A stretch of 64,000 nt of DNA from an uncultured Gammaproteobacteria bacterium (GTDB lineage Bacteria > Patescibacteriota > Microgenomatia > Daviesbacterales > UBA10151): positions 7,392 to 71,391 of the forward strand of contig CAYOSW010000004.1 of NCBI GenBank assembly GCA_964406775.1, read 5' to 3'. Made by a program: the position numbers and the translations under genes. How positions within the stretch are numbered: position 1 is the first letter of the stretch; the number at the start of each line of letters is the position of its first letter. The notes below the pieces were generated by a model. It was not told where the DNA came from. It made no database searches and was given only the letters and a program-made list of their open reading frames with translations. Below, one piece after another: positions 1 to 64,000 of this stretch.

Positions 1-14
1 ATTTATAATTCTTT

Positions 15-1634
15 TCATTTCTGCTTACCTAAAACAGGTTTTGTATTTAAGTCTTTAACATATTCCGGCTTTATTTCATATATGTCAGCAAAAGGATATT
101 TTTCTACAAGATTGTATTTAGAGAGCGCCTGAGTCTTCGAAACAGCCTTCCAGGTCGAATCATTATCATCATAAGTACGCATAATTATCCACCTGGCCCA
201 TCTGTCAGGAGAAGTTGTTCCCGATTCCCAATATTTACCCGTTCCTTCGTGAATGAATTTACTCATAGGCAGTCCCGAGGAAAAGATAATTGCATCGTGG
301 GAAGCTGCGGAAACTAAGACAAACCCTTCTTTGTCTTTGGCATTTTTATTTAACCATCCGGACACTTCACTGACATTTTTCTGTGACGATCCGACTCTGG
401 CATCATCGATTGTTACCGCATCATATGAAGAAAATTGGAAAAATAAGACAAACACTATCAGTCCGACAATTGCCAATCTATAGTTTTTAAGTTTATCAAT
501 TAGGAACCCTATGAAAATGGCGATTGACGGCATCATCATAATTCCATACCTCACATTAAACCAAACATCTCCCGATAAACCCTGGATGAATAAAACTGAA
601 TGACCCATATAAAGAGCAATTATATTGAAGATAAGTGGAGCAAGAAGTGCGCTTGAGGCAATTTTTATCCCTACTTTAACCTGCTTATCAATCCAAAGAG
701 CTACCATACCGAATAGACCGAGAATAGAAATGAAAGCATTACTGTTATAAGCCAGCGCGTATAGATAAAACTTTATGGAAAGTAAAATATTACCCTTTGT
801 AATTAAATTGCCTGAGCTTTCCAGTTGTAATTGCTGAGCGTGGGCGGAATACGGTCCGAAAGCGAAATACAAAGGATCCTTAAAAATCAGCTGATTCCAT
901 AAAAACCAGAGGAATAAACCTAATGACCCCAAAGTTGCGAAAAGAATATAAGTCCCTTCAATGTTTCTATATGATTTTAATTTATAACCTCCTGTTCGGA
1001 ATACTTCTAAAATTACGAGTCCGGAAACAAACATGAACAAAAACCAGCCGTCATAGCGGACTAATGTTGAAAGCATCACCCAAAAAGCCGACTTGATTAA
1101 ATTCAGAACCTGGCCGGTTTTGTGCCAAAGCATTAACTCGTAAACTCCGGCAGTCATAACCGCCAAAAGCAGCAGCTCAGTCATAGCAGTAGACTGAAGG
1201 TAAAGAATATTAATATTGGCAACAAATATCAGCACTCCAACAATTCTTCCCAGCAAGTTCACTCCTATTTGCTCCAAAAATCTGTAGATTAACGCACCCG
1301 TCGCTATAAAAGAAATCATCGAAACTATGGCTCCCGATAATCCCGAATGCCACATAAAATCATTCCAGATGGTTGGCAACATTAAAATATGAGGTAAAGG
1401 CAGCCAGACAGAACCTAGCTGAGCAGCGCCTGGTTTTAGTCCCTCAACTACTCTTCTTCCGATATCCAAATGGGATCTGGCATCGTTATATGACAGCCCC
1501 AGACCGCTGAAGTAATAAACAATAAAGCTGTATGCCGATATGAATATCAATAAATAAACTACCAGAAGCAGGATATGCTTATTCAAGGGCTTAAAAAAGT
1601 TAAACCAATTTTTATTGATTGAGATATTAAACAT
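15..1634 (-). CDS. Polytopic membrane glycosyltransferase, GT-C fold (phospholipid carrier-dependent glycosyltransferase, ArnT/PMT-like) with C-terminal soluble domain
   Basis: 539 aa with more than 10 predicted TM helices in the N-terminal 400 aa, followed by a hydrophilic C-terminal domain. It sits at the end of a glycosyltransferase operon on the same strand. No catalytic motif was verified. Confidence 0.45.
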   Translation of the reverse strand: MFNISINKNWFNFFKPLNKHILLLVVYLLIFISAYSFIVYYFSGLGLSYNDARSHLDIGRRVVEGLKPGAAQLGSVWLPLPHILMLPTIWNDFMWHSGLSGAIVSMISFIATGALIYRFLEQIGVNLLGRIVGVLIFVANINILYLQSTAMTELLLLAVMTAGVYELMLWHKTGQVLNLIKSAFWVMLSTLVRYDGWFLFMFVSGLVILEVFRTGGYKLKSYRNIEGTYILFATLGSLGLFLWFLWNQLIFKDPLYFAFGPYSAHAQQLQLESSGNLITKGNILLSIKFYLYALAYNSNAFISILGLFGMVALWIDKQVKVGIKIASSALLAPLIFNIIALYMGHSVLFIQGLSGDVWFNVRYGIMMMPSIAIFIGFLIDKLKNYRLAIVGLIVFVLFFQFSSYDAVTIDDARVGSSQKNVSEVSGWLNKNAKDKEGFVLVSAASHDAIIFSSGLPMSKFIHEGTGKYWESGTTSPDRWARWIIMRTYDDNDSTWKAVSKTQALSKYNLVEKYPFADIYEIKPEYVKDLNTKPVLGKQK

Positions 1635-3213
1635 TTTTTACCTTTCCTCTATCCAGTAAAAGTATTGAGTACAAGATGAAAGACATAAATATAATGCTTC
1701 CGGAAACAAGCCAATAAAAATTAGCAGCGGTTAAAACATTCCTCAGATACTCGCGGTAAACAAAAGATTTAGATCCGCTGTTTATTAAGAAATCTATATT
1801 TCGTTCATATGTATATTTCTGGACTTTACCGCTTAATTTTTCTAAATTCAGAACCTCATTTTTTGGAGGATTGGCACTAGAAGTTAATGCTCCTAATGTA
1901 TTTACTAATATTGAATAAATAAGAACTATCAAAAAAGCCAATAAAATAAAATAATTTCTCTTAAAGCGGGAGAGAGCAACCCCGATTAAAACTGCGAGCA
2001 GTGCATAACTCGGAATTAAATATCTTGAACCGAAAGCCCAGCCTCCGTAAGGATCTCCCCACATTGAGTAAAGAAGCACGTTAGCTCCTATGATAGAAAT
2101 TAATAGAGCAGCTATTTCCGGACGTGTTTTATTTAACACGAATAATCCTAAAATTCCGAAAAGTACAACCGGTGTAAAAAATATAATTCCCCTGTCCTCG
2201 CTTATAAAATGAGTATAAAATCCGTTAATTAAATTTCTGGTTTTAAAGAAGCCGACCGCCTCTTTCTTATCTTTTTTAGGATCTTCCAGAGGTACCTTAT
2301 CTTTCTCCTCCAATGGCTTATCTATTCCCAATTGTTTGTATATGTCCTTCTTCTCTAAAGGCTTACCTTGTTCATCAATACCCTTAACCCCCTGTACGGT
2401 ACCTCCCAACTGAAAGGGATTGCCGTAAGAAATTTTGTTAAACCAAAGAAAAAATAATAACGGAAGTACTGCTCCTAAGAAAGTGAGGACATAAATTAAA
2501 TTTATACCTATATTAATTTTTCTTTCATTTTTATGAACCGAGATAAATCTGCCTAATGCAAATACCGCTATCGGCAGCATAAAGAATAAGTTCGGATTAT
2601 CGATAACGATTGAGGATGCACATAAAAACCATATTAAACAAAGGGACCAAAAATTTTTCCATTTTAATAATGCATAAATACTCAGCAGAATTAAAAATGA
2701 CGAGATATGATGCTGATATAAATTAACAGCGTATGCGTATGCCGGAGTAGCAAACAAGAAAGTGAGCGCCCCTAAGCCTGATGCTGCTGCATTTGCTCCC
2801 AATTTTGAAGCTATCTTATATATAAGGAAGGCGTTGATTAGTGCAAATAATGCTATAACCGAATATGTGCCTATCTGAGCTAAGTTAAACATTCTACCCA
2901 GAAGGTATCCCGGCATAACAATATATGAAACACCCGGTGCGAACAGTGAAACATATTTCCCGTTAATCAGACCTAAATCCGGAGTAGCAAATCTGGCAAT
3001 AGGCAGAGTAAACACCGGAGTATGATTTTCCAATATTGAATAAGTCAAAGCATACCTCCCTCTTTCAGGAGATAACTCTAAAGGACCACCTTCAGTAAAA
3101 ACATAATCATTTAGGTTTTTCTCAGTTTGATTACCAGAAATGCCCCTTATACTAATTCCGAGTGTGAAAATAATAAAAATAGAAATGAGAAAAATATAAA
3201 ATTTCTTTAGCAT
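1627..3213 (-). CDS. GT-C family membrane glycosyltransferase (ArnT / GT39 / GT83-like, paralogous to the downstream gene)
   Basis: 528 aa, multi-TM with a charged periplasmic loop (KPLEEKDKVPLEDPKKDKKE). Its start overlaps the stop of the preceding gene by 8 nt. The architecture is typical of polyprenyl-phosphate-sugar dependent transferases. Confidence 0.5.
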   Translation of the reverse strand: MLKKFYIFLISIFIIFTLGISIRGISGNQTEKNLNDYVFTEGGPLELSPERGRYALTYSILENHTPVFTLPIARFATPDLGLINGKYVSLFAPGVSYIVMPGYLLGRMFNLAQIGTYSVIALFALINAFLIYKIASKLGANAAASGLGALTFLFATPAYAYAVNLYQHHISSFLILLSIYALLKWKNFWSLCLIWFLCASSIVIDNPNLFFMLPIAVFALGRFISVHKNERKINIGINLIYVLTFLGAVLPLLFFLWFNKISYGNPFQLGGTVQGVKGIDEQGKPLEKKDIYKQLGIDKPLEEKDKVPLEDPKKDKKEAVGFFKTRNLINGFYTHFISEDRGIIFFTPVVLFGILGLFVLNKTRPEIAALLISIIGANVLLYSMWGDPYGGWAFGSRYLIPSYALLAVLIGVALSRFKRNYFILLAFLIVLIYSILVNTLGALTSSANPPKNEVLNLEKLSGKVQKYTYERNIDFLINSGSKSFVYREYLRNVLTAANFYWLVSGSIIFMSFILYSILLLDRGKVKNV

Positions 3214-3214
3214 A

Positions 3215-4111
3215 TTAAGCAGTCACCTTCTTTGTTGAACTATCTATCTCCCATAAAACATTCAATATTTTTTTAGAATCAAGTCGAAAAATCTTTGTAT
3301 AAATATTTACTCCAATATAAAAAATCATCTTTATTGGATCTCTAAAAAGCTCTTCTATCAGAACACTTAAAATTATTCTTGTTGGTATTCTGTATTCCTT
3401 TTCTAATCTCCCATAATATTTTTCCATCTCCAATTTTGAAAGTTGGAATCTACTGCTTTTTCTTAAATGCTCTTTCATATTTTGGGGATTTTTGAATAAT
3501 ACATAGGCTTGAGGAAAATACCTGTAAATTCCATTTAGTTTCCTGTTTTGAAAATAGAAGTACGCGTCGTTTGTGGATATTGAATCCCGAATATCAAATT
3601 TTCTAACCCAATTTGTCCGAAAAGCCATAAATCTTCCTACAACAGCCAGGTAATTATCTCCCCTATCCCAATTTACTGCGATTTTGCTCACGATATCTGT
3701 TCCTTTATTCAAAATACTTTCAAAAAAATTTGTTGCCTTGACCGGTTTATTTAAAATACTCAGCATTGTTATTTCGGGGTGCTTAACAAACTGACTAATT
3801 ACTTTTTTTAATGTAGTTTTAGAGAAAAGCACATCATCTTGAGTTAAAATCAATAGATCTGTGTTTGTAAGCTCAATAATTTGTTTTCTTTTTTTTGCCT
3901 GGCTACTTTCAACTAAATTCTCATAAAATTCTACTTTAAGTTTACGTAATTGCTTTTTTACAAACTCGCTCAGAGGAACCCTATCGGCTATAAGGATAAT
4001 TTTGAATTTAGTTATTTTTTCAGAAGCCCTAATTGATTTAATAGTGTCAATTATCGACTCGCCACCATAACAAGTAGCAATGCCGACTGTTAAAGATAGT
4101 TTTTTATTCAT
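3215..4111 (-). CDS. Glycosyltransferase family 2 (GT-A fold)
   Basis: N-terminus LSLTVGIATCYGGESI... is a typical GT2 Rossmann start, followed by a D-rich segment (ILTQDD). The gene is translationally coupled (ATGA overlap) to its neighbours. Confidence 0.7.
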   Translation of the reverse strand: MNKKLSLTVGIATCYGGESIIDTIKSIRASEKITKFKIILIADRVPLSEFVKKQLRKLKVEFYENLVESSQAKKRKQIIELTNTDLLILTQDDVLFSKTTLKKVISQFVKHPEITMLSILNKPVKATNFFESILNKGTDIVSKIAVNWDRGDNYLAVVGRFMAFRTNWVRKFDIRDSISTNDAYFYFQNRKLNGIYRYFPQAYVLFKNPQNMKEHLRKSSRFQLSKLEMEKYYGRLEKEYRIPTRIILSVLIEELFRDPIKMIFYIGVNIYTKIFRLDSKKILNVLWEIDSSTKKVTA

Positions 4112-5388
4112 TTAAAAAGCCTTTCTTGATCCTTCCATAACTCAAATGAAAGTCTGTCTATTGGAAGATCAACATCATTAAAAGTTATAGCTTCATCCAT
4201 TTTTATATCTCTTTTTAAAACTGCTCCGTCTGTTAGACCCTGCGGAATTAAATTTTCTTTACGGGCTGTTTTACGGTTTTCTAAAACTCCATAAACAGTA
4301 AATCCTCCAATTCCATCAAGAACTTCTCCTTTTTTCAGGTCTTTTTTCGCAAGAGCAATAACCTCACAAACCGGAGCACCTATAGGGGCAAGCGAAGCGT
4401 CCTTAAAAATTACTGTCTGAGCAACCGTAATCGGTGCTTCTATCGGACTTAAGTGGCAGTGAGTATAAAAAGTATAAAAAGGTCCGTCTCCCATCTTATA
4501 ACATTTCATATATCTTCTTTTGATGGGGTTTTTTGAGTAGGCTATTACAAAAACTCCGAAAGAAGGTTCTGCACCGAGAATATAATCTGTCAATCCTGTT
4601 TTTAACATTTGTTTTTTATCAAATAAGTTAACTGCTTCTTCAACGCGCGAGGCTTTTAAGCCCAACATTCCTCTTTTAGCTACAGGGAATCCTGTGGCAT
4701 TAGCGATAGTTGCCATTTCAAAAGCAATTTTAGATCCGTCAGCGAATGAGGTAATCATCTTCGGTCTCTGCCAATGAGCCTTGGCAAAAGCGGCTTGAGT
4801 AATAGGAGTACGTCTTGCATCAATTAAACTTTTAATATTTCCAACCATTACCGGTTTGAATCCCATCTGCTTTACATATCTGAATATTCTCATTAATACA
4901 GCCGGCTGATCTCCTTCAGCCTGGGAAAACATAACACCGGCTTTATCGGCATACTTTTTAATTATCGGGCCGAGAGTCGCGTCAAGTTCGGCATTAACCA
5001 AAATCAGATGTTTTTTATTTTTTATTGCAGATATTGAGACCCGTGACCCGAATTCAACCTCACCGGTAGCTTCGACAATTACATCAATATTTTTAGAGTT
5101 AGTTAACAGTTCAAAGTCAGAGGTTATAGCCAATGTTCCGGATTTAATAAGCTTTTCAATTTGATCCTGAGATTTAACTTCTTTGTATTTCTTTACTTTC
5201 AAAAGCTTTAAGCCTTTTTCAATATTTTTAACTGTTCTGTTAGAAATTGCGGACAATCTCATTCCGGAAATACCCTCTAAAACCTGCATCCCAAATCCCT
5301 GACCTGCAAACCCAAAACCAACTAAGCCGATACGTATTGGCTTTCCGTTTTTCTCCAATTTTTCCAATGCTTTATCAATTATTATCAT
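4108..5388 (-). CDS. Predicted NAD(P)-binding dehydrogenase, homoserine-dehydrogenase-like with SAF domain (COG4091-like), probable sugar-nucleotide oxidoreductase
   Basis: N-terminal Rossmann motif IRIGLVGFGFAGQG and a C-terminal SAF-like region. It is embedded in the CDP-sugar gene block. Confidence 0.5.
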   Translation of the reverse strand: MIIIDKALEKLEKNGKPIRIGLVGFGFAGQGFGMQVLEGISGMRLSAISNRTVKNIEKGLKLLKVKKYKEVKSQDQIEKLIKSGTLAITSDFELLTNSKNIDVIVEATGEVEFGSRVSISAIKNKKHLILVNAELDATLGPIIKKYADKAGVMFSQAEGDQPAVLMRIFRYVKQMGFKPVMVGNIKSLIDARRTPITQAAFAKAHWQRPKMITSFADGSKIAFEMATIANATGFPVAKRGMLGLKASRVEEAVNLFDKKQMLKTGLTDYILGAEPSFGVFVIAYSKNPIKRRYMKCYKMGDGPFYTFYTHCHLSPIEAPITVAQTVIFKDASLAPIGAPVCEVIALAKKDLKKGEVLDGIGGFTVYGVLENRKTARKENLIPQGLTDGAVLKRDIKMDEAITFNDVDLPIDRLSFELWKDQERLFK

Positions 5389-5915
5389 TATTTATAAGCC
5401 TCCCAGGCTTTATCTTTTTCGGAGACTATCTCAACATTAATCGGCCAGTTAACTTTAAAAGACGGATCATCAAATCTTATTCCTCTTTCAAATTCTGCTG
5501 TAAAAGGCTGGTCCGAAAAATTTATGAATTCCGTATTATCTTCCAAAGTTAAAATTGCGTGGCCGCAATTGGGCGGAGTTAAAAGCATTTTGTAGTCACC
5601 GGCTTTTAATTCAAATCCTTCAATCTCTCCGTAAGTTGGTGAATCCTTCCGTAAATCAATTACCAGCTCGTATATTGATCCGCTTGTAACCCTGGTTAAT
5701 TTATACTCTGCAAAAGGAGGGACTTGATAATGGATCCCTCTCATTGTTCCTTTTTTCTCTGTAAAAGAAACATATCCCTGAATGACATTAAAAATTATTC
5801 CCCTCTCTTTAAATTTTTCGGTATCAAAAGTCCTCGCCAGAAACCCCCGGTCATCCGCTTTTTTCTCAAGTTCTATAATGAAACAATCCTTGATCTTAGT
5901 TTGAATAAATTTCAT
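5388..5915 (-). CDS. NDP-4-dehydro-6-deoxyhexose 3,5-epimerase (RmlC/RfbC-like cupin)
   Basis: 175 aa cupin. MKFIQTKIKDCFIIELEKKADDRGFLARTF matches the RmlC N-terminal consensus. Confidence 0.7.
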   Translation of the reverse strand: MKFIQTKIKDCFIIELEKKADDRGFLARTFDTEKFKERGIIFNVIQGYVSFTEKKGTMRGIHYQVPPFAEYKLTRVTSGSIYELVIDLRKDSPTYGEIEGFELKAGDYKMLLTPPNCGHAILTLEDNTEFINFSDQPFTAEFERGIRFDDPSFKVNWPINVEIVSEKDKAWEAYK

Positions 5916-5917
5916 AG

Positions 5918-6973
5918 TTATATTTTCCAGAAAAAATTTTTGTCAATTTGTTTAGTTTTAACCAGATGCTCTATCTCCTTAAGTCTGGTATAAGCTCTGG
6001 ATTCGAAAGTCTCTTTATCTAGTGCAATTGACTCAAAAACTTTTTTTAGATCTTTTACACCTTCCTGAACTGTCCGTTTTAACACCAGTTTTGGAAAAGT
6101 CCTTTTAATTTTTTCGAATGAAACTCTATAAGAGCGGGTGTCTCCATCAGGTTTTCCGAATGAAACTTTGCAACCCGGAAGAACTTTTCCGATTATTTCT
6201 GCAACCTCACGTACTTTATAATTTCCATCTGTATTTCCTACATTAAAAACCTGATTCTGTACTAAGTTTTTCGGTGCTTCCAGAACTGCCAGAAATGCTT
6301 CGCAAACATCAAGGATGTGAACAAGCGGCCTCCAAGGTGTTCCGTCAGAGGACATCCTAATTTCTTTCTCAGTCCAGGCTATGCCTGACAAATTATTAAC
6401 GACTAAATCAAATCTCATTCTCGGAGAAGGTCCGAATACTGTTGCGTTCCGCATATAAGCTACTGTAAAGAAAGGATCGGCCAATTTTTGAAGATCCTGT
6501 TCGACCAATAATTTACATTTAGCATATGCAGTTTGAGGAAAAACCTCCGATGTCTCATCTACCATTCCATCTTTTGCTATACCGTAAATGGAACAGGATG
6601 AGGAATAGATAAATCTTTTTACACCGGCTTTTTTAGCAAGCTTCGCAAGTCTGACTATTGCAGTGTGGTTGATATCGTATGTATTTTTAGGATCCTGATT
6701 TCCTAAAGGATCGTTGGATAAATCTGCAAGCGAAATAACAGCATCAAAACCTTTTAAATCCGTAAGAGTTATTTCTCTGGTATCCTTTGTTATTACTTTC
6801 GGGGAAAATTTTACTCCGTTATATAGCCAGCCTTCCCGGTAAAAACCGGAATCAATTCCCGTCACGTCGTGACCGCGCTTCATAAACACCTGAGCCATCT
6901 GAGTTCCGATATACCCGTCAATTCCTGTAATTATTACTTTCATTTTTTTACCAGACTTTCCAGGGCGCTTCAC
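5918..6973 (-). CDS. NAD-dependent epimerase/dehydratase (extended SDR), candidate CDP-sugar 4,6-dehydratase/epimerase/reductase
   Basis: MKVIITGIDGYIGTQ (TGxxGxxG) and YAKCK (YxxxK) motifs. It lies between the cytidylyltransferase and the RmlC-like epimerase. Confidence 0.7.
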   Translation of the reverse strand: MKRPGKSGKKMKVIITGIDGYIGTQMAQVFMKRGHDVTGIDSGFYREGWLYNGVKFSPKVITKDTREITLTDLKGFDAVISLADLSNDPLGNQDPKNTYDINHTAIVRLAKLAKKAGVKRFIYSSSCSIYGIAKDGMVDETSEVFPQTAYAKCKLLVEQDLQKLADPFFTVAYMRNATVFGPSPRMRFDLVVNNLSGIAWTEKEIRMSSDGTPWRPLVHILDVCEAFLAVLEAPKNLVQNQVFNVGNTDGNYKVREVAEIIGKVLPGCKVSFGKPDGDTRSYRVSFEKIKRTFPKLVLKRTVQEGVKDLKKVFESIALDKETFESRAYTRLKEIEHLVKTKQIDKNFFWKI

Positions 6974-7745
6974 CCTTATCCCAAAGTTTTTCTAAAACCA
7001 TTTTGTCTCTTAGAGTATCCATACATTGCCAAAAACCGTTATGCTTGAAGGCAGCGAGCTGTCCTTCTTTTGCCAGTTTCCTCAATGGCTCCTGTTCCCA
7101 GATAGTTTTGTCCCCTTCAAGATATTTGAAGATTTCCGGTTCCAAAACAAAGAATCCTCCATTGATGAATGCCCCTGCCTCACCTTCTGCTTTTTCTCTG
7201 AATTGAGGTACTTTTGTTTCGCCTTTTCCTAGGTTGATTACTCCGAAACGGCCCGGGTGTTCAATCGCTGTTACCGTTGCTAAAACTTTTTGTTTTTTGT
7301 GAAAGCTTAAGAGTTTTTTTATATCTACATCCGAAACCCCGTCACCATACGTTAAGAAAAAAGGCTCATCTCCGATATATTTTTGCGCCCTCTTTATTCT
7401 TCCTCCGGTTAAAGTATCTTCCCCTGTTTCGACTAATGTTACTTTCCAGGGTTCTGCACCATTTTTATGAACTTGCATCGTGTGATTACCCATATCAAAA
7501 GTTACATCGGCATTATGGAGCGAGTAATTGGCAAAATACTCCTTAATTACGTGAGATTTATAACCGCATAAAATTACAAAATCGTTAAATCCGTGAGCGG
7601 AAAAAATTTTCATTATATGCCAAAGTATCGGCTTACTGCCGATCTCAGCCATAGGTTTCGGTTTTATTGATGTTTCTTCGGAAAGTCTGGTACCAAACCC
7701 CCCTGCTAAAATCACTACTTTCATAAGTTTCTTGTTTATAGTCAA
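6948..7745 (-). CDS. rfbF: Glucose-1-phosphate cytidylyltransferase
   Basis: MKVVILAGGFGTRLSEETSIKPKPMAEIGSKPILWHIMKIFSAHGFNDFVILCGYK is a near-canonical RfbF N-terminus. The protein is about 265 aa. Confidence 0.8.
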   Translation of the reverse strand: MTINKKLMKVVILAGGFGTRLSEETSIKPKPMAEIGSKPILWHIMKIFSAHGFNDFVILCGYKSHVIKEYFANYSLHNADVTFDMGNHTMQVHKNGAEPWKVTLVETGEDTLTGGRIKRAQKYIGDEPFFLTYGDGVSDVDIKKLLSFHKKQKVLATVTAIEHPGRFGVINLGKGETKVPQFREKAEGEAGAFINGGFFVLEPEIFKYLEGDKTIWEQEPLRKLAKEGQLAAFKHNGFWQCMDTLRDKMVLEKLWDKGEAPWKVW

Positions 7746-7763
7746 TAACTATAAGTTATTATA

Positions 7764-8723
7764 TTAAATTTTGCCTTTCTTCGCAACCGGAAAATCTGCT
7801 AAGTGCAAATCTTTTGAGGTTGACGAAATCTCCCAGGTTGAAGATATTTCCTTATAGAAGATGCCTTTAATTCTTATCCAAGCCGATAAAATCAGATAAA
7901 GGATGGTATATGCCGGATTCTTCAAAAAACCACAAACCATACCTTTTAATACGAGAATGGGATTTATTCCGAAAAACATTGAGGAACTGCCGTATTGCTG
8001 TTTGACAAATTCCTCGCCGAATTCTTTATAAAATTTACTCTGGGACTGAAGGAATCTTATACTCTGCTTCTGGTGATCAGAGATTGTTTCAGGTAATTTG
8101 ATATAACACTCAGTTGCGGCAAGTTTAAACTTAAAGCCTCTTTGTTTACATAATAAATAAACATATGCATCTTCCCCAACACTCTCCTTAAATTTAATTT
8201 TTTTGTAAAACTTTTTTGAAAATGCTCTTGCTGCTCCGTGACAGAAATAAATATTATCCCCTTTCTCAATTTCTCTGAAAACGAAATCCTTAATAACAAA
8301 TCCTGCAGCCAGGATTTTCTCGATTATTTTTTTGGGAGTATACGGTTTTACTCTGGGAGAGGTAAGGTCAGCCTCGCCTTTAATAAGAGGATGTATCAAT
8401 TTAGAAATAAAATCTCTTTCTTGAATATAAATATCTGCATTTAACAACACGAATATATCACTATTTGATAATTCAAAAAGCTGATTTTCCCTGCCGGCCA
8501 CACCTATCCTGTTCTTGTTATTTACCACCTGGATCAATGGGTTTCTGAGCTTTTCGGCTGTCTCAACAGTTTTGTCTTTGCTGTTGTCGGAAGTCACTAT
8601 AATTTTTTCAAGTTTGAACCCCTCAAACTTTTGGTTTAACAATTGCTTCAGTAAAAACCCGATATTTTTTTCTTCGTTATATGCAGGTATCCCTATAGTT
8701 ACACTCGGTTTATTCATTTTCAT
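7764..8723 (-). CDS. Glycosyltransferase family 2
   Basis: SVTIGIPAYNEEKNIGFLLKQLL is a GT2 start, and there is a DxD-like segment. Confidence 0.7.
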   Translation of the reverse strand: MKMNKPSVTIGIPAYNEEKNIGFLLKQLLNQKFEGFKLEKIIVTSDNSKDKTVETAEKLRNPLIQVVNNKNRIGVAGRENQLFELSNSDIFVLLNADIYIQERDFISKLIHPLIKGEADLTSPRVKPYTPKKIIEKILAAGFVIKDFVFREIEKGDNIYFCHGAARAFSKKFYKKIKFKESVGEDAYVYLLCKQRGFKFKLAATECYIKLPETISDHQKQSIRFLQSQSKFYKEFGEEFVKQQYGSSSMFFGINPILVLKGMVCGFLKNPAYTILYLILSAWIRIKGIFYKEISSTWEISSTSKDLHLADFPVAKKGKI

Positions 8724-8728
8724 AATTT

Positions 8729-9631
8729 TTATAGTTTTTTAGTACTTAATGCCAGATTCCAGGTTTTGAAATTTGTCTTTTCTTTCAGTAACAAAAAGTT
8801 ATTTATATACAGTTTGAAAAAAAGGGCCTCGATGGGGAATCTCAAAAATACTTTTAATAAACTTATCCAATACTCTTTTTCAGGTATTCTCCATTCTTCA
8901 GCTGCAAGGCTCTTAAACTGATCCTCTGTTATTAATTGAGACTTTCTCACTCTTAATTCCTGACTTCTAAAGTCATCTACCGTTTCAGGGAGTCTGAAAT
9001 AAACTGACGCATTTCTTGCGAATTTATATAAATTCTTTTCTTGAAGATTTCTTAAATATATGTAGATATCAACATTTCCAACAGAATTTCTATCGAGCCT
9101 TAACTTGCCGGCAAAGCTTCTCGACATCGCCATTATTTTTCCGTCATTAGTAAAACGGGTCTCTCCATTTTTGTAATTTAATCTCAAAGGCTTGAATGCT
9201 AAATAGCTTGTATATATACATCTGCCGATGAAAGTTTTGGGCTTCAAGGCGCAAATATTGCCGGAAACAAGTCCGACTTTTTTATCTTCCAGGAGGGGGT
9301 TTACCAGATTCTCAATAACCGATTTTGAGGTAATTTTTATGTCATCGTTTAACGAAACAAATATTTCTCCCCTGCTTTCTTCTATTAATTTTTGCAAACC
9401 GAATGCGTAGCCTTTATTTTTTTTACCCTCAATTAATCTGATCTTTTTATTTCTTACTTTTTTTACTTCGCTAACTGTATTATCTGTGCAGGCATCAGCA
9501 TATACCAATATCTCTTCAACCAAGATATTTCTTTCTTTTTGTACGCTTAACGAACGCAATAATCTGCCTATATTCCCTTCTGCCTGATAAGCCGGTATGC
9601 CGATTGATATTTCAGTTCTGAGATTTTTCAT
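8729..9631 (-). CDS. Glycosyltransferase family 2
   Basis: ISIGIPAYQAEGNIGRLLRSL is a GT2 start. The protein is 300 aa. Confidence 0.7.
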   Translation of the reverse strand: MKNLRTEISIGIPAYQAEGNIGRLLRSLSVQKERNILVEEILVYADACTDNTVSEVKKVRNKKIRLIEGKKNKGYAFGLQKLIEESRGEIFVSLNDDIKITSKSVIENLVNPLLEDKKVGLVSGNICALKPKTFIGRCIYTSYLAFKPLRLNYKNGETRFTNDGKIMAMSRSFAGKLRLDRNSVGNVDIYIYLRNLQEKNLYKFARNASVYFRLPETVDDFRSQELRVRKSQLITEDQFKSLAAEEWRIPEKEYWISLLKVFLRFPIEALFFKLYINNFLLLKEKTNFKTWNLALSTKKL

Positions 9632-9634
9632 AAA

Positions 9635-10630
9635 TTAATAATTCACTCCGAAATTTAAAAAGTCCGTAAACTTATCTATTTTTTCTCTGGTGAAATCCTT
9701 TCCGGTTAAACCGTGAGTTGCCGAATTAACAGCTAAACCTTTAAAGAGTTTTTTAAAATTCTTGTCTGACCGATAAATCTTTTTCAGTCTTCTCATCAGA
9801 TGAGTTGTTATATCCCCTTCTTTCCACAAATAGCGTAAAGTGGTTATGTTTTCATATAGTCCTAAGGTCCGGGCGCAAAGCTGAAAATCTATCAGAAAGA
9901 TCCGTTTTTTTCTGTCGACAATAATATTTCTGAAGTGCAGATCCCTATGGATAAGACGGTTAGAATTTTCGGACAAAAGAACGGGGATTGATTGCAAAAA
10001 AATAGGAACGCCTCTCAGCAATGATCTGAATACCCTAGGGTGTGTAAGCAAAGCCTTGGTCAGCAAAAAGGGATAGAGAATAATATAGTTAACAGAAGAT
10101 CTTCTTGAAATGCTCCTTAATTCCTCTTCTGTAAGTTTAGATCCGAGATAGTCCAAAAAAGCAGTAACTTTAAAGTAAATTCCGGTTTTTTCAGAACTCG
10201 AAAGATTTTCGGCAATTGTGCCGTCAATATATTTAATCAGAATTACTAAACTGTTCTCAGTCTCTTTAGAAGCAACAATTGAAGGAATCTTAATTTTTAA
10301 AAATTCTTCCGGCAATGATTTTGAATTCCTATCTAATACATTATTAAGAATTTCATATAATTTAAATTCATTCTTTAATGCATAGTAATTAAAATCTTTG
10401 AATTCACCGCTCCAGATTTTACCGACTGCTTTTTTTCCTTTTTGATCCGCGTACATTCCCAAATTAAAAGCCTTAACAGTCCCAATCTTCTCAATTGAGG
10501 ACTTTAATTTATAATTGCCCACTTTAACAGGTAACTTTGTTTCAACTTTTCTCCGCAATCTGCCATAAACTAGCGACTTAAGATAAACATAGATTAATCT
10601 GGAAAGAGTTAAAGAGCCGGAATTTTTCAT
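9635..10630 (-). CDS. Protein-kinase-like fold phosphotransferase (LPS/Kdo-kinase or aminoglycoside-phosphotransferase-like), possible glycan kinase
   Basis: HRDLHFRNIIV (HRD catalytic loop) followed by IFLIDFQL (DFG-like). It has no TM segment and is embedded among GT genes. Confidence 0.45.
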   Translation of the reverse strand: MKNSGSLTLSRLIYVYLKSLVYGRLRRKVETKLPVKVGNYKLKSSIEKIGTVKAFNLGMYADQKGKKAVGKIWSGEFKDFNYYALKNEFKLYEILNNVLDRNSKSLPEEFLKIKIPSIVASKETENSLVILIKYIDGTIAENLSSSEKTGIYFKVTAFLDYLGSKLTEEELRSISRRSSVNYIILYPFLLTKALLTHPRVFRSLLRGVPIFLQSIPVLLSENSNRLIHRDLHFRNIIVDRKKRIFLIDFQLCARTLGLYENITTLRYLWKEGDITTHLMRRLKKIYRSDKNFKKLFKGLAVNSATHGLTGKDFTREKIDKFTDFLNFGVNY

Positions 10631-10632
10631 AG

Positions 10633-13600
10633 TTATTTTGCAAAAACCTCCTGGCCTAATAAAGGATAGTTCTTGGGGTGAATCTCCTCATTAATTAACC
10701 TTAAAAATTTTTGTTTACTTAAATCCCAACTGAAATTCAATGACCATACAAACGCTTCCTCAGATAATTCTCTTCTTAGTTTTGTATCTGAGATAATTTT
10801 TAATAACGCATCTGCAAACGCATTGATATTTTTTGGAGCAACCAAAATTCCGGTTTTCCCATTAACTATTGAGTCTCTAAGTCCGTTTACATCCGAAGCT
10901 ATTACCGGTGTCATACAAGCGTTTGCTTCGATTACAGTCATACCCCAGCCTTCAATCATTGAGGGCTGAACCATCACCCAGCTTTCTGTTAATAATTTAT
11001 GTTTCTCTGAATCGTTTACCCTACCCAAAAAGTGAACTGCATGTCCGATCTGCAACTGAGAAACCAATTTTTTTAATTTAACAGAGCTCTCTCCCGATCC
11101 TGCTATAGCAAAAAGCGCGTTGGGATATTTTTGCAGAATCTGCGCAAAAGCTTTAATCGCAACATCGATATTTTTGTACGGCTGCAGTCTTCCCAGATAC
11201 AGAACTTGAGGATTGGCAGTTTTTGTCAGTTTAGACGGCGTCGAAATATTTATTCCGGGATTGATAATTTCTATTTGTTTAAAATTGTCTTTTGCGAGTT
11301 TGATTATTTCAGCTTTTGATGACTGGGAAACCGTTATTACCTTTTGATTTTTGTAAACAAGCGGCATAAGTTTACCTTCTAAAAAGGATGCCAAAACCGC
11401 CAGAGGCAGAGGAAGATGGTTTCTGAATACTTCCTGGTGGATATGGTGTATTAATAAGAATTTCGGTTTTTTTACAAAAAGGGGTGTAAAGAAGGGGATT
11501 CCATTTTCAGAATCAATAACAACATCATATTTTCCTCTGAGTCTTAACATATAGTAAAGAGCTGCCCAGAAATAAACCATATAAAATCCCCCTCTTCGGA
11601 TTATTTGTATTCCGTCAATGACTTCATAGCGGGGACTATGGCCGTCACTGCCGGAGAAAACCGTAACTTGGAATCCGGCATCTACGCATTTTTTTGCTAT
11701 TTCGTGGATATATGATTCTGCACCCCCGGCCCATTTATGCTTTATGTCTCTCCAGTTAAATATCAATATTCTTTTTTGACCTTCTTTTACAGATACCGTT
11801 ATCTTTCCTTTATCCGATAAAGGCGAAAAAACAAGATCGAAGAGATCCAAAAATGCCCTTTCGGAAAGCCAGATATAATTTCTCAGGATATGCAAAAACC
11901 CCATCAAAGCAAAATTAAATGCACTTACTAAAAACATTATCCAAACGATTTGTGTTAAATTTTCGTGGAATATTGAAAGCAGAATTATTTGACCTACAGA
12001 TGCGGCAAATCCCACAACAACAAACAAGTGATTTTCTCTGGCCTGAAAGTATGAGATTACGGGCTGAGCGACGGTAAATAAAATAATTCCGGCGATGTAG
12101 ACAGGAATTAAATCCAGCACCGAGTATATCTTTGCACCGAAAAATATCGGCAGAATAACCGGTCCGAATAGAACCAGACCTAAGCCGGCCGATACTGTGA
12201 GCGATACAGTTAAGCCGAATAGAATAACAAATGTCCTGCTGCTTTTTTTATCTGCTCCTTCATTTCTTGCAACCAGCGGAAGCATTAGAGGTGCAAGCAG
12301 GGAACCGAAAAAGAACACCATTTTCCCGGGAAGAGAGAGCAGTCCGTATTGACCTGCTTCGAACGGACTTAAAAAGTGTTTTACCAAAACAACATCAAGA
12401 CCAAGAAAGGCAATATTTGTAATCCCGATTAGCAGCGAAGAAATATAAAAAGGCAGATTAAATTTAGCATGAGAGATCTGCATTTTTTTAACGGAAGGTT
12501 TACCGCTTAAAATCGAATTTAAAACAAGAGCGACAGTCATAGAAACCGGAATGGCAACGTAAACAAGATCACTCATTCCGGATTCGGTAAGCAGAATAAT
12601 CATTGATAGTTTTATTAATGCTTCAATCACTCCTACAAGAGCTATCTTGCTGAAGGACAGAGTTCCCTTCAAAAACCCCGAGAAATTAGCTCCGATTATC
12701 GCAATCAGCCAAACAGGACTGAAAATAAGGAATGGGATTGTCGAGTTTGTATTAAAGAATTTCTCCAGAAAAGGAATTGAAACTAACCAGATTAACATCA
12801 ATCCGATACCGGTAAACATTGACTTATTTACAAACTGGTCCAGATATCCTCTTGCCTGATCTTTGGAATATTTGCCGTACAGAAAAGCAATTTTTTGCGT
12901 AATTGTTGCCGAAAGTGCACCTAAAGGAATTGTCGAAATAAACAGAAAACTTGTAAAAAGATTCAGGTTGCCGTAATCCTCAAAAGTAAGTTTTCTTCCC
13001 AGATATGCATTGATAAAAAAATTACAGAAATTACTTATAAGCGATGCAAAAACCAGGGTAGAGGCTCCGAAGTAAACTTTCCTGAAACCTATTGAATCCG
13101 CTAATCTTTCCGTCAGTCTTTTTCCTATACCCGGTCTGGTAGTAGGGGAAACTGCAGCCGAGATAATGATGTCTGAGGTCTTCTCCTCAATTTCAGGCTG
13201 TTTAGCCAAATGAAGACCGTGGATTGTTTTCTCCCAGTAATGAGGTTTAACAATCAGCTGATAAAGTGCCATAACTGCCGCAACGGAACCCATTAACCAA
13301 TAGATAGGCACCAAGAATACGTATTTCATTAGCGCCCAATGATCTCTTTTTGCCGCACCGATCATATAGTTATAGATATATAAAAAGTTGCCTGCGATTA
13401 AAGAAAATACCGCGAAGTAAAAAACTACCGACGGAAAAAGAGATTCGATAAATGCCGAGGTGTATTGGTAATAAGCAAAGTAAGCAAATGTCGTGGCCCA
13501 AAGGACAGGATTGATTAACATAAACGAAATCCGGGCGCCAATGATTAATTGAAAAACAAACGCGTGCCACCCGTGATCTCTCACAAGCTCAACAGGTTTA

Positions 13601-15345
13601 CGCATATGGACTAAATAAGTCTGCATATATCCTTTAAGCCAGCGAGACCTTTGTCTTATCCAGTTTTTAACGTTACTGTTAGCTTCCTCAAGCGTTATAG
13701 AATCGATAATCGCGGTTTTATAACCCTTCTTAAAAAGTCTCACCCCTAAATCGCAATCCTCAGTAACATTAAAAGGATCCCAGCCTTCCAGCTCAATTAA
13801 GGTTTTAGTTCTAAAGTGGTTACTGGTTCCTCCTAAAGGAATAACCGTGTCGATTGATTGGAGTCCGGTTAACATCACATCAAACCAAAGTGAATATTCG
13901 GCCGTAAAGAAACGGGTTAATAAATTCTGATGAGGGTTAAAATAATTTAATTTTGCCTGGAGACAAACTATATTGGGCTTCGATTTCTTAAACGCCAGAT
14001 ATGCTTTTTTAAGCTGATCGGGTTCGGGAATATCCTCCGCATCGTAAACTACCAAGTATTCACCCTGCGCAAAATTTAATCCGTAGTTACAGGCTTTCGG
14101 CTTTGTTTTAGGCTCGCTTTCCGGAACAATAACCGTCGAGACATATTTAGGGAGACTCATCGCTTTAACAGCATCTATACTTATTTGGTCGTCTTCCTCG
14201 AGAAGCAGTTTTACATCCAGTTTATTTTTCGGATAATCAAGATTTGCTATAGCCTCTAAAAAGTGCGGAACAATATGTGCCTCCCTGTAAAGAGGACAGA
14301 GAATCGTATAAATAGGTAGACCCTCATCCTTAAGAGAAGTAAGCTCTTCCGCTGTAGAAGTAATTTCCGGCGGAAAATGCAGGCTTTTTAAAACAACATA
14401 TAGATTAAATAAAACATCAATAAAATACACAAAACTTAATATTCCGATAATTGAGATAAGCGTTGTAATGGGGCTTAAAATAATACCGATCTCTAAGATA
14501 ATTACCCCCAAAAGAATCACCAAAATCTGGCTTAAATGAAAAACTTCGAGAGCGGAGTGCTCCGGCTTTAGAGTCGTATGGGTTTTCAGCCATTTCCTGT
14601 TATGAATGAATCCCGCTCCAGCCATTGTATCGGAGGTTACCGGTTTAATCAGATAAGTTTTTCGTTTCGAAAGTTTTAATTTTAGGGCATTTTTACCGAT
14701 TTCTGCTGAAGTTTTAATGAGGTTAACTTTGGAGTGGCCGCCCGTCCGTTTATCAAAAGTAATATCTACACCGGCGATTTTAAATCCTAAATTACGAGCG
14801 GTATTCAGAAGAGCTAGATCGAGCGTCCAGGGAGTAAGTTCTTTTTCATCAATATAATCCAAAATTTCTTTACGGAATAGTTTCAAACCGGATTGCACAT
14901 CTACTTTAAATCCGTGAAGAAGTCTCCCGAAGCTGAAATTAAAAATCCTTGAGACTGTTTTCCTTAAAAATGAGGCCTGAAAACCTTTGCGGTTGGCAAC
15001 AACAACACCGTTTTCCTGAGCCTTAAAGTACATTTCCGAAATTGACTCGGGCGGATATTGTAAATCGGCATCCAACATAACTACATATTCGGATTTTGAA
15101 TGTTTTGCTCCTTCCAAAATTGAATACGCCTTGCCTGGTTTGCCTTTTTTTGTGTAGATCTCGATGGGATAACTCTCTTGCAGAAGATTAAGCACTTCCA
15201 ATGTTTTATCTGTTGAATGGTCGTCAACAAAAATCATTTTGTAGGCAATTTTTGCGTCAAGCATTGACTTGTTTATCCTCTGAATGAGGGGATAAATATT
15301 GGTTTCCTCGTTTTTAACAGGAATAATGATATCGAGATTTCTCAT
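10633..15345 (-). CDS. Giant four-domain glycan assembly protein: N-terminal GT2 (Dpm1/GtrB-like polyprenyl-phosphate glycosyltransferase), processive QxxRW-type GT2 synthase, polytopic flippase-like membrane domain, C-terminal GT4
   Basis: 1570 aa. Residues 1-230: NLDIIIPVKNEETNIYPLIQRI...FVDDHSTDKT (GT2). Residues ~330-610: second GT2 with YDAED (DxD) and QRSRWLKGY (QxxRW), then TM helices. Residues ~740-1160: about 10-12 hydrophobic helices. Residues ~1180-1570: GT4 with EGWGMTVIEANACMTPVIASD (E-x7-E). Confidence 0.75.
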   Translation of the reverse strand: MRNLDIIIPVKNEETNIYPLIQRINKSMLDAKIAYKMIFVDDHSTDKTLEVLNLLQESYPIEIYTKKGKPGKAYSILEGAKHSKSEYVVMLDADLQYPPESISEMYFKAQENGVVVANRKGFQASFLRKTVSRIFNFSFGRLLHGFKVDVQSGLKLFRKEILDYIDEKELTPWTLDLALLNTARNLGFKIAGVDITFDKRTGGHSKVNLIKTSAEIGKNALKLKLSKRKTYLIKPVTSDTMAGAGFIHNRKWLKTHTTLKPEHSALEVFHLSQILVILLGVIILEIGIILSPITTLISIIGILSFVYFIDVLFNLYVVLKSLHFPPEITSTAEELTSLKDEGLPIYTILCPLYREAHIVPHFLEAIANLDYPKNKLDVKLLLEEDDQISIDAVKAMSLPKYVSTVIVPESEPKTKPKACNYGLNFAQGEYLVVYDAEDIPEPDQLKKAYLAFKKSKPNIVCLQAKLNYFNPHQNLLTRFFTAEYSLWFDVMLTGLQSIDTVIPLGGTSNHFRTKTLIELEGWDPFNVTEDCDLGVRLFKKGYKTAIIDSITLEEANSNVKNWIRQRSRWLKGYMQTYLVHMRKPVELVRDHGWHAFVFQLIIGARISFMLINPVLWATTFAYFAYYQYTSAFIESLFPSVVFYFAVFSLIAGNFLYIYNYMIGAAKRDHWALMKYVFLVPIYWLMGSVAAVMALYQLIVKPHYWEKTIHGLHLAKQPEIEEKTSDIIISAAVSPTTRPGIGKRLTERLADSIGFRKVYFGASTLVFASLISNFCNFFINAYLGRKLTFEDYGNLNLFTSFLFISTIPLGALSATITQKIAFLYGKYSKDQARGYLDQFVNKSMFTGIGLMLIWLVSIPFLEKFFNTNSTIPFLIFSPVWLIAIIGANFSGFLKGTLSFSKIALVGVIEALIKLSMIILLTESGMSDLVYVAIPVSMTVALVLNSILSGKPSVKKMQISHAKFNLPFYISSLLIGITNIAFLGLDVVLVKHFLSPFEAGQYGLLSLPGKMVFFFGSLLAPLMLPLVARNEGADKKSSRTFVILFGLTVSLTVSAGLGLVLFGPVILPIFFGAKIYSVLDLIPVYIAGIILFTVAQPVISYFQARENHLFVVVGFAASVGQIILLSIFHENLTQIVWIMFLVSAFNFALMGFLHILRNYIWLSERAFLDLFDLVFSPLSDKGKITVSVKEGQKRILIFNWRDIKHKWAGGAESYIHEIAKKCVDAGFQVTVFSGSDGHSPRYEVIDGIQIIRRGGFYMVYFWAALYYMLRLRGKYDVVIDSENGIPFFTPLFVKKPKFLLIHHIHQEVFRNHLPLPLAVLASFLEGKLMPLVYKNQKVITVSQSSKAEIIKLAKDNFKQIEIINPGINISTPSKLTKTANPQVLYLGRLQPYKNIDVAIKAFAQILQKYPNALFAIAGSGESSVKLKKLVSQLQIGHAVHFLGRVNDSEKHKLLTESWVMVQPSMIEGWGMTVIEANACMTPVIASDVNGLRDSIVNGKTGILVAPKNINAFADALLKIISDTKLRRELSEEAFVWSLNFSWDLSKQKFLRLINEEIHPKNYPLLGQEVFAK

Positions 15346-15519
15346 TTTAGGCCCATAAAATCCGAAACTATATATAGATCAAAAATTATGAAGGCCTATA
15401 ATAACATACTCTATTATAAATTTCTAGCTTATAGTTGTTGAAATTAAATTTTTAAAAGTTTGAGTAAAAATTTTGACGAAGTCGCAAGCTTCGCTTTAGA
15501 CCTGAGTCGCAAGCTCTGC

Positions 15520-16473
15520 TTAATTGTTCAGTTTGGAGAAGGAGTAGTCGAGCATAACCTTTGCATCATCCCGCCGGTTAACGGCACCGAGTAAAACACC
15601 GAGCACTTCCTTACCGTTTTGACGGGCGAGAGTCACAAGCGTTAATCCCGCCTCAGGCGTATATCCGGTTTTTAAACCGAGCACACCGGGATAAGTTGTC
15701 AGAAGATTAATTCCCGAATACATATCATAATCCTGGTGATCGGTTGTCTTTTCTATGAAGACGTGAGGCTGGGAAGAAATATTGATAATTTCCGGCCAGG
15801 TTTTAATCAAGTATCTACTCATTAAGGCTACATCCAACGCCGTTGAATATTGGCAGGGAGCTCGGCCTTTGCACTTTTCCGGTTCTTCCTCAAGACCAGT
15901 CGGGTTTACAAACACCGTATCCCCCATTCCTAGTTGAGCCGCTTTGGAGTTCATTAGTCCAATAAACTCCTCCCGTCTACCGGTCGTGCCCTCTGAGATT
16001 GCCTCAGCAGCATCATTAGCAGAAACCAGAAAAATCCCGTCCAGAAGATTTCTTAAAGTATGTTTTTCTCCCGCCAATAAATACATCTTATCCGGCTCAG
16101 TTTCTGAGGCCCGTACAGAGATTTTGTAGATATCCTCCTGAGTTTTGTGTTCAAGAGCAATAATTGTCGTCATTATCTTCGTTAATGAGGCTATAGAGTA
16201 CTTTTCTTGTGCATTTTTTGAGTATAAAACTTGTCCTGTTGAGGTTTCAACAAAGAAGGCTCCGGAGGCTGTTATTTCCGGTGCATCCGGGAATTCCGTA
16301 TTTCTACCTTTTTCATATTTGGGAAACCAGGCGTTTGTAGAAATCTGAGTTTTCGAAATACCCAAAACGGGTGAAGCTAAACCGGCACTCTTAAATAGCT
16401 CCGAAGATTTAACAATCACAAACGACCCCAAAAAGACGATTAGGAGTAAGATGGCAGAGAGTTTAAGCTTCAT
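15520..16473 (-). CDS. dacA: D-alanyl-D-alanine carboxypeptidase (serine-type, PBP5/6-like)
   Basis: SLTK (SxxK), SANDAA (SxN) and KTGYT (KTG) motifs, plus an N-terminal signal/TM segment. Confidence 0.8.
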   Translation of the reverse strand: MKLKLSAILLLIVFLGSFVIVKSSELFKSAGLASPVLGISKTQISTNAWFPKYEKGRNTEFPDAPEITASGAFFVETSTGQVLYSKNAQEKYSIASLTKIMTTIIALEHKTQEDIYKISVRASETEPDKMYLLAGEKHTLRNLLDGIFLVSANDAAEAISEGTTGRREEFIGLMNSKAAQLGMGDTVFVNPTGLEEEPEKCKGRAPCQYSTALDVALMSRYLIKTWPEIINISSQPHVFIEKTTDHQDYDMYSGINLLTTYPGVLGLKTGYTPEAGLTLVTLARQNGKEVLGVLLGAVNRRDDAKVMLDYSFSKLNN

Positions 16474-16475
16474 AA

Positions 16476-17561
16476 CTACTGGCGTCCGGCATCCTTAGGC
16501 GGAGTAAGAAGCAGATTCGGTATCTGAATTGAAAAACTGTCGTGTTTGTTTAATATTTTTTCTTTAAGAATTATCGATGGATTTGGTGTTCCCCAAAAAT
16601 TCGGGCCGAATATAAAACTTCCGTTACATCCGCTCGTAAAACTGACTTGTCCAAGAATGATATTGTCCCTTATTTTTACGGCGCTGTCGCAGGCTATACT
16701 GATTAGACTATTACCGGAGAAATAATTACGGGCAATTAAGCCTTCCTGGAGTTGGCCTCCGGAAATAAAATCAATGACTGTGCGCTTAGGCATCTCAAAG
16801 CTGTTACGGGTAATAAAAGGCACGGAAATTCTTCTTGCATCGACCCTAATTCCGTCACCGTCAAGATTTTGGAATAAATTATTATCTATCTCCGGACTTG
16901 CCCTGTATACCAAAACCGATTGTCTTAACCCGCTTCCGAAATTACTGTTATAAATTCTGGGTTTCCCCCGGTCCATACATAGAGAGCATTCCCCAGTATC
17001 CGAGAACTTGGAGTTTGAGATGTCAGTATTACCGCCTATCTCAAATTTCCTATAATCTGAAAAAAATCCGTTGTTTATATTCCCTTTTCTGATCTTAATT
17101 ACATTAATGTCATAAGGGCTCGGATCGACAGAGTCGGATTTAAACACCGCAGGATTTGCAGAGGTACCTTGAACAACTAAATTATTCAGATGAATCTGAA
17201 TTTTTTCTCCTTCATCCCAAAAAGGCTCCCCTGGAGCAACCCCCCGGGAGAACAGGCCTGTATTTACCCCGCTTTTTTGGTGCCAGGGAAGAAAATCCAT
17301 ATTCGATTTATCGCCGGTAATAGCAACTTTTACTAAAGTTCCAGGCATTACTATTATTGTCGTGTCTGCCGGAGAAAAGATGTCTCCTGTTACGGAAATT
17401 TCGCCTTCCCAAACCTGATCCGATAAGATCAGACCATAGACCTCTGTATCCTTAATGTGCTGAACCGGCAAAATTCTCGGCACTCCGAAAAAAAAGGCTA
17501 AACCCAGAAAAAGGGTCGACGAGGCAATAATCAGAACTTTAAAAAACCAGTGGAGTTTCAT
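16476..17561 (-). CDS. Secreted/membrane-anchored right-handed beta-helix repeat protein (possible polysaccharide-active enzyme)
   Basis: N-terminal TM/signal segment. Repetitive G/N/S-rich segments are consistent with parallel beta-helix repeats. First gene of the minus-strand glycan operon. Confidence 0.4.
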   Translation of the reverse strand: MKLHWFFKVLIIASSTLFLGLAFFFGVPRILPVQHIKDTEVYGLILSDQVWEGEISVTGDIFSPADTTIIVMPGTLVKVAITGDKSNMDFLPWHQKSGVNTGLFSRGVAPGEPFWDEGEKIQIHLNNLVVQGTSANPAVFKSDSVDPSPYDINVIKIRKGNINNGFFSDYRKFEIGGNTDISNSKFSDTGECSLCMDRGKPRIYNSNFGSGLRQSVLVYRASPEIDNNLFQNLDGDGIRVDARRISVPFITRNSFEMPKRTVIDFISGGQLQEGLIARNYFSGNSLISIACDSAVKIRDNIILGQVSFTSGCNGSFIFGPNFWGTPNPSIILKEKILNKHDSFSIQIPNLLLTPPKDAGRQ

Positions 17562-17577
17562 CAGAAAATCTCAAGTA

Positions 17578-18315
17578 TTGACTTATTATCTTAGCATACC
17601 CAACAATAGAGATATGGTCCGTTTCCTGCCAATACTGCTCATTATAGGTGCAATCGTCGCGCTTCTTAACTATACACCCGTAAAAAGAGAGCTCGCTTAT
17701 AAATTGGGGATTTCCGGGGATAAAACTACTTCCTGCTGTGACCCGAATAACCTCTCTAAAACCGGAGACTTTGACGAGACAGCCAATATCGCAATTTATA
17801 ATAACGAGACAATTGATTATCCTAAAACTTCACTTGCCCAGGCTATTAAGAACATCGCCATTAAGGAAACCAAGGTTCTCGGAACGACTAATGCCTCAGG
17901 ACAGGAAAAATGGATAGATGTGTCTCTGGACGAACAGAAGTTAAGAGCCTATGAGGGCGATACTGTGGTTATGGAATTTCCCATATCTTCCGGAAAATGG
18001 GGACCGACGCCTAAAGGTGAGTTTAATATCTGGTATAAAACCCGCGCCCAGGTTATGAGCGGAGGCTCAAAAGAACTCGGAACATATTATTACCTACCTA
18101 ACGTCCCGAACAATATGTTTTTCTATCAGGGATATGCTATTCACGGAGCGTATTGGCATAATAACTTCGGTCAACCAATGAGTCACGGATGTGTAAATGC
18201 GCCGCTTGCTCAGGTTGCAGAGCTTTTTGAATGGACTGGACCCGTTCTTCCTGCGGGCACTAACGCTTTAAGAGCCAGTTCGGATAATCCTGGAACCCGC
18301 GTAAACGTACATTAG
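17578..18315 (+). CDS. L,D-transpeptidase (YkuD domain)
   Basis: YAIHGAYWHNNFGQPMSHGCVNAP is the catalytic His / SHGC Cys motif. N-terminal TM anchor. The true start is possibly the internal Met (MVRFLPILL). Confidence 0.8.
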   Translation: MTYYLSIPNNRDMVRFLPILLIIGAIVALLNYTPVKRELAYKLGISGDKTTSCCDPNNLSKTGDFDETANIAIYNNETIDYPKTSLAQAIKNIAIKETKVLGTTNASGQEKWIDVSLDEQKLRAYEGDTVVMEFPISSGKWGPTPKGEFNIWYKTRAQVMSGGSKELGTYYYLPNVPNNMFFYQGYAIHGAYWHNNFGQPMSHGCVNAPLAQVAELFEWTGPVLPAGTNALRASSDNPGTRVNVH

Positions 18316-18998
18316 TCTTTTAAGACTGTAGTTTTTAAATTAACTCCATCGTACTTAAACTCAAAAGTTACTTTTGAATCAAGGTTATTCTTAATATAAA
18401 GGTTTTGATTTGCAGAAGCTGCAACCGAATCCGGGCTTGCATAAACCGCAACTCCGTACTCCTTCGGTATTTCCGGAATCGGATAAAAGTCGTGGTTTGA
18501 AGGAGCAATAGATTCCAATCCCGCATCAAGAGCAGCCCAGTGAATTAACGAAGCTAAATGGCAAACACCCATTCCGTATAATCCACCTTCAAATTTATAT
18601 CCGTCTCCGGCACCGAAGTTCGTATGAGCCGTAACAGTAACATTATCCTTATATTCATCGGCAATAATATCGTGGTAAGCGAATCTTTGTCCCGGTTCAA
18701 GGCTGAAAGTCATAGTAAAAGGCTGATCTAAAGCTTCCCAATTGATGTCTTTTGAGGATTTAACCTTACCAGAAAGATAGGCTAAATTAAGTAAAATGTT
18801 GTCTTTGTAGACGTTTTCAGGCAGATCATAACCATATCTCTTATCAAGAGATATTGATCTTGAAGAAAGCTCAGTTTGTGCGTGAGCCTGCACCTTGAGC
18901 TCAGCTGAGCTCGTAGGCTGAATCTGTGCTTCGGAAAGCATTAAAGTCGAGGCTGTAAGTAATGAAACAAAGGCAGTTTGTATCATAATTGAACTCAA
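18312..18998 (-). CDS. VanW-like domain protein (secreted)
   Basis: GGLYGMGVCHLASLIHWAALDAGL ... YGVAVYASPDS resembles the VanW core (G-x-C-Q/H-x-S-x-L-x-x-A-x-L-x-AGL). N-terminal signal peptide. Confidence 0.55.
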   Translation of the reverse strand: MSSIMIQTAFVSLLTASTLMLSEAQIQPTSSAELKVQAHAQTELSSRSISLDKRYGYDLPENVYKDNILLNLAYLSGKVKSSKDINWEALDQPFTMTFSLEPGQRFAYHDIIADEYKDNVTVTAHTNFGAGDGYKFEGGLYGMGVCHLASLIHWAALDAGLESIAPSNHDFYPIPEIPKEYGVAVYASPDSVAASANQNLYIKNNLDSKVTFEFKYDGVNLKTTVLKD

Positions 18999-19048
18999 TA
19001 CTATAGCATACTATGGGTTAATAATCAAATCTATAGGCTCTCTTTTTC

Positions 19049-20770
19049 TTGATCCTGGACATTGAAATCCGAGCCTGTTACGATAAAAATATGGGGATTG
19101 CCGACCAAATTAAGAGTATTATCAAAGGCGAGGTTGTAGATGATGACGAAGTACTCGAAACATACTCAAAAGATGCCTCTATCTTTAAGGTAAAACCTCA
19201 GGCAGTAGTATTCCCCCAGGATGCTCAGGATATCGCAAATCTCGTAAAATTCTGCACGGATTACCCAGGATATTCCCTCACCCCGAGAGCAGCGGCAACC
19301 TGTATGTCAGGCGGAGCGATCAACGATTCAATCATTCTCGATATGACGCGTCACTTTAATAAGGTGGTGAGTGTAACCGAAGTCTCGGCCATTACTCAGC
19401 CCGGTGTTTTCTACCGGGATTTTGAAAAAGAGACCTTAAAAAAGGGTGTCCTCCTCCCCTGCTATACGTCGTCGCGTGAACTGAATACAGTAGGGGGGAT
19501 GGTCGGAAATAACTCGGCAGGAGAAAAATCTCTTTCTTATGGTCAAACTGAAAAATATGTTTCACGCTTAAAGGCGGTCCTATCTGATGGTAAAGAGTAT
19601 GAATTTTATCCAATAGATAAACAGAGCTTGAGTAAAAAAAGTCTGCAAAATGATTTCGAGGGTAGTTTATACAAACAAATTTCCGAACTGGTTTTCAAAA
19701 ATGAGGCTACTATTAGGGACGCTGAGCCTAAAACGAGCAAAAATTCAACCGGTTATTATCTTTGGAAGGTTTGGGACGGCCAAATGTTTGATATGACAAA
19801 GCTCATTGTCGGCTCTCAGGGAACATTAGGCATCGTTACTCAAATAGAATTCAAGCTTGTTAAGCCTAAAACCAGCACGGCAATGCTTGAGATAGAAATG
19901 CCTAATCTAGATAACCTTGATAAAATCGTATCCAGGGTTTTGGAATTTCTACCGGAGAGTTTTGAGTGTTTTGATGATGCTACCTTAAAAACATCCTTAA
20001 AATACCTCCCGGACATTGAAAAGGAGTTCAAAAAAATACACGGAATGGCGGTTTATTACCGTTTTTTCCCTGAATTTGTTGAAATGCTCATAGGAAAGCT
20101 GCCTAAATTGGTGTTAATTGCCGAATTCACAGCTGAAGATCCGGAGCAAGCAAAGCTGCAGGCTGAAAAAGCTCTCGGGGGAATCGCCGAATTTAATGTT
20201 AAGTCTCGGGTTGTTCTCTCGAATGAGGAAGAAAAATACTGGATAATAAGAAGAAACAGTTTTAACATCTTAAGACACCATTCAGGGCATAAATTACGCA
20301 CGGCACCGTTTATAGACGATATTATTATCAACCCTTCTGTTTTGCCTGCCTTCCTTCCCCGCCTGAAAACAGTTCTTGATAAATATAAAGGCAAAATTAT
20401 CTATACGCTTGCCGGACATATCGGCAACGGAAATTTCCATATTATCCCCTTAATGGATCTTTCAAACCCCGAAATAGTCGGCGTAATACCCGAATTATCG
20501 CGGGAAGTGTTTGATTTAGTCTTGGAATATAAGGGATCAATTGCGGCCGAACATAACGACGGAATGGTCCGGGGTATTTACCTTGAAAAGATGTTCGGCG
20601 CAAGGATGGTTGAGCTGTTTAAGGATGTAAAACAAATTTTTGATCCCAGAAATATCTTTAATCCGCATAAAAAAACGAATGCGACGATTGAATTTAATAA
20701 TGAGCATATAGATACCGGACTGACATTTAAAAAAGTAGAGGATTACTCTAACGTACCTAATTCAAAATGA
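19049..20770 (+). CDS. FAD-linked oxidase (GlcD / D-lactate dehydrogenase-like, PCMH-type FAD-binding domain)
   Basis: About 570 aa with an N-terminal FAD-binding region and the C-terminal FAD-oxidase fold. The start may be the internal MGIADQ (~19094). Confidence 0.7.
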   Translation: MILDIEIRACYDKNMGIADQIKSIIKGEVVDDDEVLETYSKDASIFKVKPQAVVFPQDAQDIANLVKFCTDYPGYSLTPRAAATCMSGGAINDSIILDMTRHFNKVVSVTEVSAITQPGVFYRDFEKETLKKGVLLPCYTSSRELNTVGGMVGNNSAGEKSLSYGQTEKYVSRLKAVLSDGKEYEFYPIDKQSLSKKSLQNDFEGSLYKQISELVFKNEATIRDAEPKTSKNSTGYYLWKVWDGQMFDMTKLIVGSQGTLGIVTQIEFKLVKPKTSTAMLEIEMPNLDNLDKIVSRVLEFLPESFECFDDATLKTSLKYLPDIEKEFKKIHGMAVYYRFFPEFVEMLIGKLPKLVLIAEFTAEDPEQAKLQAEKALGGIAEFNVKSRVVLSNEEEKYWIIRRNSFNILRHHSGHKLRTAPFIDDIIINPSVLPAFLPRLKTVLDKYKGKIIYTLAGHIGNGNFHIIPLMDLSNPEIVGVIPELSREVFDLVLEYKGSIAAEHNDGMVRGIYLEKMFGARMVELFKDVKQIFDPRNIFNPHKKTNATIEFNNEHIDTGLTFKKVEDYSNVPNSK

Positions 20771-21324
20771 AAACAAAAATCCCTCCTCAGGCTAAAATGG
20801 CTTTTAAAGGCAAGATTTTTGATGTTTATCAGTGGGAGCAGGAGCTATACGATAATTCAACAGCAATATTTGAGTCACTAAAAAGATCCGATACGGTAAC
20901 GGTAATCCCTGTTACAAGCGAGGGTAAAATTATGCTTATTGAAGAAGAACAGCCTCAAATCCCCCTGCATTTAAAAAATATTGCCGGAAAAGTAGACCCA
21001 GGAGAGGAGCCTGAGGAAACGGCCAGAAGAGAGCTCCTTGAGGAAACTGGTTATGATTGCGGGGAACTTAAGCTTTGGTACGAGCAAAATTTAGTTTATA
21101 AAATCGATTGGACTGTTTATACATATGTTGCAAAAAACTGCAAAAAAGTAGCGGATCAAAACCTCGAGGCAGGAGAAAGAATTACACCGATTCTGCTCGA
21201 TTTTGACGGATTCATAGAAAAAGTGACGGCAGAAGATTTCCCCAATCTGGCATTAAAAGTCAAAGTTCTTGAAGCCAAATTAGACCCCGGAAAAATGAAA
21301 GAGCTCAAAACTCTTTTGCAGTGA
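20767..21324 (+). CDS. NUDIX hydrolase
   Basis: Nudix box GKVDPGEEPEETARRELLEETGY. ATGA overlap with the upstream gene. Confidence 0.75.
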   Translation: MKTKIPPQAKMAFKGKIFDVYQWEQELYDNSTAIFESLKRSDTVTVIPVTSEGKIMLIEEEQPQIPLHLKNIAGKVDPGEEPEETARRELLEETGYDCGELKLWYEQNLVYKIDWTVYTYVAKNCKKVADQNLEAGERITPILLDFDGFIEKVTAEDFPNLALKVKVLEAKLDPGKMKELKTLLQ

Positions 21325-22294
21325 TATTTTTATTTTCCTTTAATTTTTCTTGCATTTTATTTGAGCTTAATAAGCCTGCCTGAGCTCCTATTTGCTCAAC
21401 AACCGAAGCCGAATTAGCCGCCCCCCAGCGCATAGCCTCGCTTAAGTCATATCCGCCTGCAAGCCCAGCTAAGGTCCCGGTTGCATACGCATCCCCCGCA
21501 CCTGTCATCTCAACCAGTTTTGCCGGAAAAGGCTCCAATTTATAATATTTCTCCCCGTCAAAGCCGAACGACCCTTTACCTCCGTCTGTTATCACAACGT
21601 TTTTCGGTCCCAAAGCCCCGATCCCGGAGAGCAGTTTCTTAATCGGTACAGGAACTTTTAGCTCGTGACCCAAAAAATGTATGGCTTCTTCAACATTCAC
21701 TATAAAAAAATCGGCAGAGGACAGTATACGGTGCTGTTTTTTGGCACCCAGCTTGACCTGAAATGTGCCGGGTTGGTAGGCAAGCTTTGCGCCTGTTCTC
21801 TCTATGTAATTTAACAACTGGTTTATTACCGGAGTCTCGGTATAATTTGGAGCCATAGAGGTCAGATAAATCCATCTGGATTTCTCAAGATCGGGAAGTT
21901 CGAATTTAAAAGGCTGGTGATGAACCAAAATTGTTCTCTCGCCTTTAAAAGTCAGAACAATATTGTGGTTTGAGGGAAAATCATCAGTCTCCATAACATA
22001 TCTTATATCCACACCCTCTTTTTTTAATTTGGCCTTAATTCTATCGTCATTTTGATCATCATCTTTATACCCGACATTGGTATAAATAGCGGATTTAAGA
22101 CCCAGGCGGGATGCTCCGACTGCATTATTTGCGGCATTCCCCGCCACAACCGAAATTCCATCCTCAACAGGAATTTTCTGACCATACCGCAGACCTATAT
22201 ATATCTCTTTGCCTTCACTGAAAATTCTAGCATCATCTAGGGGAATATATGTATCGATAACCGTGTCTCCTATTGAAATCAGATCGTAGGTCAT
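21305..22294 (-). CDS. PfkB-family carbohydrate kinase (ribokinase-like)
   Basis: C-terminal TGAGDAYATGTLAGL matches the PfkB signature 2. Confidence 0.75.
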   Translation of the reverse strand: MTYDLISIGDTVIDTYIPLDDARIFSEGKEIYIGLRYGQKIPVEDGISVVAGNAANNAVGASRLGLKSAIYTNVGYKDDDQNDDRIKAKLKKEGVDIRYVMETDDFPSNHNIVLTFKGERTILVHHQPFKFELPDLEKSRWIYLTSMAPNYTETPVINQLLNYIERTGAKLAYQPGTFQVKLGAKKQHRILSSADFFIVNVEEAIHFLGHELKVPVPIKKLLSGIGALGPKNVVITDGGKGSFGFDGEKYYKLEPFPAKLVEMTGAGDAYATGTLAGLAGGYDLSEAMRWGAANSASVVEQIGAQAGLLSSNKMQEKLKENKNITAKEF

Positions 22295-22297
22295 ACT

Positions 22298-23536
22298 CTA
22301 AGGATAGCGCATTTTTGCCTCAGATGGGGAGAGAACTTCTTTAATTGAATGATCATCATTTATTATGACTACCTGTTCCGTCCCGCTGTCCATAGCCAGA
22401 TTTTTAATTTGGATCCCGGGATGAACCGACCGCCAAAAGTAGTAAACAAATTCTTTAATTTGTTCGGGAGTCATACCTTTACCTTTTGCTCTTAAAACCT
22501 CCTCAGCCTGATCCCGCCACTTTAACGAGATTTGATAATCAGGCACATATAAAACATTCATAAATTCAATTAATTCCCAAAGCGGTGTATAAGTATTAAG
22601 TTTTTTATTTATGAATTTAGCAAACGCTCTCGCCTCTTCGGTCTCAAGCGCCGGAAGGCCAGAATCAAAAACCGTCTCATTTGTCACTTCTCTTGCTCCG
22701 ACCATCCATCCGTCATAAAAAATATAGTCCGGTTTTTGCCAAACAACCCTCCAGCCGCGGGGCAGTTCCTTCTTGTCTACAGCGATTTCGTCCTGTCCGC
22801 CGACAAAATAAACCGCTCCGCTGTCTTTTCCTAAAATTGTAATCTGGTTTTGACCGGGAGTATTTAAAAAAGCAATTAATTCATCTGGTAAGAAACCGGA
22901 AAGTACTGGCAAAAAAGAACCCATATCTGAGGGCAGATCCAAATTCCTTCCGGCAAATTCCGAAGCCAGTATTTTTAGGGCAGGAACTTTTTGAAGCTGT
23001 TTATTAATCATCAGTTCAGCCTCTTCAACTTTGGCGATAACCTTCAGATCATCGACAGGATTAATCCAGGCCAGTCTATCCCCGTCACCGCTCTGGATCC
23101 CCTTATCATATCCCGACACCAGCACAGGCTCATCGGTATAGTTAATCAGGTCATTCAAATTTTTAACAGCCAATGGAACATCGTGAGTAACACCTCTTCT
23201 TATGAATCTCGGATCGGAATTCCGCAGACTGGTAAGTTCTTTATGAGTAATATAGTGGTCGTCTATTGAGAGACTGACTGAAGACTTTTTATAAAACCCC
23301 AGCAGTATTTCCAAAATCTCCCCCTGGGTTGTTTTACCGGCTCCCTGGATCGCTGATACCCCAACTACCAGTCCCTTTCCTGAGCCGATTTCTTCTTTCA
23401 GCTTCAATAACTTTTGGACATAAGGTAAATAATAGAGTTCAAGATCTTTTTTTAAAGAATCCGATAAAATTTCCGGTCTTTTTTCGAGCAGAGGTTCAAA
23501 AATTCCGAAATCGGAATCAATATTAAAGTCCATCAC
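22298..23536 (-). CDS. P-loop kinase, D-glycerate 3-kinase (GLYK)-like family
   Basis: Walker A GVSAIQGAGKTT resembles the GxSxPQGxGKTT motif of plant-type glycerate kinases. The C-terminal half is unassigned. Confidence 0.4.
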   Translation of the reverse strand: MMDFNIDSDFGIFEPLLEKRPEILSDSLKKDLELYYLPYVQKLLKLKEEIGSGKGLVVGVSAIQGAGKTTQGEILEILLGFYKKSSVSLSIDDHYITHKELTSLRNSDPRFIRRGVTHDVPLAVKNLNDLINYTDEPVLVSGYDKGIQSGDGDRLAWINPVDDLKVIAKVEEAELMINKQLQKVPALKILASEFAGRNLDLPSDMGSFLPVLSGFLPDELIAFLNTPGQNQITILGKDSGAVYFVGGQDEIAVDKKELPRGWRVVWQKPDYIFYDGWMVGAREVTNETVFDSGLPALETEEARAFAKFINKKLNTYTPLWELIEFMNVLYVPDYQISLKWRDQAEEVLRAKGKGMTPEQIKEFVYYFWRSVHPGIQIKNLAMDSGTEQVVIINDDHSIKEVLSPSEAKMRYP

Positions 23537-23578
23537 TCTAATATTTATATCATAAAGTTATGATGAAGGTTTGAAAGA

Positions 23579-24346
23579 TTATTGAAGAAGAGAATCGATT
23601 TCAGATTTGAATGCGGCGTATGGCTGAGCTCCGACAACTAATTTTCCTTCAACTTCCGATCCTGTTGATTTGGCGATTATAAAACTGGGGGTACCGGAAG
23701 CTCCGGCATTTCCGGCATCAGCTAAGTCTTTGGCAACTTCATCCTTATATTTTTCAGTGTCCACACAAGTTTTAAAATTATCTACATTTAATCCTTGCTG
23801 TCCAGCAAAAGTATTGAGCTGATCCTTAGTCAAACCGGTTCCGTTCGAGGTAGTATTTTCAAACATAGTATCGTGCAGTTTCCAGTAAGCTTTGTCACCA
23901 CCCTGCTCTCTTGCGCAGTTAGCTGCAATTGCCTCGGTTGTAGCCATAGGATCGTGGAAAGATAAAGGAAGATCGCGGAAAACAATTTTTACTTTTCCGG
24001 TATCAACATAGTCCTTGGTCAGCTGAACGTGAGTTTGATCGTAGTGTCTTTTGCAGAAAGGGCATTCGTAATCCGAGAATTCAACAATCGTAACCGGAGC
24101 ATTAGGATCACCCAAAACAGGATCATCATCAAGCGAAACCTTGACCGGTCCTGTAGGCTCTTCCGGAGCCGCCGCTATCGGGGCTGATGAGGCTGCAGCA
24201 GCAGGTCCTGTACCTGTTGTGCCCGTATTAAATCCTTTGATCTTTACGGCTCCGCCGCTAACCAAAATTGCTATGGAAATAAGGAAGGAGCCTATTAAAA
24301 TTGCTATTGGGGTTGTAACTAAAGGGTTATTCTTTTCCGTTTCCAT
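23579..24346 (-). CDS. DsbA-family thiol:disulfide oxidoreductase (membrane-anchored)
   Basis: N-terminal TM helix, Ala/Pro-rich linker, and the thioredoxin-fold active site YECPFCKRH (CxxC). Confidence 0.7.
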   Translation of the reverse strand: METEKNNPLVTTPIAILIGSFLISIAILVSGGAVKIKGFNTGTTGTGPAAAASSAPIAAAPEEPTGPVKVSLDDDPVLGDPNAPVTIVEFSDYECPFCKRHYDQTHVQLTKDYVDTGKVKIVFRDLPLSFHDPMATTEAIAANCAREQGGDKAYWKLHDTMFENTTSNGTGLTKDQLNTFAGQQGLNVDNFKTCVDTEKYKDEVAKDLADAGNAGASGTPSFIIAKSTGSEVEGKLVVGAQPYAAFKSEIDSLLQ

Positions 24347-24437
24347 AATTATAAGTTGTTTACCGATATTACAGAATCTTCATAACTTTGTAAACCCCGA
24401 ATAAATGTCCGGAGCGTGCCTGCGCCTTGCAAAGTGA

Positions 24438-24650
24438 TTAAGCAGTTTTTACCTGATAACCGGTTTTCTTGATACTCTCAATTAAAACTTCTTCCTGTAT
24501 CTTACTCTCGTCAAACTCTATCTCTGTAAGCTGTTTAGCATAGCTGGTTTTTGATGATTTTACTCCGCTTAAATCCTCCAGATCAAAATCAATATTCATC
24601 GCACAAGCTGTGCAATTCATACCTGAAATTTTAAAAATAACTTTTTTCAT
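24438..24650 (-). CDS. copZ: Copper chaperone CopZ (HMA domain)
   Basis: 70 aa. The GMNCTACA MxCxxC motif is typical of heavy-metal-associated domains. Confidence 0.8.
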   Translation of the reverse strand: MKKVIFKISGMNCTACAMNIDFDLEDLSGVKSSKTSYAKQLTEIEFDESKIQEEVLIESIKKTGYQVKTA

Positions 24651-24652
24651 AG

Positions 24653-25693
24653 TTAAATTACCTCAATCGTTCCCGTATACATCCCCATAGAACACGTAAA
24701 AGCAATTTTCCCTTTTTCCATAGGAGTAAAGGTTAAAACTTCGGTGGTATTGGGCTGGACGTTTTTGCCGATTTTTAAGGAAGGGATCCGGAAAGCAGCT
24801 GCACAATTATAGGCATCTTTTGATACCAGACTCAGGTTAACGGGCACTCCCTGTTTTACTTTAAGATATGTCGGCGAATATCCTTTTGAATTAATCTCAA
24901 TTGTGGCATTTTGGACCCCGTTTTCAACTAACGCCTCCCCGCCGGGAGTTTCCTGGACCGATCCTCCTAATGATATTTCAATAGGAGAGTTCGCATATAA
25001 ATTCTGGAGCGAAAAAGAGGATCCGGAAACGACCAGAGCGCCGTTTAATGAAGTTATCCCGAGGTAAATAACAAGAATTGCCGCCAGTCTTAAGAATCTT
25101 CCGCGAAACTTATCGCCTAAAACCGAAGTTAGGGTTCCGAGTCCGAAAAACAGGGGAGAGGTGCCGAGAATAAAGAAAAACATAATTAACATTCCGTAAA
25201 AAGCACTCCCTGAGGAAATTGCGAGCGCCTCCATTGCAAGTGTGGTACCGCAGGGGATAAAAACAGTCATTGCACCGAGCAGGGCAGGCGCAAAGATATC
25301 TTTTGACTTGGATTGATTTTTGACAAGCCTTGTCAAAAATCTCGGGGGCTGAAAAACTACATACCTAAAAAAAGGATGCACATTCAATAGATTAAACCCG
25401 ACCGCTATCATATAAATTCCCGCGATTCCCTGCATCCAGATCTGGACACTCTGGCTGATATTTAACAGTCCTCCGAAAGCGCCTAGAACAAATCCTAAGA
25501 GGGAATAGGTGATTAGTTTTGAGACGACAAATGCGCCCACAGGCCAGAGGGAATTTTTGATATTTTTTTTAGACTCGATCTCTTTTTCTTCCCTAGCGGC
25601 AATAATTGAGGCTAACAATCCCCCCTGAACGGCAAGACAGGTTAGACCGCCCACAGTCAGGCCCGTTAAAAATATCACCCAAAGATTGGTCAT
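24653..25693 (-). CDS. Integral membrane protein (putative metal permease) with C-terminal cupredoxin-like Cys/Met domain
   Basis: About 230 aa with 6-8 TM helices, then a roughly 110-aa soluble C-terminal domain ending KIAFTCSMGMYTGTIEVI. This resembles a cupredoxin C-terminal strand (F-x-C...GM-x-G). Located between copA and copZ. Confidence 0.35.
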   Translation of the reverse strand: MTNLWVIFLTGLTVGGLTCLAVQGGLLASIIAAREEKEIESKKNIKNSLWPVGAFVVSKLITYSLLGFVLGAFGGLLNISQSVQIWMQGIAGIYMIAVGFNLLNVHPFFRYVVFQPPRFLTRLVKNQSKSKDIFAPALLGAMTVFIPCGTTLAMEALAISSGSAFYGMLIMFFFILGTSPLFFGLGTLTSVLGDKFRGRFLRLAAILVIYLGITSLNGALVVSGSSFSLQNLYANSPIEISLGGSVQETPGGEALVENGVQNATIEINSKGYSPTYLKVKQGVPVNLSLVSKDAYNCAAAFRIPSLKIGKNVQPNTTEVLTFTPMEKGKIAFTCSMGMYTGTIEVI

Positions 25694-27919
25694 TTAAATT
25701 TTTATCCTCTTTAGTAAAAGTGAATTACTTACAACTGAGATTGAGCTGAGAGCCATAGCTGCTGAGGCAAAGATCGGATTCATAAGTATTCCCCAAAACG
25801 GAAATAAAACTCCCATAGCTACGGGAATCAGGACTACATTATAACCGAATGCCCAGAATAAATTCATCTTTATCGTACTCATTGTTTGCTTTGAAAGTTC
25901 AATTGATGAGGCAACAGAACCGAGATCCTTATTAATCAGAGTTATTCCTGCAGCTTCAATAGCCACATCTGTCCCCGTACCCATAGCAATTCCTACATCG
26001 GAAGCGGCAAGAGCAGGCGCATCATTAATCCCGTCACCTACCATAGCCACTATTTTTCCTTCACCCTGAATCTTTTTAACTTCCGATTCTTTATCACCCG
26101 GCAATACCTCTGCCAAAACCCGGCTGATGCCCGCCTGTTTAGCTATTGCCTCCGCAGCACGCCTGTTATCTCCGGTTATCATCACAACTTCAATTTTTTT
26201 ATCCTGCAGGGCTTTAACTCCATCTCTTGCCGAGGGCTTCAGAGTGTCTGCAACCGCAATCAAACCTAAGATTGTCTTACCTTCAGCCAGCACCATAACT
26301 GTTTTCCCTTGACTTTCAAAATCTTCTATCTCTGGGTTAAATTTTGATAAATCAATATTTTCCTTCTCCATCAATTTCGTGTTTCCCAATTTGTAAAACT
26401 GATCTTTAATTATTCCTTCAATTCCAAAGCCTGGTATGGCTTTAAAGTTTCTTACTTCGCTCAGTTTTGAATCATTAAATCTATAGCTCTCTGCTTCTCG
26501 CAAAATAGCTTCAGCCAATGAGTGTTCCGATCCTTTCTCTAATGAGGCTGCAAGATAAAAGAAATCTGCTGACTTCATTTTAGAAGCAAATATTTTGTGA
26601 TCTGTAACTTTCGGTTTACCTATTGTTAGTGTTCCTGTTTTATCAAAGATCACCGTATTAACTTTGTGCGCAATTTCCAGGCTTTGAGCATCCTTTATTA
26701 AAATTCCCCTCTCTGCAGCTTTTCCGGTTCCAACCATTATTGCAGTCGGGGTGGCCAGCCCCATAGCACAGGGGCAAGCGACTACCAGCACACTTATCAA
26801 GCTTATTAGCCCGCCCACATAATCTCCTGCAATAAAAAGCCAGCCTGCAAAAGTCAAAACAGCAATAACCAGTACGGACGGAACAAAATAAGCGGAGACC
26901 TGATCAGCTAATTTTTGAATAGGCGCCTTTGACCCCTGGGCATCCTGAACAAGCTGAATAATTTGCGCCAGCATTGTTTCCGAGCCCACTCTTGTCGCTC
27001 TCATAATAAGGCTTCCTGATTTATTCATTGAAGCACCGATTACAGCATCCCCCTTCCGTTTATCAACCGGAATACTTTCTCCCGTCACTAAAGATTCATC
27101 AACAGACGACTCCCCTTCGGTAATTACGCCGTCAACCGGAATTTTTTCGCCCGGGCGGACTCTAATTAGATTGCCGTGAACGACCTGCTCAATCGGAATA
27201 TCAGCTTCTTTACCGTCTATAATCACCCGGGCAGTTTTAGCCTGCAATCCGATTAATTTTTTGATTGCATCCGAAGTATGTGATTTAGCCCTCGCCTCTA
27301 AAAATTTCCCCAGAGTGATTAATCCGATAACTACAATCGTTACGTCATAATAATTATGTTCGGTGTTTAAATATGGAGCGAGCGATTCTTCGAAAGCTGT
27401 AACTATAAAACTATAGATGAAAGCTACCGATGTACCAATCCCAACCAATGCATCCATATCAGCTCTGCCGTGTCTGATAAATCTCCACATTCCGGCAAGA
27501 TACGGTCTACCCACGGTAAAAAGCATATAAGTCGCAAGCAGAGGTAAGAGATGATGAAAAAATTCTTCGGTAATATTATTCAAAGGCAGAAAAATCTCCC
27601 AAAACATAATTAAAAAGGCAATAGAAACAGCGGAGATCGAAACAAAAACCTGTCCCCTTAAATTTTCAGGATTCTGCATATGATCGTGCCCGGACATTTC
27701 TTTATGAGAGGTGTCCATTACCAATTCGTAACCCGCATTTTTAACTGCCTCAGCCATCTTTTCTTCTGAGGTATGTCCTTTATATTTAATGGTAGCCTTA
27801 TTTGTGGCTATATTTACCGTCGCGTCGTCAACACCCTCTACCTTCCTTAAAGTTCTCTCTATTACATTAACGCAGGAGGCACAGTGCATTCCCCTAACCT
27901 CAAAAGTTTTCTTAGTCAT
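25694..27919 (-). CDS. copA: Copper-translocating P1B-type ATPase
   Basis: N-terminal [14 protein letters not shown] motif [18 protein letters not shown] phosphorylation site, and GDGINDAP hinge. Confidence 0.9.
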
Positions 27920-27921
27920 AG

Positions 27922-28194
27922 CTATTTATTTATCCTTTTAAACAAGGTCACAATTTCGGTCACAGCCTTTTCCTTCTCGTTTTCTATCTGGTGCGCAACG
28001 TGAGTTTCCAGATGCCTTTCCAGTAATAATGTATCCAGACTTTTTAGTGAATTTTGGATTGCCAGGCTCTGGTTTAAAAGATCGATACAATACTCGTTGT
28101 TTTCGATCATTTTCTGCAGGCCTTCAAGCTGGCCTTTAATAATGTTTAGGCGTTTATTTGCGGCCACTTTTACGTCTTCGTAATGTGATTTCAT
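27922..28194 (-). CDS. csoR: CsoR/RcnR-family metal-sensing transcriptional repressor
   Basis: 90 aa all-helical DUF156-type protein with Cys (YCIDLL) and His (HLETHVAH) ligand positions. It sits directly upstream of copA. Confidence 0.8.
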
Positions 28195-28204
28195 AGAGTA
28201 AATG

Positions 28205-28223
28205 TATACCCTAGGGGGGTATA
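28205..28223 (-). promoter_or_regulatory. CsoR operator (GC-rich pseudo-palindrome TATACCCTAGGGGGGTATA) within the csoR-copA promoter spacer
   Basis: An inverted repeat ATACCC...GGGTAT lies 10 bp upstream of the csoR ATG. On the minus strand it sits between a TTGACA -35 (28224-28229 as RC, i.e. the complement of plus-strand tgtcaa at these coordinates) and a TATACA/ATACAT -10. It is nearly identical to the B. subtilis-type CsoR box (TACCCTACGGGGGTA). Confidence 0.6.
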
Positions 28224-28385
28224 TGTCAAGCGGATGGTTTTGATTTGTAGAATCTATTAATTAGAAATTCTGTGTATCTGAATAAAAACATAAACGCCAT
28301 TTGAATTCCCTGGATTATAAAAGCCACAAGAAACATCAGCATAGAAAATAAAAAATCCAGAGGAAGGGCTACAGCCTGGCAGAGG

Positions 28386-29372
28386 TTACACATTCTTTTT
28401 TCTTCTTAGTACTTCTAAAACCGCTTTTTTTATATTCTCCTGGGTTAATCCGAATTTTTTTAGTAGCTCTGCGGGTGTTCCGCTCTCACCGAAGGTGTCT
28501 TCTATTCCGATTCTTTTAATCGGAACCGGGAATGACTCCGAAACAGCCTCTGCAACCGCACCTCCCAACCCTCCGTTTATCTGATGCTCCTCAGCTGTCA
28601 CTATTGCACCTGTTTCCTCAGCTGCATTCAGAATTGTTTTAGTATCTAAAGGTTTAATTGTGTGGTTATTTATTACCCGAACACTTATATTATCCTTTTC
28701 CAGTTCTTTAGCGACTTTTAACGCCATATAAACCATCTGTCCGCAGGCAATTATCGTTACGTCCTTTCCCTGCATTAAGACTTCAGCTTTACCGACTTCA
28801 AAAGGCGAGTTTTCACTTGTGATTGTCGGAACTTTATCGCGGGATAATCTTAAATAGGAAGGTTTACCATTTTTGGCGATGGCCAGAGTGGCTTTTTTAG
28901 CCTCAATCCAATCCGCAGGGACAACAACAACCATATTCGGGAGAACCCGCATCATAGCTATGTCCTCAAGCGCCTGGTGCGTTGCTCCGTCAGGACCGAC
29001 CGAAATTCCGGAGTGTGATCCGACAATTTTTACCGGCTGATTGTTATAGCAGATGGTTGTTCTGATCTGCTCCCAATTTCTTCCGGGTGAAAAAGTGGCA
29101 TAAGACGAGGTAAAAGGGATTTTTCCTTCGTGAGCCATACCGGAGGCAACCGTTACTAAGTTTTGTTCGGCAACTCCGATTTCTATAAACCGCTCGGGAA
29201 ACTTTTTCTTAAAAGCCTCCATCCTGGTTGATTCGGTAAGATCAGCACAAAGCCCAACCACATTAGGATTTTCCTCCCCGGCAATAACCAACCCCTCCCC
29301 GAACCCATCCCTCGAGGGTTTCATTTCAATATCCTCATCAAATAATTTAGGATTTAGGGTAATATTTGTCAT
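28386..29372 (-). CDS. Transketolase, C-terminal subunit (pyrimidine-binding + C-terminal domains)
   Basis: 328 aa that aligns to the C-terminal half of transketolase. The partner N-terminal subunit is 300 bp upstream. Confidence 0.85.
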   Translation of the reverse strand: MTNITLNPKLFDEDIEMKPSRDGFGEGLVIAGEENPNVVGLCADLTESTRMEAFKKKFPERFIEIGVAEQNLVTVASGMAHEGKIPFTSSYATFSPGRNWEQIRTTICYNNQPVKIVGSHSGISVGPDGATHQALEDIAMMRVLPNMVVVVPADWIEAKKATLAIAKNGKPSYLRLSRDKVPTITSENSPFEVGKAEVLMQGKDVTIIACGQMVYMALKVAKELEKDNISVRVINNHTIKPLDTKTILNAAEETGAIVTAEEHQINGGLGGAVAEAVSESFPVPIKRIGIEDTFGESGTPAELLKKFGLTQENIKKAVLEVLRRKKNV

Positions 29373-29373
29373 A

Positions 29374-29664
29374 TTATCTTTTTACATAATTTCTCAAAAA
29401 CCTTCTGTTGATCATAAAGAATAATATAAAAGGAACGATGATAGTAAAGATTTTTAGTATTGGTTGTAAAACAGATGGAATAAAGCAATGACTAAAATCC
29501 AGTTCAGGATTTATAACTACACCAAGACCAGGTAATGGACAAACAAGAACAACATTCTGAAGATTGCTTAACACTAAAAATTGATTATAAAGTAAATCCA
29601 CTGAAAGAAGTAAAAACCAAGTAAAAATAATACTTAAAAGTATTGATAAGATATTTATTGCCAT
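29374..29664 (-). CDS. Hypothetical small hydrophobic protein (96 aa) encoded in an AT-rich spacer between the transketolase halves
   Basis: Two or three predicted TM helices and no SD. The DNA is much more AT-rich than its flanks. Coding status is uncertain. Confidence 0.25.
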   Translation of the reverse strand: MAINILSILLSIIFTWFLLLSVDLLYNQFLVLSNLQNVVLVCPLPGLGVVINPELDFSHCFIPSVLQPILKIFTIIVPFILFFMINRRFLRNYVKR

Positions 29665-29674
29665 AAAATTTAGA

Positions 29675-30562
29675 TTATTCCTTGATACTTTTTATTTTTT
29701 TCTCTAACTCTTCTAACTGTTTCAACGCTTCTTTTGCTTGTTCTCCTTTTGCAGGAGCTCCTTCAATGTCCATCCCGTCCGGTGGTGCACCGTGCCATTC
29801 ATATCTATTTTCCATATAGGAAACTCCTTTTCCGGGGATTGTGTTAGCAATAATCATTGTCGGTTTATCGTATATAACTTTGGCATCCTCGCAGGCATTA
29901 ATTATTTCATCAAAACTGTGACCGTTAATTTCAATTACATTCCAATTAAACGCCCGGTATTTATCGGCAACCGGATCAAGCTTCATAATATCCTCCGTGT
30001 GCCCGTCAATCTGCATATTATTGCGGTCCATTATCACTGTCAGATTTCCCAATTTATAATTGGCGGCAAACATAATTGCTTCCCAGGTATTACCTTCCTG
30101 ATGTTCGCCGTCCGAAGTCACGCAGTAAACACGCCAGGGCTTCTTATCCCGAATCCCGACTAAAGCCATCCCCGCAGCTTGGGATAAACCTGAGCCCAAC
30201 GGACCGGAAGTTGTTTCAAGGCCCGGCAGAGCCTCTCTGTGCGGATGACCCTGCAAGCGGGTTCCAAGTTTGCGCAAAGTCTTCAGCTCATCAACCGGAA
30301 AAAATCCCCTGCGCGCCATAGCCGAATACATAACAGGGCAAATATGTCCGCAGGATAAAACAAACCTATCCCTCTCATCCCAACCGGGTTTTTCCGGATT
30401 TATATTTAAAATTTTGAAGAAAAGAGCGGTAAAAACATCAGCCATCCCCAGAGGTCCGCCTGAATGACCCGAGCCGGCTTCAACCAGCATCTTAATAATA
30501 TCCCGGCGGATTTCATTTGCCTGAAGTTCCAAATCCTTGAATTCGTGCGGGGACAGCTGCAT
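29675..30562 (-). CDS. Transketolase, N-terminal subunit (TPP-binding)
   Basis: The GHSGGPLGMADVF TPP-binding motif. 295 aa. Confidence 0.85.
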   Translation of the reverse strand: MQLSPHEFKDLELQANEIRRDIIKMLVEAGSGHSGGPLGMADVFTALFFKILNINPEKPGWDERDRFVLSCGHICPVMYSAMARRGFFPVDELKTLRKLGTRLQGHPHREALPGLETTSGPLGSGLSQAAGMALVGIRDKKPWRVYCVTSDGEHQEGNTWEAIMFAANYKLGNLTVIMDRNNMQIDGHTEDIMKLDPVADKYRAFNWNVIEINGHSFDEIINACEDAKVIYDKPTMIIANTIPGKGVSYMENRYEWHGAPPDGMDIEGAPAKGEQAKEALKQLEELEKKIKSIKE

Positions 30563-30598
30563 AAATTTAGTGTATCACGTAGTGAAAAAGTTACAAAG

Positions 30599-31270
30599 CT
30601 ATATCGAAAAACCGTCAGTGGAAACCTTGAGATGGCCGTCGTGGTCACCGTGATCAATCTCGCACTCAAAGTCGTATATAGCCTGTAAAACATCTTCCGG
30701 ATTATCTACAATCTTATAGACCTTGAGCTCCTCGGGCCGCATTAACATATTTTCTTTGAAAACTTCGATAATCTTATGCCAAAACTTGCCGTATAAAATT
30801 AACGGCTTGTGATGACCGAAATAAAGACGGGCCAATCCCCAAGCCATACCGAACTCCGAAATCGTTCCGGTCCCGCCTTTAAAAATCACATAAATCTGAC
30901 CCTGCTTCATCAGGGTTAAGGTTCTTTCAACATAGGTGTTAGTTTTAATTTCCTTATCGAGTAAGTTTTTGGGGTCTTTGCCCTCGAAGTTTTTCATATC
31001 CTTAGGATATAAAGTTACGCCTATGACTTTTCCCCCGCCTTCTTTTGCCCCGAGGGAGGCTGCCAGCATTACTCCGGGACCTCCGCCGTCAACAACCGTA
31101 TAACCGGCTTCAGCTAATCTTTTTGAAACTTTGAAAACATCGCGGAATAAATCATCTTTATTATCCGTGTTAGCGTGGCCGAAGATGGCTATGTTTTTAA
31201 TTCTTTCGGCACGCAATTCACACTTTCTGCGTGCTTTAAATAATCTCCCAAATTTTTTCAACATTTTCAT
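30599..31270 (-). CDS. LOG-family / TIGR00730 Rossmann-fold nucleotide-binding protein (cytokinin riboside 5'-monophosphate phosphoribohydrolase-like)
   Basis: VVDGGGPGVMLAASLGAKEGGGKVIGV is the LOG GGGxGxM core. It carries a C-terminal His/Asp-rich tail (HGDHDGH). Confidence 0.65.
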   Translation of the reverse strand: MKMLKKFGRLFKARRKCELRAERIKNIAIFGHANTDNKDDLFRDVFKVSKRLAEAGYTVVDGGGPGVMLAASLGAKEGGGKVIGVTLYPKDMKNFEGKDPKNLLDKEIKTNTYVERTLTLMKQGQIYVIFKGGTGTISEFGMAWGLARLYFGHHKPLILYGKFWHKIIEVFKENMLMRPEELKVYKIVDNPEDVLQAIYDFECEIDHGDHDGHLKVSTDGFSI

Positions 31271-31874
31271 CTAAATCCCCGTTTAAAAGAAAAGATCCGA
31301 TAACCAGTTGATCAACTCCCGCTTCAACTAAATCTTTTGCGTTTGTATCCCTTACCGACCCATCAACGGAAATGTTTACATTCCAGTCTTTGGATTTTAA
31401 TTTCTTAACTCTATCTATTGTAGCAGGAATAAAGGGCTGACCCTGAAAACCGGGAATTATACCCATAACCAGAATCTGATCAATCTTATCTTTAAAAGGC
31501 TCAAGCGCTTCAAGAGCTGTCGTATCATTGATGGCAATTCCGGCTTCCATACCTGCATCTTTTACCGCATCGATCACCTCATTCATCTCATCTTTACACT
31601 CAAAATGAAAAATAACTCTATCAAAGCCTGCGTCTTTTAACTTTTTAACCCACTCCAAAGGATGGGAAACCATCAAATGAGCTTCCTTTTTGAGATTTAT
31701 CTCCACTTTTCCGACCTCCTCGGGACTAATAGTTTCGTTCGGGACAAAGTCGTTATCGGCAAAATCTATATGCACCCAGCCTTCCTGAAAGGAATGCGAA
31801 TTTTTAAGTCTTTCAATATGGGTTTTAAATTCCCCGATTGTTTTATCGAGGATTGCCGGAACTATCAGGATCAT
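31236..31874 (-). CDS. rpe: Ribulose-phosphate 3-epimerase
   Basis: ILIVPAILDK...VHIDFADNDFVPN...HLMV are the conserved Rpe segments. ATGA overlap with rpiB. Confidence 0.85.
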   Translation of the reverse strand: MILIVPAILDKTIGEFKTHIERLKNSHSFQEGWVHIDFADNDFVPNETISPEEVGKVEINLKKEAHLMVSHPLEWVKKLKDAGFDRVIFHFECKDEMNEVIDAVKDAGMEAGIAINDTTALEALEPFKDKIDQILVMGIIPGFQGQPFIPATIDRVKKLKSKDWNVNISVDGSVRDTNAKDLVEAGVDQLVIGSFLLNGDLDENVEKIWEII

Positions 31875-32386
31875 TTGTATAAATTTTCTTCAATTTTCTT
31901 AATCTTTTCAATCCTTCTTTCGTGTCTCTCATCTCCGGAATATCTAGAGTCCAGAAACAGCTTCACTGCGCGGGCTGCATCCTCCTCCGATAAAAACCTT
32001 GCACCCAAAGAAAGCATATTGGAATTGTTGTGCTCCCGGGTTAATCTGAGCATTTCAAAAGGATCATCGCTCGTTGTACCGGTAATATCGGTTGCGACCG
32101 GCGGAATCATCGGACCATAAAAGAGTGCGCATCTGACATTTTTAAACTTATTCGCAACTATTGCCTCCCCCTGACCTGATCCTCCGAAGACGATTCCGAA
32201 ACTTTCCGGGTTTTCCGAAACCTTGGCTGCCGCTTTTGAGATTAAATCAGGATAATCGTCGTTCTTATCAAATTCGAGGGCTCCGCAATCCTCAACGTCG
32301 TGTCCCTCGCTCCTTAAAAAATCAGCGATTTTATTTTTCAACTCAAAGCCTGCGTGATCAGTTCCGAGATAAATCTTCATACGCAT
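31871..32386 (-). CDS. rpiB: Ribose-5-phosphate isomerase B
   Basis: MRMKIYLGTDHAGFELKNKIADFLRSEGHDVEDCGA is the RpiB N-terminus. The ORF-track start at 32479 is probably an upstream in-frame extension, with the likely true start at the MRMK Met. Roughly 25-30 aa C-terminal extension. Confidence 0.8.
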   Translation of the reverse strand: MRMKIYLGTDHAGFELKNKIADFLRSEGHDVEDCGALEFDKNDDYPDLISKAAAKVSENPESFGIVFGGSGQGEAIVANKFKNVRCALFYGPMIPPVATDITGTTSDDPFEMLRLTREHNNSNMLSLGARFLSEEDAARAVKLFLDSRYSGDERHERRIEKIKKIEENLYK

Positions 32387-32594
32387 AGCGTATAGTTTAC
32401 AGCTTTGGAAATCAAGGGATGAACTACTTTGATCCAGTTGAAGAAAGCCTGAATTTTTGCTTATAATGATGATGCTCAAACTAAAAAGTGGGTTTTCGAG
32501 AATACCGGCTACGTGCCGGTTTTTTCGTGATTTATACTCATTAATTAATAACCTATAGTTTGATATTCTCTCTCGCCCTTGTTATAATTTCCGG

Positions 32595-33557
32595 ATGGCT
32601 GTTGCAGGCGTAGAGACCGAATATCATTTTAATACTCACGATGCGCTTAGAAAACTTTTGAGAGGTGTTTCACCTACTACAGTGTTTGTCCATCCTATTT
32701 TTCCAGATAAATTGCCCTGCCTCTCAGAAGAAGATCTCAAAGTCGGTCGCCTCAGTAAGAATGCTGATATTAAAAAAGCTATGGTTGGAGTTTTGCAAAG
32801 TGCGGCCTCAGCAGATATCGCCCACGCTTTTTTGCACACCTCAATACCGGCTTCAAGTCAAAGAGGAAGATACTCTCCTGGCATAAAAGCAACTGTAAAT
32901 TTAATTGATGCTTGCATATTCCCACAGTTTGAAGAAACTGTTCGGCCTGCTTTTTATGGAGTTTTAGATGCTTATCATTCAGGCTCCATACAGGCACCTC
33001 TCCTTGACCGTTTGATAGCAATTTACGGACCTCTCCTTGAACCGGCTCCTTCTGTAACAAGAATGGAGGTTGGTGCTAAATTCAGCAGAAACCGCAAAAC
33101 TTTGGATCTTTATACGAAGGATTACACACACATTCTTGCAGATTTGTTTGAAATCGAAAGCAAGAAGAGACCAGATGTATCAGAGTTATCAGATCTAATA
33201 GAGCACTCGACTTCAATTATAGGTGCGATGGCAGTTCGTAGTACCCAATTCTTATTGACTGCGTCTTTTGTCTTAACAGGCGATACAAGACCAACCGTCA
33301 ACCCATATAATCCAACCAATTTTCAGTTAACTCGCCGTCCCGACGGTAAACTTTCCGGCAAAATCCGCAGAAATGTCCGGGAAAAATTTGAGTCTGAATA
33401 TCCGAACACCTTAAGATTGGCTCCTCGAGATGAACCCTTTCTCGTCACAGGCTGTCCTGCAGCCTCCGACTTGATTGAGCTTGTACTTCAACGATATGCA
33501 CAAGCTGTACGAAATAATGCCGAGGGCAACTACAACACCTACAAAACAGTAGAATGA
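32595..33557 (+). CDS. Hypothetical protein (320 aa, no recognizable domain)
   Basis: Long ORF with no TM segments. An extended -10 (TGTTATAAT, 32580-32588) ends only 6 nt before the ATG, so it is a candidate leaderless mRNA. Confidence 0.5.
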   Translation: MAVAGVETEYHFNTHDALRKLLRGVSPTTVFVHPIFPDKLPCLSEEDLKVGRLSKNADIKKAMVGVLQSAASADIAHAFLHTSIPASSQRGRYSPGIKATVNLIDACIFPQFEETVRPAFYGVLDAYHSGSIQAPLLDRLIAIYGPLLEPAPSVTRMEVGAKFSRNRKTLDLYTKDYTHILADLFEIESKKRPDVSELSDLIEHSTSIIGAMAVRSTQFLLTASFVLTGDTRPTVNPYNPTNFQLTRRPDGKLSGKIRRNVREKFESEYPNTLRLAPRDEPFLVTGCPAASDLIELVLQRYAQAVRNNAEGNYNTYKTVE

Positions 33558-33618
33558 TTGCCCTGAATATCTACTGGACATTTTAATTCAAACGTTCTAG
33601 TATGGGGTTTCTTCGGTT

Positions 33619-35034
33619 TTGCATATGGACTTGCCCAAGAATCTCACTTTTGTTGATATTGAAACCACAGGTGGCTCGGTAACCGCCGACCGGATTATTG
33701 AAATCGGAATTTTAAAAGTCCGCGACAATAAACTTGAAAAAACTTACCAGACTTTTTTAAATCCCGACCGTCCGCTTCCGGGAGAAATCCAACTTTTAAC
33801 CGGGATTAACCCTTCGGATTTAGAAAAAGCTCCTTCTTTTTTTGATATTAAAGACGATCTGCAGGAGTATTTTAATGAATCGGTGTTTGTGGCGCATAAC
33901 GCCAGGTTTGATTACGGATTTTTAAAGCAGGAATTTTTGCGTTACGGGGTAAAATTTACTCCCCGCCAGCTTTGCACAGTAAAGCTTTCAAGATTACTTT
34001 TCCCCGAGCACAGACACCATAATTTAGACAGCATTATTGAGAGATTCCGGTTTGATATCCAAAACCGTCACCGGGCTTTTTCGGACGCCAAAATTCTGTG
34101 GGATTTTTATCAGGAAATTCAAAATCTTTTTCCGCCGGAAAAATTAGTTCAAACTGTGAGCCATATCTTAAAAAAGCCCAACACTCCGCCGGGCTTAAAA
34201 ACTTTCGACCTCTCCCATCTTCCCGAATCGCCGGGAGTTTATATTTTTTACGGAAAATCCGGTGTTCCTCTTTACGTAGGAAAATCGAAAAATATCCGAG
34301 AGCGGGTTTTTAATCATTTTTCATTGAGTGCCGGCAATTCGCTGGAGATGAAAATCTATAATCAGGTAGAGAGTGTTGAGTTCGTCGAAACAGCCGGAGA
34401 GCTTGGCGCATTTCTAAAAGAATCGGAAATGATAAAAAAGTTAATGCCTCTATATAACCGTATGCTGCGGAATAAGGAGAAACTCACAGTTGCCAGGAAA
34501 GATTTAATTGACGGAATTTTTACAATAAAGCTTGAGGAAAGTGATTTCATAGGTTCTGATTCACTCAGCGAAATTATGGGAGTTTTTAAAAATAAAAGGA
34601 CAGCCCGAGAAAATTTAGTGGCTCTTGCTAAAGAATTTAATCTTTGCGACAGATTTTTGGATTTGGAAAAAACAAAAAGTTCCTGCTTTAATTACCGCCT
34701 GGGTAAATGTTCCGGTATATGCGCAGGGAAAGAGAATACAGCTAAATATAATCTGAGATTTATTGAGGCTTTTATAAGTTCCAAAATAAAATCCTGGCCC
34801 TATAAGGGGCCTATTATAATAAAGGAAGTGAGTGAAAACTCCGGTAAAGAGGAACAATTCTTGGCGGATAATTGGTGCATTATTCAAAAACACGAAGGCG
34901 ACAACGATATCATAAAAGATCTGGAGTTTGACCTCGATGCATATAAAATTTTAAAAAGATTCCTCTTTAAAAATCCCAACCAAATAGTACTAAAAAATTA
35001 CGGGGAGGCCGTTTTTTCACCCGACCTCCCCTGA
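33619..35034 (+). CDS. DnaQ-like 3'-5' exonuclease fused to GIY-YIG nuclease (Cho / UvrC-homolog-like)
   Basis: N-terminus FVDIETTG...VAHNARFDYGFL carries the DEDDh exo I/II motifs. The mid-region GVYIFYGKSGVPLYVGKSKNIRERVFNHF is the GIY-YIG motif. The architecture matches mycobacterial Cho. Confidence 0.7.
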   Translation: MHMDLPKNLTFVDIETTGGSVTADRIIEIGILKVRDNKLEKTYQTFLNPDRPLPGEIQLLTGINPSDLEKAPSFFDIKDDLQEYFNESVFVAHNARFDYGFLKQEFLRYGVKFTPRQLCTVKLSRLLFPEHRHHNLDSIIERFRFDIQNRHRAFSDAKILWDFYQEIQNLFPPEKLVQTVSHILKKPNTPPGLKTFDLSHLPESPGVYIFYGKSGVPLYVGKSKNIRERVFNHFSLSAGNSLEMKIYNQVESVEFVETAGELGAFLKESEMIKKLMPLYNRMLRNKEKLTVARKDLIDGIFTIKLEESDFIGSDSLSEIMGVFKNKRTARENLVALAKEFNLCDRFLDLEKTKSSCFNYRLGKCSGICAGKENTAKYNLRFIEAFISSKIKSWPYKGPIIIKEVSENSGKEEQFLADNWCIIQKHEGDNDIIKDLEFDLDAYKILKRFLFKNPNQIVLKNYGEAVFSPDLP

Positions 35035-35042
35035 AGTACATC

Positions 35043-35354
35043 TCATTTTAATCTCCTTCTTACTGCTTTAAGCAGCTGGGGGTTTACGTAAACTCCCCTT
35101 TTTTCAAAATCCTGATATGCCCAGCCTAAAACGTCTTTGGCATATTTCTGATCATTTGTTGCCAAAGTATGAGCAAATCCAGACAATTCTCTAAGCAATC
35201 CGGATTGTCCGACTATCTTGGCAAGTCTCGCCCTATCGTGAGGCCTGTCGATGCTCGCCATAGCCATCCGCATTGAAGTTTCGGTTACAGCTGTTTTCCA
35301 ATGTTCCGTGGATACAAACGCGACATCCTGTCTTCTTTGTTGTTCAACTACCAT
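35043..35354 (-). CDS. Hypothetical protein (103 aa), co-operonic with the ATP-grasp ligase
   Basis: A strong SD (AAAGGAGGTG) lies 6 nt upstream of the ATG. It is 2 nt downstream of the ATP-grasp stop. Basic C-terminus, no known motif. Confidence 0.45.
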   Translation of the reverse strand: MVVEQQRRQDVAFVSTEHWKTAVTETSMRMAMASIDRPHDRARLAKIVGQSGLLRELSGFAHTLATNDQKYAKDVLGWAYQDFEKRGVYVNPQLLKAVRRRLK

Positions 35355-35356
35355 TA

Positions 35357-36328
35357 TTATTCACCTCCTTTCAAAACTTTTTTGTATTCCTCAATAAAAA
35401 AATCGGCCAGCATTCCCCAACCGTCAATCCCGTACTCCTGCTTGAAAGAAGAGCGTAAAATCGAAAGGGCGTTAATGTCATAAACGAACCAATCTCCTTT
35501 TTGATCAACCAAATATTCAACACCTCCGCATTCCAGTCCGGCTTTTTGCACTGTTTTTTCTATGGCTTTTACAATTCCAGAAGGAATATCCCGAAAAAGT
35601 TCAAAGCGGACTGAGTCTCCGGGATTTGCAACACAATACCCGATTTCATTTTTCGCTTCGCCTCTCTCTATATCACAGGAGTCCGAAGGACATAAATTAA
35701 AAGTTCCCGGGGTAAAAACTTTCATCGCATAAATAACTTTTCCGTTAATAGTTTCTACCCTGATGATGTTATTTTCTTTCGGCTGTATAAATTCTTGAAG
35801 AATCAATAAATTATCAGTAGGCATAATTAAAGATTTGTCACCAATCGCATCAGCAAGAGACCGCTTTGACGTAAATTTTTGAATCCCCACCCCCGAACCT
35901 CCCAAATTAGGTTTGATGACTACCGGGAAAGTAAGTGAATCGATATTTTTTAGAATCCCGGATAATGAATTAACTATCACCGACTTTGGCTGAGGAATAC
36001 CCCAACTCCTTAGTAGCGACAACTGAAATGCCTTGTTTGTCTCAAGAATGACTGCCCTGGAACCGTTTATCACTCTTTTTCCTAAAGATTCCAAATATAG
36101 GATGTAATTTAATGTGAATGAGAAAGCCGATGAGTGATTACGGTTTCCCGCACTTGGACTTAAACGGTTTACAAAAAAAGGATATTTTATACCTGAAGTT
36201 GCATCGTATGCGGATGATGAGATATCCATCCTTTCATAGGAAATGTTTCTTCCGGAAAATTCCTGATATAGGGCGTCCAGCCAGAATGGATGTTCGTCTA
36301 AAATAATAATCGGTTGTTTATTGCTCAT
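35357..36328 (-). CDS. ATP-grasp ligase (RimK/LysX-like fold)
   Basis: VVIKPNLGGSGVGIQKF is the RimK-type P-loop-like segment. C-terminal GGVEYLVDQKGDWFVYDINALS is the Mg/ATP-binding region. SD GAGGAT upstream of the ATG. Confidence 0.7.
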   Translation of the reverse strand: MSNKQPIIILDEHPFWLDALYQEFSGRNISYERMDISSSAYDATSGIKYPFFVNRLSPSAGNRNHSSAFSFTLNYILYLESLGKRVINGSRAVILETNKAFQLSLLRSWGIPQPKSVIVNSLSGILKNIDSLTFPVVIKPNLGGSGVGIQKFTSKRSLADAIGDKSLIMPTDNLLILQEFIQPKENNIIRVETINGKVIYAMKVFTPGTFNLCPSDSCDIERGEAKNEIGYCVANPGDSVRFELFRDIPSGIVKAIEKTVQKAGLECGGVEYLVDQKGDWFVYDINALSILRSSFKQEYGIDGWGMLADFFIEEYKKVLKGGE

Positions 36329-36355
36329 TTTTTATCCTCACAAAATTTGGCCACT

Positions 36356-36600
36356 AAAAAAGCCCTTGCTTGCTTACTAGTTTCCTAATAAACAAACAAG
36401 GGCCTTCAAAAGGCGGTTCCACCTTGCTTCATCCGTTACCGGATCTCATTCCCTGACTCCTCCTCGCTGTGCTCTGAGTAAACTTTAAAGTCCACATCGA
36501 ACGAAGTGAGATGACATCAGTTTGTAATATTTTACAGTTTTACTTCTGTAATCCATTTTTGGATTCAGCTCCCGGATCGCAACTCCAGTCAAACGCTTGT
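36356..36600 (-). promoter_or_regulatory. T-box riboswitch leader (promoter, Stem III, T-box antiterminator, intrinsic terminator) upstream of the ATP-grasp operon
   Basis: On the minus strand, TTGACA (-35) is followed 17 nt later by ATATAA (-10). Stem III hairpin AUCCG-GUAA-CGGAU. T-box core GCAAGGUGGAACCGCC (plus-strand coordinates 36412-36427) matches the consensus AGGGUGGNACCGCG. Antiterminator: A1 CAAGG/CCUUG, 7-nt bulge UGGAACC, A2 GCC-UUUUGAA-GGC. Competing terminator: a 19-bp stem (three G-U wobbles) with GAAA loop and U6, plus-strand coordinates 36356-36404. Confidence 0.7.
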
Positions 36601-36719
36601 AAGTGTTTTATATCAAACTTTAGGCTCGGATGTCAACTATCCCTATTTTTTGAATGCTGATAGAAAACTCCACATCGTAATTATTTGGAATATACATAAT
36701 TTGCAGTAAAATACCGAAT

Positions 36720-36923
36720 ATGAACGAGATAGTAAAAAATTATGTGCAGAACTTCAGGACTGCCAGAAAAATGACTCAAGAAGATCTTGCACGGACCATA
36801 GGAGTAACTAGACAAACAATTATCGCAATTGAAAAGGGTAACTACACACCATCAGTCTTGTTAGCGTTAAAAATTGCCAAGTTCTTTAAGTCTTCTGTTG
36901 AAAAAATATTTAGATTAGAATAG
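36720..36923 (+). CDS. XRE-family helix-turn-helix transcriptional regulator
   Basis: 67 aa. MTQEDLARTIGVTRQTIIAIEKGNYTPSVLLALKIAKFF is a canonical Cro/C1 HTH. Confidence 0.85.
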   Translation: MNEIVKNYVQNFRTARKMTQEDLARTIGVTRQTIIAIEKGNYTPSVLLALKIAKFFKSSVEKIFRLE

Positions 36924-36930
36924 ACATACT

Positions 36931-37284
36931 ATGCTCACTGAAACATTAACACTAATAATTATTTTCATTATTGCAATTATTTTTTTGAATCCGGGCCATC
37001 TGGCAATGCCTGATACAATCAATTCAATTTTAATATTCGGGTTTATTTTAGCGTTCCTAATCTTTGCTGCATTCATTATTCGCGAAAAATCATCCGACGA
37101 GAGAGAGTCTTTACATATACTAAAAGCCGGCCGGCTATCCTACTTAACGGGGGTGGGGGTATTAGTTTTGGGAATAATTTTCCAGGCACTTAAACACGAG
37201 GTAGATCCCTGGTTAGTCTTGGCAATATGTGCTATGACCCTATCAAAGATAATCTCTAGAATATATTCAAGATTCAAACTCTGA
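36931..37284 (+). CDS. Small polytopic membrane protein, conserved partner of XRE-type regulators (DUF2178-like arrangement)
   Basis: 117 aa with 3-4 TM helices. Starts 8 nt after the HTH gene stop. Confidence 0.45.
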   Translation: MLTETLTLIIIFIIAIIFLNPGHLAMPDTINSILIFGFILAFLIFAAFIIREKSSDERESLHILKAGRLSYLTGVGVLVLGIIFQALKHEVDPWLVLAICAMTLSKIISRIYSRFKL

Positions 37285-37364
37285 GTCATTTTAGCCTTAG
37301 GATGTAAAGCGTACTTGACATTATGTTTCCAGCGGGGCTAGAATAATTTCAAGGGGGTGAGTTT

Positions 37365-37919
37365 ATGAAATATGCAAGCATAGGAATTGTTGTTTTAGTT
37401 ATTTTAGCGATCGGAGGATTCTATCTTTACTTTCAAAATCAAACAGCTTCCGACTCTATGATGAAGCAGGACGAAGTTATGATGGAGCAGTCCGGTGATT
37501 CAATGGAGAAAACAGATTCTATGATGGATAAAGCTTCAGGAACCGATTCCGGAGCTATGATGGGAGATAAGGCATCAGCAGATAATATGATGTCCGGGGG
37601 AGGCTATCAGCCGTTCTCTCAAAGCGCTTTCGACAGCGCCAAAGGTGATAAAAGAGTTTTATTCTTCTTTGCCAACTGGTGTCCGACCTGTAAGCCTATC
37701 GATGCAGAATTGAGTGCAAATGCAGCTAAAATACCCGAAGGAATTGAAATATTCAGAGTTAACTATAATGATACAGACACCGATGCAGCAGATAAGGAAC
37801 TTGCTGCAAAGTATGGTATTACATATCAGCACACGTTTGTTCAAGTTGATGCTTCAGGAGGCGAAATCGCTAAATGGAACGGTGGCGGACTGGACAAGAT
37901 AGTTTCGATGGTTAAATGA
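37365..37919 (+). CDS. Membrane-anchored thioredoxin-like protein with methionine-rich (putative Cu(I)-binding) linker
   Basis: N-terminal TM helix, then a Met-rich low-complexity region (MMKQDEVMMEQSGDSMEKTDSMMDKASGTDSGAMMGDKASADNMMSGG), then a thioredoxin active site FFANWCPTCK. Confidence 0.7.
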   Translation: MKYASIGIVVLVILAIGGFYLYFQNQTASDSMMKQDEVMMEQSGDSMEKTDSMMDKASGTDSGAMMGDKASADNMMSGGGYQPFSQSAFDSAKGDKRVLFFFANWCPTCKPIDAELSANAAKIPEGIEIFRVNYNDTDTDAADKELAAKYGITYQHTFVQVDASGGEIAKWNGGGLDKIVSMVK

Positions 37920-37923
37920 TAGT

Positions 37924-39705
37924 ATGGAACAAGGACAGGTAAAACTGTCTTTGTTTTTCACTATGATTCTACTAATAATTTTCGCATTTCTGGCAGGAAT
38001 CGTCACAATTCTTTCGCCCTGCATTCTGCCGATACTTCCGATAATTTTATCCTCGGGCTTCGGTACAGTCCAAACAGGAAAGGGAAGGCCTCTTGGCGTT
38101 ATCACCGGCTTCATTTTAAGTTTTACTTTTTTCACCCTATTTCTCTCAACAATAGTCGGCGCTATCGGAATCCCGGCAGATTATTTAAGACTTTTTTCCG
38201 TTGCAGTAATTGCTCTTTTTGGAGTATCTATGCTTATCCCGAAATTCCAAATATTTTTAGAAATTTTGTTCTCAAAACTGTCGCAATTTTTACCCCAATC
38301 CCAAAATAGTACCGGCTTCGGCGGAGGAATAATAATCGGACTATCTCTCGGACTATTATGGACTCCTTGTGTGGGACCTATACTTGCATCAGTAATTTCT
38401 CTGGCCATTACGGGCGCTGTGACACTTGATGCATTCTTCATTACTTTAGCGTATTCCTTGGGAACTGCAATCCCGATGTTCTTTATAATGATTGCCGGCC
38501 AAACTGCTCTGCGTAGAGCTCCCTGGCTTTTAAATAACGCCTCAAAAATTCAACAGGGTTTCGGAATTCTAATGATACTTACGGCAATAGCCATTTTCTT
38601 TAATTTTGACCGCAATTTTCAAACATTCATCCTCAATACTTTTCCCAATTACGGAACCGGTTTGACAAAATTTGAAGATAATCCCCAAATTCAAAACGCT
38701 TTACAGAAGCTGTCGGGGGAAACAGTAGAGGAAGAGAATGTCGGGAAAGCTATGTTCGACCTGGCTCCAAAAGGAGATCCGGCTCCGGAGATTATTCCCG
38801 GCGGAGAGTGGTTTAACAGCCCCCCCTTAACTATGAAGAGCTTGCGGGGGAAAGTTGTTTTAATAGATTTTTGGACATACTCCTGTATCAATTGCCAGCG
38901 GACTTTGCCCTATTTAAAATCTTGGTGGGAAAAGTACAAGGATAAAGGATTGGTAATTATCGGTGTTCATTCCCCTGAATTTGAATTTGAAAAAAATCCC
39001 AAAAATGTTGAAAAAGCTATCGCCGATTTTGGGTTAACTTATCCGGTAGTGCAAGACAATGATTTCTCCACTTGGCGCGCCTATAAAAACCGTTTCTGGC
39101 CGGCTAAATATTTAATAGACAAAGATGGCAATATTAGGTATACCCACTTTGGAGAAGGAGCTTATGATGAGACTGAAAAAGTTATTCAGGAACTCTTAGC
39201 AGAGACAGGTTCTGATGTCACTCAAACCCAAATTAGTAATCCAACATATGAAAATTATGCTAAAACTCCTGAACTCTATCTTGGGTATTGGAGGATTGAA
39301 GCTTTATCGTCACCTGAATTTATCGTCAAAGATGCCGGCGCTTTGTATACCTCTTCTCTTACTCCGCCTGCTAACAAATTTGGGTTATCAGGTGAGTGGG
39401 ATGTTATGGAGCAATACTCTAATCCAAAAAAAGATTCGTTATTGTTTTTGAATTTTGACGCTAAAGAAGTTTTTTTAGTTATGCGGTCAAAGGATGGAAA
39501 AACCGCTGGCAAAGTCAAAATATATTTGGATAACAAACCTGTTTCCGAAGCCGATTCAGCTGGAGTTGATGTTAAAGACAGCGTTGTTACAGTAACCGGC
39601 GACACTCTCTATAAATTAATCAATCTCCCCACCCCCGGCCGTCATATTTTAAAACTGGAATTTTTGGATAGTAACACTGAAGTTTATGCTTTTACTTTTG
39701 GCTAG
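37924..39705 (+). CDS. CcdA/DsbD-type thiol-disulfide transporter fused to TlpA/redoxin-like thioredoxin domain
   Basis: N-terminus LAGIVTILSPCILPILPIILS is the CcdA signature with Cys, followed by 6 TM helices. Mid-region FWTYSCINCQRTLPYL is the redoxin CxxC. A C-terminal region of about 180 aa has unknown fold. Confidence 0.8.
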   Translation: MEQGQVKLSLFFTMILLIIFAFLAGIVTILSPCILPILPIILSSGFGTVQTGKGRPLGVITGFILSFTFFTLFLSTIVGAIGIPADYLRLFSVAVIALFGVSMLIPKFQIFLEILFSKLSQFLPQSQNSTGFGGGIIIGLSLGLLWTPCVGPILASVISLAITGAVTLDAFFITLAYSLGTAIPMFFIMIAGQTALRRAPWLLNNASKIQQGFGILMILTAIAIFFNFDRNFQTFILNTFPNYGTGLTKFEDNPQIQNALQKLSGETVEEENVGKAMFDLAPKGDPAPEIIPGGEWFNSPPLTMKSLRGKVVLIDFWTYSCINCQRTLPYLKSWWEKYKDKGLVIIGVHSPEFEFEKNPKNVEKAIADFGLTYPVVQDNDFSTWRAYKNRFWPAKYLIDKDGNIRYTHFGEGAYDETEKVIQELLAETGSDVTQTQISNPTYENYAKTPELYLGYWRIEALSSPEFIVKDAGALYTSSLTPPANKFGLSGEWDVMEQYSNPKKDSLLFLNFDAKEVFLVMRSKDGKTAGKVKIYLDNKPVSEADSAGVDVKDSVVTVTGDTLYKLINLPTPGRHILKLEFLDSNTEVYAFTFG

Positions 39706-39755
39706 CTCGCCCCTTTTCAGCTATTTTTAAGCATCCGGAGTATAATTCATAGCTA

Positions 39756-40415
39756 ATGAGAATTCTTGTTGTGGAGGATGAACATAAAATCGCTACGTCC
39801 TTAAAAAAAGGTTTGGAACAGGAAAGTTACGCTGTTGACCTGGCTTTTACAGGTACTGAAGGATACGACTTAGCAGCAAGCGAAAATTACGATTTAATAA
39901 TTCTGGATGTCATGCTTCCGGGAATTTCCGGAATAGAAATTTGTGCAAAATTGCGGGGAGCAAATATTCACACGCCGATACTAATGCTGACCGCCCGGGG
40001 ACAAACAGGCGATAAAGTCCAGGGACTTAATTCAGGGGCTGACGATTATTTAACTAAGCCTTTTGCTTTTGAGGAATTGCTTGCAAGAATTAAAGCACTC
40101 TCCAGAAGACCTACAAAAACTACCGGATCGGTCTATAACGTAGCGGATTTAAAATTGGACACTATTACTTATGACGTAAAGCGTGGGGATAAAAAAATTA
40201 ACCTGTCTTCAAAAGAATTTTCTCTTTTGGAATATCTGATGCGCAATAAAAATACGGTTATAAGTAAGGATCAAATCATTGAACACGTTTGGGATTACGA
40301 TTCGGATATTTTACCTAATACGGTTGAGGTATTTGTCGGATATTTACGGAATAAGCTCGGAAAACCGGATTTAATTACAACGGTAAGAGGGTTTGGATAT
40401 AAGATAGAGGGATAA
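39756..40415 (+). CDS. OmpR-family response regulator
   Basis: MRILVVEDE...DLIILDVMLPG receiver domain plus a C-terminal winged-helix (KLDTITYDVKRGDKKINLSSKEFSLLEYLM). Confidence 0.9.
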   Translation: MRILVVEDEHKIATSLKKGLEQESYAVDLAFTGTEGYDLAASENYDLIILDVMLPGISGIEICAKLRGANIHTPILMLTARGQTGDKVQGLNSGADDYLTKPFAFEELLARIKALSRRPTKTTGSVYNVADLKLDTITYDVKRGDKKINLSSKEFSLLEYLMRNKNTVISKDQIIEHVWDYDSDILPNTVEVFVGYLRNKLGKPDLITTVRGFGYKIEG

Positions 40416-40416
40416 T

Positions 40417-41448
40417 ATGTTTGACAGGGCAAGACTTAAACTTACCGGATTTTATTTACTGATTATTATGTTAATCAGTATCTCTTTCAGCTTTTTCATT
40501 TACAGATTTTTAACATCTGAAATAAACCGCGCGTTGAATATGGAAAAACTTCACCAGATGGGAGTTTATTACCCCGCAAAGAGATTTATTTTTTTTAACG
40601 ACAATGACACCGTTACAAAAGGAATTGTAATCACTCCCCCGAGCACAGAGATACTCGAGGAAGCAAAACAAAGAATTCTCTATATCCTGATTGCTGTTAA
40701 TCTGGGAATTTTCTGTTTGTCCGGAGCAGCCGGATATTTCCTTGCCGGAAGAACTTTAAGACCGATCAAACAAATGGTTGATGAGCAGAACCGTTTTATT
40801 ACCGACGCTTCCCACGAGCTCCGAACTCCTCTTACATCTTTAAAATCGGAGATCGAAGTAAATTTAAGGGACAAAAAATTAACTCTTTCAGACGCCAGAA
40901 AAATTCTGGAAAGCAATCTTGAGGAAGTTAATAATCTTCAATATTTATCCGACAATCTAATTAAACTCGCTCAAACTCGTAAACCGAACGGATTACAGCT
41001 CAGTAGAGTGTTTGTTCTAAATATCGCAAAATTAAGTATAAAGAAGGTTGAGAAGTTGGCTGCAAAAAAGAAAATAGATATAAAAAGTGATATTGACGAT
41101 ATAGTTCTTAAAGGAGATCCTCAAAGCCTAACCGAATTATTCGTTATCTTTTTAGATAATGCAATAAAATATTCACCTGAAAAATCTCAAATAGACTTTA
41201 ATGTAAAAAGATCGCGCGGCAATGCCGTTATCGAAATTATTGACCGTGGAATTGGCATAGAAGAAAAAGATATGCCATTGCTTTTTGAAAGATTTTACCG
41301 GGCAGACCAGGCACGAAGTAAGGACGGATTCGGACTCGGACTCTCTATTGCAAAAGATATAGTCGATAAACACGACGGATCTATTGAGGTAAAGAGCAAA
41401 ATTAATAGAGGAACAACTTTTAAAATCAAACTGCCTCTAAAACACTGA
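40417..41448 (+). CDS. Sensor histidine kinase (HisKA + HATPase_c)
   Basis: Two TM helices, H-box DASHELRTPLTSL, and G-boxes DRGIGIEEKD / GFGLGLSIAKDIV. ATGTTTGA overlap with the response-regulator stop. Confidence 0.85.
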   Translation: MFDRARLKLTGFYLLIIMLISISFSFFIYRFLTSEINRALNMEKLHQMGVYYPAKRFIFFNDNDTVTKGIVITPPSTEILEEAKQRILYILIAVNLGIFCLSGAAGYFLAGRTLRPIKQMVDEQNRFITDASHELRTPLTSLKSEIEVNLRDKKLTLSDARKILESNLEEVNNLQYLSDNLIKLAQTRKPNGLQLSRVFVLNIAKLSIKKVEKLAAKKKIDIKSDIDDIVLKGDPQSLTELFVIFLDNAIKYSPEKSQIDFNVKRSRGNAVIEIIDRGIGIEEKDMPLLFERFYRADQARSKDGFGLGLSIAKDIVDKHDGSIEVKSKINRGTTFKIKLPLKH

Positions 41449-41510
41449 TAGTCTTAAGCTTTCCTTCAGATTAAATTGATAAATTATCTTTAAAGATTGG
41501 GGGTGATTAA

Positions 41511-41996
41511 ATGTTTAAGAAAAAAGTGTTTTTTCCTATTTTAGCTTTGGCGATAATAGGGACAGCAGTTGCCACGAGCGGTTTTGTATCGGCTCAGGAC
41601 ACTAGCGGACCGAATTCTTTAGTCTCGGCAATAGCTCAGAAATTCAATCTTAACGAGTCCGATGTTCAATCGGTTTTCGATGAACAAAGAGCAAAACACC
41701 GGGAAGAAATGAAGGCGAATTTGGAGCAGAAGCTTACAAAAGCAGTTGCAGACGGAAAGATAACAGAAGCTCAGAAAGCGGCAATACTGGCTAAAATTAC
41801 AGCGAATCAGGCTGACAAACCCGATTTCGGAGAGTTTAAAAACTTAACTCCGGAACAGAGGAAAGCCAAGATGGATGAGAAGAGAACCGAGATGGAAAAT
41901 TGGGCTAAAGAAAACGGGCTGACGCTCGATACACTTCACGACCTGATTGGAGGTCCAGGCAGGTTTGGAAAAGGGATGATGTTTAAGCTGCATTAA
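41511..41996 (+). CDS. Secreted LTXXQ-motif protein (CpxP/Spy/ZraP-like periplasmic stress protein)
   Basis: Signal peptide. Helical and charged, with ITEAQ and LTPEQ (LTXXQ-like) motifs. It lies immediately downstream of the two-component system. Confidence 0.45.
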   Translation: MFKKKVFFPILALAIIGTAVATSGFVSAQDTSGPNSLVSAIAQKFNLNESDVQSVFDEQRAKHREEMKANLEQKLTKAVADGKITEAQKAAILAKITANQADKPDFGEFKNLTPEQRKAKMDEKRTEMENWAKENGLTLDTLHDLIGGPGRFGKGMMFKLH

Positions 41997-42007
41997 TCTT
42001 TTCTACT

Positions 42008-42040
42008 CAGCTCCCGGCTCGAGACGGGAGCTGTTTTGTT
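42008..42040 (+). terminator. Rho-independent terminator
   Basis: CAGCUCCCGGCUCGAGACGGGAGCUG is a perfect 11-bp stem, followed by UUUUGUUG. Confidence 0.6.
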
Positions 42041-42120
42041 GTACAATACCTTTTCACTGCTCAGTATTCTGCTCAAATAAATTTCAGCTTGCTTTCAGTT
42101 TTATAGGATAAATTATATTT

Positions 42121-43395
42121 ATGCCGGATCCGATTTTGGGCAAAGTTAAAAACATATTCAGGAATAGATTAGTCACAGCTATTATTTTGATTGCGCTAAT
42201 CGGCGGAGGCTATTTGGTTTATAAAAACTATTTCGTATCGGAGCAAGAAATTGCATATCAATCGGCAGTGGCTGAAAGAGGTACTTTGGTTTCATCAATT
42301 TCCGCTTCCGGAAAAATCACCCAGGGAAATAGTTTGAATATTACCTCGCAGGCAACGGGGGTTGTCAGTAAACTCTACTTCAAAAACGGCGATACCGTTA
42401 CAAAAGGGCAAACCATCGCCGAAATCACTCCGGATTTAAATTCGGCTCAAAACCAAGCACAAGCTTGGGCTGCTTATGTCAGCACCTCAAACAATTTAAA
42501 AAATTCGGAAAACAATGTCCGCAATACTCAGGCCTCACTTGATAAAACACTGGATGACATACATTTATTCCAATACGGAAACGGCGGATTTGCCAATGTC
42601 GGAACAGGAAACGAAACAATGGAGCAGCGCGAAGCAAGGACTAGCAAAGAAGTTGCCCTAAATAACGCTCAGAATAATTTAATTTCGGCTCAGGCCCAAA
42701 TCGCATCAAGCTGGCTTGCATACCAGCAGGCTTCGACCATCATAACCGCGCCTTTTGACGGCATCGTCAGCGCGATGACAATTTCCGAAGGTTCAACAAT
42801 CACCGCCGGCTCGTCTAACGCAACAACCACCCCGTCGCAAACATTGGGTGCCTTAATTTTGCCTAATGCCCGGCTTCAGGCAAGCGTTAATTTGACTGAG
42901 ATTGACGTAACAAAAGTTAACGCCGGACAAAAAGTAACTCTCACTATGGATGCATTTCCCGGAAAAACTTTCACTGGAAAAGTTTTAAGTATCAACACCA
43001 ACGGATCGGTCTCGTCAGGGGTCACAACATATCCCGCGGTTATCGAATTTGACACCGAAGCCCAAGGCGTTTACCCCAATATGGCGGTTAGCGCGACAAT
43101 TATTACTGCGGTTAAAGATAACGTAATTTTAGTTCCAAGCGCGGCCGTTACCAAATCCGGAGATCAATCTTCGGTCAAAGTTTTAAAAAGCGGACAGCCT
43201 GAAACCGTCAATGTCGAAACAGGAGATACAAACGATACTCAAACCGAAATAGTTTCAGGCGTTAACGATGGCGATGAAATTATAACCGGCTCAACAGGAA
43301 CTACCTCAACGACTTCAAATTCAACCTCCCCGTTTGGCGGATTAGGAGGAAGAACAGGGGGAGGAGCGGGGCGCGCGGTCTTTATTGGCAGATGA
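42121..43395 (+). CDS. Efflux transporter periplasmic adaptor (membrane fusion protein, MacA/HlyD-like)
   Basis: N-terminal TM, coiled-coil and lipoyl/beta-barrel-like regions. Gly/Thr-rich C-terminal tail. Upstream of MacB-like ABC genes. Confidence 0.75.
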   Translation: MPDPILGKVKNIFRNRLVTAIILIALIGGGYLVYKNYFVSEQEIAYQSAVAERGTLVSSISASGKITQGNSLNITSQATGVVSKLYFKNGDTVTKGQTIAEITPDLNSAQNQAQAWAAYVSTSNNLKNSENNVRNTQASLDKTLDDIHLFQYGNGGFANVGTGNETMEQREARTSKEVALNNAQNNLISAQAQIASSWLAYQQASTIITAPFDGIVSAMTISEGSTITAGSSNATTTPSQTLGALILPNARLQASVNLTEIDVTKVNAGQKVTLTMDAFPGKTFTGKVLSINTNGSVSSGVTTYPAVIEFDTEAQGVYPNMAVSATIITAVKDNVILVPSAAVTKSGDQSSVKVLKSGQPETVNVETGDTNDTQTEIVSGVNDGDEIITGSTGTTSTTSNSTSPFGGLGGRTGGGAGRAVFIGR

Positions 43396-43398
43396 TAT

Positions 43399-44103
43399 AT
43401 GATTCAGCTCAAAAACATATCCAAGATTTACCAAACAGGCAGTGTTGAAGTAAAAGCGCTGGATAATATCTCTTTTGAAATAAAAAAAGGCGAATTTGTT
43501 GCAATAATGGGTCCTTCGGGATCGGGAAAATCGACATTAATGCATATCTTAGGCGCTCTTGACTCCCCCACTTCCGGAGAATATTTTCTGGATGGCGGAA
43601 ATGTCAGCCTCCTAAAAGATGACGAGTTAGCTGAAATCCGCAATAAAAAAATAGGTTTCATTTTCCAAGCTTTTAATCTCCTCCCCCGGCGCTCGGCTTT
43701 GAAAAATGTAATGCTGCCGATGATTTATGCCGGCATCCCCAAAAAAGACCGTGAACAAACAGCCAGAAAATATCTGGAAATGGTCGGGCTTGGCAACAGA
43801 CTCGACAATACTTCTAACCAACTTTCCGGAGGACAGCAGCAAAGGGTAGCAATCGCCCGAGCACTAACTTTAAATCCTTCCATCCTATTGGCAGATGAAC
43901 CGACCGGTAACATTGCCTCAAATCAGGCTCAGGAAATAATGAAAATTTTTGAAGAATTAAATAATCAGGGACATACCGTCGTTATGATCACCCACGAACC
44001 CGATATTGCCGAACACGCCAAAAGAATTATTTTCATCCGCGACGGAAAAATAGAAAAAGATGCAAGTTCTCATAAACGAAAGAGGTCACTTGGAATACAC
44101 TGA
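43399..44103 (+). CDS. ABC transporter ATP-binding protein (MacB/LolD-like)
   Basis: Walker [10 protein letters not shown], signature [15 protein letters not shown], Walker B ILLADEPT. Confidence 0.9.
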
Positions 44104-45313
44104 AATTTTATCGGAGGCCGTCGGGACATTAACAGTTAATAAATTAAGAACCGGGCTAGCAACTCTCGGAATAGTCATCGGTATCGGTTCCGTTATCGCC
44201 TTAATTTCCTTAGGTCAGGCAAGCTCGCAAGCGATCCAATCACAGATCCAATCTTTAGGATCCAATCTTTTAACCGTCCAGCCGGGAGGACAATCGCAAG
44301 GCGCAGTTAGAGGCGCGGCGGGAGGAGGTTCAACTTTAACTTTAGCCGATGCCAACGCAATCAAAACTTCCCCTCAAATTACAACAGTTTCAAACGTTTC
44401 CCCTGAATTTTCCAGCCGCTCTCAAGTAACAACCGGGAGTTCAAACACCAACACCCAAATTATCGGCGTTACTCCCGAATATGCACTAATCAGAAAAACC
44501 GAAATGGAAAGCGGAAATTTTATAACCGAGTCAAATGTTAATTCCTTATCAAAAGTCGCGGTCTTAGGGCCGCAAGTCGTAGCCGATCTTTTCGGTGAAG
44601 GCGCAAATCCTCTCGGTCAAAGCATCAGGATTAATGGCCAGACTCTAACGGTGATTGGCGTAACAACCTCAAAAGGAGGTACCGGATTCCAAAATCAGGA
44701 TGATATTATTTGGGTTCCCCTCTCCACCGCGCAAAAGCAGCTATTCGGTTCGGATTATTTATCATCGATCGCGGTTGAGGCAAAGTCTGCCGACAAGATG
44801 GTCGACGCCCAAAACGAAGTGGGATATTTGCTTTTATCCCGTCATAAAATCGCGGACCCTGCGGACCGGGATTTCTTTATCTTTAATCAGCAGGATTTAT
44901 TAAATACAGTTTCCCAAACCACCGGAACTTTTACAACTCTTCTTGCCGGAGTTGCGGCAATTTCGTTACTAGTCGGCGGAATCGGAATTATGAATATTAT
45001 GCTCGTAACCGTAACAGAAAGAACCCGGGAAATCGGACTCAGAAAAGCTCTCGGCGCCAAGAAAAAAATAATCGTCACCCAATTTTTAGTTGAAGCGATA
45101 ATTTTAACTTTTGCGGGAGGGATAATCGGCGTCGGAGTCGGAATACTTGCCTCTTATTTAATAGCAACTTTTACCGGCTCGCCTTTTGTTGTTTCGATAC
45201 AATCGATCGCTCTTGCCTTCGCCGTTTCTGCAGGGATAGGTATTTTATTCGGCTGGTACCCCGCCCGCCGCGCTGCTAATTTACAACCGATAGAAGCTCT
45301 GAGATACGAGTAG
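44060..45313 (+). CDS. ABC transporter permease, FtsX/MacB-type (4 TM + periplasmic domain)
   Basis: N-terminal TM (LATLGIVIGIGSVIALISLG), a large periplasmic domain, and a C-terminal 3-TM bundle. The true start is probably the TTG at about 44090 after SD AAAGAGG. The ORF-track start at 44060 overlaps the ATPase gene. Confidence 0.8.
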   Translation: MQVLINERGHLEYTEILSEAVGTLTVNKLRTGLATLGIVIGIGSVIALISLGQASSQAIQSQIQSLGSNLLTVQPGGQSQGAVRGAAGGGSTLTLADANAIKTSPQITTVSNVSPEFSSRSQVTTGSSNTNTQIIGVTPEYALIRKTEMESGNFITESNVNSLSKVAVLGPQVVADLFGEGANPLGQSIRINGQTLTVIGVTTSKGGTGFQNQDDIIWVPLSTAQKQLFGSDYLSSIAVEAKSADKMVDAQNEVGYLLLSRHKIADPADRDFFIFNQQDLLNTVSQTTGTFTTLLAGVAAISLLVGGIGIMNIMLVTVTERTREIGLRKALGAKKKIIVTQFLVEAIILTFAGGIIGVGVGILASYLIATFTGSPFVVSIQSIALAFAVSAGIGILFGWYPARRAANLQPIEALRYE

Positions 45314-45314
45314 C

Positions 45315-45776
45315 TTACGTGCGAGAGAAGTTGATTATGTATTTAGTTATAAACTTTACAAGGGCTTGGAATACATTCGCCCTATCAGCCATTTCGGAAT
45401 TAGAAACATCAAATGCAATTTCGTAAAGAACTGTCGGAGGTACGTCTAGCCATTTACCATTAAAACTTAAAAAAACTAACAGTGCCATCACAGCTACCCT
45501 TTTATTCCCATTTTTAAAAGGGTGATTTTTTATTAAAGAAAAGAATAGAATTGCTGCTTGCTCAGCCAACGAAGGGTAAAGAAACTTACCATCAAACATC
45601 TGCTTCGGAGCACCAAGCGAAGACTCTAATAAATTATTATCCCTTGTGGAGTAATCTGGAATGGGTTCTCCGTATGACATTAACTCTCTCGCCATATCGA
45701 AGCAAAGAAATTCGAAATCTTCTGACTCTATCCAATGGAAATTATGTTGCTGCAAGTCTTCTGAAAGTTTCTGCAT
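45315..45776 (-). CDS. doc: Doc (death-on-curing) / Fic-family toxin
   Basis: HPFKNGNKRVAV matches the Doc variant of the Fic motif, HxFx(D/N)GNKR. 153 aa. Confidence 0.8.
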   Translation of the reverse strand: MQKLSEDLQQHNFHWIESEDFEFLCFDMARELMSYGEPIPDYSTRDNNLLESSLGAPKQMFDGKFLYPSLAEQAAILFFSLIKNHPFKNGNKRVAVMALLVFLSFNGKWLDVPPTVLYEIAFDVSNSEMADRANVFQALVKFITKYIINFSRT

Positions 45777-45935
45777 ATTGTTTTATTCCGCGCTTAACAG
45801 CCTTTTTTATTATTCTAGCTTTTACTGGATTTTTAGTTTCGTACTGTTTATTTGTTGTCTTGTTCATACCCTTTATGATAACACATTATTGATAAGTTAT
45901 CTTTTAAGCATTTTCTCAGATTCCTACCTATATAA

Positions 45936-46407
45936 TATGTTGAAGATGAAAAAAGAAATTTTATATCCGGTTATTACTGCCGTTATTGTCGGTGCCGTCG
46001 CTTTTTATGGCGGGATGCATTACCAGCAATCAAAAAGAGCTGCCTTTTTTGCGGACGGAAAAGGCAACTTTAACTTCCAGGGGCAGGGTGGACGGATGAT
46101 GGGCGGGAACGGCAGCGGACAGGGCCGCGGAGGTATGATGGGATCCCGCCCAACCGTCGGAGAGGTAATTTCTTCGGATGATAAATCAATCACAGTCAAA
46201 TTAGATGACGGTTCAACTAAAATCGTTTTAATTTCGGAGAGTACAACGATTAATAAAACCGATCCCGGTTCAAAAGCTGATCTGAAAGAGGGAACTAAAG
46301 TTGCGGTTTTCGGTACCGACAATAACGGCACGGTTACCGCCCAAAGCATCCAACTCAATCCGCAAATCCGCACTTTCCAAAGCTCCCCCAGCGCTTCGCC
46401 CAAATAA
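45936..46407 (+). CDS. Membrane-anchored secreted protein with Gly/Met-rich linker and DUF5666-like beta domain
   Basis: The likely start is MLKMKKEILYP with a TM helix, then QGQGGRMMGGNGSGQGRGGMMG, then a repetitive beta-rich segment (SITVKLDDGSTKIVLISESTTINK...). The upstream part of the ORF-track frame is discounted. Confidence 0.4.
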
Positions 46408-46435
46408 TTAATTCCTCTACGGTGTTAAAATTAGA

Positions 46436-47620
46436 ATGATGAGACTTCTTCTTGTTGTAATTATCGTTTCGCTTTTGATAGTTGCCGGTGCAATTCATTA
46501 TTTTTACCCGACTCTTTACGGAATAATTCCCGATAAATCCGCAGATATTCCTAAACTGAATCTTCTCCCCAGCCCGGCCCCAACAGGCGGAGATGAAAAC
46601 GGAATCCCGGATGCCGATATTCCCGCAGAAACTATAGTTACTGAAGGACTCGACACTCCCTGGGCAATTGCTTTTTTACCCACCGGGGATATGTTGGTTA
46701 CGGAAAGAAAAGGAACTATCCGGTTAGTTACTAAAAACGGACAGCTAGGGGAAGATCCCGTCTCAACGATTGGAAGTGTAAAAGAAATCGGGGAAGGCGG
46801 ACTTTTAGGAATTGCGCTACATCCGGATTTTGAAAAAAATAATTATGTCTATCTCTACTACACTTTTTCCGCCGAAGGAGACAGCACTAAAAACAGGGTA
46901 GTCAGAATGAAGTATGACAATGGGAAATTAATTAATGAGGAAATAATTCTCGACAAAATCCCCGGAGCCTCTAATCACAACGGCGGAAGAATCAAATTCG
47001 GACCCGATAACTTCCTATATATAACAACCGGTGATGCTCAGGAACCATCTCAAGCTCAGGATAAAAATTCTCTTGCCGGAAAAATCTTAAGGGTGACTCC
47101 GGAAGGAAAACCCGCTCCGGACAATCCTTTTAATAACGAGGTCTATTCCTACGGTCACAGAAACCCGCAGGGAATTGCCTGGGGAAAATCCGGAATAATG
47201 TATGAAACGGAACACGGCCCATCAGGCGGGAGTTTGGGAACCGGTAACGACGAAGTCAATGTAATTAGACCGGGTGATAATTACGGCTGGCCCGTTATTC
47301 AGGGAGATCAGACTAAAGAAGGAATGGTTACACCGAGTAATAATTCTACTCCGTCAGTTGCCTGGGCTCCCGGTGGACTGGCTGTTATCGATAATAAACT
47401 ATACTTCGGAGGTTTACGCGGGCAAGCCTTATATTTGCAGTACCCTGAGGACGAAAGCTTAATTTTTAAAGAGTATTTTAAGGGAAAGTACGGAAGGATC
47501 AGAGAAGTTATTCTCGGACCGGACAATATGCTTTATATAGCCACAAGCAACCGCGACGGAAGAGGAATGCCCAATAAAACCGATGACCGGATAATTAGAA
47601 TCAATCCTTCAAAGCTCTGA
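46436..47620 (+). CDS. PQQ-dependent soluble sugar (glucose/sorbosone) dehydrogenase-like beta-propeller
   Basis: LDTPWAIAFLPTGDMLVTERKGTIRLV and later HNGGRIKFGPD and YSYGHRNPQG segments are typical of the GSDH family. N-terminal TM/signal. Confidence 0.7.
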   Translation: MMRLLLVVIIVSLLIVAGAIHYFYPTLYGIIPDKSADIPKLNLLPSPAPTGGDENGIPDADIPAETIVTEGLDTPWAIAFLPTGDMLVTERKGTIRLVTKNGQLGEDPVSTIGSVKEIGEGGLLGIALHPDFEKNNYVYLYYTFSAEGDSTKNRVVRMKYDNGKLINEEIILDKIPGASNHNGGRIKFGPDNFLYITTGDAQEPSQAQDKNSLAGKILRVTPEGKPAPDNPFNNEVYSYGHRNPQGIAWGKSGIMYETEHGPSGGSLGTGNDEVNVIRPGDNYGWPVIQGDQTKEGMVTPSNNSTPSVAWAPGGLAVIDNKLYFGGLRGQALYLQYPEDESLIFKEYFKGKYGRIREVILGPDNMLYIATSNRDGRGMPNKTDDRIIRINPSKL

Positions 47621-47694
47621 GACCTTGACCTATATTGATATATTTTTAGATTATTGACGGCTTACGTATTCCCCGTAGTATAAAACTATTATCA

Positions 47695-48729
47695 ATGCAA
47701 AAAGCTAACCTGCCCTGGCTTTTCATTCTCAATGTTTTCCTGCTTGTTGTCCTTTTCATCTCGCTTTCTAAACCCGCTTCAGTAAAATCGGCACTTGCTG
47801 AGCATATTGTTATTTCCGAGGTTCAGATTGGCGGAGAATCCGCGAATGACGAGTTTGTTGAGCTTTATAATCCGACCGGTTCGGATTTGGATTTAACCGG
47901 CTGGAGACTTGCCAGAAAAACTTCCGGTACGTCATCTGCAAACCTTGTGACAACTATGAGCGGATCCATCCCCGCTCACGGATATTTCTTAGTTACTCCT
48001 CCGACAGGCTATACCGGTGCGGTACCGGCAGATTTAGTTTACTCCCCTGCCGGAACCAGAATCTCCGCCGACAATACTGTTTATCTTTACGGAAGCGATA
48101 GTGCAACTCTGGTTGATAAGGTAGCTATCGGCGATGGTGCGACTGACGGGGAAGGAAACCCCGCGCCTCTGCCGGGAGCGGGACAAAGCATAGAGCGAAA
48201 AGCTAAAACTTCTTCGACTTCAGAATCGATGGAATCGGGCGACGCAAACCAGGGTAACGGCGAGGACACAGACAACAATTCTGACGACTTCATTTTAAAG
48301 AGCGTCTCCGGACCTCAGGATTCAACATCTTCCGCAGAAATCCTCAGTGCCTCGCCTAGTCCGTCATCATCAGAGAGTGCCTCTCCTTCGGTTGAGCCTT
48401 CCGAAGAACCATCCGCCTCCCCGTCCGCATCTCCGAGTGCGGAACCGTCCGAATCTCCGAGTCCTTCTGCCTCAGCCAGCGCAACCCCAACTCCTTCTGC
48501 CTCCCCTAGCACAGCACCAAGCTCCTCTCCTTCGGCTCAACCCTCATCAAGCCCCAGTATGAGTCCCAGCGCTTCGTCATCTGCATCTCCAAGTACAAGT
48601 CCTCAACCGTCTCCTACTCCGAATCCGGGAAGGCCAAAATTGGTCTGCAAATTTGAGCCGATAAAAGTCAAGTTCGGTAAATTCGAGTTTACACTTTATA
48701 ATTTCTCCTGCCGGTGGACTAATTCTTAA
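47695..48729 (+). CDS. Secreted lamin-tail-domain (LTD) protein with long Ser/Pro/Ala-rich repeat region
   Basis: Signal peptide. The LTD core is HIVISEVQIGGESANDEFVELYNPTGSDLDLTGWRLARK. About 100 aa of SPSASPS-type low complexity follows, then a short Cys-containing C-terminus. Confidence 0.6.
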   Translation: MQKANLPWLFILNVFLLVVLFISLSKPASVKSALAEHIVISEVQIGGESANDEFVELYNPTGSDLDLTGWRLARKTSGTSSANLVTTMSGSIPAHGYFLVTPPTGYTGAVPADLVYSPAGTRISADNTVYLYGSDSATLVDKVAIGDGATDGEGNPAPLPGAGQSIERKAKTSSTSESMESGDANQGNGEDTDNNSDDFILKSVSGPQDSTSSAEILSASPSPSSSESASPSVEPSEEPSASPSASPSAEPSESPSPSASASATPTPSASPSTAPSSSPSAQPSSSPSMSPSASSSASPSTSPQPSPTPNPGRPKLVCKFEPIKVKFGKFEFTLYNFSCRWTNS

Positions 48730-48749
48730 AGATCAAATATTATTCACGA

Positions 48750-49658
48750 ATGTTAAGGGAAGCGGGCTCTAATTGGGACTATAGATCCACCAGAATACAG
48801 GCGTACGGCATATTGGATAATCAGATTCAGAGCGAAGGAGGAATCTGGATTCCAAAAGGAGCACGAACCCACGCCTTAGGAAGGGTTGCTAGTCTTGAGC
48901 AACAGCTTAATCTGGCCAAGCGGGACCTACTGGTTGCAGAACTGGCAAGATATTACAGAGTAGCTTTTTGGGGAGGAACTAAACTAGGACCGGAAACAGA
49001 AGAGTATAAAGCCCAAACCGATTTAGCAAAGACAGTCACACTCGTTAGAGCTGTCGAAAATGCAGATAAGATACACGGCGGAGGAATAGATATCATAACC
49101 GGTGGCGGTCCGGGCTTGATGGAGGCTGCAAACAAAGGAGTACGGGAAGCAATTAACGATAGTTTGTCCAACGGAGACAGGATAATTACCGCAACAAGTC
49201 ACGGAGTTCTAATTACATCACTTCCGAATCAATCTGACAAAAATGAATTTGTTACTCACACTACTTTACATCACGAATTCGGAAGCCGTCTTGAAATGTT
49301 TCTGCTTAAAGCACACGGTGTTTTTGTGGGCGAAGGAGGTTTAGGCAGCGCACTGGAGCTCTTCTTTGCAATGCAGCTTAAACAGGTCGGACATATAGAA
49401 CCTGAGTACCCGATTATAGCCCACCCTCATTGGGAGCCGATTTTAAAAGCCGCCAAAGATCAAATGTATACCGGACGCGCAGAAAAACAACTCCCACTGC
49501 TAATTAGTGATACCGATTTAAATCTGGTTAAAATTGAAGGCGACCAAGCTGAGATCACCAGAATATTTGCAAACGGTTACGACAGGTGGTATGACAAATA
49601 CCATCGGCACTTTCATTTAACTGAACCCACTGACGGCATTAGCCCTATGGGCAATTAA
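48750..49658 (+). CDS. LOG-family / TIGR00730 Rossmann-fold protein (second paralog, with N-terminal extension)
   Basis: IITGGGPGLMEAANKGVREA matches the LOG GGGxGxME motif. The N-terminal ~100 aa are unassigned. Confidence 0.55.
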   Translation: MLREAGSNWDYRSTRIQAYGILDNQIQSEGGIWIPKGARTHALGRVASLEQQLNLAKRDLLVAELARYYRVAFWGGTKLGPETEEYKAQTDLAKTVTLVRAVENADKIHGGGIDIITGGGPGLMEAANKGVREAINDSLSNGDRIITATSHGVLITSLPNQSDKNEFVTHTTLHHEFGSRLEMFLLKAHGVFVGEGGLGSALELFFAMQLKQVGHIEPEYPIIAHPHWEPILKAAKDQMYTGRAEKQLPLLISDTDLNLVKIEGDQAEITRIFANGYDRWYDKYHRHFHLTEPTDGISPMGN

Positions 49659-49660
49659 AA

Positions 49661-49831
49661 CCCCTGAGTGAATTTATAAGCAACCCAAATCCCGGCCAAA
49701 CCTCCCGCTGCATTCCCGATAATTGAAGTAAAGGAAAGAAAGTCCGCTCCGAAGAGGACGGGCACATAACCTCCGATTAATGATCCGATAACCATTCCTA
49801 TAATAACCAACGTTTTACGGGACATATTAAT
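49661..49831 (-). CDS. Small membrane protein (56 aa, below ORF-track threshold)
   Basis: Translates as MSRKTLVIIGMVIGSLIGGYVPVLFGADFLSFTSIIGNAAGGLAGIWVAYKFTQGF. The ATG overlaps the stop of the upstream membrane-protein gene. Confidence 0.3.
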
Positions 49832-50429
49832 TTTTCTTTTTTCCTAAGCGGTTACCCAACCAAATCAAAACAACCCCCACAAAACCCAGGAAAGATAGGA
49901 GCATAGCTACATTTATAAAAACTTTTAAGTAACTCCCTGAAGTAACCGGATTTAAAAACGGGTAAGGATACCAATGAACAAACGGGCCGCGGATCAGAGT
50001 ATATGCGGAGAATATTACTGGGAAGACGAGCCACTGAAGAACAATCTTGTATTCAAGCTTCTTACCCGAGGGAAATAATACCCAACCTAAAAATGAGGCT
50101 ATGGGCATAACGCCGTGGAGCGTTAAATTCACCCAGGGGTCAAGAGCCAGGGAATGTGCATTAACCAGAATTGACCAGTAAATAATTCCGGTTATTGTCA
50201 TATACAAAACCGCTGCTCCATATATCCAATCCAAGGTTTTTGAAGTTTTCCTAACTCCGGAAAATCCGAAGTATAAAAAAATTGCAGAGATGGTAATGTT
50301 GCTGAGAACCGTAAAGTAACTGAAAAAAATCACAATAACGTTCAGGGATAGAAGAAAGGCCGCAGTTAAAGCAGCAGTGTCGAGTATTCCGAAAAAAAGA
50401 AAGTAGAGCCTGGGAAAACTTCTTGGCAT
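49827..50429 (-). CDS. Polytopic membrane protein, function unknown
   Basis: 200 aa with about 6 TM helices. Basic C-terminus. Confidence 0.5.
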   Translation of the reverse strand: MPRSFPRLYFLFFGILDTAALTAAFLLSLNVIVIFFSYFTVLSNITISAIFLYFGFSGVRKTSKTLDWIYGAAVLYMTITGIIYWSILVNAHSLALDPWVNLTLHGVMPIASFLGWVLFPSGKKLEYKIVLQWLVFPVIFSAYTLIRGPFVHWYPYPFLNPVTSGSYLKVFINVAMLLSFLGFVGVVLIWLGNRLGKKKN

Positions 50430-50505
50430 AAATTAACTATTCCACAAGCGTGGCGCTTAATCAATATAATTGACAAACCTTTTTTTCTAATCTACCCTTA
50501 ACACA

Positions 50506-50904
50506 ATGGGTGAAGAAAATACTGTAGGACTACTTCCGACAATGGGTTTTGCTCTGGTTTTGAGCATTATAGTCATCGTTTCTATTTGGAAGATTTTTGA
50601 AAAAGCCGGGAAACCGGGGTGGGCCGCCATTATCCCGATTTATAATATGTACGTTTTGCTAAAAATTGTCGGCCGGCCGGGGTGGTGGTTAATATTATTC
50701 TTCATCCCTATAGCCAATATTATTGTACCGTTCATAGTCGCCATTGATTTAGCTAAGGCGTTTAAAAGAAGTACACTATTTGGAATAGTACTTCTCGGGC
50801 TATTTTCATTTATAGGATATATGGTTCTCGGATTCGGCAAGTCTGTTTACACCAATGCGTCCTCAACCCCGGGTCAAACACCGCAACCAGCCCCTCAAAG
50901 TTAG
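50506..50904 (+). CDS. Small membrane protein (DUF5684-like)
   Basis: 3-4 TM helices. The WKIFEKAGKPGWAAIIPIYNMY segment is typical of this family. Confidence 0.45.
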   Translation: MGEENTVGLLPTMGFALVLSIIVIVSIWKIFEKAGKPGWAAIIPIYNMYVLLKIVGRPGWWLILFFIPIANIIVPFIVAIDLAKAFKRSTLFGIVLLGLFSFIGYMVLGFGKSVYTNASSTPGQTPQPAPQS

Positions 50905-50929
50905 GCCCTTCTCCTGTTATACTTAATTT

Positions 50930-51691
50930 ATGCCCGCTTATGGATCCGGAAAAAGGCGTAAAAAAATTTTTACAGCCTTAGTCATTTGCCTCATTTTACT
51001 GTCGGTATTTTATCTTAACAGGTCTTATGCCAGAATTTTTGAATATACGAATCAATTTCCCGTTTCGAAAATTCAAGCTTCATATACTTTAACGGAAGGT
51101 CAGGGCTCAGAGGTACTTAAATACACAGCTCTGGGGGACAGTCTGACTTACGGATTCGGCGCCCCGGACTATCAAAACACGTATCCTTTCGTTTTCGCTA
51201 AAAAATTTCTAAACAAATACAAGTCGGTTGAGGTAAGCAATCTTGCCCGGCCCGGAGCCGTTTCTCAAGATGTAGTCACCTTTCAGTTACCTGAGGCTTT
51301 AGAGATAAATCCCGGATTTGTCACTTTGATGATTGGCACAAACGACGTACACGACTATGTCGGTGAAAAAGATTTTCAGCTTACTGTAGAAAAAATTGTG
51401 GATAGTCTTCAGGCAAATACGCAAGCCGGAATTCTACTGATAAATATTCCCTATCTTGGGACAGATTCTTTAATATTGCCGCCGTTTAATTATTTTATGG
51501 ACTACAGAATAAAAAGATACAATAAAATATTGCTTGAAATAGCAAAATCCAAAAAGATAAAATACTTTGATCTGTACACTTCATCTTTCAAAAACTTTAA
51601 AGATAATCAGGATATTTATTATTCTTACGACGGCTTTCATCCGTCCTCAGCCGGGTATATTTTTTGGGGAGATTTAATTAATGCTGATTAG
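50930..51691 (+). CDS. SGNH/GDSL hydrolase
   Basis: Block I ALGDSLTYG, block III MIGTNDV, block V DGFHPS. N-terminal TM anchor. Confidence 0.75.
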   Translation: MPAYGSGKRRKKIFTALVICLILLSVFYLNRSYARIFEYTNQFPVSKIQASYTLTEGQGSEVLKYTALGDSLTYGFGAPDYQNTYPFVFAKKFLNKYKSVEVSNLARPGAVSQDVVTFQLPEALEINPGFVTLMIGTNDVHDYVGEKDFQLTVEKIVDSLQANTQAGILLINIPYLGTDSLILPPFNYFMDYRIKRYNKILLEIAKSKKIKYFDLYTSSFKNFKDNQDIYYSYDGFHPSSAGYIFWGDLINAD

Positions 51692-52772
51692 TATCCCAGA
51701 TCCCTACTTTCAAACCTCCGTCTTTTCAATAATTCTACTTCTGGCAGTTCTAATTACAGCCCAAAAAGATAAAAAACCGCACGAAATGAATATTGAGCAT
51801 ACTAATCAACTCAAAGGTGTTGCCATATTAATGGTTATTTTTTCCCACATCGGTTATTTCCTCGATTCGGGAAGATCCTTTCTTTATCCTCTTTCGGTCG
51901 CCGGAGGAGTCGGGGTAAATATCTTTCTTTTTCTTTCCGGATTCGGACTTACGATATCGGCTTTAAAATCTCATCACTCTGTTCTAGGTTTTTACTGGAA
52001 AAGATTATCCAGGATTTTCCTGCCAATGTGGCTCATTCTGGTTACATTCTTAACAATGGATTGTTTTTTTCTGAAGATCAAATATTCCCAAGAAACTTTA
52101 ACACATTTATTTTTTGGATTTGTCCCTTATGCCGATATATATTTGAGTTTTAATTCTCCGCTTTGGTATTTCACACTGATACTTTTTTATTATATGATAT
52201 TCCCTCTCGTATTCTGGAAAAAAGCACCGATTCTTTCTGCCGCTCTAATTTTAATTATCAGCGTTTTTGTTTTAAGACAAAATTTACCGGTCGTACCGGA
52301 TGTTTTAAAACTTTATAAACTTCACTTCATCGCGTTTCCTATCGGTATAACTTTTGCCATTCTCCAGAATTCAAAATACCGTTTAACAAGTTTAATTAAG
52401 GGCGTTAATCCCTTTTTACGGTATGTCCTGGTGTTCTTTTTAGTCTTATCCATAAGTTATACAGCAATACATTCGGGCGTAGGAGAAAAAACAACAATTG
52501 AACAATCAATCAGTTTAATAACTATGGCCTCGTTTATTTTTATAGTTTTGCTTTTTCCTTATCACTCAAAAGTTCTGGGAATTTTTGGGGTCTATTCCTA
52601 CGAGATTTATCTTATACAATGGCCGGTTTTATACCGCTATGATTTTCTGTATAAATATTTTCCTGCCGGAATCGCTACGGTGCTTTATCTTATTTTCTTT
52701 ATCGGTGTAAGTTTCCTGATCAAAAAAGCCGTTGATTCAATTTTCAGTATCCACTCCAGGAGAGAAAAGTAA
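51681..52772 (+). CDS. Acyltransferase family 3 (OatA/OafA-like membrane O-acyltransferase)
   Basis: N-terminus QLKGVAILMVIFSHIGYF is the AT3 motif. About 10 TM helices. 11-nt overlap with the SGNH gene. Confidence 0.8.
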   Translation: MLISIPDPYFQTSVFSIILLLAVLITAQKDKKPHEMNIEHTNQLKGVAILMVIFSHIGYFLDSGRSFLYPLSVAGGVGVNIFLFLSGFGLTISALKSHHSVLGFYWKRLSRIFLPMWLILVTFLTMDCFFLKIKYSQETLTHLFFGFVPYADIYLSFNSPLWYFTLILFYYMIFPLVFWKKAPILSAALILIISVFVLRQNLPVVPDVLKLYKLHFIAFPIGITFAILQNSKYRLTSLIKGVNPFLRYVLVFFLVLSISYTAIHSGVGEKTTIEQSISLITMASFIFIVLLFPYHSKVLGIFGVYSYEIYLIQWPVLYRYDFLYKYFPAGIATVLYLIFFIGVSFLIKKAVDSIFSIHSRREK

Positions 52773-52848
52773 TGTAAGGTTTGCTGGCGTACAAAAACGC
52801 TATTCGAACATACTATCAGACAACACAAGGTCAATTTAATATTCGGAA

Positions 52849-53388
52849 CTATCTATAAAAGAGACTAGTTGTATAAATAGTATTTGCATCGTCTTGTTTA
52901 TTGCTAACGAGGTAAAAATCAGTAAAAACTAATTCTTTGCAATCAGAAAGTTCATCGATAACCTTTTGTTGATGCTCTTTTGGAACAAACCAAACAACTT
53001 TTGTATACGGCGTTGCTACGGTATTGTCTCCAGCTCTTTCTCTAACAAATGCAACTAGATCTTCCGTCTGTTCTAATCCAAACTCAATCGCAATATGTTC
53101 TGCACCAGCCATTGTGACTTCATCTTTTATAAAAACCTTTTTAGTACGCAATTTAACAGGAAGAAAACGTTTCAAATCGTGCAAAAGATCAAGTTGATCC
53201 CGAACATCTCGGATTGAAGCATCGTGTATGAATGTTAAAGTTAAATGTCTAAAAACGTCGTATCCAGATATGGGATTAGGCTTTTTGCTGTATTTTTTCT
53301 CCAAATTGTCGAAGAATGCTTCCTGATCTTTGGAGAGGCGACCAAATATCCCAAGTGCTTTTATTGTATTTGAAGATAATTCAAGCAT
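52849..53388 (-). CDS. Hypothetical protein (179 aa); weak 2H-phosphoesterase-like HxTx motif
   Basis: A single HLTLTF (H-x-T-x) motif. The second motif is not conserved. Part of the three-gene islet next to tRNA-Gln. Confidence 0.35.
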   Translation of the reverse strand: MLELSSNTIKALGIFGRLSKDQEAFFDNLEKKYSKKPNPISGYDVFRHLTLTFIHDASIRDVRDQLDLLHDLKRFLPVKLRTKKVFIKDEVTMAGAEHIAIEFGLEQTEDLVAFVRERAGDNTVATPYTKVVWFVPKEHQQKVIDELSDCKELVFTDFYLVSNKQDDANTIYTTSLFYR

Positions 53389-53423
53389 ACTCCTATTCTA
53401 GCATTTTAATTACTTGCTAGTAT

Positions 53424-53990
53424 CTAATGTTCATCGTTTTTTAATTTTTCTTTAATTATTCGATCTTTTCTCTTTATCTCCATTACTTCCTTGTAGATTT
53501 TATCAATGAGAGCTTGTGGAACTTGTTGAGGAAGACCTGTCTTTAGTTTTTCAGCAAATGCAATAGCTTTTTTTGCTCTATCTTGTAGTTGTTCAGGTAA
53601 TTGCTCAAGAGTTAAATGGTGAGCTTCTTTAGTATATCCATATTTGCTATATTTTGCAAAAAATTCATTGATATCTTTGACGTTCTTGCTACTACCAGTG
53701 GGATTTCTTGTATACAAAACAAACTCTTTGTCAGCTCTGCCAACATTGATAATGAAATCTTGTTTGAAAATAGGAGTTTTGATCTCGTGATGATATGTGT
53801 AAACTCCAATAACTTCATCTCCATTTGTAGGATATGAAGTAACTATCATTGCAGGAGAGACAAATTTTTCTGGGTAAATATTTTTTAGTGCTTTAAAAAA
53901 ATCTAGATGCGTTTTACACCAAGTGACTAATTCCTCTGAAAATGGCTGTAGTTCAAGTATCACTTCTTCCAGTGTAATTTTCTTGTTCAT
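53424..53990 (-). CDS. Hypothetical protein (188 aa)
   Basis: Intact ORF with no recognizable motif. Charged helical C-terminus. Confidence 0.35.
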   Translation of the reverse strand: MNKKITLEEVILELQPFSEELVTWCKTHLDFFKALKNIYPEKFVSPAMIVTSYPTNGDEVIGVYTYHHEIKTPIFKQDFIINVGRADKEFVLYTRNPTGSSKNVKDINEFFAKYSKYGYTKEAHHLTLEQLPEQLQDRAKKAIAFAEKLKTGLPQQVPQALIDKIYKEVMEIKRKDRIIKEKLKNDEH

Positions 53991-54014
53991 AAATACTTAT
54001 TTATTCATTTCAAA

Positions 54015-54572
54015 TTAACGATGGCGAGGTGCTGGATGGGTATAAATGTTTTTATGTAATGGAATAATTTCTAATGAAATACTTTTTATTGCTGTTATTA
54101 CCTGAGAAATTAGAATTAGAGCAGATGCGGTAAGTACTACCCACCAAACAATCGTCCAAATATTGGATCTCCACCAAGTATTTTTCAAAAACTTCGTCTC
54201 AGTTAATACGCGACCAGCTAAAATGCCTTCTCTATTAATCTTTACACTTGGTTGCTTAGGATCAGGTGCGTCTCCTACTTCTCCAAACCCATAAACTGGA
54301 AGACTTTCTAAAATATGGCGTGCACTACCTTGTATTCGTTCCTTTTCTTTTTCAGTAATAAATTTTTCTTCGACACAGTATTCTAAAGCATTCTTTACAT
54401 GGTTTATTCCTATGAAAGATCCGAGATGTTGGTGGTGGATACTTGCTCCCCAAACCAAAACTGCCTTGACACCACTCCAAAGCGTTTTTTCTCCTTTTTC
54501 ACTCTCAAACTCCATTAATTGTTGAAGAATGTCGAATTTTTTAAATGATGTAGGTGTAAATGGTAAATTCAC
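54015..54572 (-). CDS. Hypothetical protein with C-terminal TM helix (185 aa)
   Basis: GTG start. Soluble N-terminal domain plus a single C-terminal TM (IWTIVWWVVLTASALILISQVI). The start abuts the tRNA-repeat region. Confidence 0.35.
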   Translation of the reverse strand: MNLPFTPTSFKKFDILQQLMEFESEKGEKTLWSGVKAVLVWGASIHHQHLGSFIGINHVKNALEYCVEEKFITEKEKERIQGSARHILESLPVYGFGEVGDAPDPKQPSVKINREGILAGRVLTETKFLKNTWWRSNIWTIVWWVVLTASALILISQVITAIKSISLEIIPLHKNIYTHPAPRHR

Positions 54573-54772
54573 AAATGTTATTAGCTCATCCTTTCAAAAA
54601 TTGGTTCGAACCTAATGATAAAAGATAGGTTATTGTCGTTATACCCGCATAAACCATTCACTATTATTAGTGGAATGCAGGAAAAAATAGAGATTTTACT
54701 GGACGCATTCGAACCCGAAGAATTGCTTGATTTATCAACCTATTCGGATACTTCTAACCCTGTTATTCCGAG

Positions 54773-54791
54773 TTTGCTGCGGATCAGGGAT
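54773..54791 (-). repeat. 19-bp direct repeat identical to the 3' end of tRNA-Gln plus flank (tttgctgcggatcagggat)
   Basis: Exact second copy of 54893-54911. The sequence after it diverges and does not fold as a tRNA. Confidence 0.55.
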
Positions 54792-54897
54792 GAACACGAT
54801 TCGCCTGCGGCGAATTCCGAACCAAATCAAAGATTTAATCCGAATCCTTCCGTCCCAAAAGAAAATTTCCGCTTCAAGCGAAGCAAAATTTTCTTTG

Positions 54898-54969
54898 CTG
54901 CGGATCAGGGATTCGAACCCCAATAGACAGATCCAGAATCTGTCGTCCTACCATTAGACGAATCCGCAA
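54898..54969 (-). tRNA. tRNA-Gln (anticodon CUG)
   Basis: The reverse complement folds as a cloverleaf: acceptor UGCGGAU/AUCCGCA (U1-A72), D-loop AAUGGUA, anticodon stem ACAGA/UCUGU with loop UUCUGGA (U33, CUG), T-loop UUCGAAU, discriminator G73. CCA is not encoded. Confidence 0.8.
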
Positions 54970-54990
54970 TATATATTACTTACTAATCAG

Positions 54991-55032
54991 TTCCGTCTAA
55001 TGGGGCGTGTTGCATTAGACGATCCCGCAATA
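54991..55032 (-). repeat. Degenerate copy of the tRNA-Gln 5' end / D-arm (hairpin CGTCTAATG...CATTAGACG plus ATTGCGGG flank)
   Basis: CATTAGACGATCCCGCAATA differs at 2 of 20 positions from the genuine tRNA 5' region 54950-54970. Confidence 0.45.
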
Positions 55033-55082
55033 AGTTTACAAATTTTACCAGAAATCAGCTTTCCAAACAATTTAATCTGTCT

Positions 55083-55469
55083 ATGTTAAAAAAAGGCCGG
55101 CTTGTTTATAATCGCCTTAAACTTATGGTCGAAAGTGCACAACACCCGGCGCCCGAAAGAGATAATCCATTTATCTTACCCGGAGAGCTGCCTTCCTGGC
55201 CAAGAATCTCCCTACAACCGCTTCGGGCCTTTGCTGAATCTTTGGCTCAAAGACAATCAGCATTCAGAAAGAGAATCCCCGCATATTCAGGAAGAATAAT
55301 TCTAGTCAGCGGATTATTAATCGGCGGAGGAACGGCTGTCTGGAGTTATAGCGACGAATTGGGGACCTTAGGAAAAGATATAAGTGCCGGAATTGTAGAT
55401 TTTTTCGGACCCCAACCTATCTATTTTGTAAACTCGGATTTCGGGCAAAAAGTTGAACCTATGCCTTAA
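55083..55469 (+). CDS. Hypothetical protein (128 aa)
   Basis: ORF with one hydrophobic segment (IILVSGLLIGGGTAVW). No motif. Confidence 0.3.
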   Translation: MLKKGRLVYNRLKLMVESAQHPAPERDNPFILPGELPSWPRISLQPLRAFAESLAQRQSAFRKRIPAYSGRIILVSGLLIGGGTAVWSYSDELGTLGKDISAGIVDFFGPQPIYFVNSDFGQKVEPMP

Positions 55470-55502
55470 TGGTCCGGGATTTTTCTGATACAATCAGAAT
55501 TT

Positions 55503-56732
55503 GTGGTTAGCAATCTGAAAACATTTTCTTCGTTAAAATTCCCTGATTTTAGAAATTACTATTTCGGTACTTTGTTTTCAGAAGTAGGAACCCAAATGCA
55601 GGTCGTTGCCGTAAATTGGCAGATTTACGAGATTACCCGTTCAGCTGCCTCACTTGGATTCGTCGGATTATCCGCCTTTCTGGCAGTAATAATTTTTTCT
55701 CTTCCTTCCGGACTGATTGTTGATAAATTAAATAGAAAAAAAGTTTTGCTTTTTTCCCAGATATTCCCCTGTTTTGTAGCTCTGACTCTGACAATGATGA
55801 GCTATTTCCACACTATTAATCCGCTTGCTATATATATTCTGGTTTTCTTAAGTTTTGCCGCGCTGGCTTTTCAGGGACCGGCCCGCCAGTCGATAATCCC
55901 TCAGCTTGTTCCCAAGGAATATTTTGTCAATGCATTTTCCCTTCAGACTATTGGCCGTCAGGTTTCACTTATGCTTGGTCCCGCAATTGCCGGATTTGTA
56001 ATTGAGTTTTTAGGCGTTGAGGCAGTTTATGCTTTTAATTCAATTACTTTCATCATCTATGTTCTTTTACTTATCCCGATACATATTAAGCCGCATACAA
56101 TCGTAAACGAGGTTTCATATTCTTTCAAATCGCTCTGGGAAGGCATACATTTTGTACTGACTAATCAGATATTAATCTACACTATGGCTTTGGATTTTAT
56201 TGCCAATTTCTTCTCCTCCGCCACAACTCTTCTTCCCATTTTTGCAAAAGATATTTTTATGATCGGCCCCAAAGGACTGGGGCTTTTGTACAGCGCTCCC
56301 GCGATCGGATCAACGATTGCGGGTTTAGTTATTGCCTCCGTCCATAAAATTAAAAACCAGGGCCTCTGGATTTTAGCCGGCGTCACTTTATACGGCGCGG
56401 CAACAGCCGCTTTCGGATTATCGGGTTCTTTTCTTGCGGCCATTATCTTCCTTTGCTTTGTCGGTGTAGGAGATATGATATCGGCAATCTTCCGGACCAC
56501 AATGCGCCAGATTCTTACGCCTGATCATTTGAAAGGCAGAATGATTGGCGTCAATATGATCTTTGTTCAGGGCGGACCTATGGCGGGAGAGGCGGAAGCC
56601 GGATTTGTCGCTCAATTCTTCGGGGCTCCGTTCTCAGTCGTCTCGGGCGGAATAATAACTGTTGCCTTAACGCTTCTTATAGCCTGGAAGGTTCCGAAGT
56701 TGAGAAAATACCAATCTCCTGTAATAATATAG
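55503..56732 (+). CDS. MFS transporter
   Basis: GTG start. 12 TM helices. The D-K-x-N-R-K-K loop between TM2 and TM3 (IVDKLNRKK) is typical of MFS. Confidence 0.8.
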   Translation: MVSNLKTFSSLKFPDFRNYYFGTLFSEVGTQMQVVAVNWQIYEITRSAASLGFVGLSAFLAVIIFSLPSGLIVDKLNRKKVLLFSQIFPCFVALTLTMMSYFHTINPLAIYILVFLSFAALAFQGPARQSIIPQLVPKEYFVNAFSLQTIGRQVSLMLGPAIAGFVIEFLGVEAVYAFNSITFIIYVLLLIPIHIKPHTIVNEVSYSFKSLWEGIHFVLTNQILIYTMALDFIANFFSSATTLLPIFAKDIFMIGPKGLGLLYSAPAIGSTIAGLVIASVHKIKNQGLWILAGVTLYGAATAAFGLSGSFLAAIIFLCFVGVGDMISAIFRTTMRQILTPDHLKGRMIGVNMIFVQGGPMAGEAEAGFVAQFFGAPFSVVSGGIITVALTLLIAWKVPKLRKYQSPVII

Positions 56733-56734
56733 CT

Positions 56735-57061
56735 GTGAACGACCTGACTAAAAAGCATTGTGTTCCCTGTGAAAACGGTGAAGGAAAATTACCGATCGGT
56801 AAAATCAAAGAATATCTTCCTGTTGTTGAGGGGTGGTTTTTGATAGGTGATCAAATCAAAAGAGACTTTAAATTTAAAAATTTTAAAGAAGCTATGGAAT
56901 TTGTGAATAAAGTGGCCGATATCGCTGAATCGGAAGGTCATCACCCGGATATCTATATTTTCTATAACAAGGTCAGTCTGAATCTTTCCACTCACGCTGC
57001 TAAAGGACTTACCGAAAATGATTTTATCTTAGCTGCTAAAATTAATACCCTGGATGCTTAG
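56735..57061 (+). CDS. 4a-hydroxytetrahydrobiopterin dehydratase (PCD/DCoH)
   Basis: The EGHHPDI signature ([EDKH]-H-[HY]-P). 108 aa. Confidence 0.8.
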   Translation: MNDLTKKHCVPCENGEGKLPIGKIKEYLPVVEGWFLIGDQIKRDFKFKNFKEAMEFVNKVADIAESEGHHPDIYIFYNKVSLNLSTHAAKGLTENDFILAAKINTLDA

Positions 57062-58503
57062 TATCTAGGTTCCTCGGGATTTTTCAAATATTCTTCCAAT
57101 CCGGCAATTCTATTTTTCACTTCATCCTCCCCTAATATTTGTATTGATTCAAAAAGAGGGGGAGTTACCAGCTGTCCGGAAACCGCGACCCGGATCAGTT
57201 GAAACATATCCAAATTCGAAGTCCCCAGCTCAACAGCCAAAGCTTTAAAGGCTTCTTCAAATTCTTTTGAGTCCCAGGGGTTTTTTAACTGCCCCAATTT
57301 TTCTGAAATTTTCTGCAGTGCTGTTTTTTTATCCTGAATTTTCACTTTTTCAATTTGCGCCATATCATATTCCGGTTTTCCGAAAAAGAAATCCGTTAAT
57401 GGAATAAAATCAGAAAGTTTCTTAATCCGTTCCTTGATCAGCGGGACCAGTTTCACCAGGATTTCCGTATCCGGTATATTTTTGGCTATGTGATCAACTT
57501 CTTTGAGATATTTTTCCAGCCTGCCTGCCAATTCCTCATCCGTCATTTTTCTAATATATTCCCCATTTATCCAGTCCAGTTTTACCGGATCAAAAGCCGG
57601 ACCGACGGGAGAAAAATCTTTTAAATCAAGTTTCTCTATGAATTCATCAATCGGGAAAATTTCCTTTTGTTCCGGATGCGACCAACCCATCAGCGCAAGA
57701 TAATTTAAAATCGCCTCAGGCAAATATCCGTCTTTTAAATACCAGGAAACCCAAACCGGATTGCGCCTTTTTGACAATTTAGATTTATCCGAATTACGTA
57801 AAATCGGCAAATGAACAAAAACAGGCAATTCCCAACCGAAGGCTTTGTACAACAGCACGTGTTTCGGAGTTGAGGAAATCCACTCTTCTGCCCTTATAAC
57901 GTGGGAAATTTTCATTGAATAATCGTCTACTACGACACCAAGGTGGTACGTCGGAAAACCGTCGGATTTAAGTAAAACCTGGTCATCCAGTTCTTTGCTG
58001 TTTATCGTAATCTTGCCTCTGATTAAGTCATCGAATGTTATGTCTTCATTTTCCGGAACTTTTAACCTGATTACAAATTTTTCCCCTGTTGCATTAGCGT
58101 CACAATATTCGCGGTGTTTCTTCTTAGTTCTTGAGGCCATCTCTTCGTTCCTGATTTTCTCCAGCTTTTCTTTGGAGCAAAAACATTTATATGCGAGATC
58201 CAGAGTTATCAGTTCCTGTGCGTAACCCTGATATAACTCCAGTCTTTCCGATTGTCTGTAAGGCTCAAAAGGTCCTCCGACTTCAGGACTTTCATCAGGT
58301 TTTAAACCGAAGGCGGCAATTGAAGCTAAAATAGTTTTCTCGGCGCCTTCAACATACCTTTCACGGTCCGTATCTTCAATCCGCACTACGAATTTACCAT
58401 TATTTTTCCTTGCAAACGCCCAATTTATTAAAGCTGTATAAAGATTACCTATATGTAAATCTTCGCCTGTTGGGGAAGGCGCAATTCTGGTTCTAACTTC
58501 CAT
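57058..58503 (-). CDS. gltX: Glutamyl-tRNA synthetase
   Basis: RIAPSPTGEDLHIGN (HIGH-type) and KLSKR (KMSKS). The likely start is the internal Met (MEVRTRIAPSPTG). The ORF-track start at 58548 adds 15 aa and abuts the divergent gene start (CATATG). Confidence 0.85.
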   Translation of the reverse strand: MEVRTRIAPSPTGEDLHIGNLYTALINWAFARKNNGKFVVRIEDTDRERYVEGAEKTILASIAAFGLKPDESPEVGGPFEPYRQSERLELYQGYAQELITLDLAYKCFCSKEKLEKIRNEEMASRTKKKHREYCDANATGEKFVIRLKVPENEDITFDDLIRGKITINSKELDDQVLLKSDGFPTYHLGVVVDDYSMKISHVIRAEEWISSTPKHVLLYKAFGWELPVFVHLPILRNSDKSKLSKRRNPVWVSWYLKDGYLPEAILNYLALMGWSHPEQKEIFPIDEFIEKLDLKDFSPVGPAFDPVKLDWINGEYIRKMTDEELAGRLEKYLKEVDHIAKNIPDTEILVKLVPLIKERIKKLSDFIPLTDFFFGKPEYDMAQIEKVKIQDKKTALQKISEKLGQLKNPWDSKEFEEAFKALAVELGTSNLDMFQLIRVAVSGQLVTPPLFESIQILGEDEVKNRIAGLEEYLKNPEEPRY

Positions 58504-58548
58504 ATGATCTGAAGTATAATATAACTTGCAGGCTATACGCCATACCAT

Positions 58549-59583
58549 ATGACCCTAACCGAAGCTGCCGCTTTTACCAAGAAGGGAATGATCGTTACTG
58601 CGATCACCCTATTCATAATTTTTGCTACCTGGGGAATCTGGCATTATTACTATAATTACATCTATCTGCCGAGCCTACCTCCTGTTGAAGAGGCACCGAC
58701 GTTAGCCTTCGGACCGCTACCCAAGCTCAAGTTTCCCGACTCAACTGTTGCCTCATCCAATTTTTCTTATTCTATGGATACAGATACCGGATCTCTGCCT
58801 ACTGATACACCTAAATTATTCAAGATTTATTCCGTCGCTCAACTGGCTACCGATTTATTGGCTTTGGACCGCGCAAAAAAACTCGCTAAAGACCTTGAGT
58901 TTAATCAGACACCTCAATCTCTTTCGGCGACCCAATATAAGTTTATTGATGATAAAAACGGCGGGGAATTAATTGTGGATCTGGATACGGGTAATTTTAA
59001 ATTCCGAAGGAGCACCGCCACACCGAGCGCCCAAAGCTCCGAGCGCATAGAGGATTTTATAGACGAGGATGGCCAGGCCCGTCAATTTAGGGCATATTTA
59101 ACCAGCAGAGGACTCCTTAAAGATCAGTTAAAAACCGGGCGTACATCAGTCGTTTATAATAACCCCGTCAAAAAGGACAGTACTCTGGTGACGATCAATC
59201 TCTGGCAGGACAGCATTGAGGACGTACCTATTGTCACTCCTAAATTTAAAGAAGGCTTAATTAAAACTGTCGGGACCAGCAGCCGGGATTCGGATAAAAA
59301 ATATATCCTGATGGACTATACCTTCTGGCCGATTGATTTGCAGAATTTCGGAACCTATCCGATTAAAACTGTGGAGGAGGCTTTTGAGGAGCTAAAAAAC
59401 GGCGACGGATTTGTAGCTCTTGAACCCAGATCAGGAAGTGCCTCAATAACCAAGGTTTATATCGGTTATTATCTTTCAGAGGAATATGCTAATTATCTGC
59501 AGCCCGTATTTGTATTTGAGGGACCTGAGTTCGCGGGACTTGTACCGGCTGTAAAAAGTGAATTTGTCGAAAACGCTAATTAA
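58549..59583 (+). CDS. Membrane-anchored hypothetical protein (344 aa)
   Basis: N-terminal TM (IVTAITLFIIFATWGIW) and a large extracytoplasmic domain with no known motif. The true start is possibly the internal Met at about 58588. Confidence 0.45.
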   Translation: MTLTEAAAFTKKGMIVTAITLFIIFATWGIWHYYYNYIYLPSLPPVEEAPTLAFGPLPKLKFPDSTVASSNFSYSMDTDTGSLPTDTPKLFKIYSVAQLATDLLALDRAKKLAKDLEFNQTPQSLSATQYKFIDDKNGGELIVDLDTGNFKFRRSTATPSAQSSERIEDFIDEDGQARQFRAYLTSRGLLKDQLKTGRTSVVYNNPVKKDSTLVTINLWQDSIEDVPIVTPKFKEGLIKTVGTSSRDSDKKYILMDYTFWPIDLQNFGTYPIKTVEEAFEELKNGDGFVALEPRSGSASITKVYIGYYLSEEYANYLQPVFVFEGPEFAGLVPAVKSEFVENAN

Positions 59584-60562
59584 CTACCCAGGTGTAATTC
59601 TCGTAGATCCAGTCAAGCAGGTTTTTTGTTTCACCGAACCTGTCCTTGCTGTTTAACATAACCGTTAAAACCGTATGCCCGTTTTTCTCGGAAAGTCCGA
59701 CCAGACTCTCCCCCGCCATCTCGGTAGTCCCGGTTTTTATACCGATAACACCGTCTTCACCTAAAAGCTTATTCAAATTCTTCAGAACATGAGTCTGGGA
59801 ACGGTCTATTGAGGTAACTTGTGTTTCTTTTGTTGAAAAAACTTTACCTAAACGGACATTTGCCATAGCTTCTTTTCCGATTTGCAGTAAATCATAAGCC
59901 GAGGAATAGTGAGTTGCGCTATCAAAACCTGCAGGATTATCAAAATGTGTATTCTCAAGGCCCAATTCCGCCACTTTCTGATTCATTTTTGAGATAAAGG
60001 CATCAAATCCTCCCGGATAATTTAAAGCGATCGTAAAAGCCGCATCATTACCGGAATTTAACATCATACCGTAAAGCAGACTCCTGAAAGTCATAACTTC
60101 CCCGGCCTTAAGACCCATATTCGAACCGCCGACCAAAGCATCCGCCGGAACCGTGAGTAGGTCGCTGTTGTTAAAATGCTCTATGGCAACTATAGCCGTC
60201 ATTATTTTTGTTGTTGAAGCCGGAGCCATTCTGGAATTCATATTTTTTTGATAAAGCATTTTCCCGGTTTCGGTATCGTATGCGGTAACGGCCTTTGCAC
60301 TGAGTTCAGGTTCGGCTATATTTTTTGAGGCTATTTGAACTTGAGGCTTTTGAGGGGCAATTGTTTCTGCAAGAACACTCCCCTGAAACGGCATTACCTG
60401 AGGAGGTAAATTTTGCGAGGAAGCTCGGCTTTCAACTAAATCCAAAGCTCTCGGCCCGGTAAGCAAAAATATAATTGAACCTGCAACAAGCAGAATAACA
60501 AAGGCCAGAATTCTGATTTTGCGCTTGCCGGATTTTGATGTCAGAAAGGGAGGCAGTTTCAT
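59576..60562 (-). CDS. D-alanyl-D-alanine carboxypeptidase (second PBP5-like paralog)
   Basis: STTK (SxxK), SGND (SxN) and KTGTT motifs. N-terminal TM anchor. Confidence 0.8.
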   Translation of the reverse strand: MKLPPFLTSKSGKRKIRILAFVILLVAGSIIFLLTGPRALDLVESRASSQNLPPQVMPFQGSVLAETIAPQKPQVQIASKNIAEPELSAKAVTAYDTETGKMLYQKNMNSRMAPASTTKIMTAIVAIEHFNNSDLLTVPADALVGGSNMGLKAGEVMTFRSLLYGMMLNSGNDAAFTIALNYPGGFDAFISKMNQKVAELGLENTHFDNPAGFDSATHYSSAYDLLQIGKEAMANVRLGKVFSTKETQVTSIDRSQTHVLKNLNKLLGEDGVIGIKTGTTEMAGESLVGLSEKNGHTVLTVMLNSKDRFGETKNLLDWIYENYTWVVN

Positions 60563-60566
60563 TAAA

Positions 60567-61886
60567 TTACTTCAAGGTTGATAAACGGACATCCACCCTT
60601 TCCATATCGCGGGGGAAAAGCGATGCCTGCCTGATGTTGGCAAGCTTGAGTAAATTCATTGTCATCCTCTCAAGTCCGAAAGAAAATCCACCCTCAGGAG
60701 GCATTCCGAATCTGAATGCCTGCAGATACATTTCAAACTGGGACGGGTTCATTCCTCTTTCTTTTATTGTTTCTACCAATTGGTCGTAATCGCTGATTCT
60801 CTGGCTTCCCGACAAAATTTCCAGACCTCGGAATAATAAATCATAACTTAAGCTGTATTCCGGATTTTCAGGATCAGGCATTGTATAAAAAGCACGTTTT
60901 TTAGTGGGGAAGTGGGTTATGGTAACGAGATCTGAACCGTGCTCTTTATTTGCCCATTTGCAGATATCAACTTCATCCTGGGGAGTTAAGTCTTTCTCTT
61001 TACGGTTATCCCTTCCGAATTCTTTATAAATTACTTCCTGGGCTTCCCTTAAAGTCAGGCGCGGGATTTTCCCGAAGGCAACCGGCTCCACATTAAATTC
61101 TTTTAATTCTTCCGGACAATTTTCCTCCGCATATTTCAAAACTTCTGTTCCCACTTTCTCGAGCATATCGAGTAGTTCTTCGAAATTAACAAATCCGAAT
61201 TCACAATCCATTTGAGTTGAAACGGATAAATGCCTCGTTGTGACCGAAGGTTCAGCCCGGTAAGCGTGAGCGATCGTAAAAACTCTTTCGAAAACAGGCA
61301 CCAGCATTTGTTTATATAGTTGCGGAGACTGAGTCATTGTCGCCTGGTGACCGTAATAATCAACTTTAAAGACCTCCGCGCCTCCTTCGGTTGAACCTAC
61401 TGCAATTTCCGGAACAACAATCTCCACACAATCCAGCTCTTTGGAAACCTTTCTGAATCCTTCGAGAATTGCCGATTGGACTTTAAAAATTGCCCTTACC
61501 TGCGGATGACGCAATGTCAGTGATCTGAAATCCAAAAGGGTAGGAAGCTGGAGTTCTAAATCCTTCATAGCAAGATCAAAAGGTAGTTCTGCAGCTTTCG
61601 ATATAACCTTAACGGTTTCGGATTGAAGCTCGATCTTACCCGTAGCTAAGTTAGGATTTATCAGTTTTTCCGGCCGGCCTGCAACTTTTCCGGTGATCTC
61701 AACTACATCCTGAGGTCTGATATCGCCTAAATTTTCTTTTGTGCAAAAAACCTGGATAATTCCGGTTCTATCAGCCACATCAAGAAAACCGATCTTGCCG
61801 TGATCGCGCCTGACCTGGACCCATCCGGATACCGTTACTGTTTCTCCGACCTTGTCATTGCAGTCTAAAATCAATGTTCTTTTCAT
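60567..61886 (-). CDS. aspS: Class IIb aminoacyl-tRNA synthetase, probable archaeal/eukaryal-type aspartyl-tRNA synthetase (AsnRS not excluded)
   Basis: N-terminal OB anticodon-binding domain. Motif 2 YRAEPSVTTRHLSVSTQMDCEF and motif 3 GGFSFGLERMTMNL...FPRD. At 439 aa the length fits a non-discriminating archaeal-type AspRS. Confidence 0.7.
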   Translation of the reverse strand: MKRTLILDCNDKVGETVTVSGWVQVRRDHGKIGFLDVADRTGIIQVFCTKENLGDIRPQDVVEITGKVAGRPEKLINPNLATGKIELQSETVKVISKAAELPFDLAMKDLELQLPTLLDFRSLTLRHPQVRAIFKVQSAILEGFRKVSKELDCVEIVVPEIAVGSTEGGAEVFKVDYYGHQATMTQSPQLYKQMLVPVFERVFTIAHAYRAEPSVTTRHLSVSTQMDCEFGFVNFEELLDMLEKVGTEVLKYAEENCPEELKEFNVEPVAFGKIPRLTLREAQEVIYKEFGRDNRKEKDLTPQDEVDICKWANKEHGSDLVTITHFPTKKRAFYTMPDPENPEYSLSYDLLFRGLEILSGSQRISDYDQLVETIKERGMNPSQFEMYLQAFRFGMPPEGGFSFGLERMTMNLLKLANIRQASLFPRDMERVDVRLSTLK

Positions 61887-61932
61887 AATGTGGAAATAAT
61901 AGCAAAACCGAGGCTGGCTTACAATCTTAGAG

Positions 61933-63015
61933 TTAGGAATTTTGGGCTTTGTTACGCAGATAATGATCCATAACTGTCAGGGCCGACATTGCATCAACTA
62001 CCGGAACCGCACGAGGAAGAACGCAGGGATCGTGACGCCCTGAAGCTTCCAGTTCGACTTCTTCCAGATTACGGTTAACCGTATGCTGTTTTTTCTTAAT
62101 TGTCGATACACTTTTAAAGGCCACCCTGAAGTAAATTGTTTCACCCGAGGAAATCCCGCCCAAGACCCCTCCCGCATTATTAGTCCTTGTCTTAATTTTT
62201 CCGTCACTGATCATAAACTCGTCATTGTGTTCACTGCCCGGTTTAACAACTCCGGCAAATCCCGAACCTATCTCAAACCCCTTAACCGCGTTTATCGATA
62301 ACATAGCTTTACCTAAATCGGCATTTAATTTATCGAATACAGGTTCACCTAAACCTGCGGGAACATTTTTAATTACACCCGTGATAACTCCACCGATTGA
62401 ATCTCCGTCATCCCTCATTTTCTCAACAAGGGATATCATTTTTAAAGCGGCTTTGTTATCCGGACAACGGATAATATTTGATTCAATTCCTTCAGCTGTA
62501 ACGGAGTTAAAATCGATATCAGTTTTTATATCTCCGACTTGAGAAACAAAGCTTAAAATTTCAATTCCCAGTTTTTCTTTCAGATATTTTTTAGCAATCG
62601 CACCGGCTGCAACTCTCGCCAGAGTTTCTCTTGCTGAAGCCCTTCCCGATCCCCGGAAATCCCTGATTCCGTATTTCATTTCATAAGTAAAATCCGCATG
62701 CGATGGCCTGAATGCGTCTTTTAAGTGGTCGTAGTCTTCGGGACGCATATCCTTGTTATATGCCAGCATTAATATAGGAGTACCGGTAGTTTTACCCTCA
62801 AAATACCCCGACAGGATTTTAATCTCGTCTTCCTCTTTTCTGGGAGAAGTAATCGATGATTGACCGGGTTTTCTTCTATCCAATTCTTTTTGAATTTCCG
62901 CTTCGGTTATTTCAATTCCCGGAGGACAACCGTCAACCACGCAACCCACACAGCCTCCGTGAGACTCTCCGAATGTTGTTACTTTAAATAATTGTCCAAA
63001 CGTATTACCCGCCAT
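61933..63015 (-). CDS. aroC: Chorismate synthase
   Basis: [33 protein letters not shown] is the canonical AroC N-terminus. Confidence 0.9.
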
Positions 63016-63691
63016 TTTTTAAAATCTCCAATATCTTTTCTAATTCACTTCTCGTCATCTGTCCCGGAGCTGATTCTCCCTGACTTTCTGCCGGGGCAAA
63101 GTTAAATTCATTACCCCATAAAGCCGAATATATTCTTACAATCCTCCCCTCTTTACCCATACCGCTAATCAGGAATTTTTTATTTTCCTTTTTAAGCTTA
63201 ATAAGAAGAGTCAGTAATTTTACCCCATCTTCCTCTTCTTTACAAAAACAGGAAAACTTAAAGATTGTCGGATTATATGCTTCCATTTTAGAAACCAGAT
63301 CCTGTAGATCGGACAAATCCGAAGTACTTTCATAATTATGATAGGAAACAATCAGTTTATTATTTAACTTTTCATTTTTTATAAAATCCAAATCTTCTTT
63401 TTGATCATTTATATCAAGATCTAAAAAATTTGCGGACGTTTCCAATAATTTTATTATCTTTTCTCTTTCTTCTTTTTTAAGATCCGATTTTTTCAGATCT
63501 TTTTTTCTGAATAAAAAGAGTAGCTTGTCCGGGTAAAGATCTGAAATCTTCCAGACAAAATCAAAATCCAAATCCTGAATGTAAGAAAGCCAGATCTCAT
63601 AAAAATCATATTCCGGATTGCCGGAGATAACCGCAAGAACTTCGTCCTTTGAATTTTGAATAACAGGTAAACAGTATTTAAACTCAGTCAT
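63005..63691 (-). CDS. aroD: 3-dehydroquinate dehydratase, type I
   Basis: C-terminal [16 protein letters not shown]...SAPGQ is the catalytic Lys region and conserved APGQ tail. Confidence 0.7.
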
Positions 63692-64000
63692 CTAGTAATA
63701 CCTCCTCCATCTCTTTTATCGGCGCTTCAAACCCCGTATACATTTTAAATTGTTCTGCACCCTGGGATAAAAGCATCTCATAACCATACACAACTACCGC
63801 TCCCTGCTCTTTTGCATCCTGCAACAATTTAGTTTCCTTCGGCGAAAAGACTATATCCATAATGATTTGATCCCGTTTTAAAAACTTTTTATCAACCGGA
63901 CTTTCATCCGTATTCATTCCGACCGTAGTAGTATTGATGACAATATCCATTCCGGAAATTTCACCTATTGATTCCATCCCGCTAAAACTACAACCGAATT
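63684..64000 (-). CDS. aroE: Shikimate dehydrogenase, C-terminal part (gene continues beyond window end)
   Basis: DIVINTTTVGMNTDESP...AVVVYGYEMLLSQGAEQFKMYTG matches the AroE NADP-binding and C-terminal region. The N-terminus lies outside the window. Confidence 0.7.
   Translation of the reverse strand, partial: FGCSFSGMESIGEISGMDIVINTTTVGMNTDESPVDKKFLKRDQIIMDIVFSPKETKLLQDAKEQGAVVVYGYEMLLSQGAEQFKMYTGFEAPIKEMEEVLLDD

Follow-up and report, generated by a model that had tools for sequence, protein, structure and literature searches.

The locus described here raises the question of why a leader with the features of a T-box riboswitch should stand upstream of an ATP-grasp ligase gene rather than an aminoacyl-tRNA synthetase gene, which tRNA such a leader would sense, and what this implies for the function of the enzyme. 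It lies in a 64-kb stretch of DNA (the whole of the sequence analysed, hereafter the window) from a Microgenomates-type CPR bacterium.

Organization of the locus

An initial annotation had listed on the minus strand a promoter (TTGACA, 17 nt, ATATAA), Stem III, a T-box core, an antiterminator and a terminator ahead of an ATP-grasp ORF and a small basic ORF. All of these leader features are present on that strand, the promoter in the order given, and both ORFs are as described (35357-36328 for the ATP-grasp ORF, then a 2-nt gap and 103 aa for the small one). From promoter through terminator the leader covers 36636-36356, minus strand, 5' of the ATP-grasp gene. The features are the following:

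36607-36636, minus strand: sigma-70-type promoter, -35 TTGACA (36636-36631), 17-nt spacer, -10 ATATAA (36613-36608)
36567-36597, minus strand: ultrashort Stem I, AGC / GUUUGA (putative K-turn/GA motif) / CUGGA / GUUGCGA / UCCGG / GA / GCU
36546-36568, minus strand: short hairpin at the Stem II position, CUGAAUCCA-AAAA-UGGAUUACAG, which folds and is aligned to Stem II with the apical S-turn region deleted
36525-36549, minus strand: Stem IIA/B-like element, ACAG-AAGUAAAA-CUGU, then F-box-like CUGUAA, aligned to the model's IIA/B CGguuau..uucCGUUA
36453-36520, minus strand: variable 68-nt hairpin, long and imperfect in its fold, inserted with respect to the T-box model after IIA/B and ahead of Stem III
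36431-36444, minus strand: Stem III, AUCCG-GUAA-CGGAU, with a GNRA loop and purine-rich GGGAAUGAG 5' of the hairpin
36397-36426, minus strand: T-box sequence and antiterminator, helix A1 CAAGG/CCUUG, bulge UGGAACC (36421-36415), helix A2 GCC-UUUUGAA-GGC
36356-36404, minus strand: intrinsic terminator, hairpin 36404-36361 with 20 pairs and a GAAA loop, U6 at 36361-36356, -30.4 kcal/mol
35357-36328, minus strand: ATP-grasp ligase of 323 aa with SD GAGGA at 36339-36335, from an uncharacterised family of the RimK/LysX/MptN-like group
35043-35354, minus strand: 103-aa basic ORF, 2 nt after the ligase stop, net charge about +7, lineage-specific
34992-35031, minus strand: probable operon-end hairpin GGGGAGG...CCUCCCC with a T-run, read directly from the sequence

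The promoter may also be read with an extended -10 (TG-n-TATAAA), an 18-nt spacer and an end at 36607, and transcription is predicted to start at about 36600 on the minus strand. A consensus promoter scan missed it because that scan accepts only -10 hexamers with T as their sixth base. In the near-identical strains L161 and L172 neither hexamer is changed, while the spacer varies at 4-5 positions; since the L172 sequence 5' of the -35 is unrelated to that of the window, conservation starts at the promoter. The whole leader folds much better than shuffled sequence (z=-7.1). Downstream, the hairpin at 34992-35031 probably terminates the two-gene operon and would be common to a convergent gene ending at 35034; it escaped the terminator scan because its loop exceeds 8 nt.

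Competing antiterminator and terminator

The T-box core GGUGGAACCGC lies at 36423-36413 on the minus strand, with UGGA at 36421-36418, and GGTGGNACCGC has a single exact match within the 64-kb window, which is this core. The segment AAGGUGGAACCGCC aligns to the T-box sequence of the T-box model RF00230, and the 7-nt bulge between A1 and A2 starts with UGGN. The antiterminator is the minimum-free-energy fold of 36426-36397, with the canonical 7-nt bulge (-7.6 kcal/mol), and the 5' arm of the terminator includes the 3' strand of A1 (CCCUUG), so that the two folds are mutually exclusive. Folding bears out the previously annotated antiterminator (A1, UGGAACC bulge, A2) and its sharing of a strand with the terminator, and the GNRA-capped Stem III placed ahead of the T-box 14-mer is found at 36444-36431. 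The terminator-to-SD distance of 25 nt given earlier has to be corrected: the U-tract ends 16 nt 5' of the free SD (GAGGA, 36339-36335) and 27 nt 5' of the ATG.

Comparison with related loci shows strong conservation of this module. The segment from AAGG to CCCUUG is unchanged, except for two loop bases, in the window, L161, L162, L172, L163 and L164, and the T-box discriminator is unchanged in front of orthologues whose proteins are 97%, 72% and 66% identical. Among orthologues, the sequences of Stem III and of the terminator diverge with their pairing kept. The Stem III loop of L172 is GUGA, still a GNRA loop, and that of L163 belongs to a different sequence forming the same hairpin (UCAUCC-UUU-GGAUGA); L172, L163 and L164 each fold a terminator (-29.5 to -32.1 kcal/mol), and in L164 its interior is unrelated while CCCUUG...CAAGGG is retained. 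The initial annotation had held that a 14-mer and terminator lacking conservation in orthologous loci would speak against a T-box; both are conserved at the 72% and 66% orthologues.

RF00230 matches 36602-36395 over the full model with 30.6 bits (E=5e-05 in a permissive local search of 551 nt, about 6e-3 when rescaled to 64 kb), and the match includes the GA motif, Stem III, the T-box sequence and the antiterminator. At the gathering score (93) the match does not appear, nor does it in the E-value scan of the whole window, which uses stricter filters than the local search. The model scan that had been suggested for the leader thus returns a local match, but one below the gathering score, and we attribute its absence from all but the permissive local scan to the marked shortening of Stem I. 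We regard the match as beyond chance because the discriminator is kept in the 72% and 66% orthologues together with compensatory change in Stem III and the terminator. We consider it very likely that the leader is a genuine, if unusually minimal, T-box riboswitch that senses tRNA, and this upholds the reading of a T-box with antiterminator/terminator competition before a RimK/LysX-like ATP-grasp gene and not an aminoacyl-tRNA synthetase gene.

An ultrashort Stem I with a candidate specifier

Both the RF00230 alignment and the minimum-free-energy fold reduce Stem I to a putative K-turn, 5 bp and the 7-nt apical loop GUUGCGA (36583-36577). In the alignment, the base of Stem I and its GA motif fall at this site, 7 nt standing against 76 in the model, and folding yields a stem of 5 bp closed by a loop of 7 nt. 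The GA motif of the model is matched by GCGUUUGA...GGAGC, with a bulge of 4 nt rather than 3 nt, and the element may adopt K-turn geometry. The RF00230 alignment shows no distal platform to bind the tRNA elbow (the double T-loop of AG bulge and distal loop), and with the promoter immediately 5' of Stem I there is room for neither such a platform nor a long Stem I. The hairpin is identical in the window, L161 and L172, save for a G->A change at K-turn position 2n in L172 (3' strand AA instead of GA); this comparison of Stem I and its UGC loop spans three near-identical strains, the contigs of L163 and L164 ending before Stem I.

The specifier that the initial annotation proposed to seek in Stem I has a candidate in this hairpin, namely UGC at 36581-36579 in the middle of the apical loop, followed by the purine G 36578. 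A purine is required 3' of the specifier (PMC7583486), and the apical location, rather than one in an internal loop, is that of short Stem I variants (PMC7583486; bioRxiv 10.1101/2023.02.28.530422).

Between Stem I and Stem III, the hairpin at the Stem II position has no recognisable S-turn (AGUA/GAA); an A->G change in L161 keeps the pair concerned as U-G. At the IIA/B site L163 reads CCGUAA, nearer to a canonical F-box, and the loop GUAA of this element could, judging by sequence complementarity, pair with the downstream UUAC as a pseudoknot of putative geometry. The variable hairpin is about 26 nt long in L163, with the same base CUGA...UCAG, and in L172 one of its G-U pairs has become A-U.

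So reduced an element might be a decaying remnant, in which the discriminator and terminator attenuate constitutively or under some other control and tRNA sensing was lost with most of Stem I. Such a decay would fit the missing elbow platform and S-turn, the score of 30.6 bits where gathering demands 93, and a review's view that transcriptional T-boxes need the platform (PMC7583486); we nevertheless consider it improbable. Over the 66-72% orthologues there is no change in the 14-mer, the bulge or A1/A2, while Stem III and the terminator change in a compensatory manner, and this invariance argues for purifying selection on the tRNA-acceptor-binding module, beyond the terminator. Moreover, the leader retains a K-turn-like motif and a 7-nt loop resembling an anticodon loop with a central UGC, and a constitutive terminator of -30 kcal/mol would silence an otherwise well conserved gene.

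Probable specificity for cysteine

The tRNA for cysteine has a GCA anticodon and U73, and that for glycine is the other common U73 tRNA. The triplets of the apical loop are GUU, UUG, UGC, GCG and CGA; among the tRNAs that match them, only the cysteine tRNA carries U73 according to tRNA identity rules. The UGGA bulge, with A as its variable base, predicts discriminator U73. No tRNA-Cys gene occurs in the 64-kb window (tRNA-Gln only) or in the related loci, so that the GCA anticodon and U73 of the host tRNA-Cys are presumed on general grounds. From the same bulge the initial annotation had derived U73 and hence tRNA-Gly or tRNA-Cys; U73 is supported, and the choice falls on cysteine through the UGC loop and through the poly-Cys leader peptides of orthologues (see below), which predict cysteine specificity independently. 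Experimentally supported Cys T-boxes of C. perfringens have the GUGGAACC core and a TGC specifier (PMC2940859), and TGC is given for 100% of Cys T-boxes by Vitreschak, as cited in PMC2940859. The UGC specifier and UGGA bulge agree with the Cys T-box motif reported there. Cysteine is most likely the specificity of this T-box, with tRNA-Cys as its putative ligand.

The bulge by itself would suit glycine and cysteine alike, Stem I is read from a sub-threshold model alignment and near-identical strains, and glycine T-boxes can dispense with Stem II (PMC7583486). A functional T-box could thus respond to another tRNA, for instance that for glycine, or have its specifier outside the apical loop of Stem I. 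This we hold to be quite unlikely, given that the apical loop contains no GGN triplet, that the orthologues have poly-Cys and not poly-Gly leader peptides, and that their SAM riboswitches and their CysK, trans-sulfuration and MsrA neighbours indicate sulfur amino acids. Known Cys T-boxes, in addition, have the same GUGGAACC core and UGC specifier (PMC2940859).

The ATP-grasp ligase and the ORF downstream

The ligase matches Pfam RimK (1.8e-10) and falls under the cut-off of the NCBIfam models rimK_fam (77.1/143.4 bits), MptN (66.2/350) and LysX (61.2/275.6). Its AF2 model (pLDDT 89.8) has Foldseek matches to ArgX, LysX, PsnB, RimK and Ddl, with an identity of about 17%; for ArgX, LysX and RimK the TM-scores are 0.73-0.83 (normalised to target length). 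ATP/Mg residues are invariant (K139, the loop G143-G146 with G143, G144 and G146, E271, D284 and N286), as are family-specific motifs, namely an N-terminal LDEHPxW, NRLSPS, and a Cys-containing loop FNLCPSDxCD...GYC. Compared with the RimK/LysX/ArgX/MptN/CofF ligases, the enzyme has the same three-domain ATP-grasp fold (TM 0.7-0.83), its top family scores and the ATP/Mg residues, but differs in its identity of about 17%, scores under every curated cut-off, invariant motifs of its own, and a regulation and neighbourhood that indicate sulfur amino-acid metabolism.

One search returned 117 homologues, and at least 584 matching stretches occur among 185,579 species genomes. The family forms 96 clusters at 50% identity (E<=1e-30) and is found in Patescibacteria, Marinimicrobia-labelled marine bacteria, Acidobacteriota, Gemmatimonadota, Bacteroidota, Verrucomicrobiota and others.

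Searches of Pfam, NCBIfam and PHROG gave no match to the 103-aa ORF, whose AF2 single-sequence model is all-helical (pLDDT 58). Homologues were found only in L161, L162, L172, L173 and L174 (94-100% identity), and because these are near-identical strains the ORF is not a conserved partner of the ligase. An unrelated ORF lies downstream of the ligase in L163, the 72% orthologue, and there is none in L164. Hence, the synteny of T-box, ATP-grasp gene and small ORF that the initial annotation proposed to look for is limited to near-identical strains. Its idea that the 103-aa protein serves as functional partner of the ligase, as its acceptor, or as a precursor of graspetide-like type found no support either; elsewhere the partner is mostly an SfnG-like monooxygenase. 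As a graspetide maturase the ligase was rejected, with model scores of 21-23 bits against cut-offs of 230-350 and an unconserved adjoining ORF, and no LysW- or S6-type partner is present.

We therefore see very little probability in the view that the two proteins form a peptide-modification pair under T-box control, either graspetide-like or RimK/LysX-like with an acceptor. The ORFs are translationally coupled, with a 2-nt gap and an SD inside the 3' end of the ligase gene, and the nearest structures (PsnB, LysX/ArgX and RimK) act on protein or peptide substrates. Against this pairing, the ORF is confined to strains at 94-100% identity, is replaced by an unrelated one in L163 and by none in L164, and gives way in 80 loci of other phyla to an SfnG-like monooxygenase; the graspetide models score 21-23 bits against 230-350 and LysX 61 against 276, and the 103-aa protein ends in ...RRRLK, without the acidic C-terminal tail of LysW/S6-type proteins.

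Cysteine and methionine sensors of the orthologues

Patescibacteria-type orthologues (52-61% identity) have poly-Cys leader-peptide attenuators in place of the T-box. All six with a readable leader encode a poly-Cys uORF (VVVCCCNSI, LVCCCEAILS, VVCCCEASFL, SCCCLAT, TVCCQNVS and IVCCNMTTL), each followed by a terminator. Four of these leaders fold into an antiterminator when a ribosome is masked at the Cys codons and into a terminator when it is masked at the stop codon. Among 150 leaders from different phyla, an ATG-started poly-Cys uORF was found in 48, against 2/150 for the reverse complement, 0/150 for shuffled sequence and 1.1% of other windows, and at least four Cys codons per 8-codon window occur upstream in 64 of 150 orthologous loci but in none of the 150 reverse complements. 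SAM riboswitches precede the gene in six of the 30 loci scanned, SAM-I in L025, L029, L030, L089 and L091 and SAM-II in L033. An SfnG-like monooxygenase adjoins the ligase in 80 loci from other phyla, and further neighbours are CysK, an enzyme of the cystathionine gamma-synthase/lyase family (trans-sulfuration) and MsrA. Relatives of the ligase in at least six other phylum-level groups are thus tied to other Cys/Met sensors.

The short Cys-rich ORFs could also be peptide substrates or products, such as RiPP precursors or metal-binding peptides, and would then be silent on cysteine sensing. It is true that a non-Cys tail is conserved in acidobacterial Cys peptides (MAMCCCMCMCTGERPVLSNFS), that the short leader gives way in marine loci to a Cys-rich hydrophobic ORF of 70-83 aa, and that some RiPPs are matured by ATP-grasp enzymes. 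Patescibacteria, however, conserve the Cys run alone, with the stop codon adjoining a three-segment antiterminator/terminator, and Hymenobacter peptides are as short as 9-10 residues (MACCCCCCPA). Moreover, the peptide is swapped for a T-box in one clade and for SAM riboswitches in others, and since these replace it fully it must be dispensable for enzyme function. Together with the experimental evidence for a regulatory role in mycobacteria (bioRxiv 10.1101/834739), this leaves the substrate view hardly credible.

Taken with the leaders of its orthologues, the T-box points to a further step in sulfur amino-acid metabolism. We propose an ATP-dependent carboxylate-amine ligase that is induced once Cys-tRNA charging becomes limiting and acts most likely in the acquisition or salvage of sulfur amino acids; its role in cysteine salvage is deduced from regulation and neighbourhood. 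Of the "undescribed tRNA-charging-responsive ligation system" of the initial annotation, the uncharacterised enzyme family stands and the peptide-tailing pair does not, a better description being a member of a multi-phylum Cys/Met-limitation regulon. With roughly even chances in our judgement, the family carries out a reaction of Cys/Met acquisition or salvage that seems to matter enough for four RNA sensors (T-box(Cys), poly-Cys/Met leader-peptide attenuators, SAM-I and SAM-II) to have been placed over it independently, the CPR sensor being a new T-box architecture.

A model of regulation and its relation to known systems

Our preferred reading, which we think likely to be right, is that a transcription-attenuating T-box for uncharged tRNA-Cys controls a two-gene transcript made of the ligase and the lineage-specific ORF. 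Transcription would begin at about 36600, and the GCA anticodon of tRNA-Cys would pair with UGC in the middle of the 7-nt apical loop of the ultrashort, K-turn-based Stem I. If the tRNA is uncharged, its 3' U73-C-C-A would pair with the UGGA of the bulge, helped by stacking of Stem III, and stabilise the weak antiterminator (about -8 kcal/mol), so that the polymerase would read into the ligase gene. With charged tRNA, the stronger terminator (about -30 kcal/mol), which shares CCCUUG, would form and transcription would stop at the U6 tract. The minimal design, devoid of an elbow platform or recognisable S-turn, would then suffice for co-transcriptional sensing.

A review (PMC7583486) holds that T-boxes acting on transcription cannot do without the elbow platform and that variants with a short Stem I are supported by the S-turn. 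The capture of tRNA in time by an element with neither stands against this requirement; if the design is functional, platform and S-turn are not strictly required for co-transcriptional tRNA sensing.

Among the closest parallels are the transcriptional Cys T-boxes of Firmicutes (cysS, cysE-cysS; C. perfringens cysK-cysE, cysP1, cysP2 and ubiG; PMC2940859, PMC2566862), which have the UGC specifier, the GUGGAACC core, A opposite U73 and antiterminator/terminator competition, and whose Cys-related genes are induced at low Cys-tRNA charging. Unlike them, the leader described here has an ultrashort Stem I, an apical specifier, a model score of 30.6 bits, a CPR host genome and an ATP-grasp target.

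Its architecture recalls the ultrashort (US) Stem I T-boxes of actinobacterial ileS, which, as far as Sherwood 2015 is summarised in PMC7583486 and bioRxiv 10.1101/2023.02.28.530422, are translational (with an SD sequestrator), occur before no gene but ileS, respond to tRNA-Ile and depend on a Stem II S-turn. On the terms of these summaries, the two share a short helix, putatively K-turn-based in the present leader, with the specifier in its terminal loop and no double-T-loop platform, followed by elements resembling Stem II, IIA/B and Stem III, and they differ in that the present leader has an intrinsic terminator with U6, a free SD with no SD sequestrator, a Cys codon, a non-synthetase target, no recognisable S-turn and a host from another phylum. 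The apical loop contains no AUC, AUU or AUA triplet, UGGA implies U73, and the target is not ileS. The combination of ultrashort Stem I, terminator, Cys codon and non-synthetase gene is thus not that of the ultrashort class as described.

In mycobacteria, polycysteine uORFs have been demonstrated to work as attenuators that respond to Cys; they are leaderless there and mainly translational (bioRxiv 10.1101/834739). They respond, like the leaders of the ligase orthologues in sister lineages and other phyla, to the availability of Cys-tRNA, by ribosome stalling on Cys codons and not by the direct tRNA binding of the T-box in the window. Since the same signal controls orthologues of the same gene, the physiological output of T-box and poly-Cys leader would be equivalent. 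In contrast to the mycobacterial attenuators, the poly-Cys leaders of the ligase orthologues are of the classic terminator/antiterminator type, and they occur in Patescibacteria, Acidobacteriota, Gemmatimonadota, Bacteroidota and Verrucomicrobiota.

A candidate Cys T-box with an ultrashort Stem I

The leader of the ligase gene (an ATP-grasp gene of 323 aa, 35357-36328, minus strand) extends from about 36600 to 36329 on the minus strand and folds far more strongly than shuffled controls (z = -7.1). It comprises the following elements:

36636-36631 and 36613-36608, minus strand: promoter, with -35 TTGACA, a 17-nt spacer and -10 ATATAA; alternatively, an extended -10 TG-n-TATAAA
36597-36567, minus strand: Stem I, AGC-GUUUGA-CUGGA-[GUUGCGA]-UCCGG-GA-GCU, with a K-turn-like base below a helix of 5 bp that is capped by an apical loop of 7 nt
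36520-36453, minus strand: inserted hairpin of 68 nt, a variable element
36444-36431, minus strand: Stem III, GNRA-capped, just 5' of the antiterminator
36426-36397, minus strand: T-box antiterminator, CAAGG / 7-nt bulge UGGAACC / GCC-UUUUGAA-GGC / CCUUG
36404-36356, minus strand: terminator, 20-bp stem, GAAA loop, U6 (U-tract 36361-36356), -30.4 kcal/mol

Folded on its own, the segment concerned adopts the antiterminator as its minimum-free-energy structure (-7.6 kcal/mol); the 3' strand of the antiterminator is contained in the 5' arm of the terminator, and the T-box core GGTGGNACCGC has a single exact occurrence in the 64 kb window. Sequence and folding thus bear out the promoter, Stem III, T-box 14-mer, antiterminator and competing terminator of the initial annotation, which had placed the U-tract 25 nt before the SD; the actual distances are 16 nt to the SD and 27 nt to the ATG.

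Scanning the window with Rfam at gathering thresholds reported tRNA-Gln only and no T-box, and a whole-window scan by E-value likewise returned tRNA-Gln alone. A match to the full T-box model RF00230 was obtained solely in a local scan (36250-36800) with permissive filters, at 30.6 bits (E = 5e-05) for a gathering score of 93. The Stem I-base GA/K-turn motif, a hairpin at the Stem II position, an F-box-like element, Stem III and the whole discriminator are well aligned to RF00230, and the low score is due to a shortened Stem I interior (7 nt vs 76 in the model) and to an insertion of ~75 nt before Stem III.

Comparison with orthologous loci bears on whether such a match could be fortuitous. 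Two near-identical strains (L161 and L172) have the same leader and a ligase that is 97% identical, and the discriminator is kept upstream of two further orthologues, L163 (72% protein identity) and L164 (66%), with the stretch AAGGUGGAACCGCCUUU..AAGGCCCUUG invariant across the window-type strains, L163 and L164. Around it, the Stem III AUCCG-GUAA-CGGAU gives way to AUCCG-GUGA-CGGAU in L172 and to UCAUCC-UUU-GGAUGA in L163, and the L164 terminator has an entirely different interior with CCCUUG...CAAGGG and the U-run retained. The 68-nt hairpin shrinks to ~26 nt in L163, for which reason we consider it a variable element. These data from L161, L172, L163 and L164 show that the RF00230 match is not due to chance, and the 14-mer and terminator, on whose conservation the initial annotation had made its reading depend, are kept in L163 and L164. 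Among the first 160 orthologous loci, none has a T-box core immediately 5' of the ligase gene; T-boxes were found only in the closest orthologues, which were fetched individually.

Elsewhere in the window, the genes for GluRS (57058-58548, minus strand) and a non-discriminating AspRS (60567-61886, minus strand) have essentially no upstream leader and leave no space for a T-box. These two aaRS genes, at least, are not T-box regulated; the same genome puts a T-box on a non-aaRS gene.

Specifier and tRNA specificity

Stem I and the specifier, which the initial annotation could not place, are now located by RF00230 alignment and folding. Stem I and its UGC loop are documented in three near-identical strains only, the contigs of L163 (SRR30813768) and L164 (SRR22387951) ending before Stem I, so that the covariation evidence comes from the downstream half of the leader. 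The promoter directly adjoins the 5' side of Stem I, and L172 shows no relation to the window 5' of the -35, leaving no place for a hidden long Stem I. The apical loop offers five triplets (GUU, UUG, UGC, GCG and CGA), of which UGC (36581-36579) is central and followed by G. The bulge UGGA calls for U73 in the tRNA, and by established rules of tRNA identity U73 occurs, among the tRNAs matching these five triplets, in tRNA-Cys alone, so that UGC may be read as a Cys specifier.

No tRNA-Cys gene was found in the window or in the related loci. Experimentally supported Cys T-boxes of C. perfringens combine ...GAGTGGAACC with a TGC specifier (PMC2940859), and TGC is the specifier in 100% of Cys T-boxes according to Vitreschak et al., as cited in PMC2940859. 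The available evidence supports the leader as a putative Cys-specific, transcriptional T-box with an ultrashort Stem I. The T-box reading of the initial annotation is thereby sharpened, and of its two candidates for a U73 tRNA, tRNA-Gly and tRNA-Cys, the latter is supported by the loop UGC and by the poly-Cys leaders of orthologues; its proposal of a peptide partner is not supported (see below).

The element has some unusual features. Its K-turn is atypical, with a 4-nt bulge, and L172 has AA where GA is expected; there is no recognisable Stem II S-turn. A IIA/B pseudoknot, GUAA/UUAC, is proposed, and we speculate that the variable hairpin might give tRNA capture extra time or contacts during transcription.

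Poly-Cys leader peptides in orthologous loci

We fetched 174 loci, most of which encode ligase relatives. All Patescibacteria-type orthologues with 52-61% identity and a readable leader are devoid of a T-box; in its place, a terminator is preceded by a short uORF that contains a run of Cys codons.

Leader peptides encoded upstream of the ligase
L001: MKVNNVVVCCCNSI
L165: MKITLVCCCEAILS
L166: MIKTVVCCCEASFL
L167: MKRIYRSSVVSCCCLAT
L169 and L170: MHLTIITVCCQNVS
L081: MASNINFIVCCNMTTL

When leaders were folded with the ribosome footprint masked, a ribosome at the Cys codons of L001, L165, L166 and L169 let the segment after the stop codon pair with the 5' arm of the terminator (~-13 kcal/mol), and with a ribosome at the stop codon the terminator alone remained. 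On this modelling, the four leaders would be classical attenuators.

Related leader peptides occur in Acidobacteriota (MAMCCCMCMCTGERPVLSNFS-type, with Cys and Met mixed), Hymenobacter (MACCCCCCPA) and Gemmatimonadota (MCCCCMCMC...). Within 300 nt upstream of the ligase, an ATG-started uORF of at most 60 aa with a Cys cluster is present on the sense strand in 48/150 cases, as against 2/150 for the reverse complement, 0/150 for shuffled sequence and 65/5658 (1.1%) for other 300-nt windows, and at least four Cys codons in a stop-free 8-codon window are found in 64/150 vs 0/150 for the reverse complement. Mycobacterial polycysteine uORFs have been experimentally shown to be Cys-responsive attenuators (bioRxiv 10.1101/834739). 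Together with this precedent, the poly-Cys uORFs argue that low Cys-tRNA charging would switch on the ligase orthologues in sister lineages, as a UGC/U73 T-box would do.

The possibility that the poly-Cys ORFs are RiPP precursors was rejected. The Cys/Met leader peptide MAMCCCMCMCTGERPVLSNFS is conserved in L005 (3774-3878) and ~40 other loci of Acidobacteriota, Verrucomicrobiota and Gemmatimonadota (e.g. L006, L021, L050 and L071), where it sits upstream of an operon of the ATP-grasp gene and an SfnG-like monooxygenase; its conserved non-Cys tail may reflect an RNA-structure constraint or a function of the peptide. In some marine, Marinimicrobia-labelled loci (L003 577-792, L092 3392-3643, and L096), a Cys-rich hydrophobic ORF of 70-83 aa (…KKLCCYLMACSD…CWCCKGCCG…) lies directly upstream of the ligase and could either serve as a long leader for sensing or encode a genuine membrane protein.

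SAM riboswitches and sulfur-linked neighbours

An Rfam scan identified a SAM riboswitch upstream of the ligase, on the same strand, in 6/30 orthologous loci: SAM-I at 72-77 bits in L025, L029, L030, L089 and L091, and SAM-II at 36.1 bits, equal to the threshold, in L033. In L030 and L025 the SAM riboswitch is followed in tandem by a poly-Cys uORF, an arrangement that would imply dual control by SAM and Cys. These two Hymenobacter-type leaders (L030 1530-1732, ...GLGCCCCLA*; L025 202-395, ...ACCGGCCCAQ*) precede a ligase-monooxygenase operon.

In 80 loci, an LLM-class monooxygenase immediately follows the ligase, closest to the dimethylsulfone monooxygenase SfnG (255 bits, for an equivalog cut-off of 383) and to SsuD. 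CysK (384 bits, over the cut-off) is encoded 70 nt 5' of the ligase in L016, and in its vicinity in L091, L093 and L094. In L089 the ligase follows the gene of a cystathionine gamma-synthase/lyase-family enzyme, with the SAM riboswitch ahead of both, and four Verrucomicrobiota-type loci (L019, L044, L047 and L065) have MsrA at 30-41 nt upstream. The ligase family is a good candidate for an undescribed step of sulfur amino-acid metabolism. Some Acidobacteriota loci, among them L106, L113 and L130, carry the ligase and monooxygenase genes within the ribosomal cluster rimM-trmD-rplS, where they separate trmD from rplS, an adjacency that we treated as incidental, not functional.

The ligase and the downstream 103-aa ORF

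The ligase matches Pfam RimK (1.8e-10) and stays under every curated NCBIfam cut-off (rimK_fam 77/143, MptN 66/350 and LysX 61/276 bits), and a PDB profile search gives LysX and RimK as best matches (E ~1e-11). Its AF2 model is confident (pLDDT 89.8, pTM 0.88) and retrieves ArgX, LysX, PsnB, RimK and Ddl with Foldseek, at ~17% identity. Among the residues that are invariant in the family are the ATP/Mg set and a loop specific to it, FNLCPSDxCD...GYC, a low-confidence region of the model (residues 223-236). The family forms 96 clusters at 50% identity (E<=1e-30), and a search of 185,579 species genomes gave at least 584 matches. Enzymes of the nearest families join an amino acid, in most cases Glu or aminoadipate, to a carboxylate.

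Directly downstream, the 103-aa ORF (35043-35354, minus strand) is basic and translationally coupled to the ligase; we found no Pfam, NCBIfam or PHROG match for it, and its single-sequence AF2 model is unreliable (pLDDT 58). The initial annotation had considered its product as a partner or acceptor of the ligase. Its homologues are limited to itself and the same species cluster (94-100% identity), and the slot downstream of the ligase holds an unrelated ORF in L163 and none in L164. The small ORF is thus no conserved partner of the ligase.

Comparison with known T-boxes

Judged by sequence, the leader would be functionally of the same kind as known Cys T-boxes, and its Stem I matches the ultrashort architecture. 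According to PMC7583486 and bioRxiv 10.1101/2023.02.28.530422, short Stem I variants control ileS of Actinobacteria at the level of translation, and the tRNA-elbow platform is regarded as essential for transcriptional T-boxes (PMC7583486). In contrast to the ultrashort class, the leader adds an intrinsic terminator, a Cys codon and a non-aaRS target. A conserved terminator-type T-box with a probable Cys specifier in its apical loop, in a CPR bacterium, challenges the translational/transcriptional division. At ~250 nt, of which 68 appear dispensable, it would be a very small natural tRNA sensor.

A literature search retrieved no report of a T-box in Patescibacteria/CPR, of a T-box with ATP-grasp, or of a SAM riboswitch with ATP-grasp. 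The TBDB truncated-Stem-I model has been applied to Actinobacteria only (PMC7778990) and the RF00230 score is one third of the threshold, so that standard pipelines miss such elements and T-boxes may be under-counted in CPR genomes.

The comparative pattern places a widespread ATP-grasp ligase so far annotated as 'hypothetical', together with the SfnG-like monooxygenase that partners it, in a Cys/Met-limitation regulon, an entry point to an unknown step of sulfur metabolism that includes culturable Hymenobacter and Spirosoma species. It also provides an example of regulatory replacement, orthologous genes answering the same signal via a leader peptide, a T-box or a SAM riboswitch.

Host and genomic surroundings

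The host is a CPR/Patescibacteria bacterium, since the best named matches of the window GluRS are 'Microgenomates group bacterium' and 'Candidatus Roizmanbacteria', and those ligase homologues that carry a name belong to 'Patescibacteria group bacterium'.

Other features of the window are the following:

10633-15345, minus strand: ORF of 1570 aa
32595-33557, plus strand: ORF of 320 aa with no Pfam or NCBIfam match, syntenic in L161 and L172
33619-35034, plus strand: Cho-like nuclease, a DnaQ-type 3'-5' exonuclease fused to GIY-YIG/UvrC_M/Cho_C domains, convergent on the operon and sharing a terminator hairpin with it
36720-37284, plus strand: XRE-type HTH gene (67 aa) and a membrane ORF of 117 aa, flanked by the thioredoxin/DsbD-like genes on one side and by the T-box promoter on the other
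37365-39705, plus strand: secreted thioredoxin-like protein and a DsbD_TM-thioredoxin fusion (thiol-disulfide oxidoreductases)

The HTH gene and the 117-aa ORF are missing in L172, whose thioredoxin gene and T-box operon are immediate neighbours in divergent orientation. The thioredoxin-like/DsbD_TM genes adjoin the Cys-regulated operon in all three strains, and a functional link is possible.

An orphan protein of 410-447 aa, absent from the window and with no significant Pfam, NCBIfam or PDB sequence match, adjoins the ligase in five Patescibacteria-type loci (L165 5976-7304; L166 1317-2660; L167 1278-2543; L164 1057-2289; L081 4113-5381). It carries the motifs FHTHGQNW and HCGxCF, and its orientation varies.

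Follow-up and report, generated by a model that had tools for sequence, protein, structure and literature searches.

Does a run of eight consecutive plus-strand genes, at positions 37365-45313 of the 64-kb stretch of DNA analysed here (the window), form one stress-response unit? The preliminary description had proposed a single self-contained unit of seven genes; the reading frames are all real, consecutive, on the plus strand and where it had placed them, but they number eight. We conclude, with fairly high confidence, that the run comprises two separately regulated envelope modules that are neighbors in this lineage only. The flagged span cuts both of these larger entities: it omits the two genes (36720-37284) that precede and belong with the thioredoxin (Trx) and DipZ genes, and, on the other side, a DUF5666-like gene (45937-46407) that groups with the exporter and the two-component system. 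Module A (36720-39705) appears to be a thiol-reducing relay with an unusual Met-rich thioredoxin, and Module B (39716-46407) a MacB-type exporter under two-component control with two small secreted partner proteins. Both are mostly ordinary, and the host is a CPR (Microgenomates-type) bacterium. The features of Module A are as follows.

36720-36923, plus strand: XRE-family HTH regulator, 67 aa (Pfam HTH_3, E = 1.3e-14)
36931-37284, plus strand: multi-pass membrane protein, 117 aa, partner of the XRE gene
37302-37321, plus strand: imperfect palindrome ATGTAAAG-CGTA-CTTGACAT, putative XRE operator overlapping the Trx -35 box
37315-37344, plus strand: sigma-70-like promoter TTGACA-18-TAGAAT, for Trx-DipZ
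37365-37919, plus strand: membrane-anchored thioredoxin, Trx (Pfam Thioredoxin)
37924-39705, plus strand: DipZ (Rv2874-like) electron conduit (Pfam DsbD_TM, Redoxin/AhpC-TSA, Thioredoxin_10)

Those of Module B follow directly.

39716-39731, plus strand: direct repeat TTCAGC-TATTT-TTAAG, a putative autoregulatory site 40 nt before the RR start codon
39756-40415, plus strand: OmpR/PhoB-family response regulator, RR (Pfam Response_reg and Trans_reg_C)
40417-41448, plus strand: histidine kinase, HK (Pfam HisKA and HATPase_c)
41454-41469, plus strand: direct repeat TTAAGC-TTTCC-TTCAG, which precedes P5 by 57 nt
41511-41996, plus strand: P5, a 161-aa secreted all-helical protein
42008-42033, plus strand: hairpin resembling an intrinsic terminator, following P5 (stem of 9 bp with 7 GC pairs, and a T-run)
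42083-42098, plus strand: direct repeat TTCAGC-TTGCT-TTCAG, which precedes the MFP gene by 38 nt
42121-43395, plus strand: membrane-fusion (HlyD/MacA/YknX-type) adaptor, MFP (Pfam HlyD_D23 and HlyD_3)
43399-44103, plus strand: MacB/LolD-type ABC ATPase (Pfam ABC_tran)
44060-45313, plus strand: MacB-type permease (Pfam MacB_PCD, E = 1.5e-46; FtsX, E = 5e-22)
45904-45919, plus strand: direct repeat TTAAGC-ATTTT-CTCAG, which precedes the DUF5666-like gene by 33 nt
45937-46407, plus strand: membrane-anchored DUF5666-like protein (Pfam DUF5666, E = 2.8e-4, under the gathering score)

On the proposal of a single unit, the two-component system would sense copper/silver or envelope misfolding and induce all eight genes together, as a thiol relay, a CpxP/Spy-like chaperone and an exporter. 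The adjacency of the genes on one strand with short gaps speaks for it, and besides the window the lineage shows this adjacency in two more independent assemblies, L035 and L082. Synteny around Trx in loci from 80 related species does not bear it out. The conserved cassette runs XRE-HTH, small membrane protein, Met-rich Trx and DipZ, with the first two genes upstream of Trx, and collinear with it, in 57/72 loci and DipZ directly downstream in 64/69. Further downstream, a two-component system was found in 1/60 loci, whereas P5 and a MacB permease followed in 1/48 and 2/48, respectively, and the full order from Trx to exporter is kept in 1/60. In loci anchored on P5, the genes for RR, HK, P5, MFP, ABC ATPase, permease and DUF5666 protein recur in several orders (L084, L087, L089, L090, L099, L101, L104, L118, L130, L133), and the sole locus in which Trx or DipZ joins them is that of L082, a close relative. 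A GSDH gene lies ∼1 kb after DipZ in L002 and follows the DUF5666 gene in the window, so that Module B looks like an insertion. Because L035 and L082, independent assemblies of close relatives, both repeat the order Trx-DipZ-RR-HK-P5, a lineage-specific coupling of Trx-DipZ with the two-component system is possible; L082 has this order without the exporter, which argues against one unit.

The control elements separate the modules in the same way. Both patterns considered here, palindrome and direct repeat, were defined after viewing the sequences, and the independent evidence comes from cross-locus contrasts. The palindrome ATGTAAAG-N4-CTTGACAT at 37302-37321 is the sole zero-mismatch site within the 64-kb window, and it occurs in 56/56 loci that contain the XRE gene versus 3/20 that lack it; control loci totalling 426 kb contain 2 such sites. 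Among the XRE loci it lies between the membrane protein gene and Trx in 39 and upstream of XRE in 19. The promoter that it overlaps agrees at 11/12 positions, better than any other promoter-like sequence in 36200-46600, and ACTTGACATT in this region is kept across loci. Trx-DipZ thus appears, from these patterns, to have its own regulator-operator pair, separate from the regulation of Module B, and a promoter of its own, which again counts against a single unit. The XRE-type protein would control Module A by binding the palindromic operator at the -35 box. The 117-aa membrane protein, which has no Pfam or NCBIfam match and carries the conserved motifs NP..MP and E..DERE..H...A.R (59 sequences), would likely provide the signal input to this control.

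The OmpR-type direct repeat TTMAGC-N5-YTMAG (pattern TTMAGCNNNNNYTMAG) occurs exactly 4 times in 64 kb, against 0.40 expected, a number reached in 0/100 shuffles. Each of the four precedes a Module B transcription unit and lies just ahead of a -10-like box. In its relaxed form the repeat precedes 10/12 RR genes in independent loci and 15/35 P5 genes in other loci, and none of the Trx (0/72), XRE (0/56) or DipZ (0/65) genes; its absence ahead of Trx and XRE counts against a shared stress unit. The preliminary description had suggested looking for such repeats upstream of 37365 and of 41511, of which only the second has one. Module B may therefore be described as a putative two-component regulon in which RR would bind 11-bp-spaced direct repeats, its predicted targets being its own operon, P5, the MFP-ABC-MacB-type exporter operon and the DUF5666-like anchored protein; repressor and activator roles in the two modules are likewise putative. 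We note that no terminator-like hairpin lies in the 50-nt gap between DipZ and RR, a point in favor of one unit; in this genome, transcription from the Trx promoter could therefore continue into RR-HK.

The assignment of an OmpR-type regulator and kinase pair agrees with the Pfam domains. Among NCBIfam models RR comes closest to RppA and to the heavy-metal RR subfamily, in every case under cut-off, which gives the one-unit proposal some encouragement. HK has two transmembrane segments and a short outside loop (∼55 aa, as read from the sequence), and it reached no NCBIfam model, with 150 bits versus a heavy-metal HK cut-off of 292.55. The sensor domain of CusS-type copper sensors is roughly 150 aa, and the kinase speaks against the proposed metal-sensing unit on both counts. 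P5 had been assigned to the CpxP/Spy/ZraP family on account of LTXXQ motifs. It contains one exact LTXXQ (LTPEQ, residue 112) besides ITEAQ (84) and ITANQ (96), with a Gly/Met-rich C-terminal tail, but every membership test failed and no relationship to Spy, CpxP or ZraP was detectable; this assignment is not supported. P5 belongs to a large family without a Pfam model and adjoins the two-component system or exporter in only 5/15 well-flanked P5 loci, about a third, a point against our own reading of Module B. On the whole, the evidence makes it very improbable that all eight genes are one stress unit.

Within Module B, the direct repeats in common do support a co-regulated set made up of the two-component system, the small helical exoprotein P5 and the MacB-type exporter. 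The adaptor and MacB-like ABC genes were correctly named: the MFP adaptor scores 133 bits with NCBIfam RND_mfp, above cut-off, and its homologue in L133 has YknX-type Pfam domains, while the best NCBIfam match of the ATPase is the N-terminal half of MacB (272.6 bits). The first start codon of the permease ORF overlaps the ATPase gene, and the true start may be later. A minus-strand Fic/DOC gene sits between the permease gene and the DUF5666-like gene, whose product has a Gly/Arg/Met-rich linker; permease and DUF5666-like genes occur in that order also in L084, L089, L099, L101, L104, L118 and L130.

Returning to Module A, an extracytoplasmic disulfide relay between Trx and the CcdA-TlpA-type protein, already supposed in the preliminary description, is plausible from the sequences because both relay cysteine pairs are present and conserved. 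In DipZ, C33 and C149 lie in the CcdA/DsbD_TM domain (residues 16-224) and C321-I-N-C324 in the TlpA/ResA-like ectodomain (Redoxin/AhpC-TSA, 301-413), and the Cys motifs are kept in 68-75 of 76 homologues. Trx consists of a transmembrane helix (residues 3-27), the Met-rich linker (∼30-76, nt 37452-37592) and a thioredoxin fold (80-184) with the active site W-C106-P-T-C109 (WCPTC). DipZ would draw cytoplasmic electrons via C33/C149 and pass them to its own ectodomain and from there to outside partners, most probably the co-encoded anchored Trx, so that reducing power would be relayed at the outer membrane surface of the cell. MsrA or MsrB genes stand beside Trx-DipZ in 25/66 loci, with MsrB on the same strand as DipZ and no more than 400 nt away in 14/63, and anchored MsrB or MsrA directly follows DipZ in many relatives. 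The 64-kb window encodes neither MsrA nor MsrB, and the Msr link is thus an analogy with relatives.

The Met-richness of the Trx linker exceeds chance. Nine MM/MxM motifs had been claimed; the 55-residue linker contains 11 Met, as 5 MM dipeptides and one single Met in an acidic/lysine context, with 0 MxM and 0 MxxM. At least four linker Met are present in 119/120 homologues (range 1-14), so that the composition is conserved and mere drift does not account for it. Beyond the anchor, the Trx family has a median of 6 Met per 50 aa, against 1 for the other exoproteins with an N-terminal anchor among 1,825 ORFs of related loci, an enrichment of ∼6-fold (∼10-fold over a 2% background) that persists down to ∼45% identity. 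A motif SMMKKDE/AMMEK recurs. This retention of Met weighs against regarding the segment as a lineage-typical disordered hydrophilic stalk with no chemistry of its own that lets Trx reach through the cell wall, since a pure spacer need not retain Met. That view draws on the AF2 model, in which residues 30-75 are predicted disordered (pLDDT below 50), on variable sequence and length (31-70 residues in 119 of the 120, with one outlier of 112 that looks like an over-extended gene call), and on Fasciclin-domain exoproteins that carry the same style of stalk; we think it improbable.

The cis-Pro of thioredoxins normally helps bind substrate. In Trx this position, P76 in E. coli Trx, is occupied by His156, and the motif TYQHT is found in 114/120 homologues. 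The loss of cis-Pro is odd for a plain electron shuttle and counts against the relay. Cis-Pro has been proposed to prevent metal binding by CxxC (Su et al. 2007, as cited in PMC2757866), and with an invariant His in its place Module A might be a copper/soft-metal device, in which the tether would capture Cu(I), the CxxC + His156 site would bind it, and Trx, kept reduced by DipZ, would be a Sco/ScsC-like metallochaperone or sequestering protein. The near-universal Met-rich linker, rare among other exoproteins of these genomes, fits such a device. Four other kinds of protein have Met-rich stretches, and two of them, a DUF305 family and a CPx ATPase, are copper-associated; CPx ATPase, DUF305 or SO_0444-like genes lie within 10 kb in 8/80 loci versus 0/52 control loci. 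The lack of MxM and MxxM, the absence of His from most linkers and the Fasciclin-domain proteins with their similar linkers speak against copper, as do Msr genes adjacent ∼three times more often than copper genes, Foldseek matches to classical thioredoxins and not Sco, and the position of the window's CopA-like/SO_0444-like pair, 10 kb off on the other strand and unlinked. A copper function is thus weakly supported, and we consider it unlikely. Within the reducing relay that we favor, the Met-rich acidic tether would most likely serve as an oxidant-scavenging, Msr-recyclable Met sink or for flexible reach. The conserved linker Met-richness and the invariant His at the cis-Pro position remain the two points of interest. 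Overall, the original observations stand in part, with corrected details, and their interpretation is likewise supported in part.

Module B would be a stress-inducible exporter in the monoderm style, YknXYZ/MacAB-like, together with two accessory exoproteins. The reported CcdA-TlpA fusion is a DipZ/Rv2874 homologue, and its extra domain, put at ∼180 aa, is of ∼146 aa (448-593) and is the known Pfam Thioredoxin_10 (CBM-like) domain of DipZ; the DipZ/Rv2874 architecture has been described (Goldstone 2016, as cited in PMC7479077). DipZ matches PDB 2hyx/5cyy with E = 1e-60 over residues 287-540 (2hyx, E = 1.2e-60) and has the CINC motif in common with Rv2874. The combination had been thought undescribed as a unit, but a Trx-CcdA-MsrAB locus with a two-component system has already been described as such in Fusobacterium nucleatum (PMC9239216), a precedent that also lends the one-unit proposal some support. 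With the CcdA-Etrx-MsrAB systems as precedents (PMC3914529, PMC7034828, PMC9239216), Module A would be a CPR version of CcdA-Etrx-Msr-type extracytoplasmic oxidative-damage repair.

The preliminary description had read positions 37365-45313 as a self-contained seven-gene redox and metal-stress unit. The ORFs that it claimed are present on the plus strand at these coordinates and their domains had mostly been read correctly; the region holds eight genes, not seven.

Genes of the region (window positions)
36720-37284: XRE-type HTH protein (67 aa) and multi-pass membrane protein (117 aa), outside the coordinates of the preliminary description
37365-37919, plus strand: TM-anchored thioredoxin (Trx), from Pfam/NCBIfam domains
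37924-39705, plus strand: protein with DsbD_TM, Redoxin and a C-terminal domain (DipZ)
39756-40415, plus strand: OmpR-type response regulator (RR)
40417-41448, plus strand: histidine kinase (HK)
41511-41996, plus strand: P5, a 161-aa secreted helical protein
42121-43395, plus strand: membrane-fusion adaptor (MFP)
43399-44103, plus strand: ABC ATPase
44060-45313, plus strand: MacB_PCD+FtsX permease
45315-45776, minus strand: Fic/DOC-family gene (Pfam E=1.8e-15)
45937-46407: DUF5666-like anchored protein, past the permease gene

The Fic/DOC gene is wedged between the permease and DUF5666-like genes, which are neighbors in most other loci, and its stop codon lies 1 nt from that of the permease. 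At 47695-48729 (plus strand), a secreted protein has a Lamin Tail Domain and, behind it, a low-complexity stretch of ∼150 residues that is rich in Ser, Pro, and Ala (SPSASPS repeats), and this gene probably accounts for the locally raised GC (0.47) in a window of ∼40% GC. Base composition and all homologues assign the window to the Microgenomates group of the CPR, the homologues bearing Daviesbacteria, Levybacteria, and Woesebacteria labels. We refer to the XRE, membrane protein, Trx, and DipZ genes (36720-39705) as module A and to the RR, HK, P5, MFP, ABC ATPase, permease, and DUF5666-like genes (39716-46407) as module B.

Conservation of gene order in relatives, which the preliminary description had itself named as the test of a single unit, separates these two modules. 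An alignment of the Trx family was scanned against the GTDB collection, with one genome per species, giving at least 584 confirmed loci; 80 of these (L001-L080), with 10-kb flanks each, were retained for the synteny counts. DipZ lies directly 3' of Trx in 64/69 of the Trx-anchored loci, and the XRE-type HTH and membrane protein genes lie directly 5' of it in 57/72. Downstream of Trx-DipZ, a two-component system is found in 1/60 loci, P5 in 1/48, and a MacB-type permease in 2/48, so that the order claimed for the unit is not conserved. The sole locus with a two-component system, L035, belongs to a close relative (RR 79% identical). When neighboring ORFs were clustered de novo, the commonest further neighbor was a membrane-anchored MsrB right behind DipZ, with MsrA elsewhere; MsrA or MsrB is present in 25 of 66 related Trx-DipZ loci, and 14 of 63 have MsrB in the same orientation as DipZ and no more than 400 nt from it. 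The 64-kb window itself contains no msr gene. Many of the L001-L080 records are titled as uncultured Gammaproteobacteria, Pseudomonadales, Bdellovibrionales, or Saccharibacteria (TPA assemblies), and their gene content matches Microgenomates; these submitter labels on cassette-bearing records are probably wrong.

A second scan used metagenome contigs with P5 as the anchor. RR, HK, P5, MFP, ABC ATPase, and permease genes recur together in several permutations, along with the DUF5666-like gene; the window order is identical in L089 and L104 and permuted in L084, L087, L090, L099, L101, L118, and L130. One further locus, L133, was found apart from the scan, via a contig encoding the P5 homologue P0137. 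Among P5-anchored loci, Trx and DipZ are present only in L082, which comes from a close relative and has no exporter genes. L002, a Daviesbacteria locus, has a glucose/sorbosone dehydrogenase gene ∼1 kb after DipZ, and in the window the same gene follows the DUF5666-like gene, which leads us to read module B as a block inserted between DipZ and the dehydrogenase gene. P5 is less tightly tied to this block: of 15 P5 loci that are flanked by 5 kb or more on each side, 5 have a two-component system no further than 3 kb away and 5 have an exporter no further than 8 kb away. L134 contains just P5-RR-HK, and L135 just P5.

The seven-gene "metal/redox stress island" is a juxtaposition, in which each half has its own regulator, cis-element, and evolutionary distribution. 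Residual coupling of the two modules in this lineage is possible because there is no terminator-like site in the 50-nt gap between DipZ and RR and because the Trx-DipZ/RR adjacency occurs in three independent assemblies (the window, L035, and L082). Since the genes are not a unit, the suggestion that their combination had not been described as one is moot; a subset comprising Trx, CcdA, MsrAB, and a two-component system has been published for F. nucleatum (PMC9239216).

The separation extends to the promoters. The best sigma-70-like promoter of the region, TTGACA-18-TAGAAT (37315-37344), lies 5' of Trx, and its -35 box is held within an imperfect palindrome, ATGTAAAG-N4-CTTGACAT, at 37302-37321, the only perfect match in the window. 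This palindrome lies between the membrane-protein gene and Trx in 39 loci and 5' of the XRE gene, sometimes twice, in 19; in the latter arrangement, the four genes follow each other so closely that nothing but a ribosome-binding site separates them. Of the loci with an XRE gene, 56/56 have the palindrome, versus 3/20 of those without, and the P5-anchored control loci (426 kb) contain it at only 2 places. The left half is kept both over the end of the membrane-protein ORF and in noncoding DNA, which makes it a cis-element and not an effect of coding constraint. We infer that the palindrome is the putative operator of the XRE protein, with ATGTAAAGCGTACTTGACAT as the predicted target sequence, and because it overlaps the -35 box we take this protein to be a repressor. 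The co-transcribed membrane protein, which has the conserved motifs NP..MP and E..DERE..H...A.R, is a candidate for the signal input. In seven Trx-anchored loci with closely packed module A genes (L045, L053, L058, L066, L072, L073, and L075), the palindrome is doubled 5' of XRE, with one copy over the -35 box and the other just past the -10 box; this doubling suggests that the whole operon is more tightly autorepressed in these lineages.

Module B carries a different element. Upstream of the RR, P5, MFP, and DUF5666-like genes, in the window and in distant loci, we find a direct repeat, TT[A/C]AGC-N5-[C/T]T[A/C]AG, with 11-bp periodicity, immediately before a -10-like box. Activator sites of the OmpR/PhoB family classically have this layout. 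A search of both strands of the 64 kb gives exactly four matches (0.40 expected; none of 100 shuffles reaches four).

Direct repeats in the window
39716, plus strand: 40 nt before the RR start
41454, plus strand: 57 nt before P5
42083, plus strand: 38 nt before MFP
45904, plus strand: 33 nt before the DUF5666 gene

In independent loci, a relaxed form of the repeat lies within 160 nt 5' of 10/12 RR, 15/35 P5, and 2/5 MFP genes, against a background of 0.044 sites per kb, and in L035 it precedes RR, P5, and the DUF5666-like gene. It was not found upstream of Trx (0/72), XRE (0/56), or DipZ (0/65) genes. Of the two places where a search for OmpR-type repeats had been proposed, the region upstream of 41511 has one and that upstream of 37365 has none. 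Both the palindrome and the direct-repeat pattern were set after inspection of the sequences, and the independent evidence for them consists of these contrasts between gene classes and locus sets. The proteins are of the matching kind: the RR combines a receiver with a winged-helix output, the kinase has HisKA and HATPase_c domains, and the repeats, which the RR would bind, lie near the -35 position. A terminator-like hairpin follows P5 at 42008-42033.

Several other features of these promoters were noted. A 16-mer, TTGATAA(A/G)TTATCTTT, with the palindrome GATAAnTTATC, occurs in the 64 kb only at 41476-41491 and 45889-45904; the copy in the P5 promoter is 3', and that in the DUF5666 promoter 5', of the direct repeat. 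As a regulator site, this palindrome-containing 16-mer (TTGATAANTTATCTTT), common to both promoters, was rejected: L035, L082, and other module B loci do not conserve it in these places, and its order relative to the direct repeat differs between the P5 and DUF5666 promoters. The -10-like boxes at 39741-39756, 42108-42121, and 45928-45937 end ∼7-10 nt before the RR, MFP, and DUF5666 starts with no Shine-Dalgarno sequence; the three transcripts may lack a leader, or translation may begin at a codon further downstream. P5, Trx, and most relatives are preceded by a clear GGAGGTG ribosome-binding site.

The thioredoxin of module A belongs to a family of 1,277 proteins at E≤1e-3 in a word-indexed search. 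It scores 30.6 bits with the Pfam Thioredoxin model (cut-off 23.5) and has a WCPTC motif at C106/C109. In the AlphaFold model, a TM helix (residues 3-27) leads into a linker that is disordered (30-75, pLDDT <50) and then into a minimal Trx fold modeled with confidence (80-184), for which Foldseek returns classical thioredoxins as the nearest solved folds (TM-score, target, ∼0.7); this result gives no support to a Sco-like fold. The linker had been credited with nine MM/MxM motifs. This was an overcount: its 11 Met in 55 residues make five MM dipeptides and one lone Met, with no MxM and no MxxM, so the copper-type spacing is missing. The preliminary description had also allowed that the Met-rich stretch might be low-complexity drift, variable or absent in orthologues; against this, at least four linker Met are kept in 119 of the best 120 homologues (median 8), and a motif of the SMMKKDE/AMMEK type is recurrent. 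Nor is the linker a general habit of anchored exoproteins in these genomes, since the 50 residues after the anchor contain a median of 6 Met in 73 Trx members versus 1 in 268 other singly anchored exoproteins. The Met-rich exceptions among the latter are two fasciclin-domain proteins, DUF305 proteins, and the module B DUF5666-like proteins. The fasciclin (FAS1) exoproteins of L050 (14915-15541, minus strand) and L002 (19928-20491, minus strand) have the same TM anchor and Met-rich acidic linker, which suggests a stalk type common to a few exoprotein families in Microgenomates. Linker Met count shows no correlation with Msr adjacency (median 7 vs 6).

The fold and the CxxC at the N-terminus of helix 1 are those of a classical thioredoxin; the cis-Pro loop is not. 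The cis-Pro next to the CxxC is replaced, with P76 of E. coli Trx aligning to His156. This His is invariant in the family alignment (A1), and the surrounding TYQHT is found in 114/120 homologues. Peroxiredoxins have Arg at the cis-Pro position. The invariant segments WCPxC, RVNYND, TYQHT, and WNGG map to the loops around the active site of thioredoxins. A passage in PMC2757866, citing Su et al. 2007, describes the cis-Pro as thought to be part of the substrate-binding site and as possibly barring metal binding by the CxxC. The His substitution likely marks a specialized function. A full-text search, with incomplete literature coverage, found no paper on methionine-rich thioredoxins in Patescibacteria.

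A copper or silver role, which the preliminary description had raised as a possibility, is kept alive by the Met tether and the Cys2 plus His site, and we retain it as a minority hypothesis, with thin evidence. The linker has only its five MM dipeptides and none of the MxM/MxxM or Met plus His clusters of CopC, PcoC, Ctr1, or CusF, and His is missing from most homologous linkers. Our literature search returned nothing usable on His at the cis-Pro position as a copper ligand, and we do not draw on that argument. A copper-type gene (CPx ATPase, DUF305, SO_0444-like) is found no more than 10 kb away from 8/80 cassettes versus 0/52 control loci, an association well below that with Msr. The two-component system falls short of the heavy-metal type (CusRS, CopRS, CzcRS), which has a large periplasmic sensor domain: RR and HK score 222 and 150 bits against NCBIfam heavy-metal cut-offs of 279.2 and 292.55, and the outside loop of the HK, as read from the sequence, is only ∼55 residues. 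The window does contain a canonical copper-export pair (24656-27925, minus strand), 10 kb from module A with unrelated genes between and not linked to it.

Copper-export pair
25697-27925, minus strand: HMA-CopA-like CPx P-type ATPase with an N-terminal GMHCASC metal-binding domain
24656-25693, minus strand: SO_0444-like DsbD_2 plus cupredoxin-like protein

A relaxed direct-repeat match, CTCAGCTCAATCTCAG, lies at 25735 (minus strand), ∼30 nt 5' of the SO_0444-like gene, and is within chance expectation.

The electron conduit is better defined. In DipZ, Pfam places DsbD_TM at residues 16-224, Redoxin/AhpC-TSA at 301-413, and Thioredoxin_10 at 106 bits, and the ectodomain (residues 287-540) matches M. 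tuberculosis DipZ/Rv2874 (PDB 2hyx, 5cyy) with E=1.2e-60. It had been described as a CcdA-TlpA fusion with an extra ∼180-aa domain; the fusion stands, and the C-terminal part is Thioredoxin_10, an architecture already known from DipZ/Rv2874. The membrane-domain cysteines lie in SPC33ILP and TPC149VGP and those of the ectodomain in C321-I-N-C324; SPC33ILP is kept in 74/76 and TPC149VGP in 75/76 homologues, and all DipZ Cys motifs in 68-75/76. The protein therefore has what defines an Rv2874-like electron transporter, namely a membrane domain with a relay Cys pair and a TlpA/ResA-like CxxC ectodomain with Thioredoxin_10 (CBM-like). A passage of PMC7479077 that cites Goldstone et al. 2016 places Rv2874 among the CcdA-type electron transporters and gives its ectodomain two parts, a thioredoxin-like domain (Cys-Ile-Asn-Cys) and a carbohydrate-binding module.

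In module B, the exporter proteins match MacB_PCD (159.8 bits), FtsX (78.6), ABC_tran (121.2), and HlyD_D23/HlyD_3 in Pfam, and the MFP scores 133 bits with NCBIfam RND_mfp (cut-off 94.9), a generic subfamily model. None of the three reaches an exporter-specific (equivalog-level) NCBIfam model. A MacB_PCD+FtsX permease, a cognate ABC ATPase, and an adaptor in one operon are what characterize MacAB/YknXYZ-type exporters, and the L133 homologue has YknX-type adaptor domains. Three module B proteins also contain low-complexity segments, of which those of P5 and DUF5666 recur in homologues.

Gly/Arg/Met-rich segments of module B proteins
41950-41996: P5 C-terminus, GGPGRFGKGMMFKLH
43330-43395: MFP C-terminus, GGLGGRTGGGAGRAVFIGR
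46010-46080: DUF5666 linker, GGRMMGGNGSGQGRGGMMG

P5 represents a family of 4,193 representative clusters (50% identity) at E≤1e-3, or 1,175 at E≤1e-30, for which there is no Pfam model. It is all-helical and secreted, with a signal peptide that we read as ending VSA|QD, and it contains one exact LTXXQ motif (LTPEQ) plus ITEAQ and ITANQ; the I/L-T-x-x-Q of DGKITEAQK is nearly invariant in the family. Assignment to the LTXXQ family of CpxP, Spy, and ZraP, as first proposed, failed in every homology search. No LTXXQ, Spy, or Metal_resist Pfam match was obtained for 35 P5 members at E≤1, and no CpxP/Spy/ZraP chains appeared in single-sequence or profile PDB searches at E≤10. With hhalign, the P5 profile aligns to E. 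coli Spy over just 19 columns around ITEAQK/LTDAQK with a probability of 9.5%, and it gives no match to E. coli CpxP (0.35%). The name "Spy/CpxP family protein refolding chaperone" is carried by an IMG entry that shares at least 90% identity with P5; the IMG names of other members clash (tRNA synthetase, phospholipase C, ComGC, and others). Because the homology searches failed and the IMG names are inconsistent, the likeness of P5 to CpxP/Spy/ZraP is, as judged from its sequence, one of motifs.

In the model that we propose from these data, module A is probably a relay, powered by DipZ, that carries reducing equivalents to the extracytoplasmic side, as a CPR form of the CcdA-Etrx-MsrAB systems. 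Cytoplasmic thioredoxin would hand electrons to C33/C149, from where they would go on to C321/C324 and finally to C106/C109 of Trx and/or to Msr or other substrates, and the XRE-type repressor would control the module via an operator over the -35 box. Module B is probably an autoregulated OmpR-type two-component regulon driving a YknXYZ/MacAB-like exporter together with P5 and DUF5666-like exoproteins. A bolder proposal, which we consider unlikely as it stands, is that this Microgenomates-wide Trx family (TM anchor, Met-rich acidic tether, WCPTC, invariant His) is not an ordinary disulfide reductase but a new kind of DipZ-recharged extracytoplasmic protein with either a Cys2-His metal (Cu) site that a Met "fishing line" supplies or a self-contained Met/Met-sulfoxide antioxidant cycle attached to its own reductase chain, switched in either case by a new XRE-repressor/membrane-protein sensor pair acting on the palindrome.

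The building blocks are all of known kinds: DipZ, CcdA-thioredoxin-Msr relays, OmpR-type two-component systems, and MacB-type exporters. What appears to be undescribed is the CPR-wide XRE/membrane-protein/Met-rich-Trx/DipZ cassette with its operator, the His-for-cis-Pro Trx family, the module B direct repeat, and the P5 family. The four-gene cassette, often followed by MsrB or MsrA, is widespread in CPR (at least 584 matching stretches) and probably supplies reducing power outside cells that have very few redox systems; its Trx departs from a near-universal cis-Pro. P5 is a big secreted family whose wiring to a two-component system is like that of CpxP and Spy, although no homology to either is detectable. 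The two predicted cis-elements, the XRE operator and the OmpR-type repeat, make regulon prediction feasible in uncultured Microgenomates. Current understanding is not overturned; the annotation is refined, and testable hypotheses are gained.

Among known systems, the window Trx resembles the E. coli CcmG/DsbE and TlpA/ResA reductants in being anchored outside and adjoining a DsbD-family conduit gene; it gives weak NCBIfam dsbE matches, and its WCPTC active-site motif is that of CcmG. Unlike these reductants, it has a minimal classical fold without the TlpA/ResA insertion and lacks the cis-Pro, and the neighborhoods examined contain no cytochrome c maturation genes. The window DipZ has the same three parts as DipZ/Rv2874 (a CcdA/DsbD membrane domain, a TlpA-like ectodomain with an identical CINC, and a C-terminal Thioredoxin_10/CBM-like domain). 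Unlike the M. tuberculosis protein, it is found in a CPR host, invariably behind a dedicated anchored Trx and usually behind an XRE/membrane-protein pair too. Module A as a whole is closest to the CcdA-Etrx-MsrAB systems, which confer extracellular oxidative-stress resistance and shield surface proteins from oxidants in streptococci and Fusobacterium, the published examples being S. pneumoniae Etrx1/2-CcdA1/2-MsrAB2, S. gordonii SdbB/Sgo_1177, and F. nucleatum Trx-CcdA-MsrAB-ModRS (PMC3914529, PMC7034828, PMC9239216). It shares with them a membrane electron conduit and a surface-tethered Trx, with Msr alongside in the relatives counted above (25/66). In contrast to them, its conduit is a fused DipZ, its Trx is TM-anchored instead of a lipoprotein and has a Met-rich tether and no cis-Pro, and the 64 kb around it lack an msr gene. 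The F. nucleatum locus includes a two-component system (PMC9239216), whereas the regulator of module A is of the XRE type with its own putative operator and not the neighboring two-component system.

Module B resembles the MacAB and B. subtilis YknXYZ-type exporters in its MFP adaptor, separate ABC ATPase, and four-TM MacB_PCD+FtsX permease. It also resembles exporters under two-component control, in that an OmpR-type pair adjoins the exporter and repeats lie in the exporter promoter; HssRS-HrtAB in staphylococci is such a system. P5 and the DUF5666-like protein are extra regulon members without a counterpart in the MacAB, YknXYZ, or HssRS-HrtAB-type systems. Like CpxP, Spy, and ZraP, P5 is small, secreted, and all-helical, has LT/ITxxQ motifs, and adjoins a two-component system, and the regulatory logic is also alike, with the regulator's repeat in the promoter of P5 itself and a terminator after the gene.

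Follow-up and report, generated by a model that had tools for sequence, protein, structure and literature searches.

A recombinase-less three-gene islet at a probable tRNA-Gln(CUG) integration hot spot in an uncultured bacterial lineage

Three small genes on the minus strand, which we refer to as A, B, and C, form a strain-specific insertion of 1,993 bp (52787-54779; hereafter the islet) beside a tRNA-Gln(CUG) gene in the 64-kb window, by which we mean the whole stretch of DNA that was analyzed. We consider it probable that this tRNA gene serves as an integration hot spot and that the islet is its non-autonomous or decayed cargo, which has no recombinase of its own. The initial annotation had proposed that a decayed or cargo islet lacking an integrase lies at this position; a precise empty site, together with a serine-recombinase island at the same core in sister strains, supports that proposal. 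As an ordinary strain-variable, tRNA-linked region, the islet is a textbook case of a known kind of feature. It is also a clearly bounded example from a little-known, uncultured lineage that either is related to Patescibacteria or exchanges genes with them, and in which mobile elements and integration sites are little described.

ARAGORN and Rfam agreed on a single genuine tRNA in the 64-kb window, the minus-strand tRNA-Gln(CUG) of the initial annotation. The Rfam match spans 54898-54968 and scores 57 bits, the gathering score being 29, and ARAGORN placed the gene at 54897-54968 (anticodon CTG); Rfam detected no second RNA family in the 64 kb. With its score of 57 bits, the tRNA gene is intact beside the islet, and loci L012, L013, and L014 all carry the same tRNA-Gln(CUG) gene. 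Immediately past its 3' end sits a hairpin resembling an intrinsic terminator (minus strand, 54857-54888), which consists of a 9-pair stem (inverted repeat I3) followed by a T-tract with the tail ATTTTCTTTT.

As had been reported, the 3' end of the tRNA is copied exactly over 19 bp. The repeat TTTGCTGCGGATCAGGGAT occurs at 54773-54791 and at 54894-54912, the copy lying 121 bp downstream of the tRNA end; these are its only two sites in the window, with no further site even when 3 mismatches were allowed (chance expectation, 0.01). Within this copy, designated R1 (minus strand, 54773-54797), the 19 exact bases include 4 nt of the trailer, and after a 2-nt gap the match runs on into the T-loop. 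R1 is the tRNA-proximal boundary of the islet. The distal boundary is R4 (minus strand, 52780-52809; GTTCGAATAGCGTTTTTGTACGCCAGCAAA), a tRNA-3'-end-like repeat that the initial annotation missed and that lies 7 bp from the stop codon of a convergent acyltransferase gene. A further tRNA-3'-end-like repeat, R2, occurs on the minus strand at 54695-54714 (GTTCGAATGCGTCCAGTAAA), and R2 and R4 are the sole matches in 64 kb to the pattern GTTCGAAT followed by 3 to 22 nt of any sequence and CCAGYAAA, for which 0 matches are expected. R3 is a T-loop-like palindrome, GGTTCGAACC, with no assigned strand (54603-54612; also inverted repeat I2), located ~30 bp upstream of gene A; it could represent a remnant or else an operator-like site. 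Four of the five window matches of TTCGAACC fall within 54603-54919. They include both of the T-loop-like remnants described initially, which are real and lie at 54603-54612 (within the palindrome) and at 54708-54715, the second thus starting at 54708 and not at 54697. R2, R3, and R4 are degenerate, and the tRNA homology of all three rests on short motifs.

The duplicated tRNA ends had been read as the footprint of site-specific integration. They probably do mark such events; however, the 19-bp pair brackets a 121-bp unit and not the islet. All sampled strains have this unit, which contains the tRNA terminator, and the islet lies beyond it, between R1 and R4. R1 is perfect (19/19) only in islet-bearing contigs (the window and L009); both islet-free strains, L013 and L011, have a degenerate version of it (TTTGCGGCTCAGGGAT). 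The degenerate form was also considered as a clean R4/R1 recombinant, an idea that was dropped because the registers do not fit.

On the opposite side of the tRNA gene lies a pseudo-copy of its 5' end (minus strand, 54994-55032; repeat families D1 and I5). This copy had been described previously and is real, but it is shorter than was claimed: the direct match covers 55013-55032, where 18 of 20 positions agree with the acceptor and D-arm of the tRNA (54952-54971), and it is accompanied by an inverted D-arm copy at 54994-55003 that is able to pair with the 5'-end copy as a 9-bp hairpin. Sister strains also have the pseudo-copy; in them the hairpin contains one mismatch, different in each strain and compensated in none, and we read the element as a putative old scar that is decaying. 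Since a stretch of 450 bp contains several T-loop-like and D-arm-like pieces, the repeat copies might be taken for parts of additional functional tRNAs, or jointly for a tRNA-like regulatory RNA. This idea is extremely improbable, given that ARAGORN and Rfam (E-value mode, 52000-56000) returned the one tRNA and nothing more, that the copies are fragments of 10-30 nt, and that the strain-specific mismatches of the upstream hairpin are uncompensated.

Aligning the repeats, as the initial annotation had suggested, yielded an att-like core: the heptamer TTTGCTG (CAGCAAA on the tRNA strand) stands at both islet boundaries, at 52780 and at 54773, and the exact boundary repeat of the islet comprises these 7 bp only. 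The islet begins 119 bp from the 3' end of tRNA-Gln. Its junction sequences are ...ATTCCGAGTTTGCTGCGGATCAGGG (attL) and GTAAGGTTTGCTGGCGTACAAAAACG (attR), and the empty-site junction reads GTAAGNTTTGCTGCGGATCAGGGATGAAC, or a degenerate form thereof. Comparison with relatives that lack the islet, a check that had likewise been suggested, identified empty sites with the same joint in L013 and L011. BLASTN placed the breakpoints at 52782|54778 against L013, in which the equivalent of window position 52782 is joined directly to that of 54778, and at the same positions against L011. For L013 and L014, DNA identity with the window is ~94% across 9 kb of the tRNA-side flank and ~89% in the opposite flank. 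In the empty-site strains, a conserved gene for a family-3 acyltransferase (OafA/YrhL-like; plus strand, 51681-52772 in the window) abuts R1 directly.

The same core has a different occupant in a sister strain. L011 and L012 belong to one 206-kb contig, in which ~21 kb is inserted at the window-equivalent positions 54892-54903; the junctions of this island, TTTGCTG|GGGCTGG and CTTGGCTG|CGGATCAGGG, place the insertion point at the CAG|CAAA end of tRNA-Gln itself. The 21-kb island encodes a large serine recombinase (Resolvase, Recombinase, and Zn_ribbon_recom), a ParB-methyltransferase, an M78/HTH pair, and a polysaccharide gene cluster. Serine recombinase is the sole recombinase type seen at the tRNA-Gln site, and neither the window nor the fetched parts of the sister-strain loci showed a tyrosine integrase. 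Contigs L009 and L014 end inside or at tRNA-Gln, as is expected for a polymorphic site. We rejected the islet as a remnant of the 21-kb island because L011 and L012 lack A, B, and C and because, beyond the core, the ends of the islet and those of the island are no more alike than shuffled sequence; thus, nothing ties the islet to that recombinase.

The empty site and the second occupant of the same core back integration at duplicated tRNA ends. In the mechanism that we propose, the sequence flanking tRNA-Gln(CUG) on its 3' side would be a site-specific integration hot spot of this species, with a crossover core, CAG|CAAA, made up of the last three tRNA bases and the trailer. An old event would have left the 121-bp unit that ends in R1 and that has been kept in all sampled strains. 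In the window's strain, the 1,993-bp islet would occupy the core copy within R1; it is bracketed by the tRNA-3'-end-like repeats R1/R2 and, at its other end, R4, and its cargo is three unrelated small genes. The islet itself could be what is left of an integrative element after decay, or else a non-autonomous element that was mobilized by a recombinase acting in trans. The presence/absence polymorphism, the junctions, the other occupant of the core, the unusual composition, and the lack of a recombinase are direct observations; insertion through site-specific recombination, the enzyme behind it, and whether the islet was gained here or lost elsewhere are inferred. Had the other strains undergone deletion, the same pattern of presence and absence would result.

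The islet had been described as AT-rich and atypical. With a GC content of 0.342 compared to 0.400 for the window, it ranks among the lowest 5% of segments of its size, and none of the other segments, 63 in all, is as distant from the window in tetranucleotide composition. However, the conserved acyltransferase and GDSL genes that adjoin the islet are equally low in GC, and therefore GC alone is not diagnostic of the islet. In agreement with the initial annotation, no integrase, recombinase, or transposase was present among the window ORFs scanned, and, for 40-64 kb, the annotation tables of the syntenic loci list none either. Without a recombinase, the islet is not classed as an autonomous element. 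We found no circular or attP form of the islet; the joined-ends (attP-like) 21-mer ATTCCGAGTTTGCTGGCGTACAAAAACG is absent from viral contigs, an absence that says little, and the R4 pattern is absent from them as well. An integron cassette array does not describe the islet, as its spacers of 35 bp and 24 bp are too short for attC and there is no integrase.

Islands and prophage remnants in tRNA genes reportedly involve tyrosine integrases and att cores that extend from the T-loop to the 3' end of the tRNA. The region described here resembles such classical islands in that the tRNA 3' end is partly duplicated (R1, 19-25 nt, reaching from the T-loop beyond the discriminator), in its serial remnants, in its atypical composition, and in the empty sites of relatives; unlike at classical tyrosine-integrase islands, a serine recombinase is what was seen at the site. 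The CIMEs of Streptococcus thermophilus, known from ICESt1 and ICESt3, are cis-mobilizable elements. Like them, the islet occupies a site that is also used by autonomous elements, here the sister-strain island with its serine recombinase and the same CAG|CAAA core; compared to them, its att-like ends are degenerate, the ends of the two elements are dissimilar past the core, and mobilization in trans is hypothetical.

In Dehalococcoides, a serine recombinase integrates tandem islands whose boundaries are 20-bp copies of the 3' end of ssrA; some of these islands lack a recombinase and are read as cis-mobilizable elements, with the CIME concept cited, or as fixed remnants (PMC3146451). Like those ssrA-GIs (McMurdie et al. 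2011, PMC3146451), the elements at tRNA-Gln(CUG) are tandem, strain-variable, low in GC, located downstream of a small RNA gene, and delimited by direct repeats of the 3' end of that gene. The 21-kb island in L011 shares with autonomous ssrA-GIs a large serine recombinase and a protein with a ParB domain. The two cases differ in their target (tmRNA there and tRNA-Gln(CUG) here) and in the length of the exact core (20 bp there and 7 bp here). In addition, the islet is unlike autonomous ssrA-GIs in that it spans only 2 kb, lacks an integration module, and has no demonstrable link to the recombinase of the neighboring strain.

The three minus-strand ORFs of the islet (52849-53388, 53424-53990, and 54015-54572) were confirmed exactly as first annotated, and none has a significant family match. 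Searches of Pfam, NCBIfam, PADLOC, and PHROGs with A, B, and C gave no significant hit; the best PADLOC result was E = 0.012 for B, with nothing for A or C, and weak matches to a CdiA tRNase, Csx1, and CARD were set aside as noise. With respect to phage origin, A, B, and C have no relatives among IMG/VR or INPHARED phages, and with respect to plasmid origin, gene C has none in PLSDB. All homologues that bear an organism name come from Patescibacteria. The islet flags three abundant, strongly conserved small protein families that lack annotation, one of which has, according to structure models, a cryptic 2H fold and another no fold match in the PDB.

Gene A (54015-54572) encodes a 185-aa protein with a conserved cytoplasmic domain and, based on hydropathy, a C-terminal transmembrane helix at residues 141-159; it is predicted to be a tail-anchored membrane protein. 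Beyond the window's own sequence, we identified 51 homologues with 36-83% identity, in which W32, W41, H47, G116, and G120 are invariant, and no sequence match in the PDB. Gene B (53424-53990) encodes a conserved soluble protein of 188 aa with the motif FKQDFI. Its predicted model is confident and has no fold match in the PDB; profile matches of its helical C-terminus to PDB entries were to coiled-coil design proteins only, and we rejected them as a composition effect.

Gene C (52849-53388) encodes a very strongly conserved 179-aa protein with a predicted 2H-phosphoesterase fold. Among its 232 homologues, the best 120 are 66-91% identical to it, and two motifs are invariant, H48-x-T50-x-T52 and H98-x-A100. 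The model (pLDDT 89.7) matches the 2H fold, which consists of two lobes related by pseudo-two-fold symmetry; when it was compared to the PDB with Foldseek, nearly all of the top ~45 matches were 2H enzymes or 2H-fold proteins, most with a probability of 1.00 and TM-scores of 0.5-0.63 to 2H structures. In its predicted fold, C resembles members of the 2H superfamily such as LigT, YjcG, plant CPDase, Usb1, the AKAP18 central domain, and Acb1, and its invariant H-x-T-x-T lies on a central strand as in that superfamily. The first motif, H48-L-T50, is invariant, and the only other invariant histidine is in H98-I-A100, where alanine replaces T/S; in this second motif (H-x-A as opposed to H-x-T/S) C is unlike the superfamily, and to judge from the order of secondary-structure elements the second motif may lie off the canonical strand. 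No 2H sequence profile in Pfam or NCBIfam matched C, a PDB profile search returned nothing, and hhalign against a bona fide LigT-like neighbor gave a probability of 0.4.

The initial annotation had also suggested that the islet could hold a defense or toxin module, a suggestion that found no backing in significant PADLOC matches or in co-occurrence of the genes at other loci. As defense-island cargo, such a module would combine A as a membrane effector, B as a sensor or enzyme, and C as a phosphodiesterase regulator. The genes do lie in a hot spot, on one strand, with spacers of 24 bp and 35 bp and a transmembrane helix in A. Moreover, the closest homologue of C (91% identity) is 77 bp downstream of a type-I-like CBASS pair, consisting of a cyclase (PADLOC PDLC00803, E = 1.2e-80) and a putative 2TM protein, and CBASS signals are cleavable by 2H phosphodiesterases, e.g., the phage protein Acb1 (PMC9117128). 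We nevertheless regard the module as very unlikely: PADLOC gave none of the three genes a significant match, most contexts of C are housekeeping-like (with nucleoside hydrolase, UDG, and CoA-binding protein genes as neighbors), and in ~22 other genomic places, of which ~10 include flanking sequence of several kb, the homologues are always found singly, A, B, and C never being neighbors. A-B-C is not a functional unit, and a conserved operon was rejected because the homologues never co-occur elsewhere. Genes in non-tRNA contexts had been named initially as a finding that would count against the proposal; such contexts exist in part, for homologues of A and B, and they argue against a module, not against integration.

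The contexts of C and B also include tRNA-Gln(CUG) itself. C lies downstream of this tRNA gene, on the same strand, at 1.5 kb in the window; in L042-type and L022, two genomes that are very divergent, the distances are 3.8 kb and 5.3 kb, and a distant B-like gene is located 50 nt downstream of tRNA-Gln(CUG) in L041. Housekeeping proteins of the window and of L042 are only ~28-44% identical; across that divergence C is ~83% identical, with a dN of 0.10 versus 0.55 for gltX. The gltX cluster representatives closest to that of the window reach no more than 56% identity, and the few with names belong to Chloroflexota, Planctomycetota, or simply "bacterium"; the syntenic MAG L001 bears the label Gammaproteobacteria, which we consider unreliable. 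The gene order gltX-unknown-S11-aspS is common to L042 and the window. Against L022, L042, L015, L019, and L023, dS is saturated, and we therefore rejected recent transfer from named Patescibacteria for these sampled donors. Because C is found downstream of tRNA-Gln(CUG) in distant genomes, part of the linkage could be old synteny. These placements of C and B, the shared gene order, and the saturated synonymous sites of C relative to L022 and L042 would all suit an ancestral islet that was lost elsewhere by illegitimate or short-homology deletion between the TTTGCTG repeats, with no mobile element involved. We judge this history unlikely, since the islet is the strongest compositional outlier of the window, R1 is perfect with the islet only, a recombinase-bearing island in a sister strain uses the same core, and A, B, and C are nowhere else neighbors. 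R4 and C also recur behind entirely different cargo in L024, which shares 605 bp with the window at 89.6% identity, ending in R4, and differs in everything upstream of C; dS there is 0.35, like between-strain divergence. Integration of cargo at the tRNA-Gln hot spot remains our preferred explanation.

There is a slender chance that families C and B are not random cargo of this hot spot but have a specific association with tRNA-Gln(CUG) across Patescibacteria-type genomes. If so, C could act on the tRNA, e.g., by healing 2',3'-cyclic phosphate after attack by an anticodon nuclease; alternatively, C could be the conserved terminal gene of recombinase-independent cassettes that target the tRNA-Gln 3' end. 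A functional linkage of C and B to tRNA-Gln(CUG) would point to a tRNA-centered repair or mobility system in reduced genomes. The tRNA-3'-end-like sequence R4 follows C both in the window and in L024, and in L022 the C cassette starts with the 9-mer that ends the tRNA.

ARAGORN identified tRNA-Gln(CUG) (positions 54898-54968, minus strand) as the sole tRNA of the window, and two Rfam searches scored it at 57 bits. Read along the tRNA strand, the locus opens with a pseudo-copy of the tRNA 5' end and its hairpin (55032-54994), followed by the tRNA itself (54968-54898), its trailer CAAA and a terminator-like hairpin with a T-tract (54888-54857), and a second small hairpin. Beyond these lie R1 (54797-54773), a copy of the tRNA 3' end, R2 (GTTCGAATGCGTCCAGTAAA, 54714-54695), a degenerate repeat resembling that end, and R3 (the palindrome GGTTCGAACC, 54612-54603), and then three minus-strand genes that we designate A (54015-54572), B (53424-53990) and C (52849-53388), separated by spacers of 24 bp and 35 bp. 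A further repeat like the tRNA 3' end, R4 (GTTCGAATAGCGTTTTTGTACGCCAGCAAA, 52809-52780), lies past gene C, and the stop codon of a convergent acyltransferase gene is found 7 bases past R4.

Two copies of the 19-mer TTTGCTGCGGATCAGGGAT are present, at 54894-54912 and 54773-54791, and allowing up to three mismatches revealed no others in the 64 kb (0.01 expected by chance). On the tRNA strand the 19-mer runs from the 3' half of the T-stem through the acceptor 3' strand and the discriminator to the fourth base of the trailer. TTCGAACC is present five times in the window (four of these within 54603-54919), and R2 and R4 are the sole window matches to the pattern GTTCGAAT N3-22 CCAGYAAA, for which 0 are expected by chance. 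All repeat copies could be aligned with the tRNA end. The observation in the initial annotation, which had reported a genuine tRNA with an exact 19-bp copy of its 3' end, is confirmed with small coordinate corrections; the copy that it described of the 5' end and D-arm, with two mismatches, is also present (18/20 positions match), although its span is corrected to 55013-55032. Additional tRNAs at the repeats were refuted, as ARAGORN and Rfam found one tRNA in the window.

The 5' pseudo-copy could pair with an inverted copy of the D-arm (54994-55003) as a 9-bp hairpin, and it sits in the divergent promoter region between the tRNA and an ORF at 55083-55469. All strains have this pseudo-copy; because the hairpin mismatch differs per strain and is uncompensated, we read it as a neutral scar. 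The ORF at 55083-55469 (plus strand), the first on the far side of the tRNA, encodes 128 aa in the window, and its counterparts encode 114 aa in L012 (part of a 206-kb contig) and 69 aa in the sister strains L013 and L014; since the called lengths differ across strains and no exact copy is on record, this gene is probably itself variable or decaying. A 103-aa ORF without a family match (54615-54926, plus strand), called as a gene in the islet-carrying contig L009, spans R3, R2 and R1 and extends into the tRNA, which is encoded on the other strand; this ORF is almost certainly spurious.

Contigs of close relatives were retrieved by exact-protein look-ups. Two of them, L009 (96.5% identical over 7 kb) and L010, carry the same islet as the window. 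The sister strains L013 and L014, which are ~94% identical to the window on the tRNA side and ~89% identical on the other side, contain the MFS gene, the small ORF and tRNA-Gln. Nothing intervenes in L013 before the acyltransferase gene, and BLASTN places the joint at window positions 54778 to 52782; the comparison with relatives lacking the islet that the initial annotation had proposed thus yielded an empty site. The L009 and L014 contigs end within or at the tRNA (at the tRNA in L014), as expected for a polymorphic joint.

The DNA absent from the empty-site strains spans 52787-54779 (1,993 bp) and has at its edges the heptamer TTTGCTG (CAGCAAA when read along the tRNA strand). In tetranucleotide usage no other 2-kb segment of the window is as atypical as this islet (distance 0.35 versus a mean of 0.22, SD 0.03), and it lacks a recombinase. 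Its suspected AT-richness was borne out by a GC content of 0.342, in the lowest 5% of same-size windows, but GC is also low in the adjoining conserved acyltransferase region.

On the 206-kb contig (L011 and L012), the flanks are unchanged and an insert of ~21 kb lies precisely at the tRNA 3' end (L011:11100-21092 and L012:13650-21491 from Logan SRR13076555, with a 3-kb gap between the two loci). The insert joins the acyltransferase flank at TTTGCTG|GGGCTGG and the tRNA flank at CTTGGCTG|CGGATCAGGG; it uses the same core as the islet edges (CAG|CAAA, the last three tRNA bases plus trailer), here at the genuine tRNA. The island encodes a large serine recombinase, a ParB-methyltransferase (N6/N4), an M78-peptidase/HTH pair, DUF4417 and SHOCT proteins, and a polysaccharide-synthesis cluster (11 kb), and it may represent two tandem elements because the recombinase gene sits mid-island. 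Within a single species-level population, the tRNA-Gln site is therefore seen in at least three forms: with the islet, empty, or with the 21-kb island.

The observed polymorphism, junctions, common core, repeats, composition and absence of a recombinase are, in our judgment, probably best explained by serial site-specific integration into tRNA-Gln at its CAG|CAAA end. Successive integrations would leave a stack of tRNA-end copies, with the window's islet as the present occupant of a secondary site, R1. The islet has lost its recombinase or never encoded one, and would therefore be a decayed remnant or else a cassette that is cis-mobilizable. We infer how the DNA was recombined, by which enzyme, and in which direction the event ran. 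A serine recombinase, the sole recombinase type observed here, would be in keeping with the short common core. Copies of 19-25 nt such as R1 are more usual for tyrosine-integrase att sites, and past the core the ends of the islet do not resemble the 21-kb island. The 121-bp unit from the tRNA to R1 is kept in all strains compared; R1 is a perfect 19/19 copy solely in islet-bearing strains, and it reads TTTGCGGCTCAGGGAT in the islet-free L013 and L011. This pattern would fit recombination of an older decayed copy with an element-borne copy of the tRNA end.

A 3-kb contig (L024, Logan SRR23592405) has 605 bp in common with the window at 89.6% identity, consisting of gene C (91% aa identity, its closest homologue) and downstream DNA through R4, and the contig terminates exactly at the R4-like sequence. 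The divergence of C between the window and L024 (dS = 0.35) is equal to that of gltX between the window and L013 (dS = 0.39). Upstream of C, the L024 cargo is wholly unlike the window's: a LexA-like repressor, a putative 2TM protein and a CD-NTase cyclase (PADLOC PDLC00803, E = 1.2e-80), the latter two forming a type-I-like CBASS pair that ends 77 bp from C (L024:837-2962). Because L024 keeps C and R4 while the cargo upstream differs, C and R4 appear to behave as a conserved island end with swapped adjoining cargo. This mosaic, the islet's outlying composition and the restriction of the perfect R1 to islet carriers all weigh against the main rival explanation, that the islet genes are old residents deleted in other strains; we consider it unlikely, although the fact that C and B are linked to tRNA-Gln in deeply diverged genomes, described below, speaks for it.

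As the initial annotation had described, A, B and C are three minus-strand ORFs, and none matched Pfam, NCBIfam, PADLOC or PHROGs. Each nevertheless belongs to a well-populated and strongly conserved family: A has 51 homologues (36-83% identity) in addition to the window's own sequence, B has 78 hits with the window's own counted in (homologues 35-78% identical), and C has 232 relatives, the best 120 of which are 66-91% identical. All organism-named homologues are Patescibacteria (Roizmanbacteria, Woykebacteria, Shapirobacteria and "Patescibacteria group"), and the families may be among the many unannotated ones enriched in CPR bacteria (cf. PMC6744442). No relatives of A, B or C were found in IMG/VR or in INPHARED phages, and none of C in PLSDB plasmids. 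We examined 33 loci representing ~22 distinct places, of which ~10 had flanks of several kb; everywhere, a homologue of one of the three genes was present without the other two, and the trio was found solely in the window's own species. A, B and C are not a module, and the suggestion that they act together in defense (or as a toxin module) is not supported and seems to us very improbable.

Gene A has a conserved N-terminal domain followed by a single C-terminal transmembrane helix. For gene C, the predicted structure is confident (pLDDT 89.7), and nearly all of its top ~45 PDB fold matches were 2H phosphoesterases or 2H-fold proteins, including YjcG, LigT, plant CPDase, Usb1, AKAP18 and a trypanosome mitoribosomal protein; the probability was 1.00 for most, and TM-scores were 0.5-0.63. 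The likeness is in predicted fold only, and sequence methods did not detect it. H48-x-T50-x-T52 is invariant; the one further invariant histidine lies within H98-x-A100, so the second canonical 2H motif appears atypical. A 2H-fold protein beside a cyclic-oligonucleotide synthase, as in L024, could have a regulatory role in degrading the signal, or the two may be neighbors by coincidence; as the 2H family includes Acb1, a phage anti-CBASS enzyme (PMC9117128), this neighbor is at most suggestive.

Two very distant genomes likewise have gene C downstream of tRNA-Gln(CUG) and on its strand, at a distance of 5.3 kb (L022) and 3.8 kb (L042-L045). L042 and the window have in common the gene order gltX, unknown, S11 peptidase, aspS; these proteins are 28-44% identical and C is 83% identical, with dN of 0.55 for gltX and 0.10 for C, and synonymous sites are saturated. 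In L042 (2972-3403), the tRNA 3' end GTCCGGCAGCT is duplicated 350 bp downstream, and the copies flank a 75-aa GIY-YIG-like mini-ORF that looks like a tiny insertion at the tRNA end. In L022, a Patescibacteria-type MAG contig, the tRNA-ending 9-mer GGCAGCAAA opens a 145-nt repeat (1364-1508 and 5823-5962, beginning (G)GCAGCAAA), found once after a LigT-like 2H gene and once directly before C. A separate 43-nt direct repeat (5398-5440 and 6553-6595, 88% identical) flanks C, giving it the look of a cassette bounded by repeats. A distant B-like gene (32% identical, L041:63-713) starts 50 nt downstream of tRNA-Gln(CUG) on a contig from a groundwater 0.1-µm fraction and keeps the motif FKQDFIVN; in L037 a B homologue is located 0.65 kb downstream of tRNA-Asn, and in L039 another is located 1.9 kb downstream of tRNA-Lys.

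The feature is a real tRNA-linked integration hot spot with a decayed or non-autonomous islet, and its class is already known. The closest described system is the ssrA-specific genomic islands of Dehalococcoides, which occur in tandem with 20-bp copies of the ssrA 3' end at their edges; their integration module includes a ParB-domain protein as well as a large serine recombinase, and islands without the recombinase are read as cis-mobilizable or fixed (PMC3146451). The present locus departs from these islands in targeting a tRNA, in its short exact core and in the very small size of its islet. What novelty remains comes from three conserved families that lack annotation and from the unexplained way in which C and B recur at tRNA-Gln(CUG) in very divergent genomes.

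A syntenic MAG (L001), which bears a Gammaproteobacteria label that we do not trust, encodes a gltX product 80% identical to the window's; the latter is ≤56% identical to cluster representatives, the few named ones being Chloroflexota, Planctomycetota and "bacterium." The gene order in common with L042-type contigs, together with the genes found in the window, points to a lineage related to Patescibacteria. In a remoter relative (L025:4670-9910 and L026; aa identity 71% for GSDH and 49% for LTD), a B homologue (77-79%) lies ~2 kb from the LTD gene with Mrr-like nuclease, DUF333, DDAH and DUF1622 genes nearby, marking another variable spot in the same chromosomal neighborhood. The window also encodes numerous glycosyltransferases, DsbD/thioredoxin proteins and pentose-phosphate genes, among them a transketolase split into separate N-terminal and C-terminal genes adjoining rpe and rpiB (28386-30562). 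The shikimate pathway, whose complete form is uncommon for Patescibacteria-related lineages, is complete in L012 and L013, an odd pairing with the split transketolase for a genome with Patescibacteria-like accessory genes.
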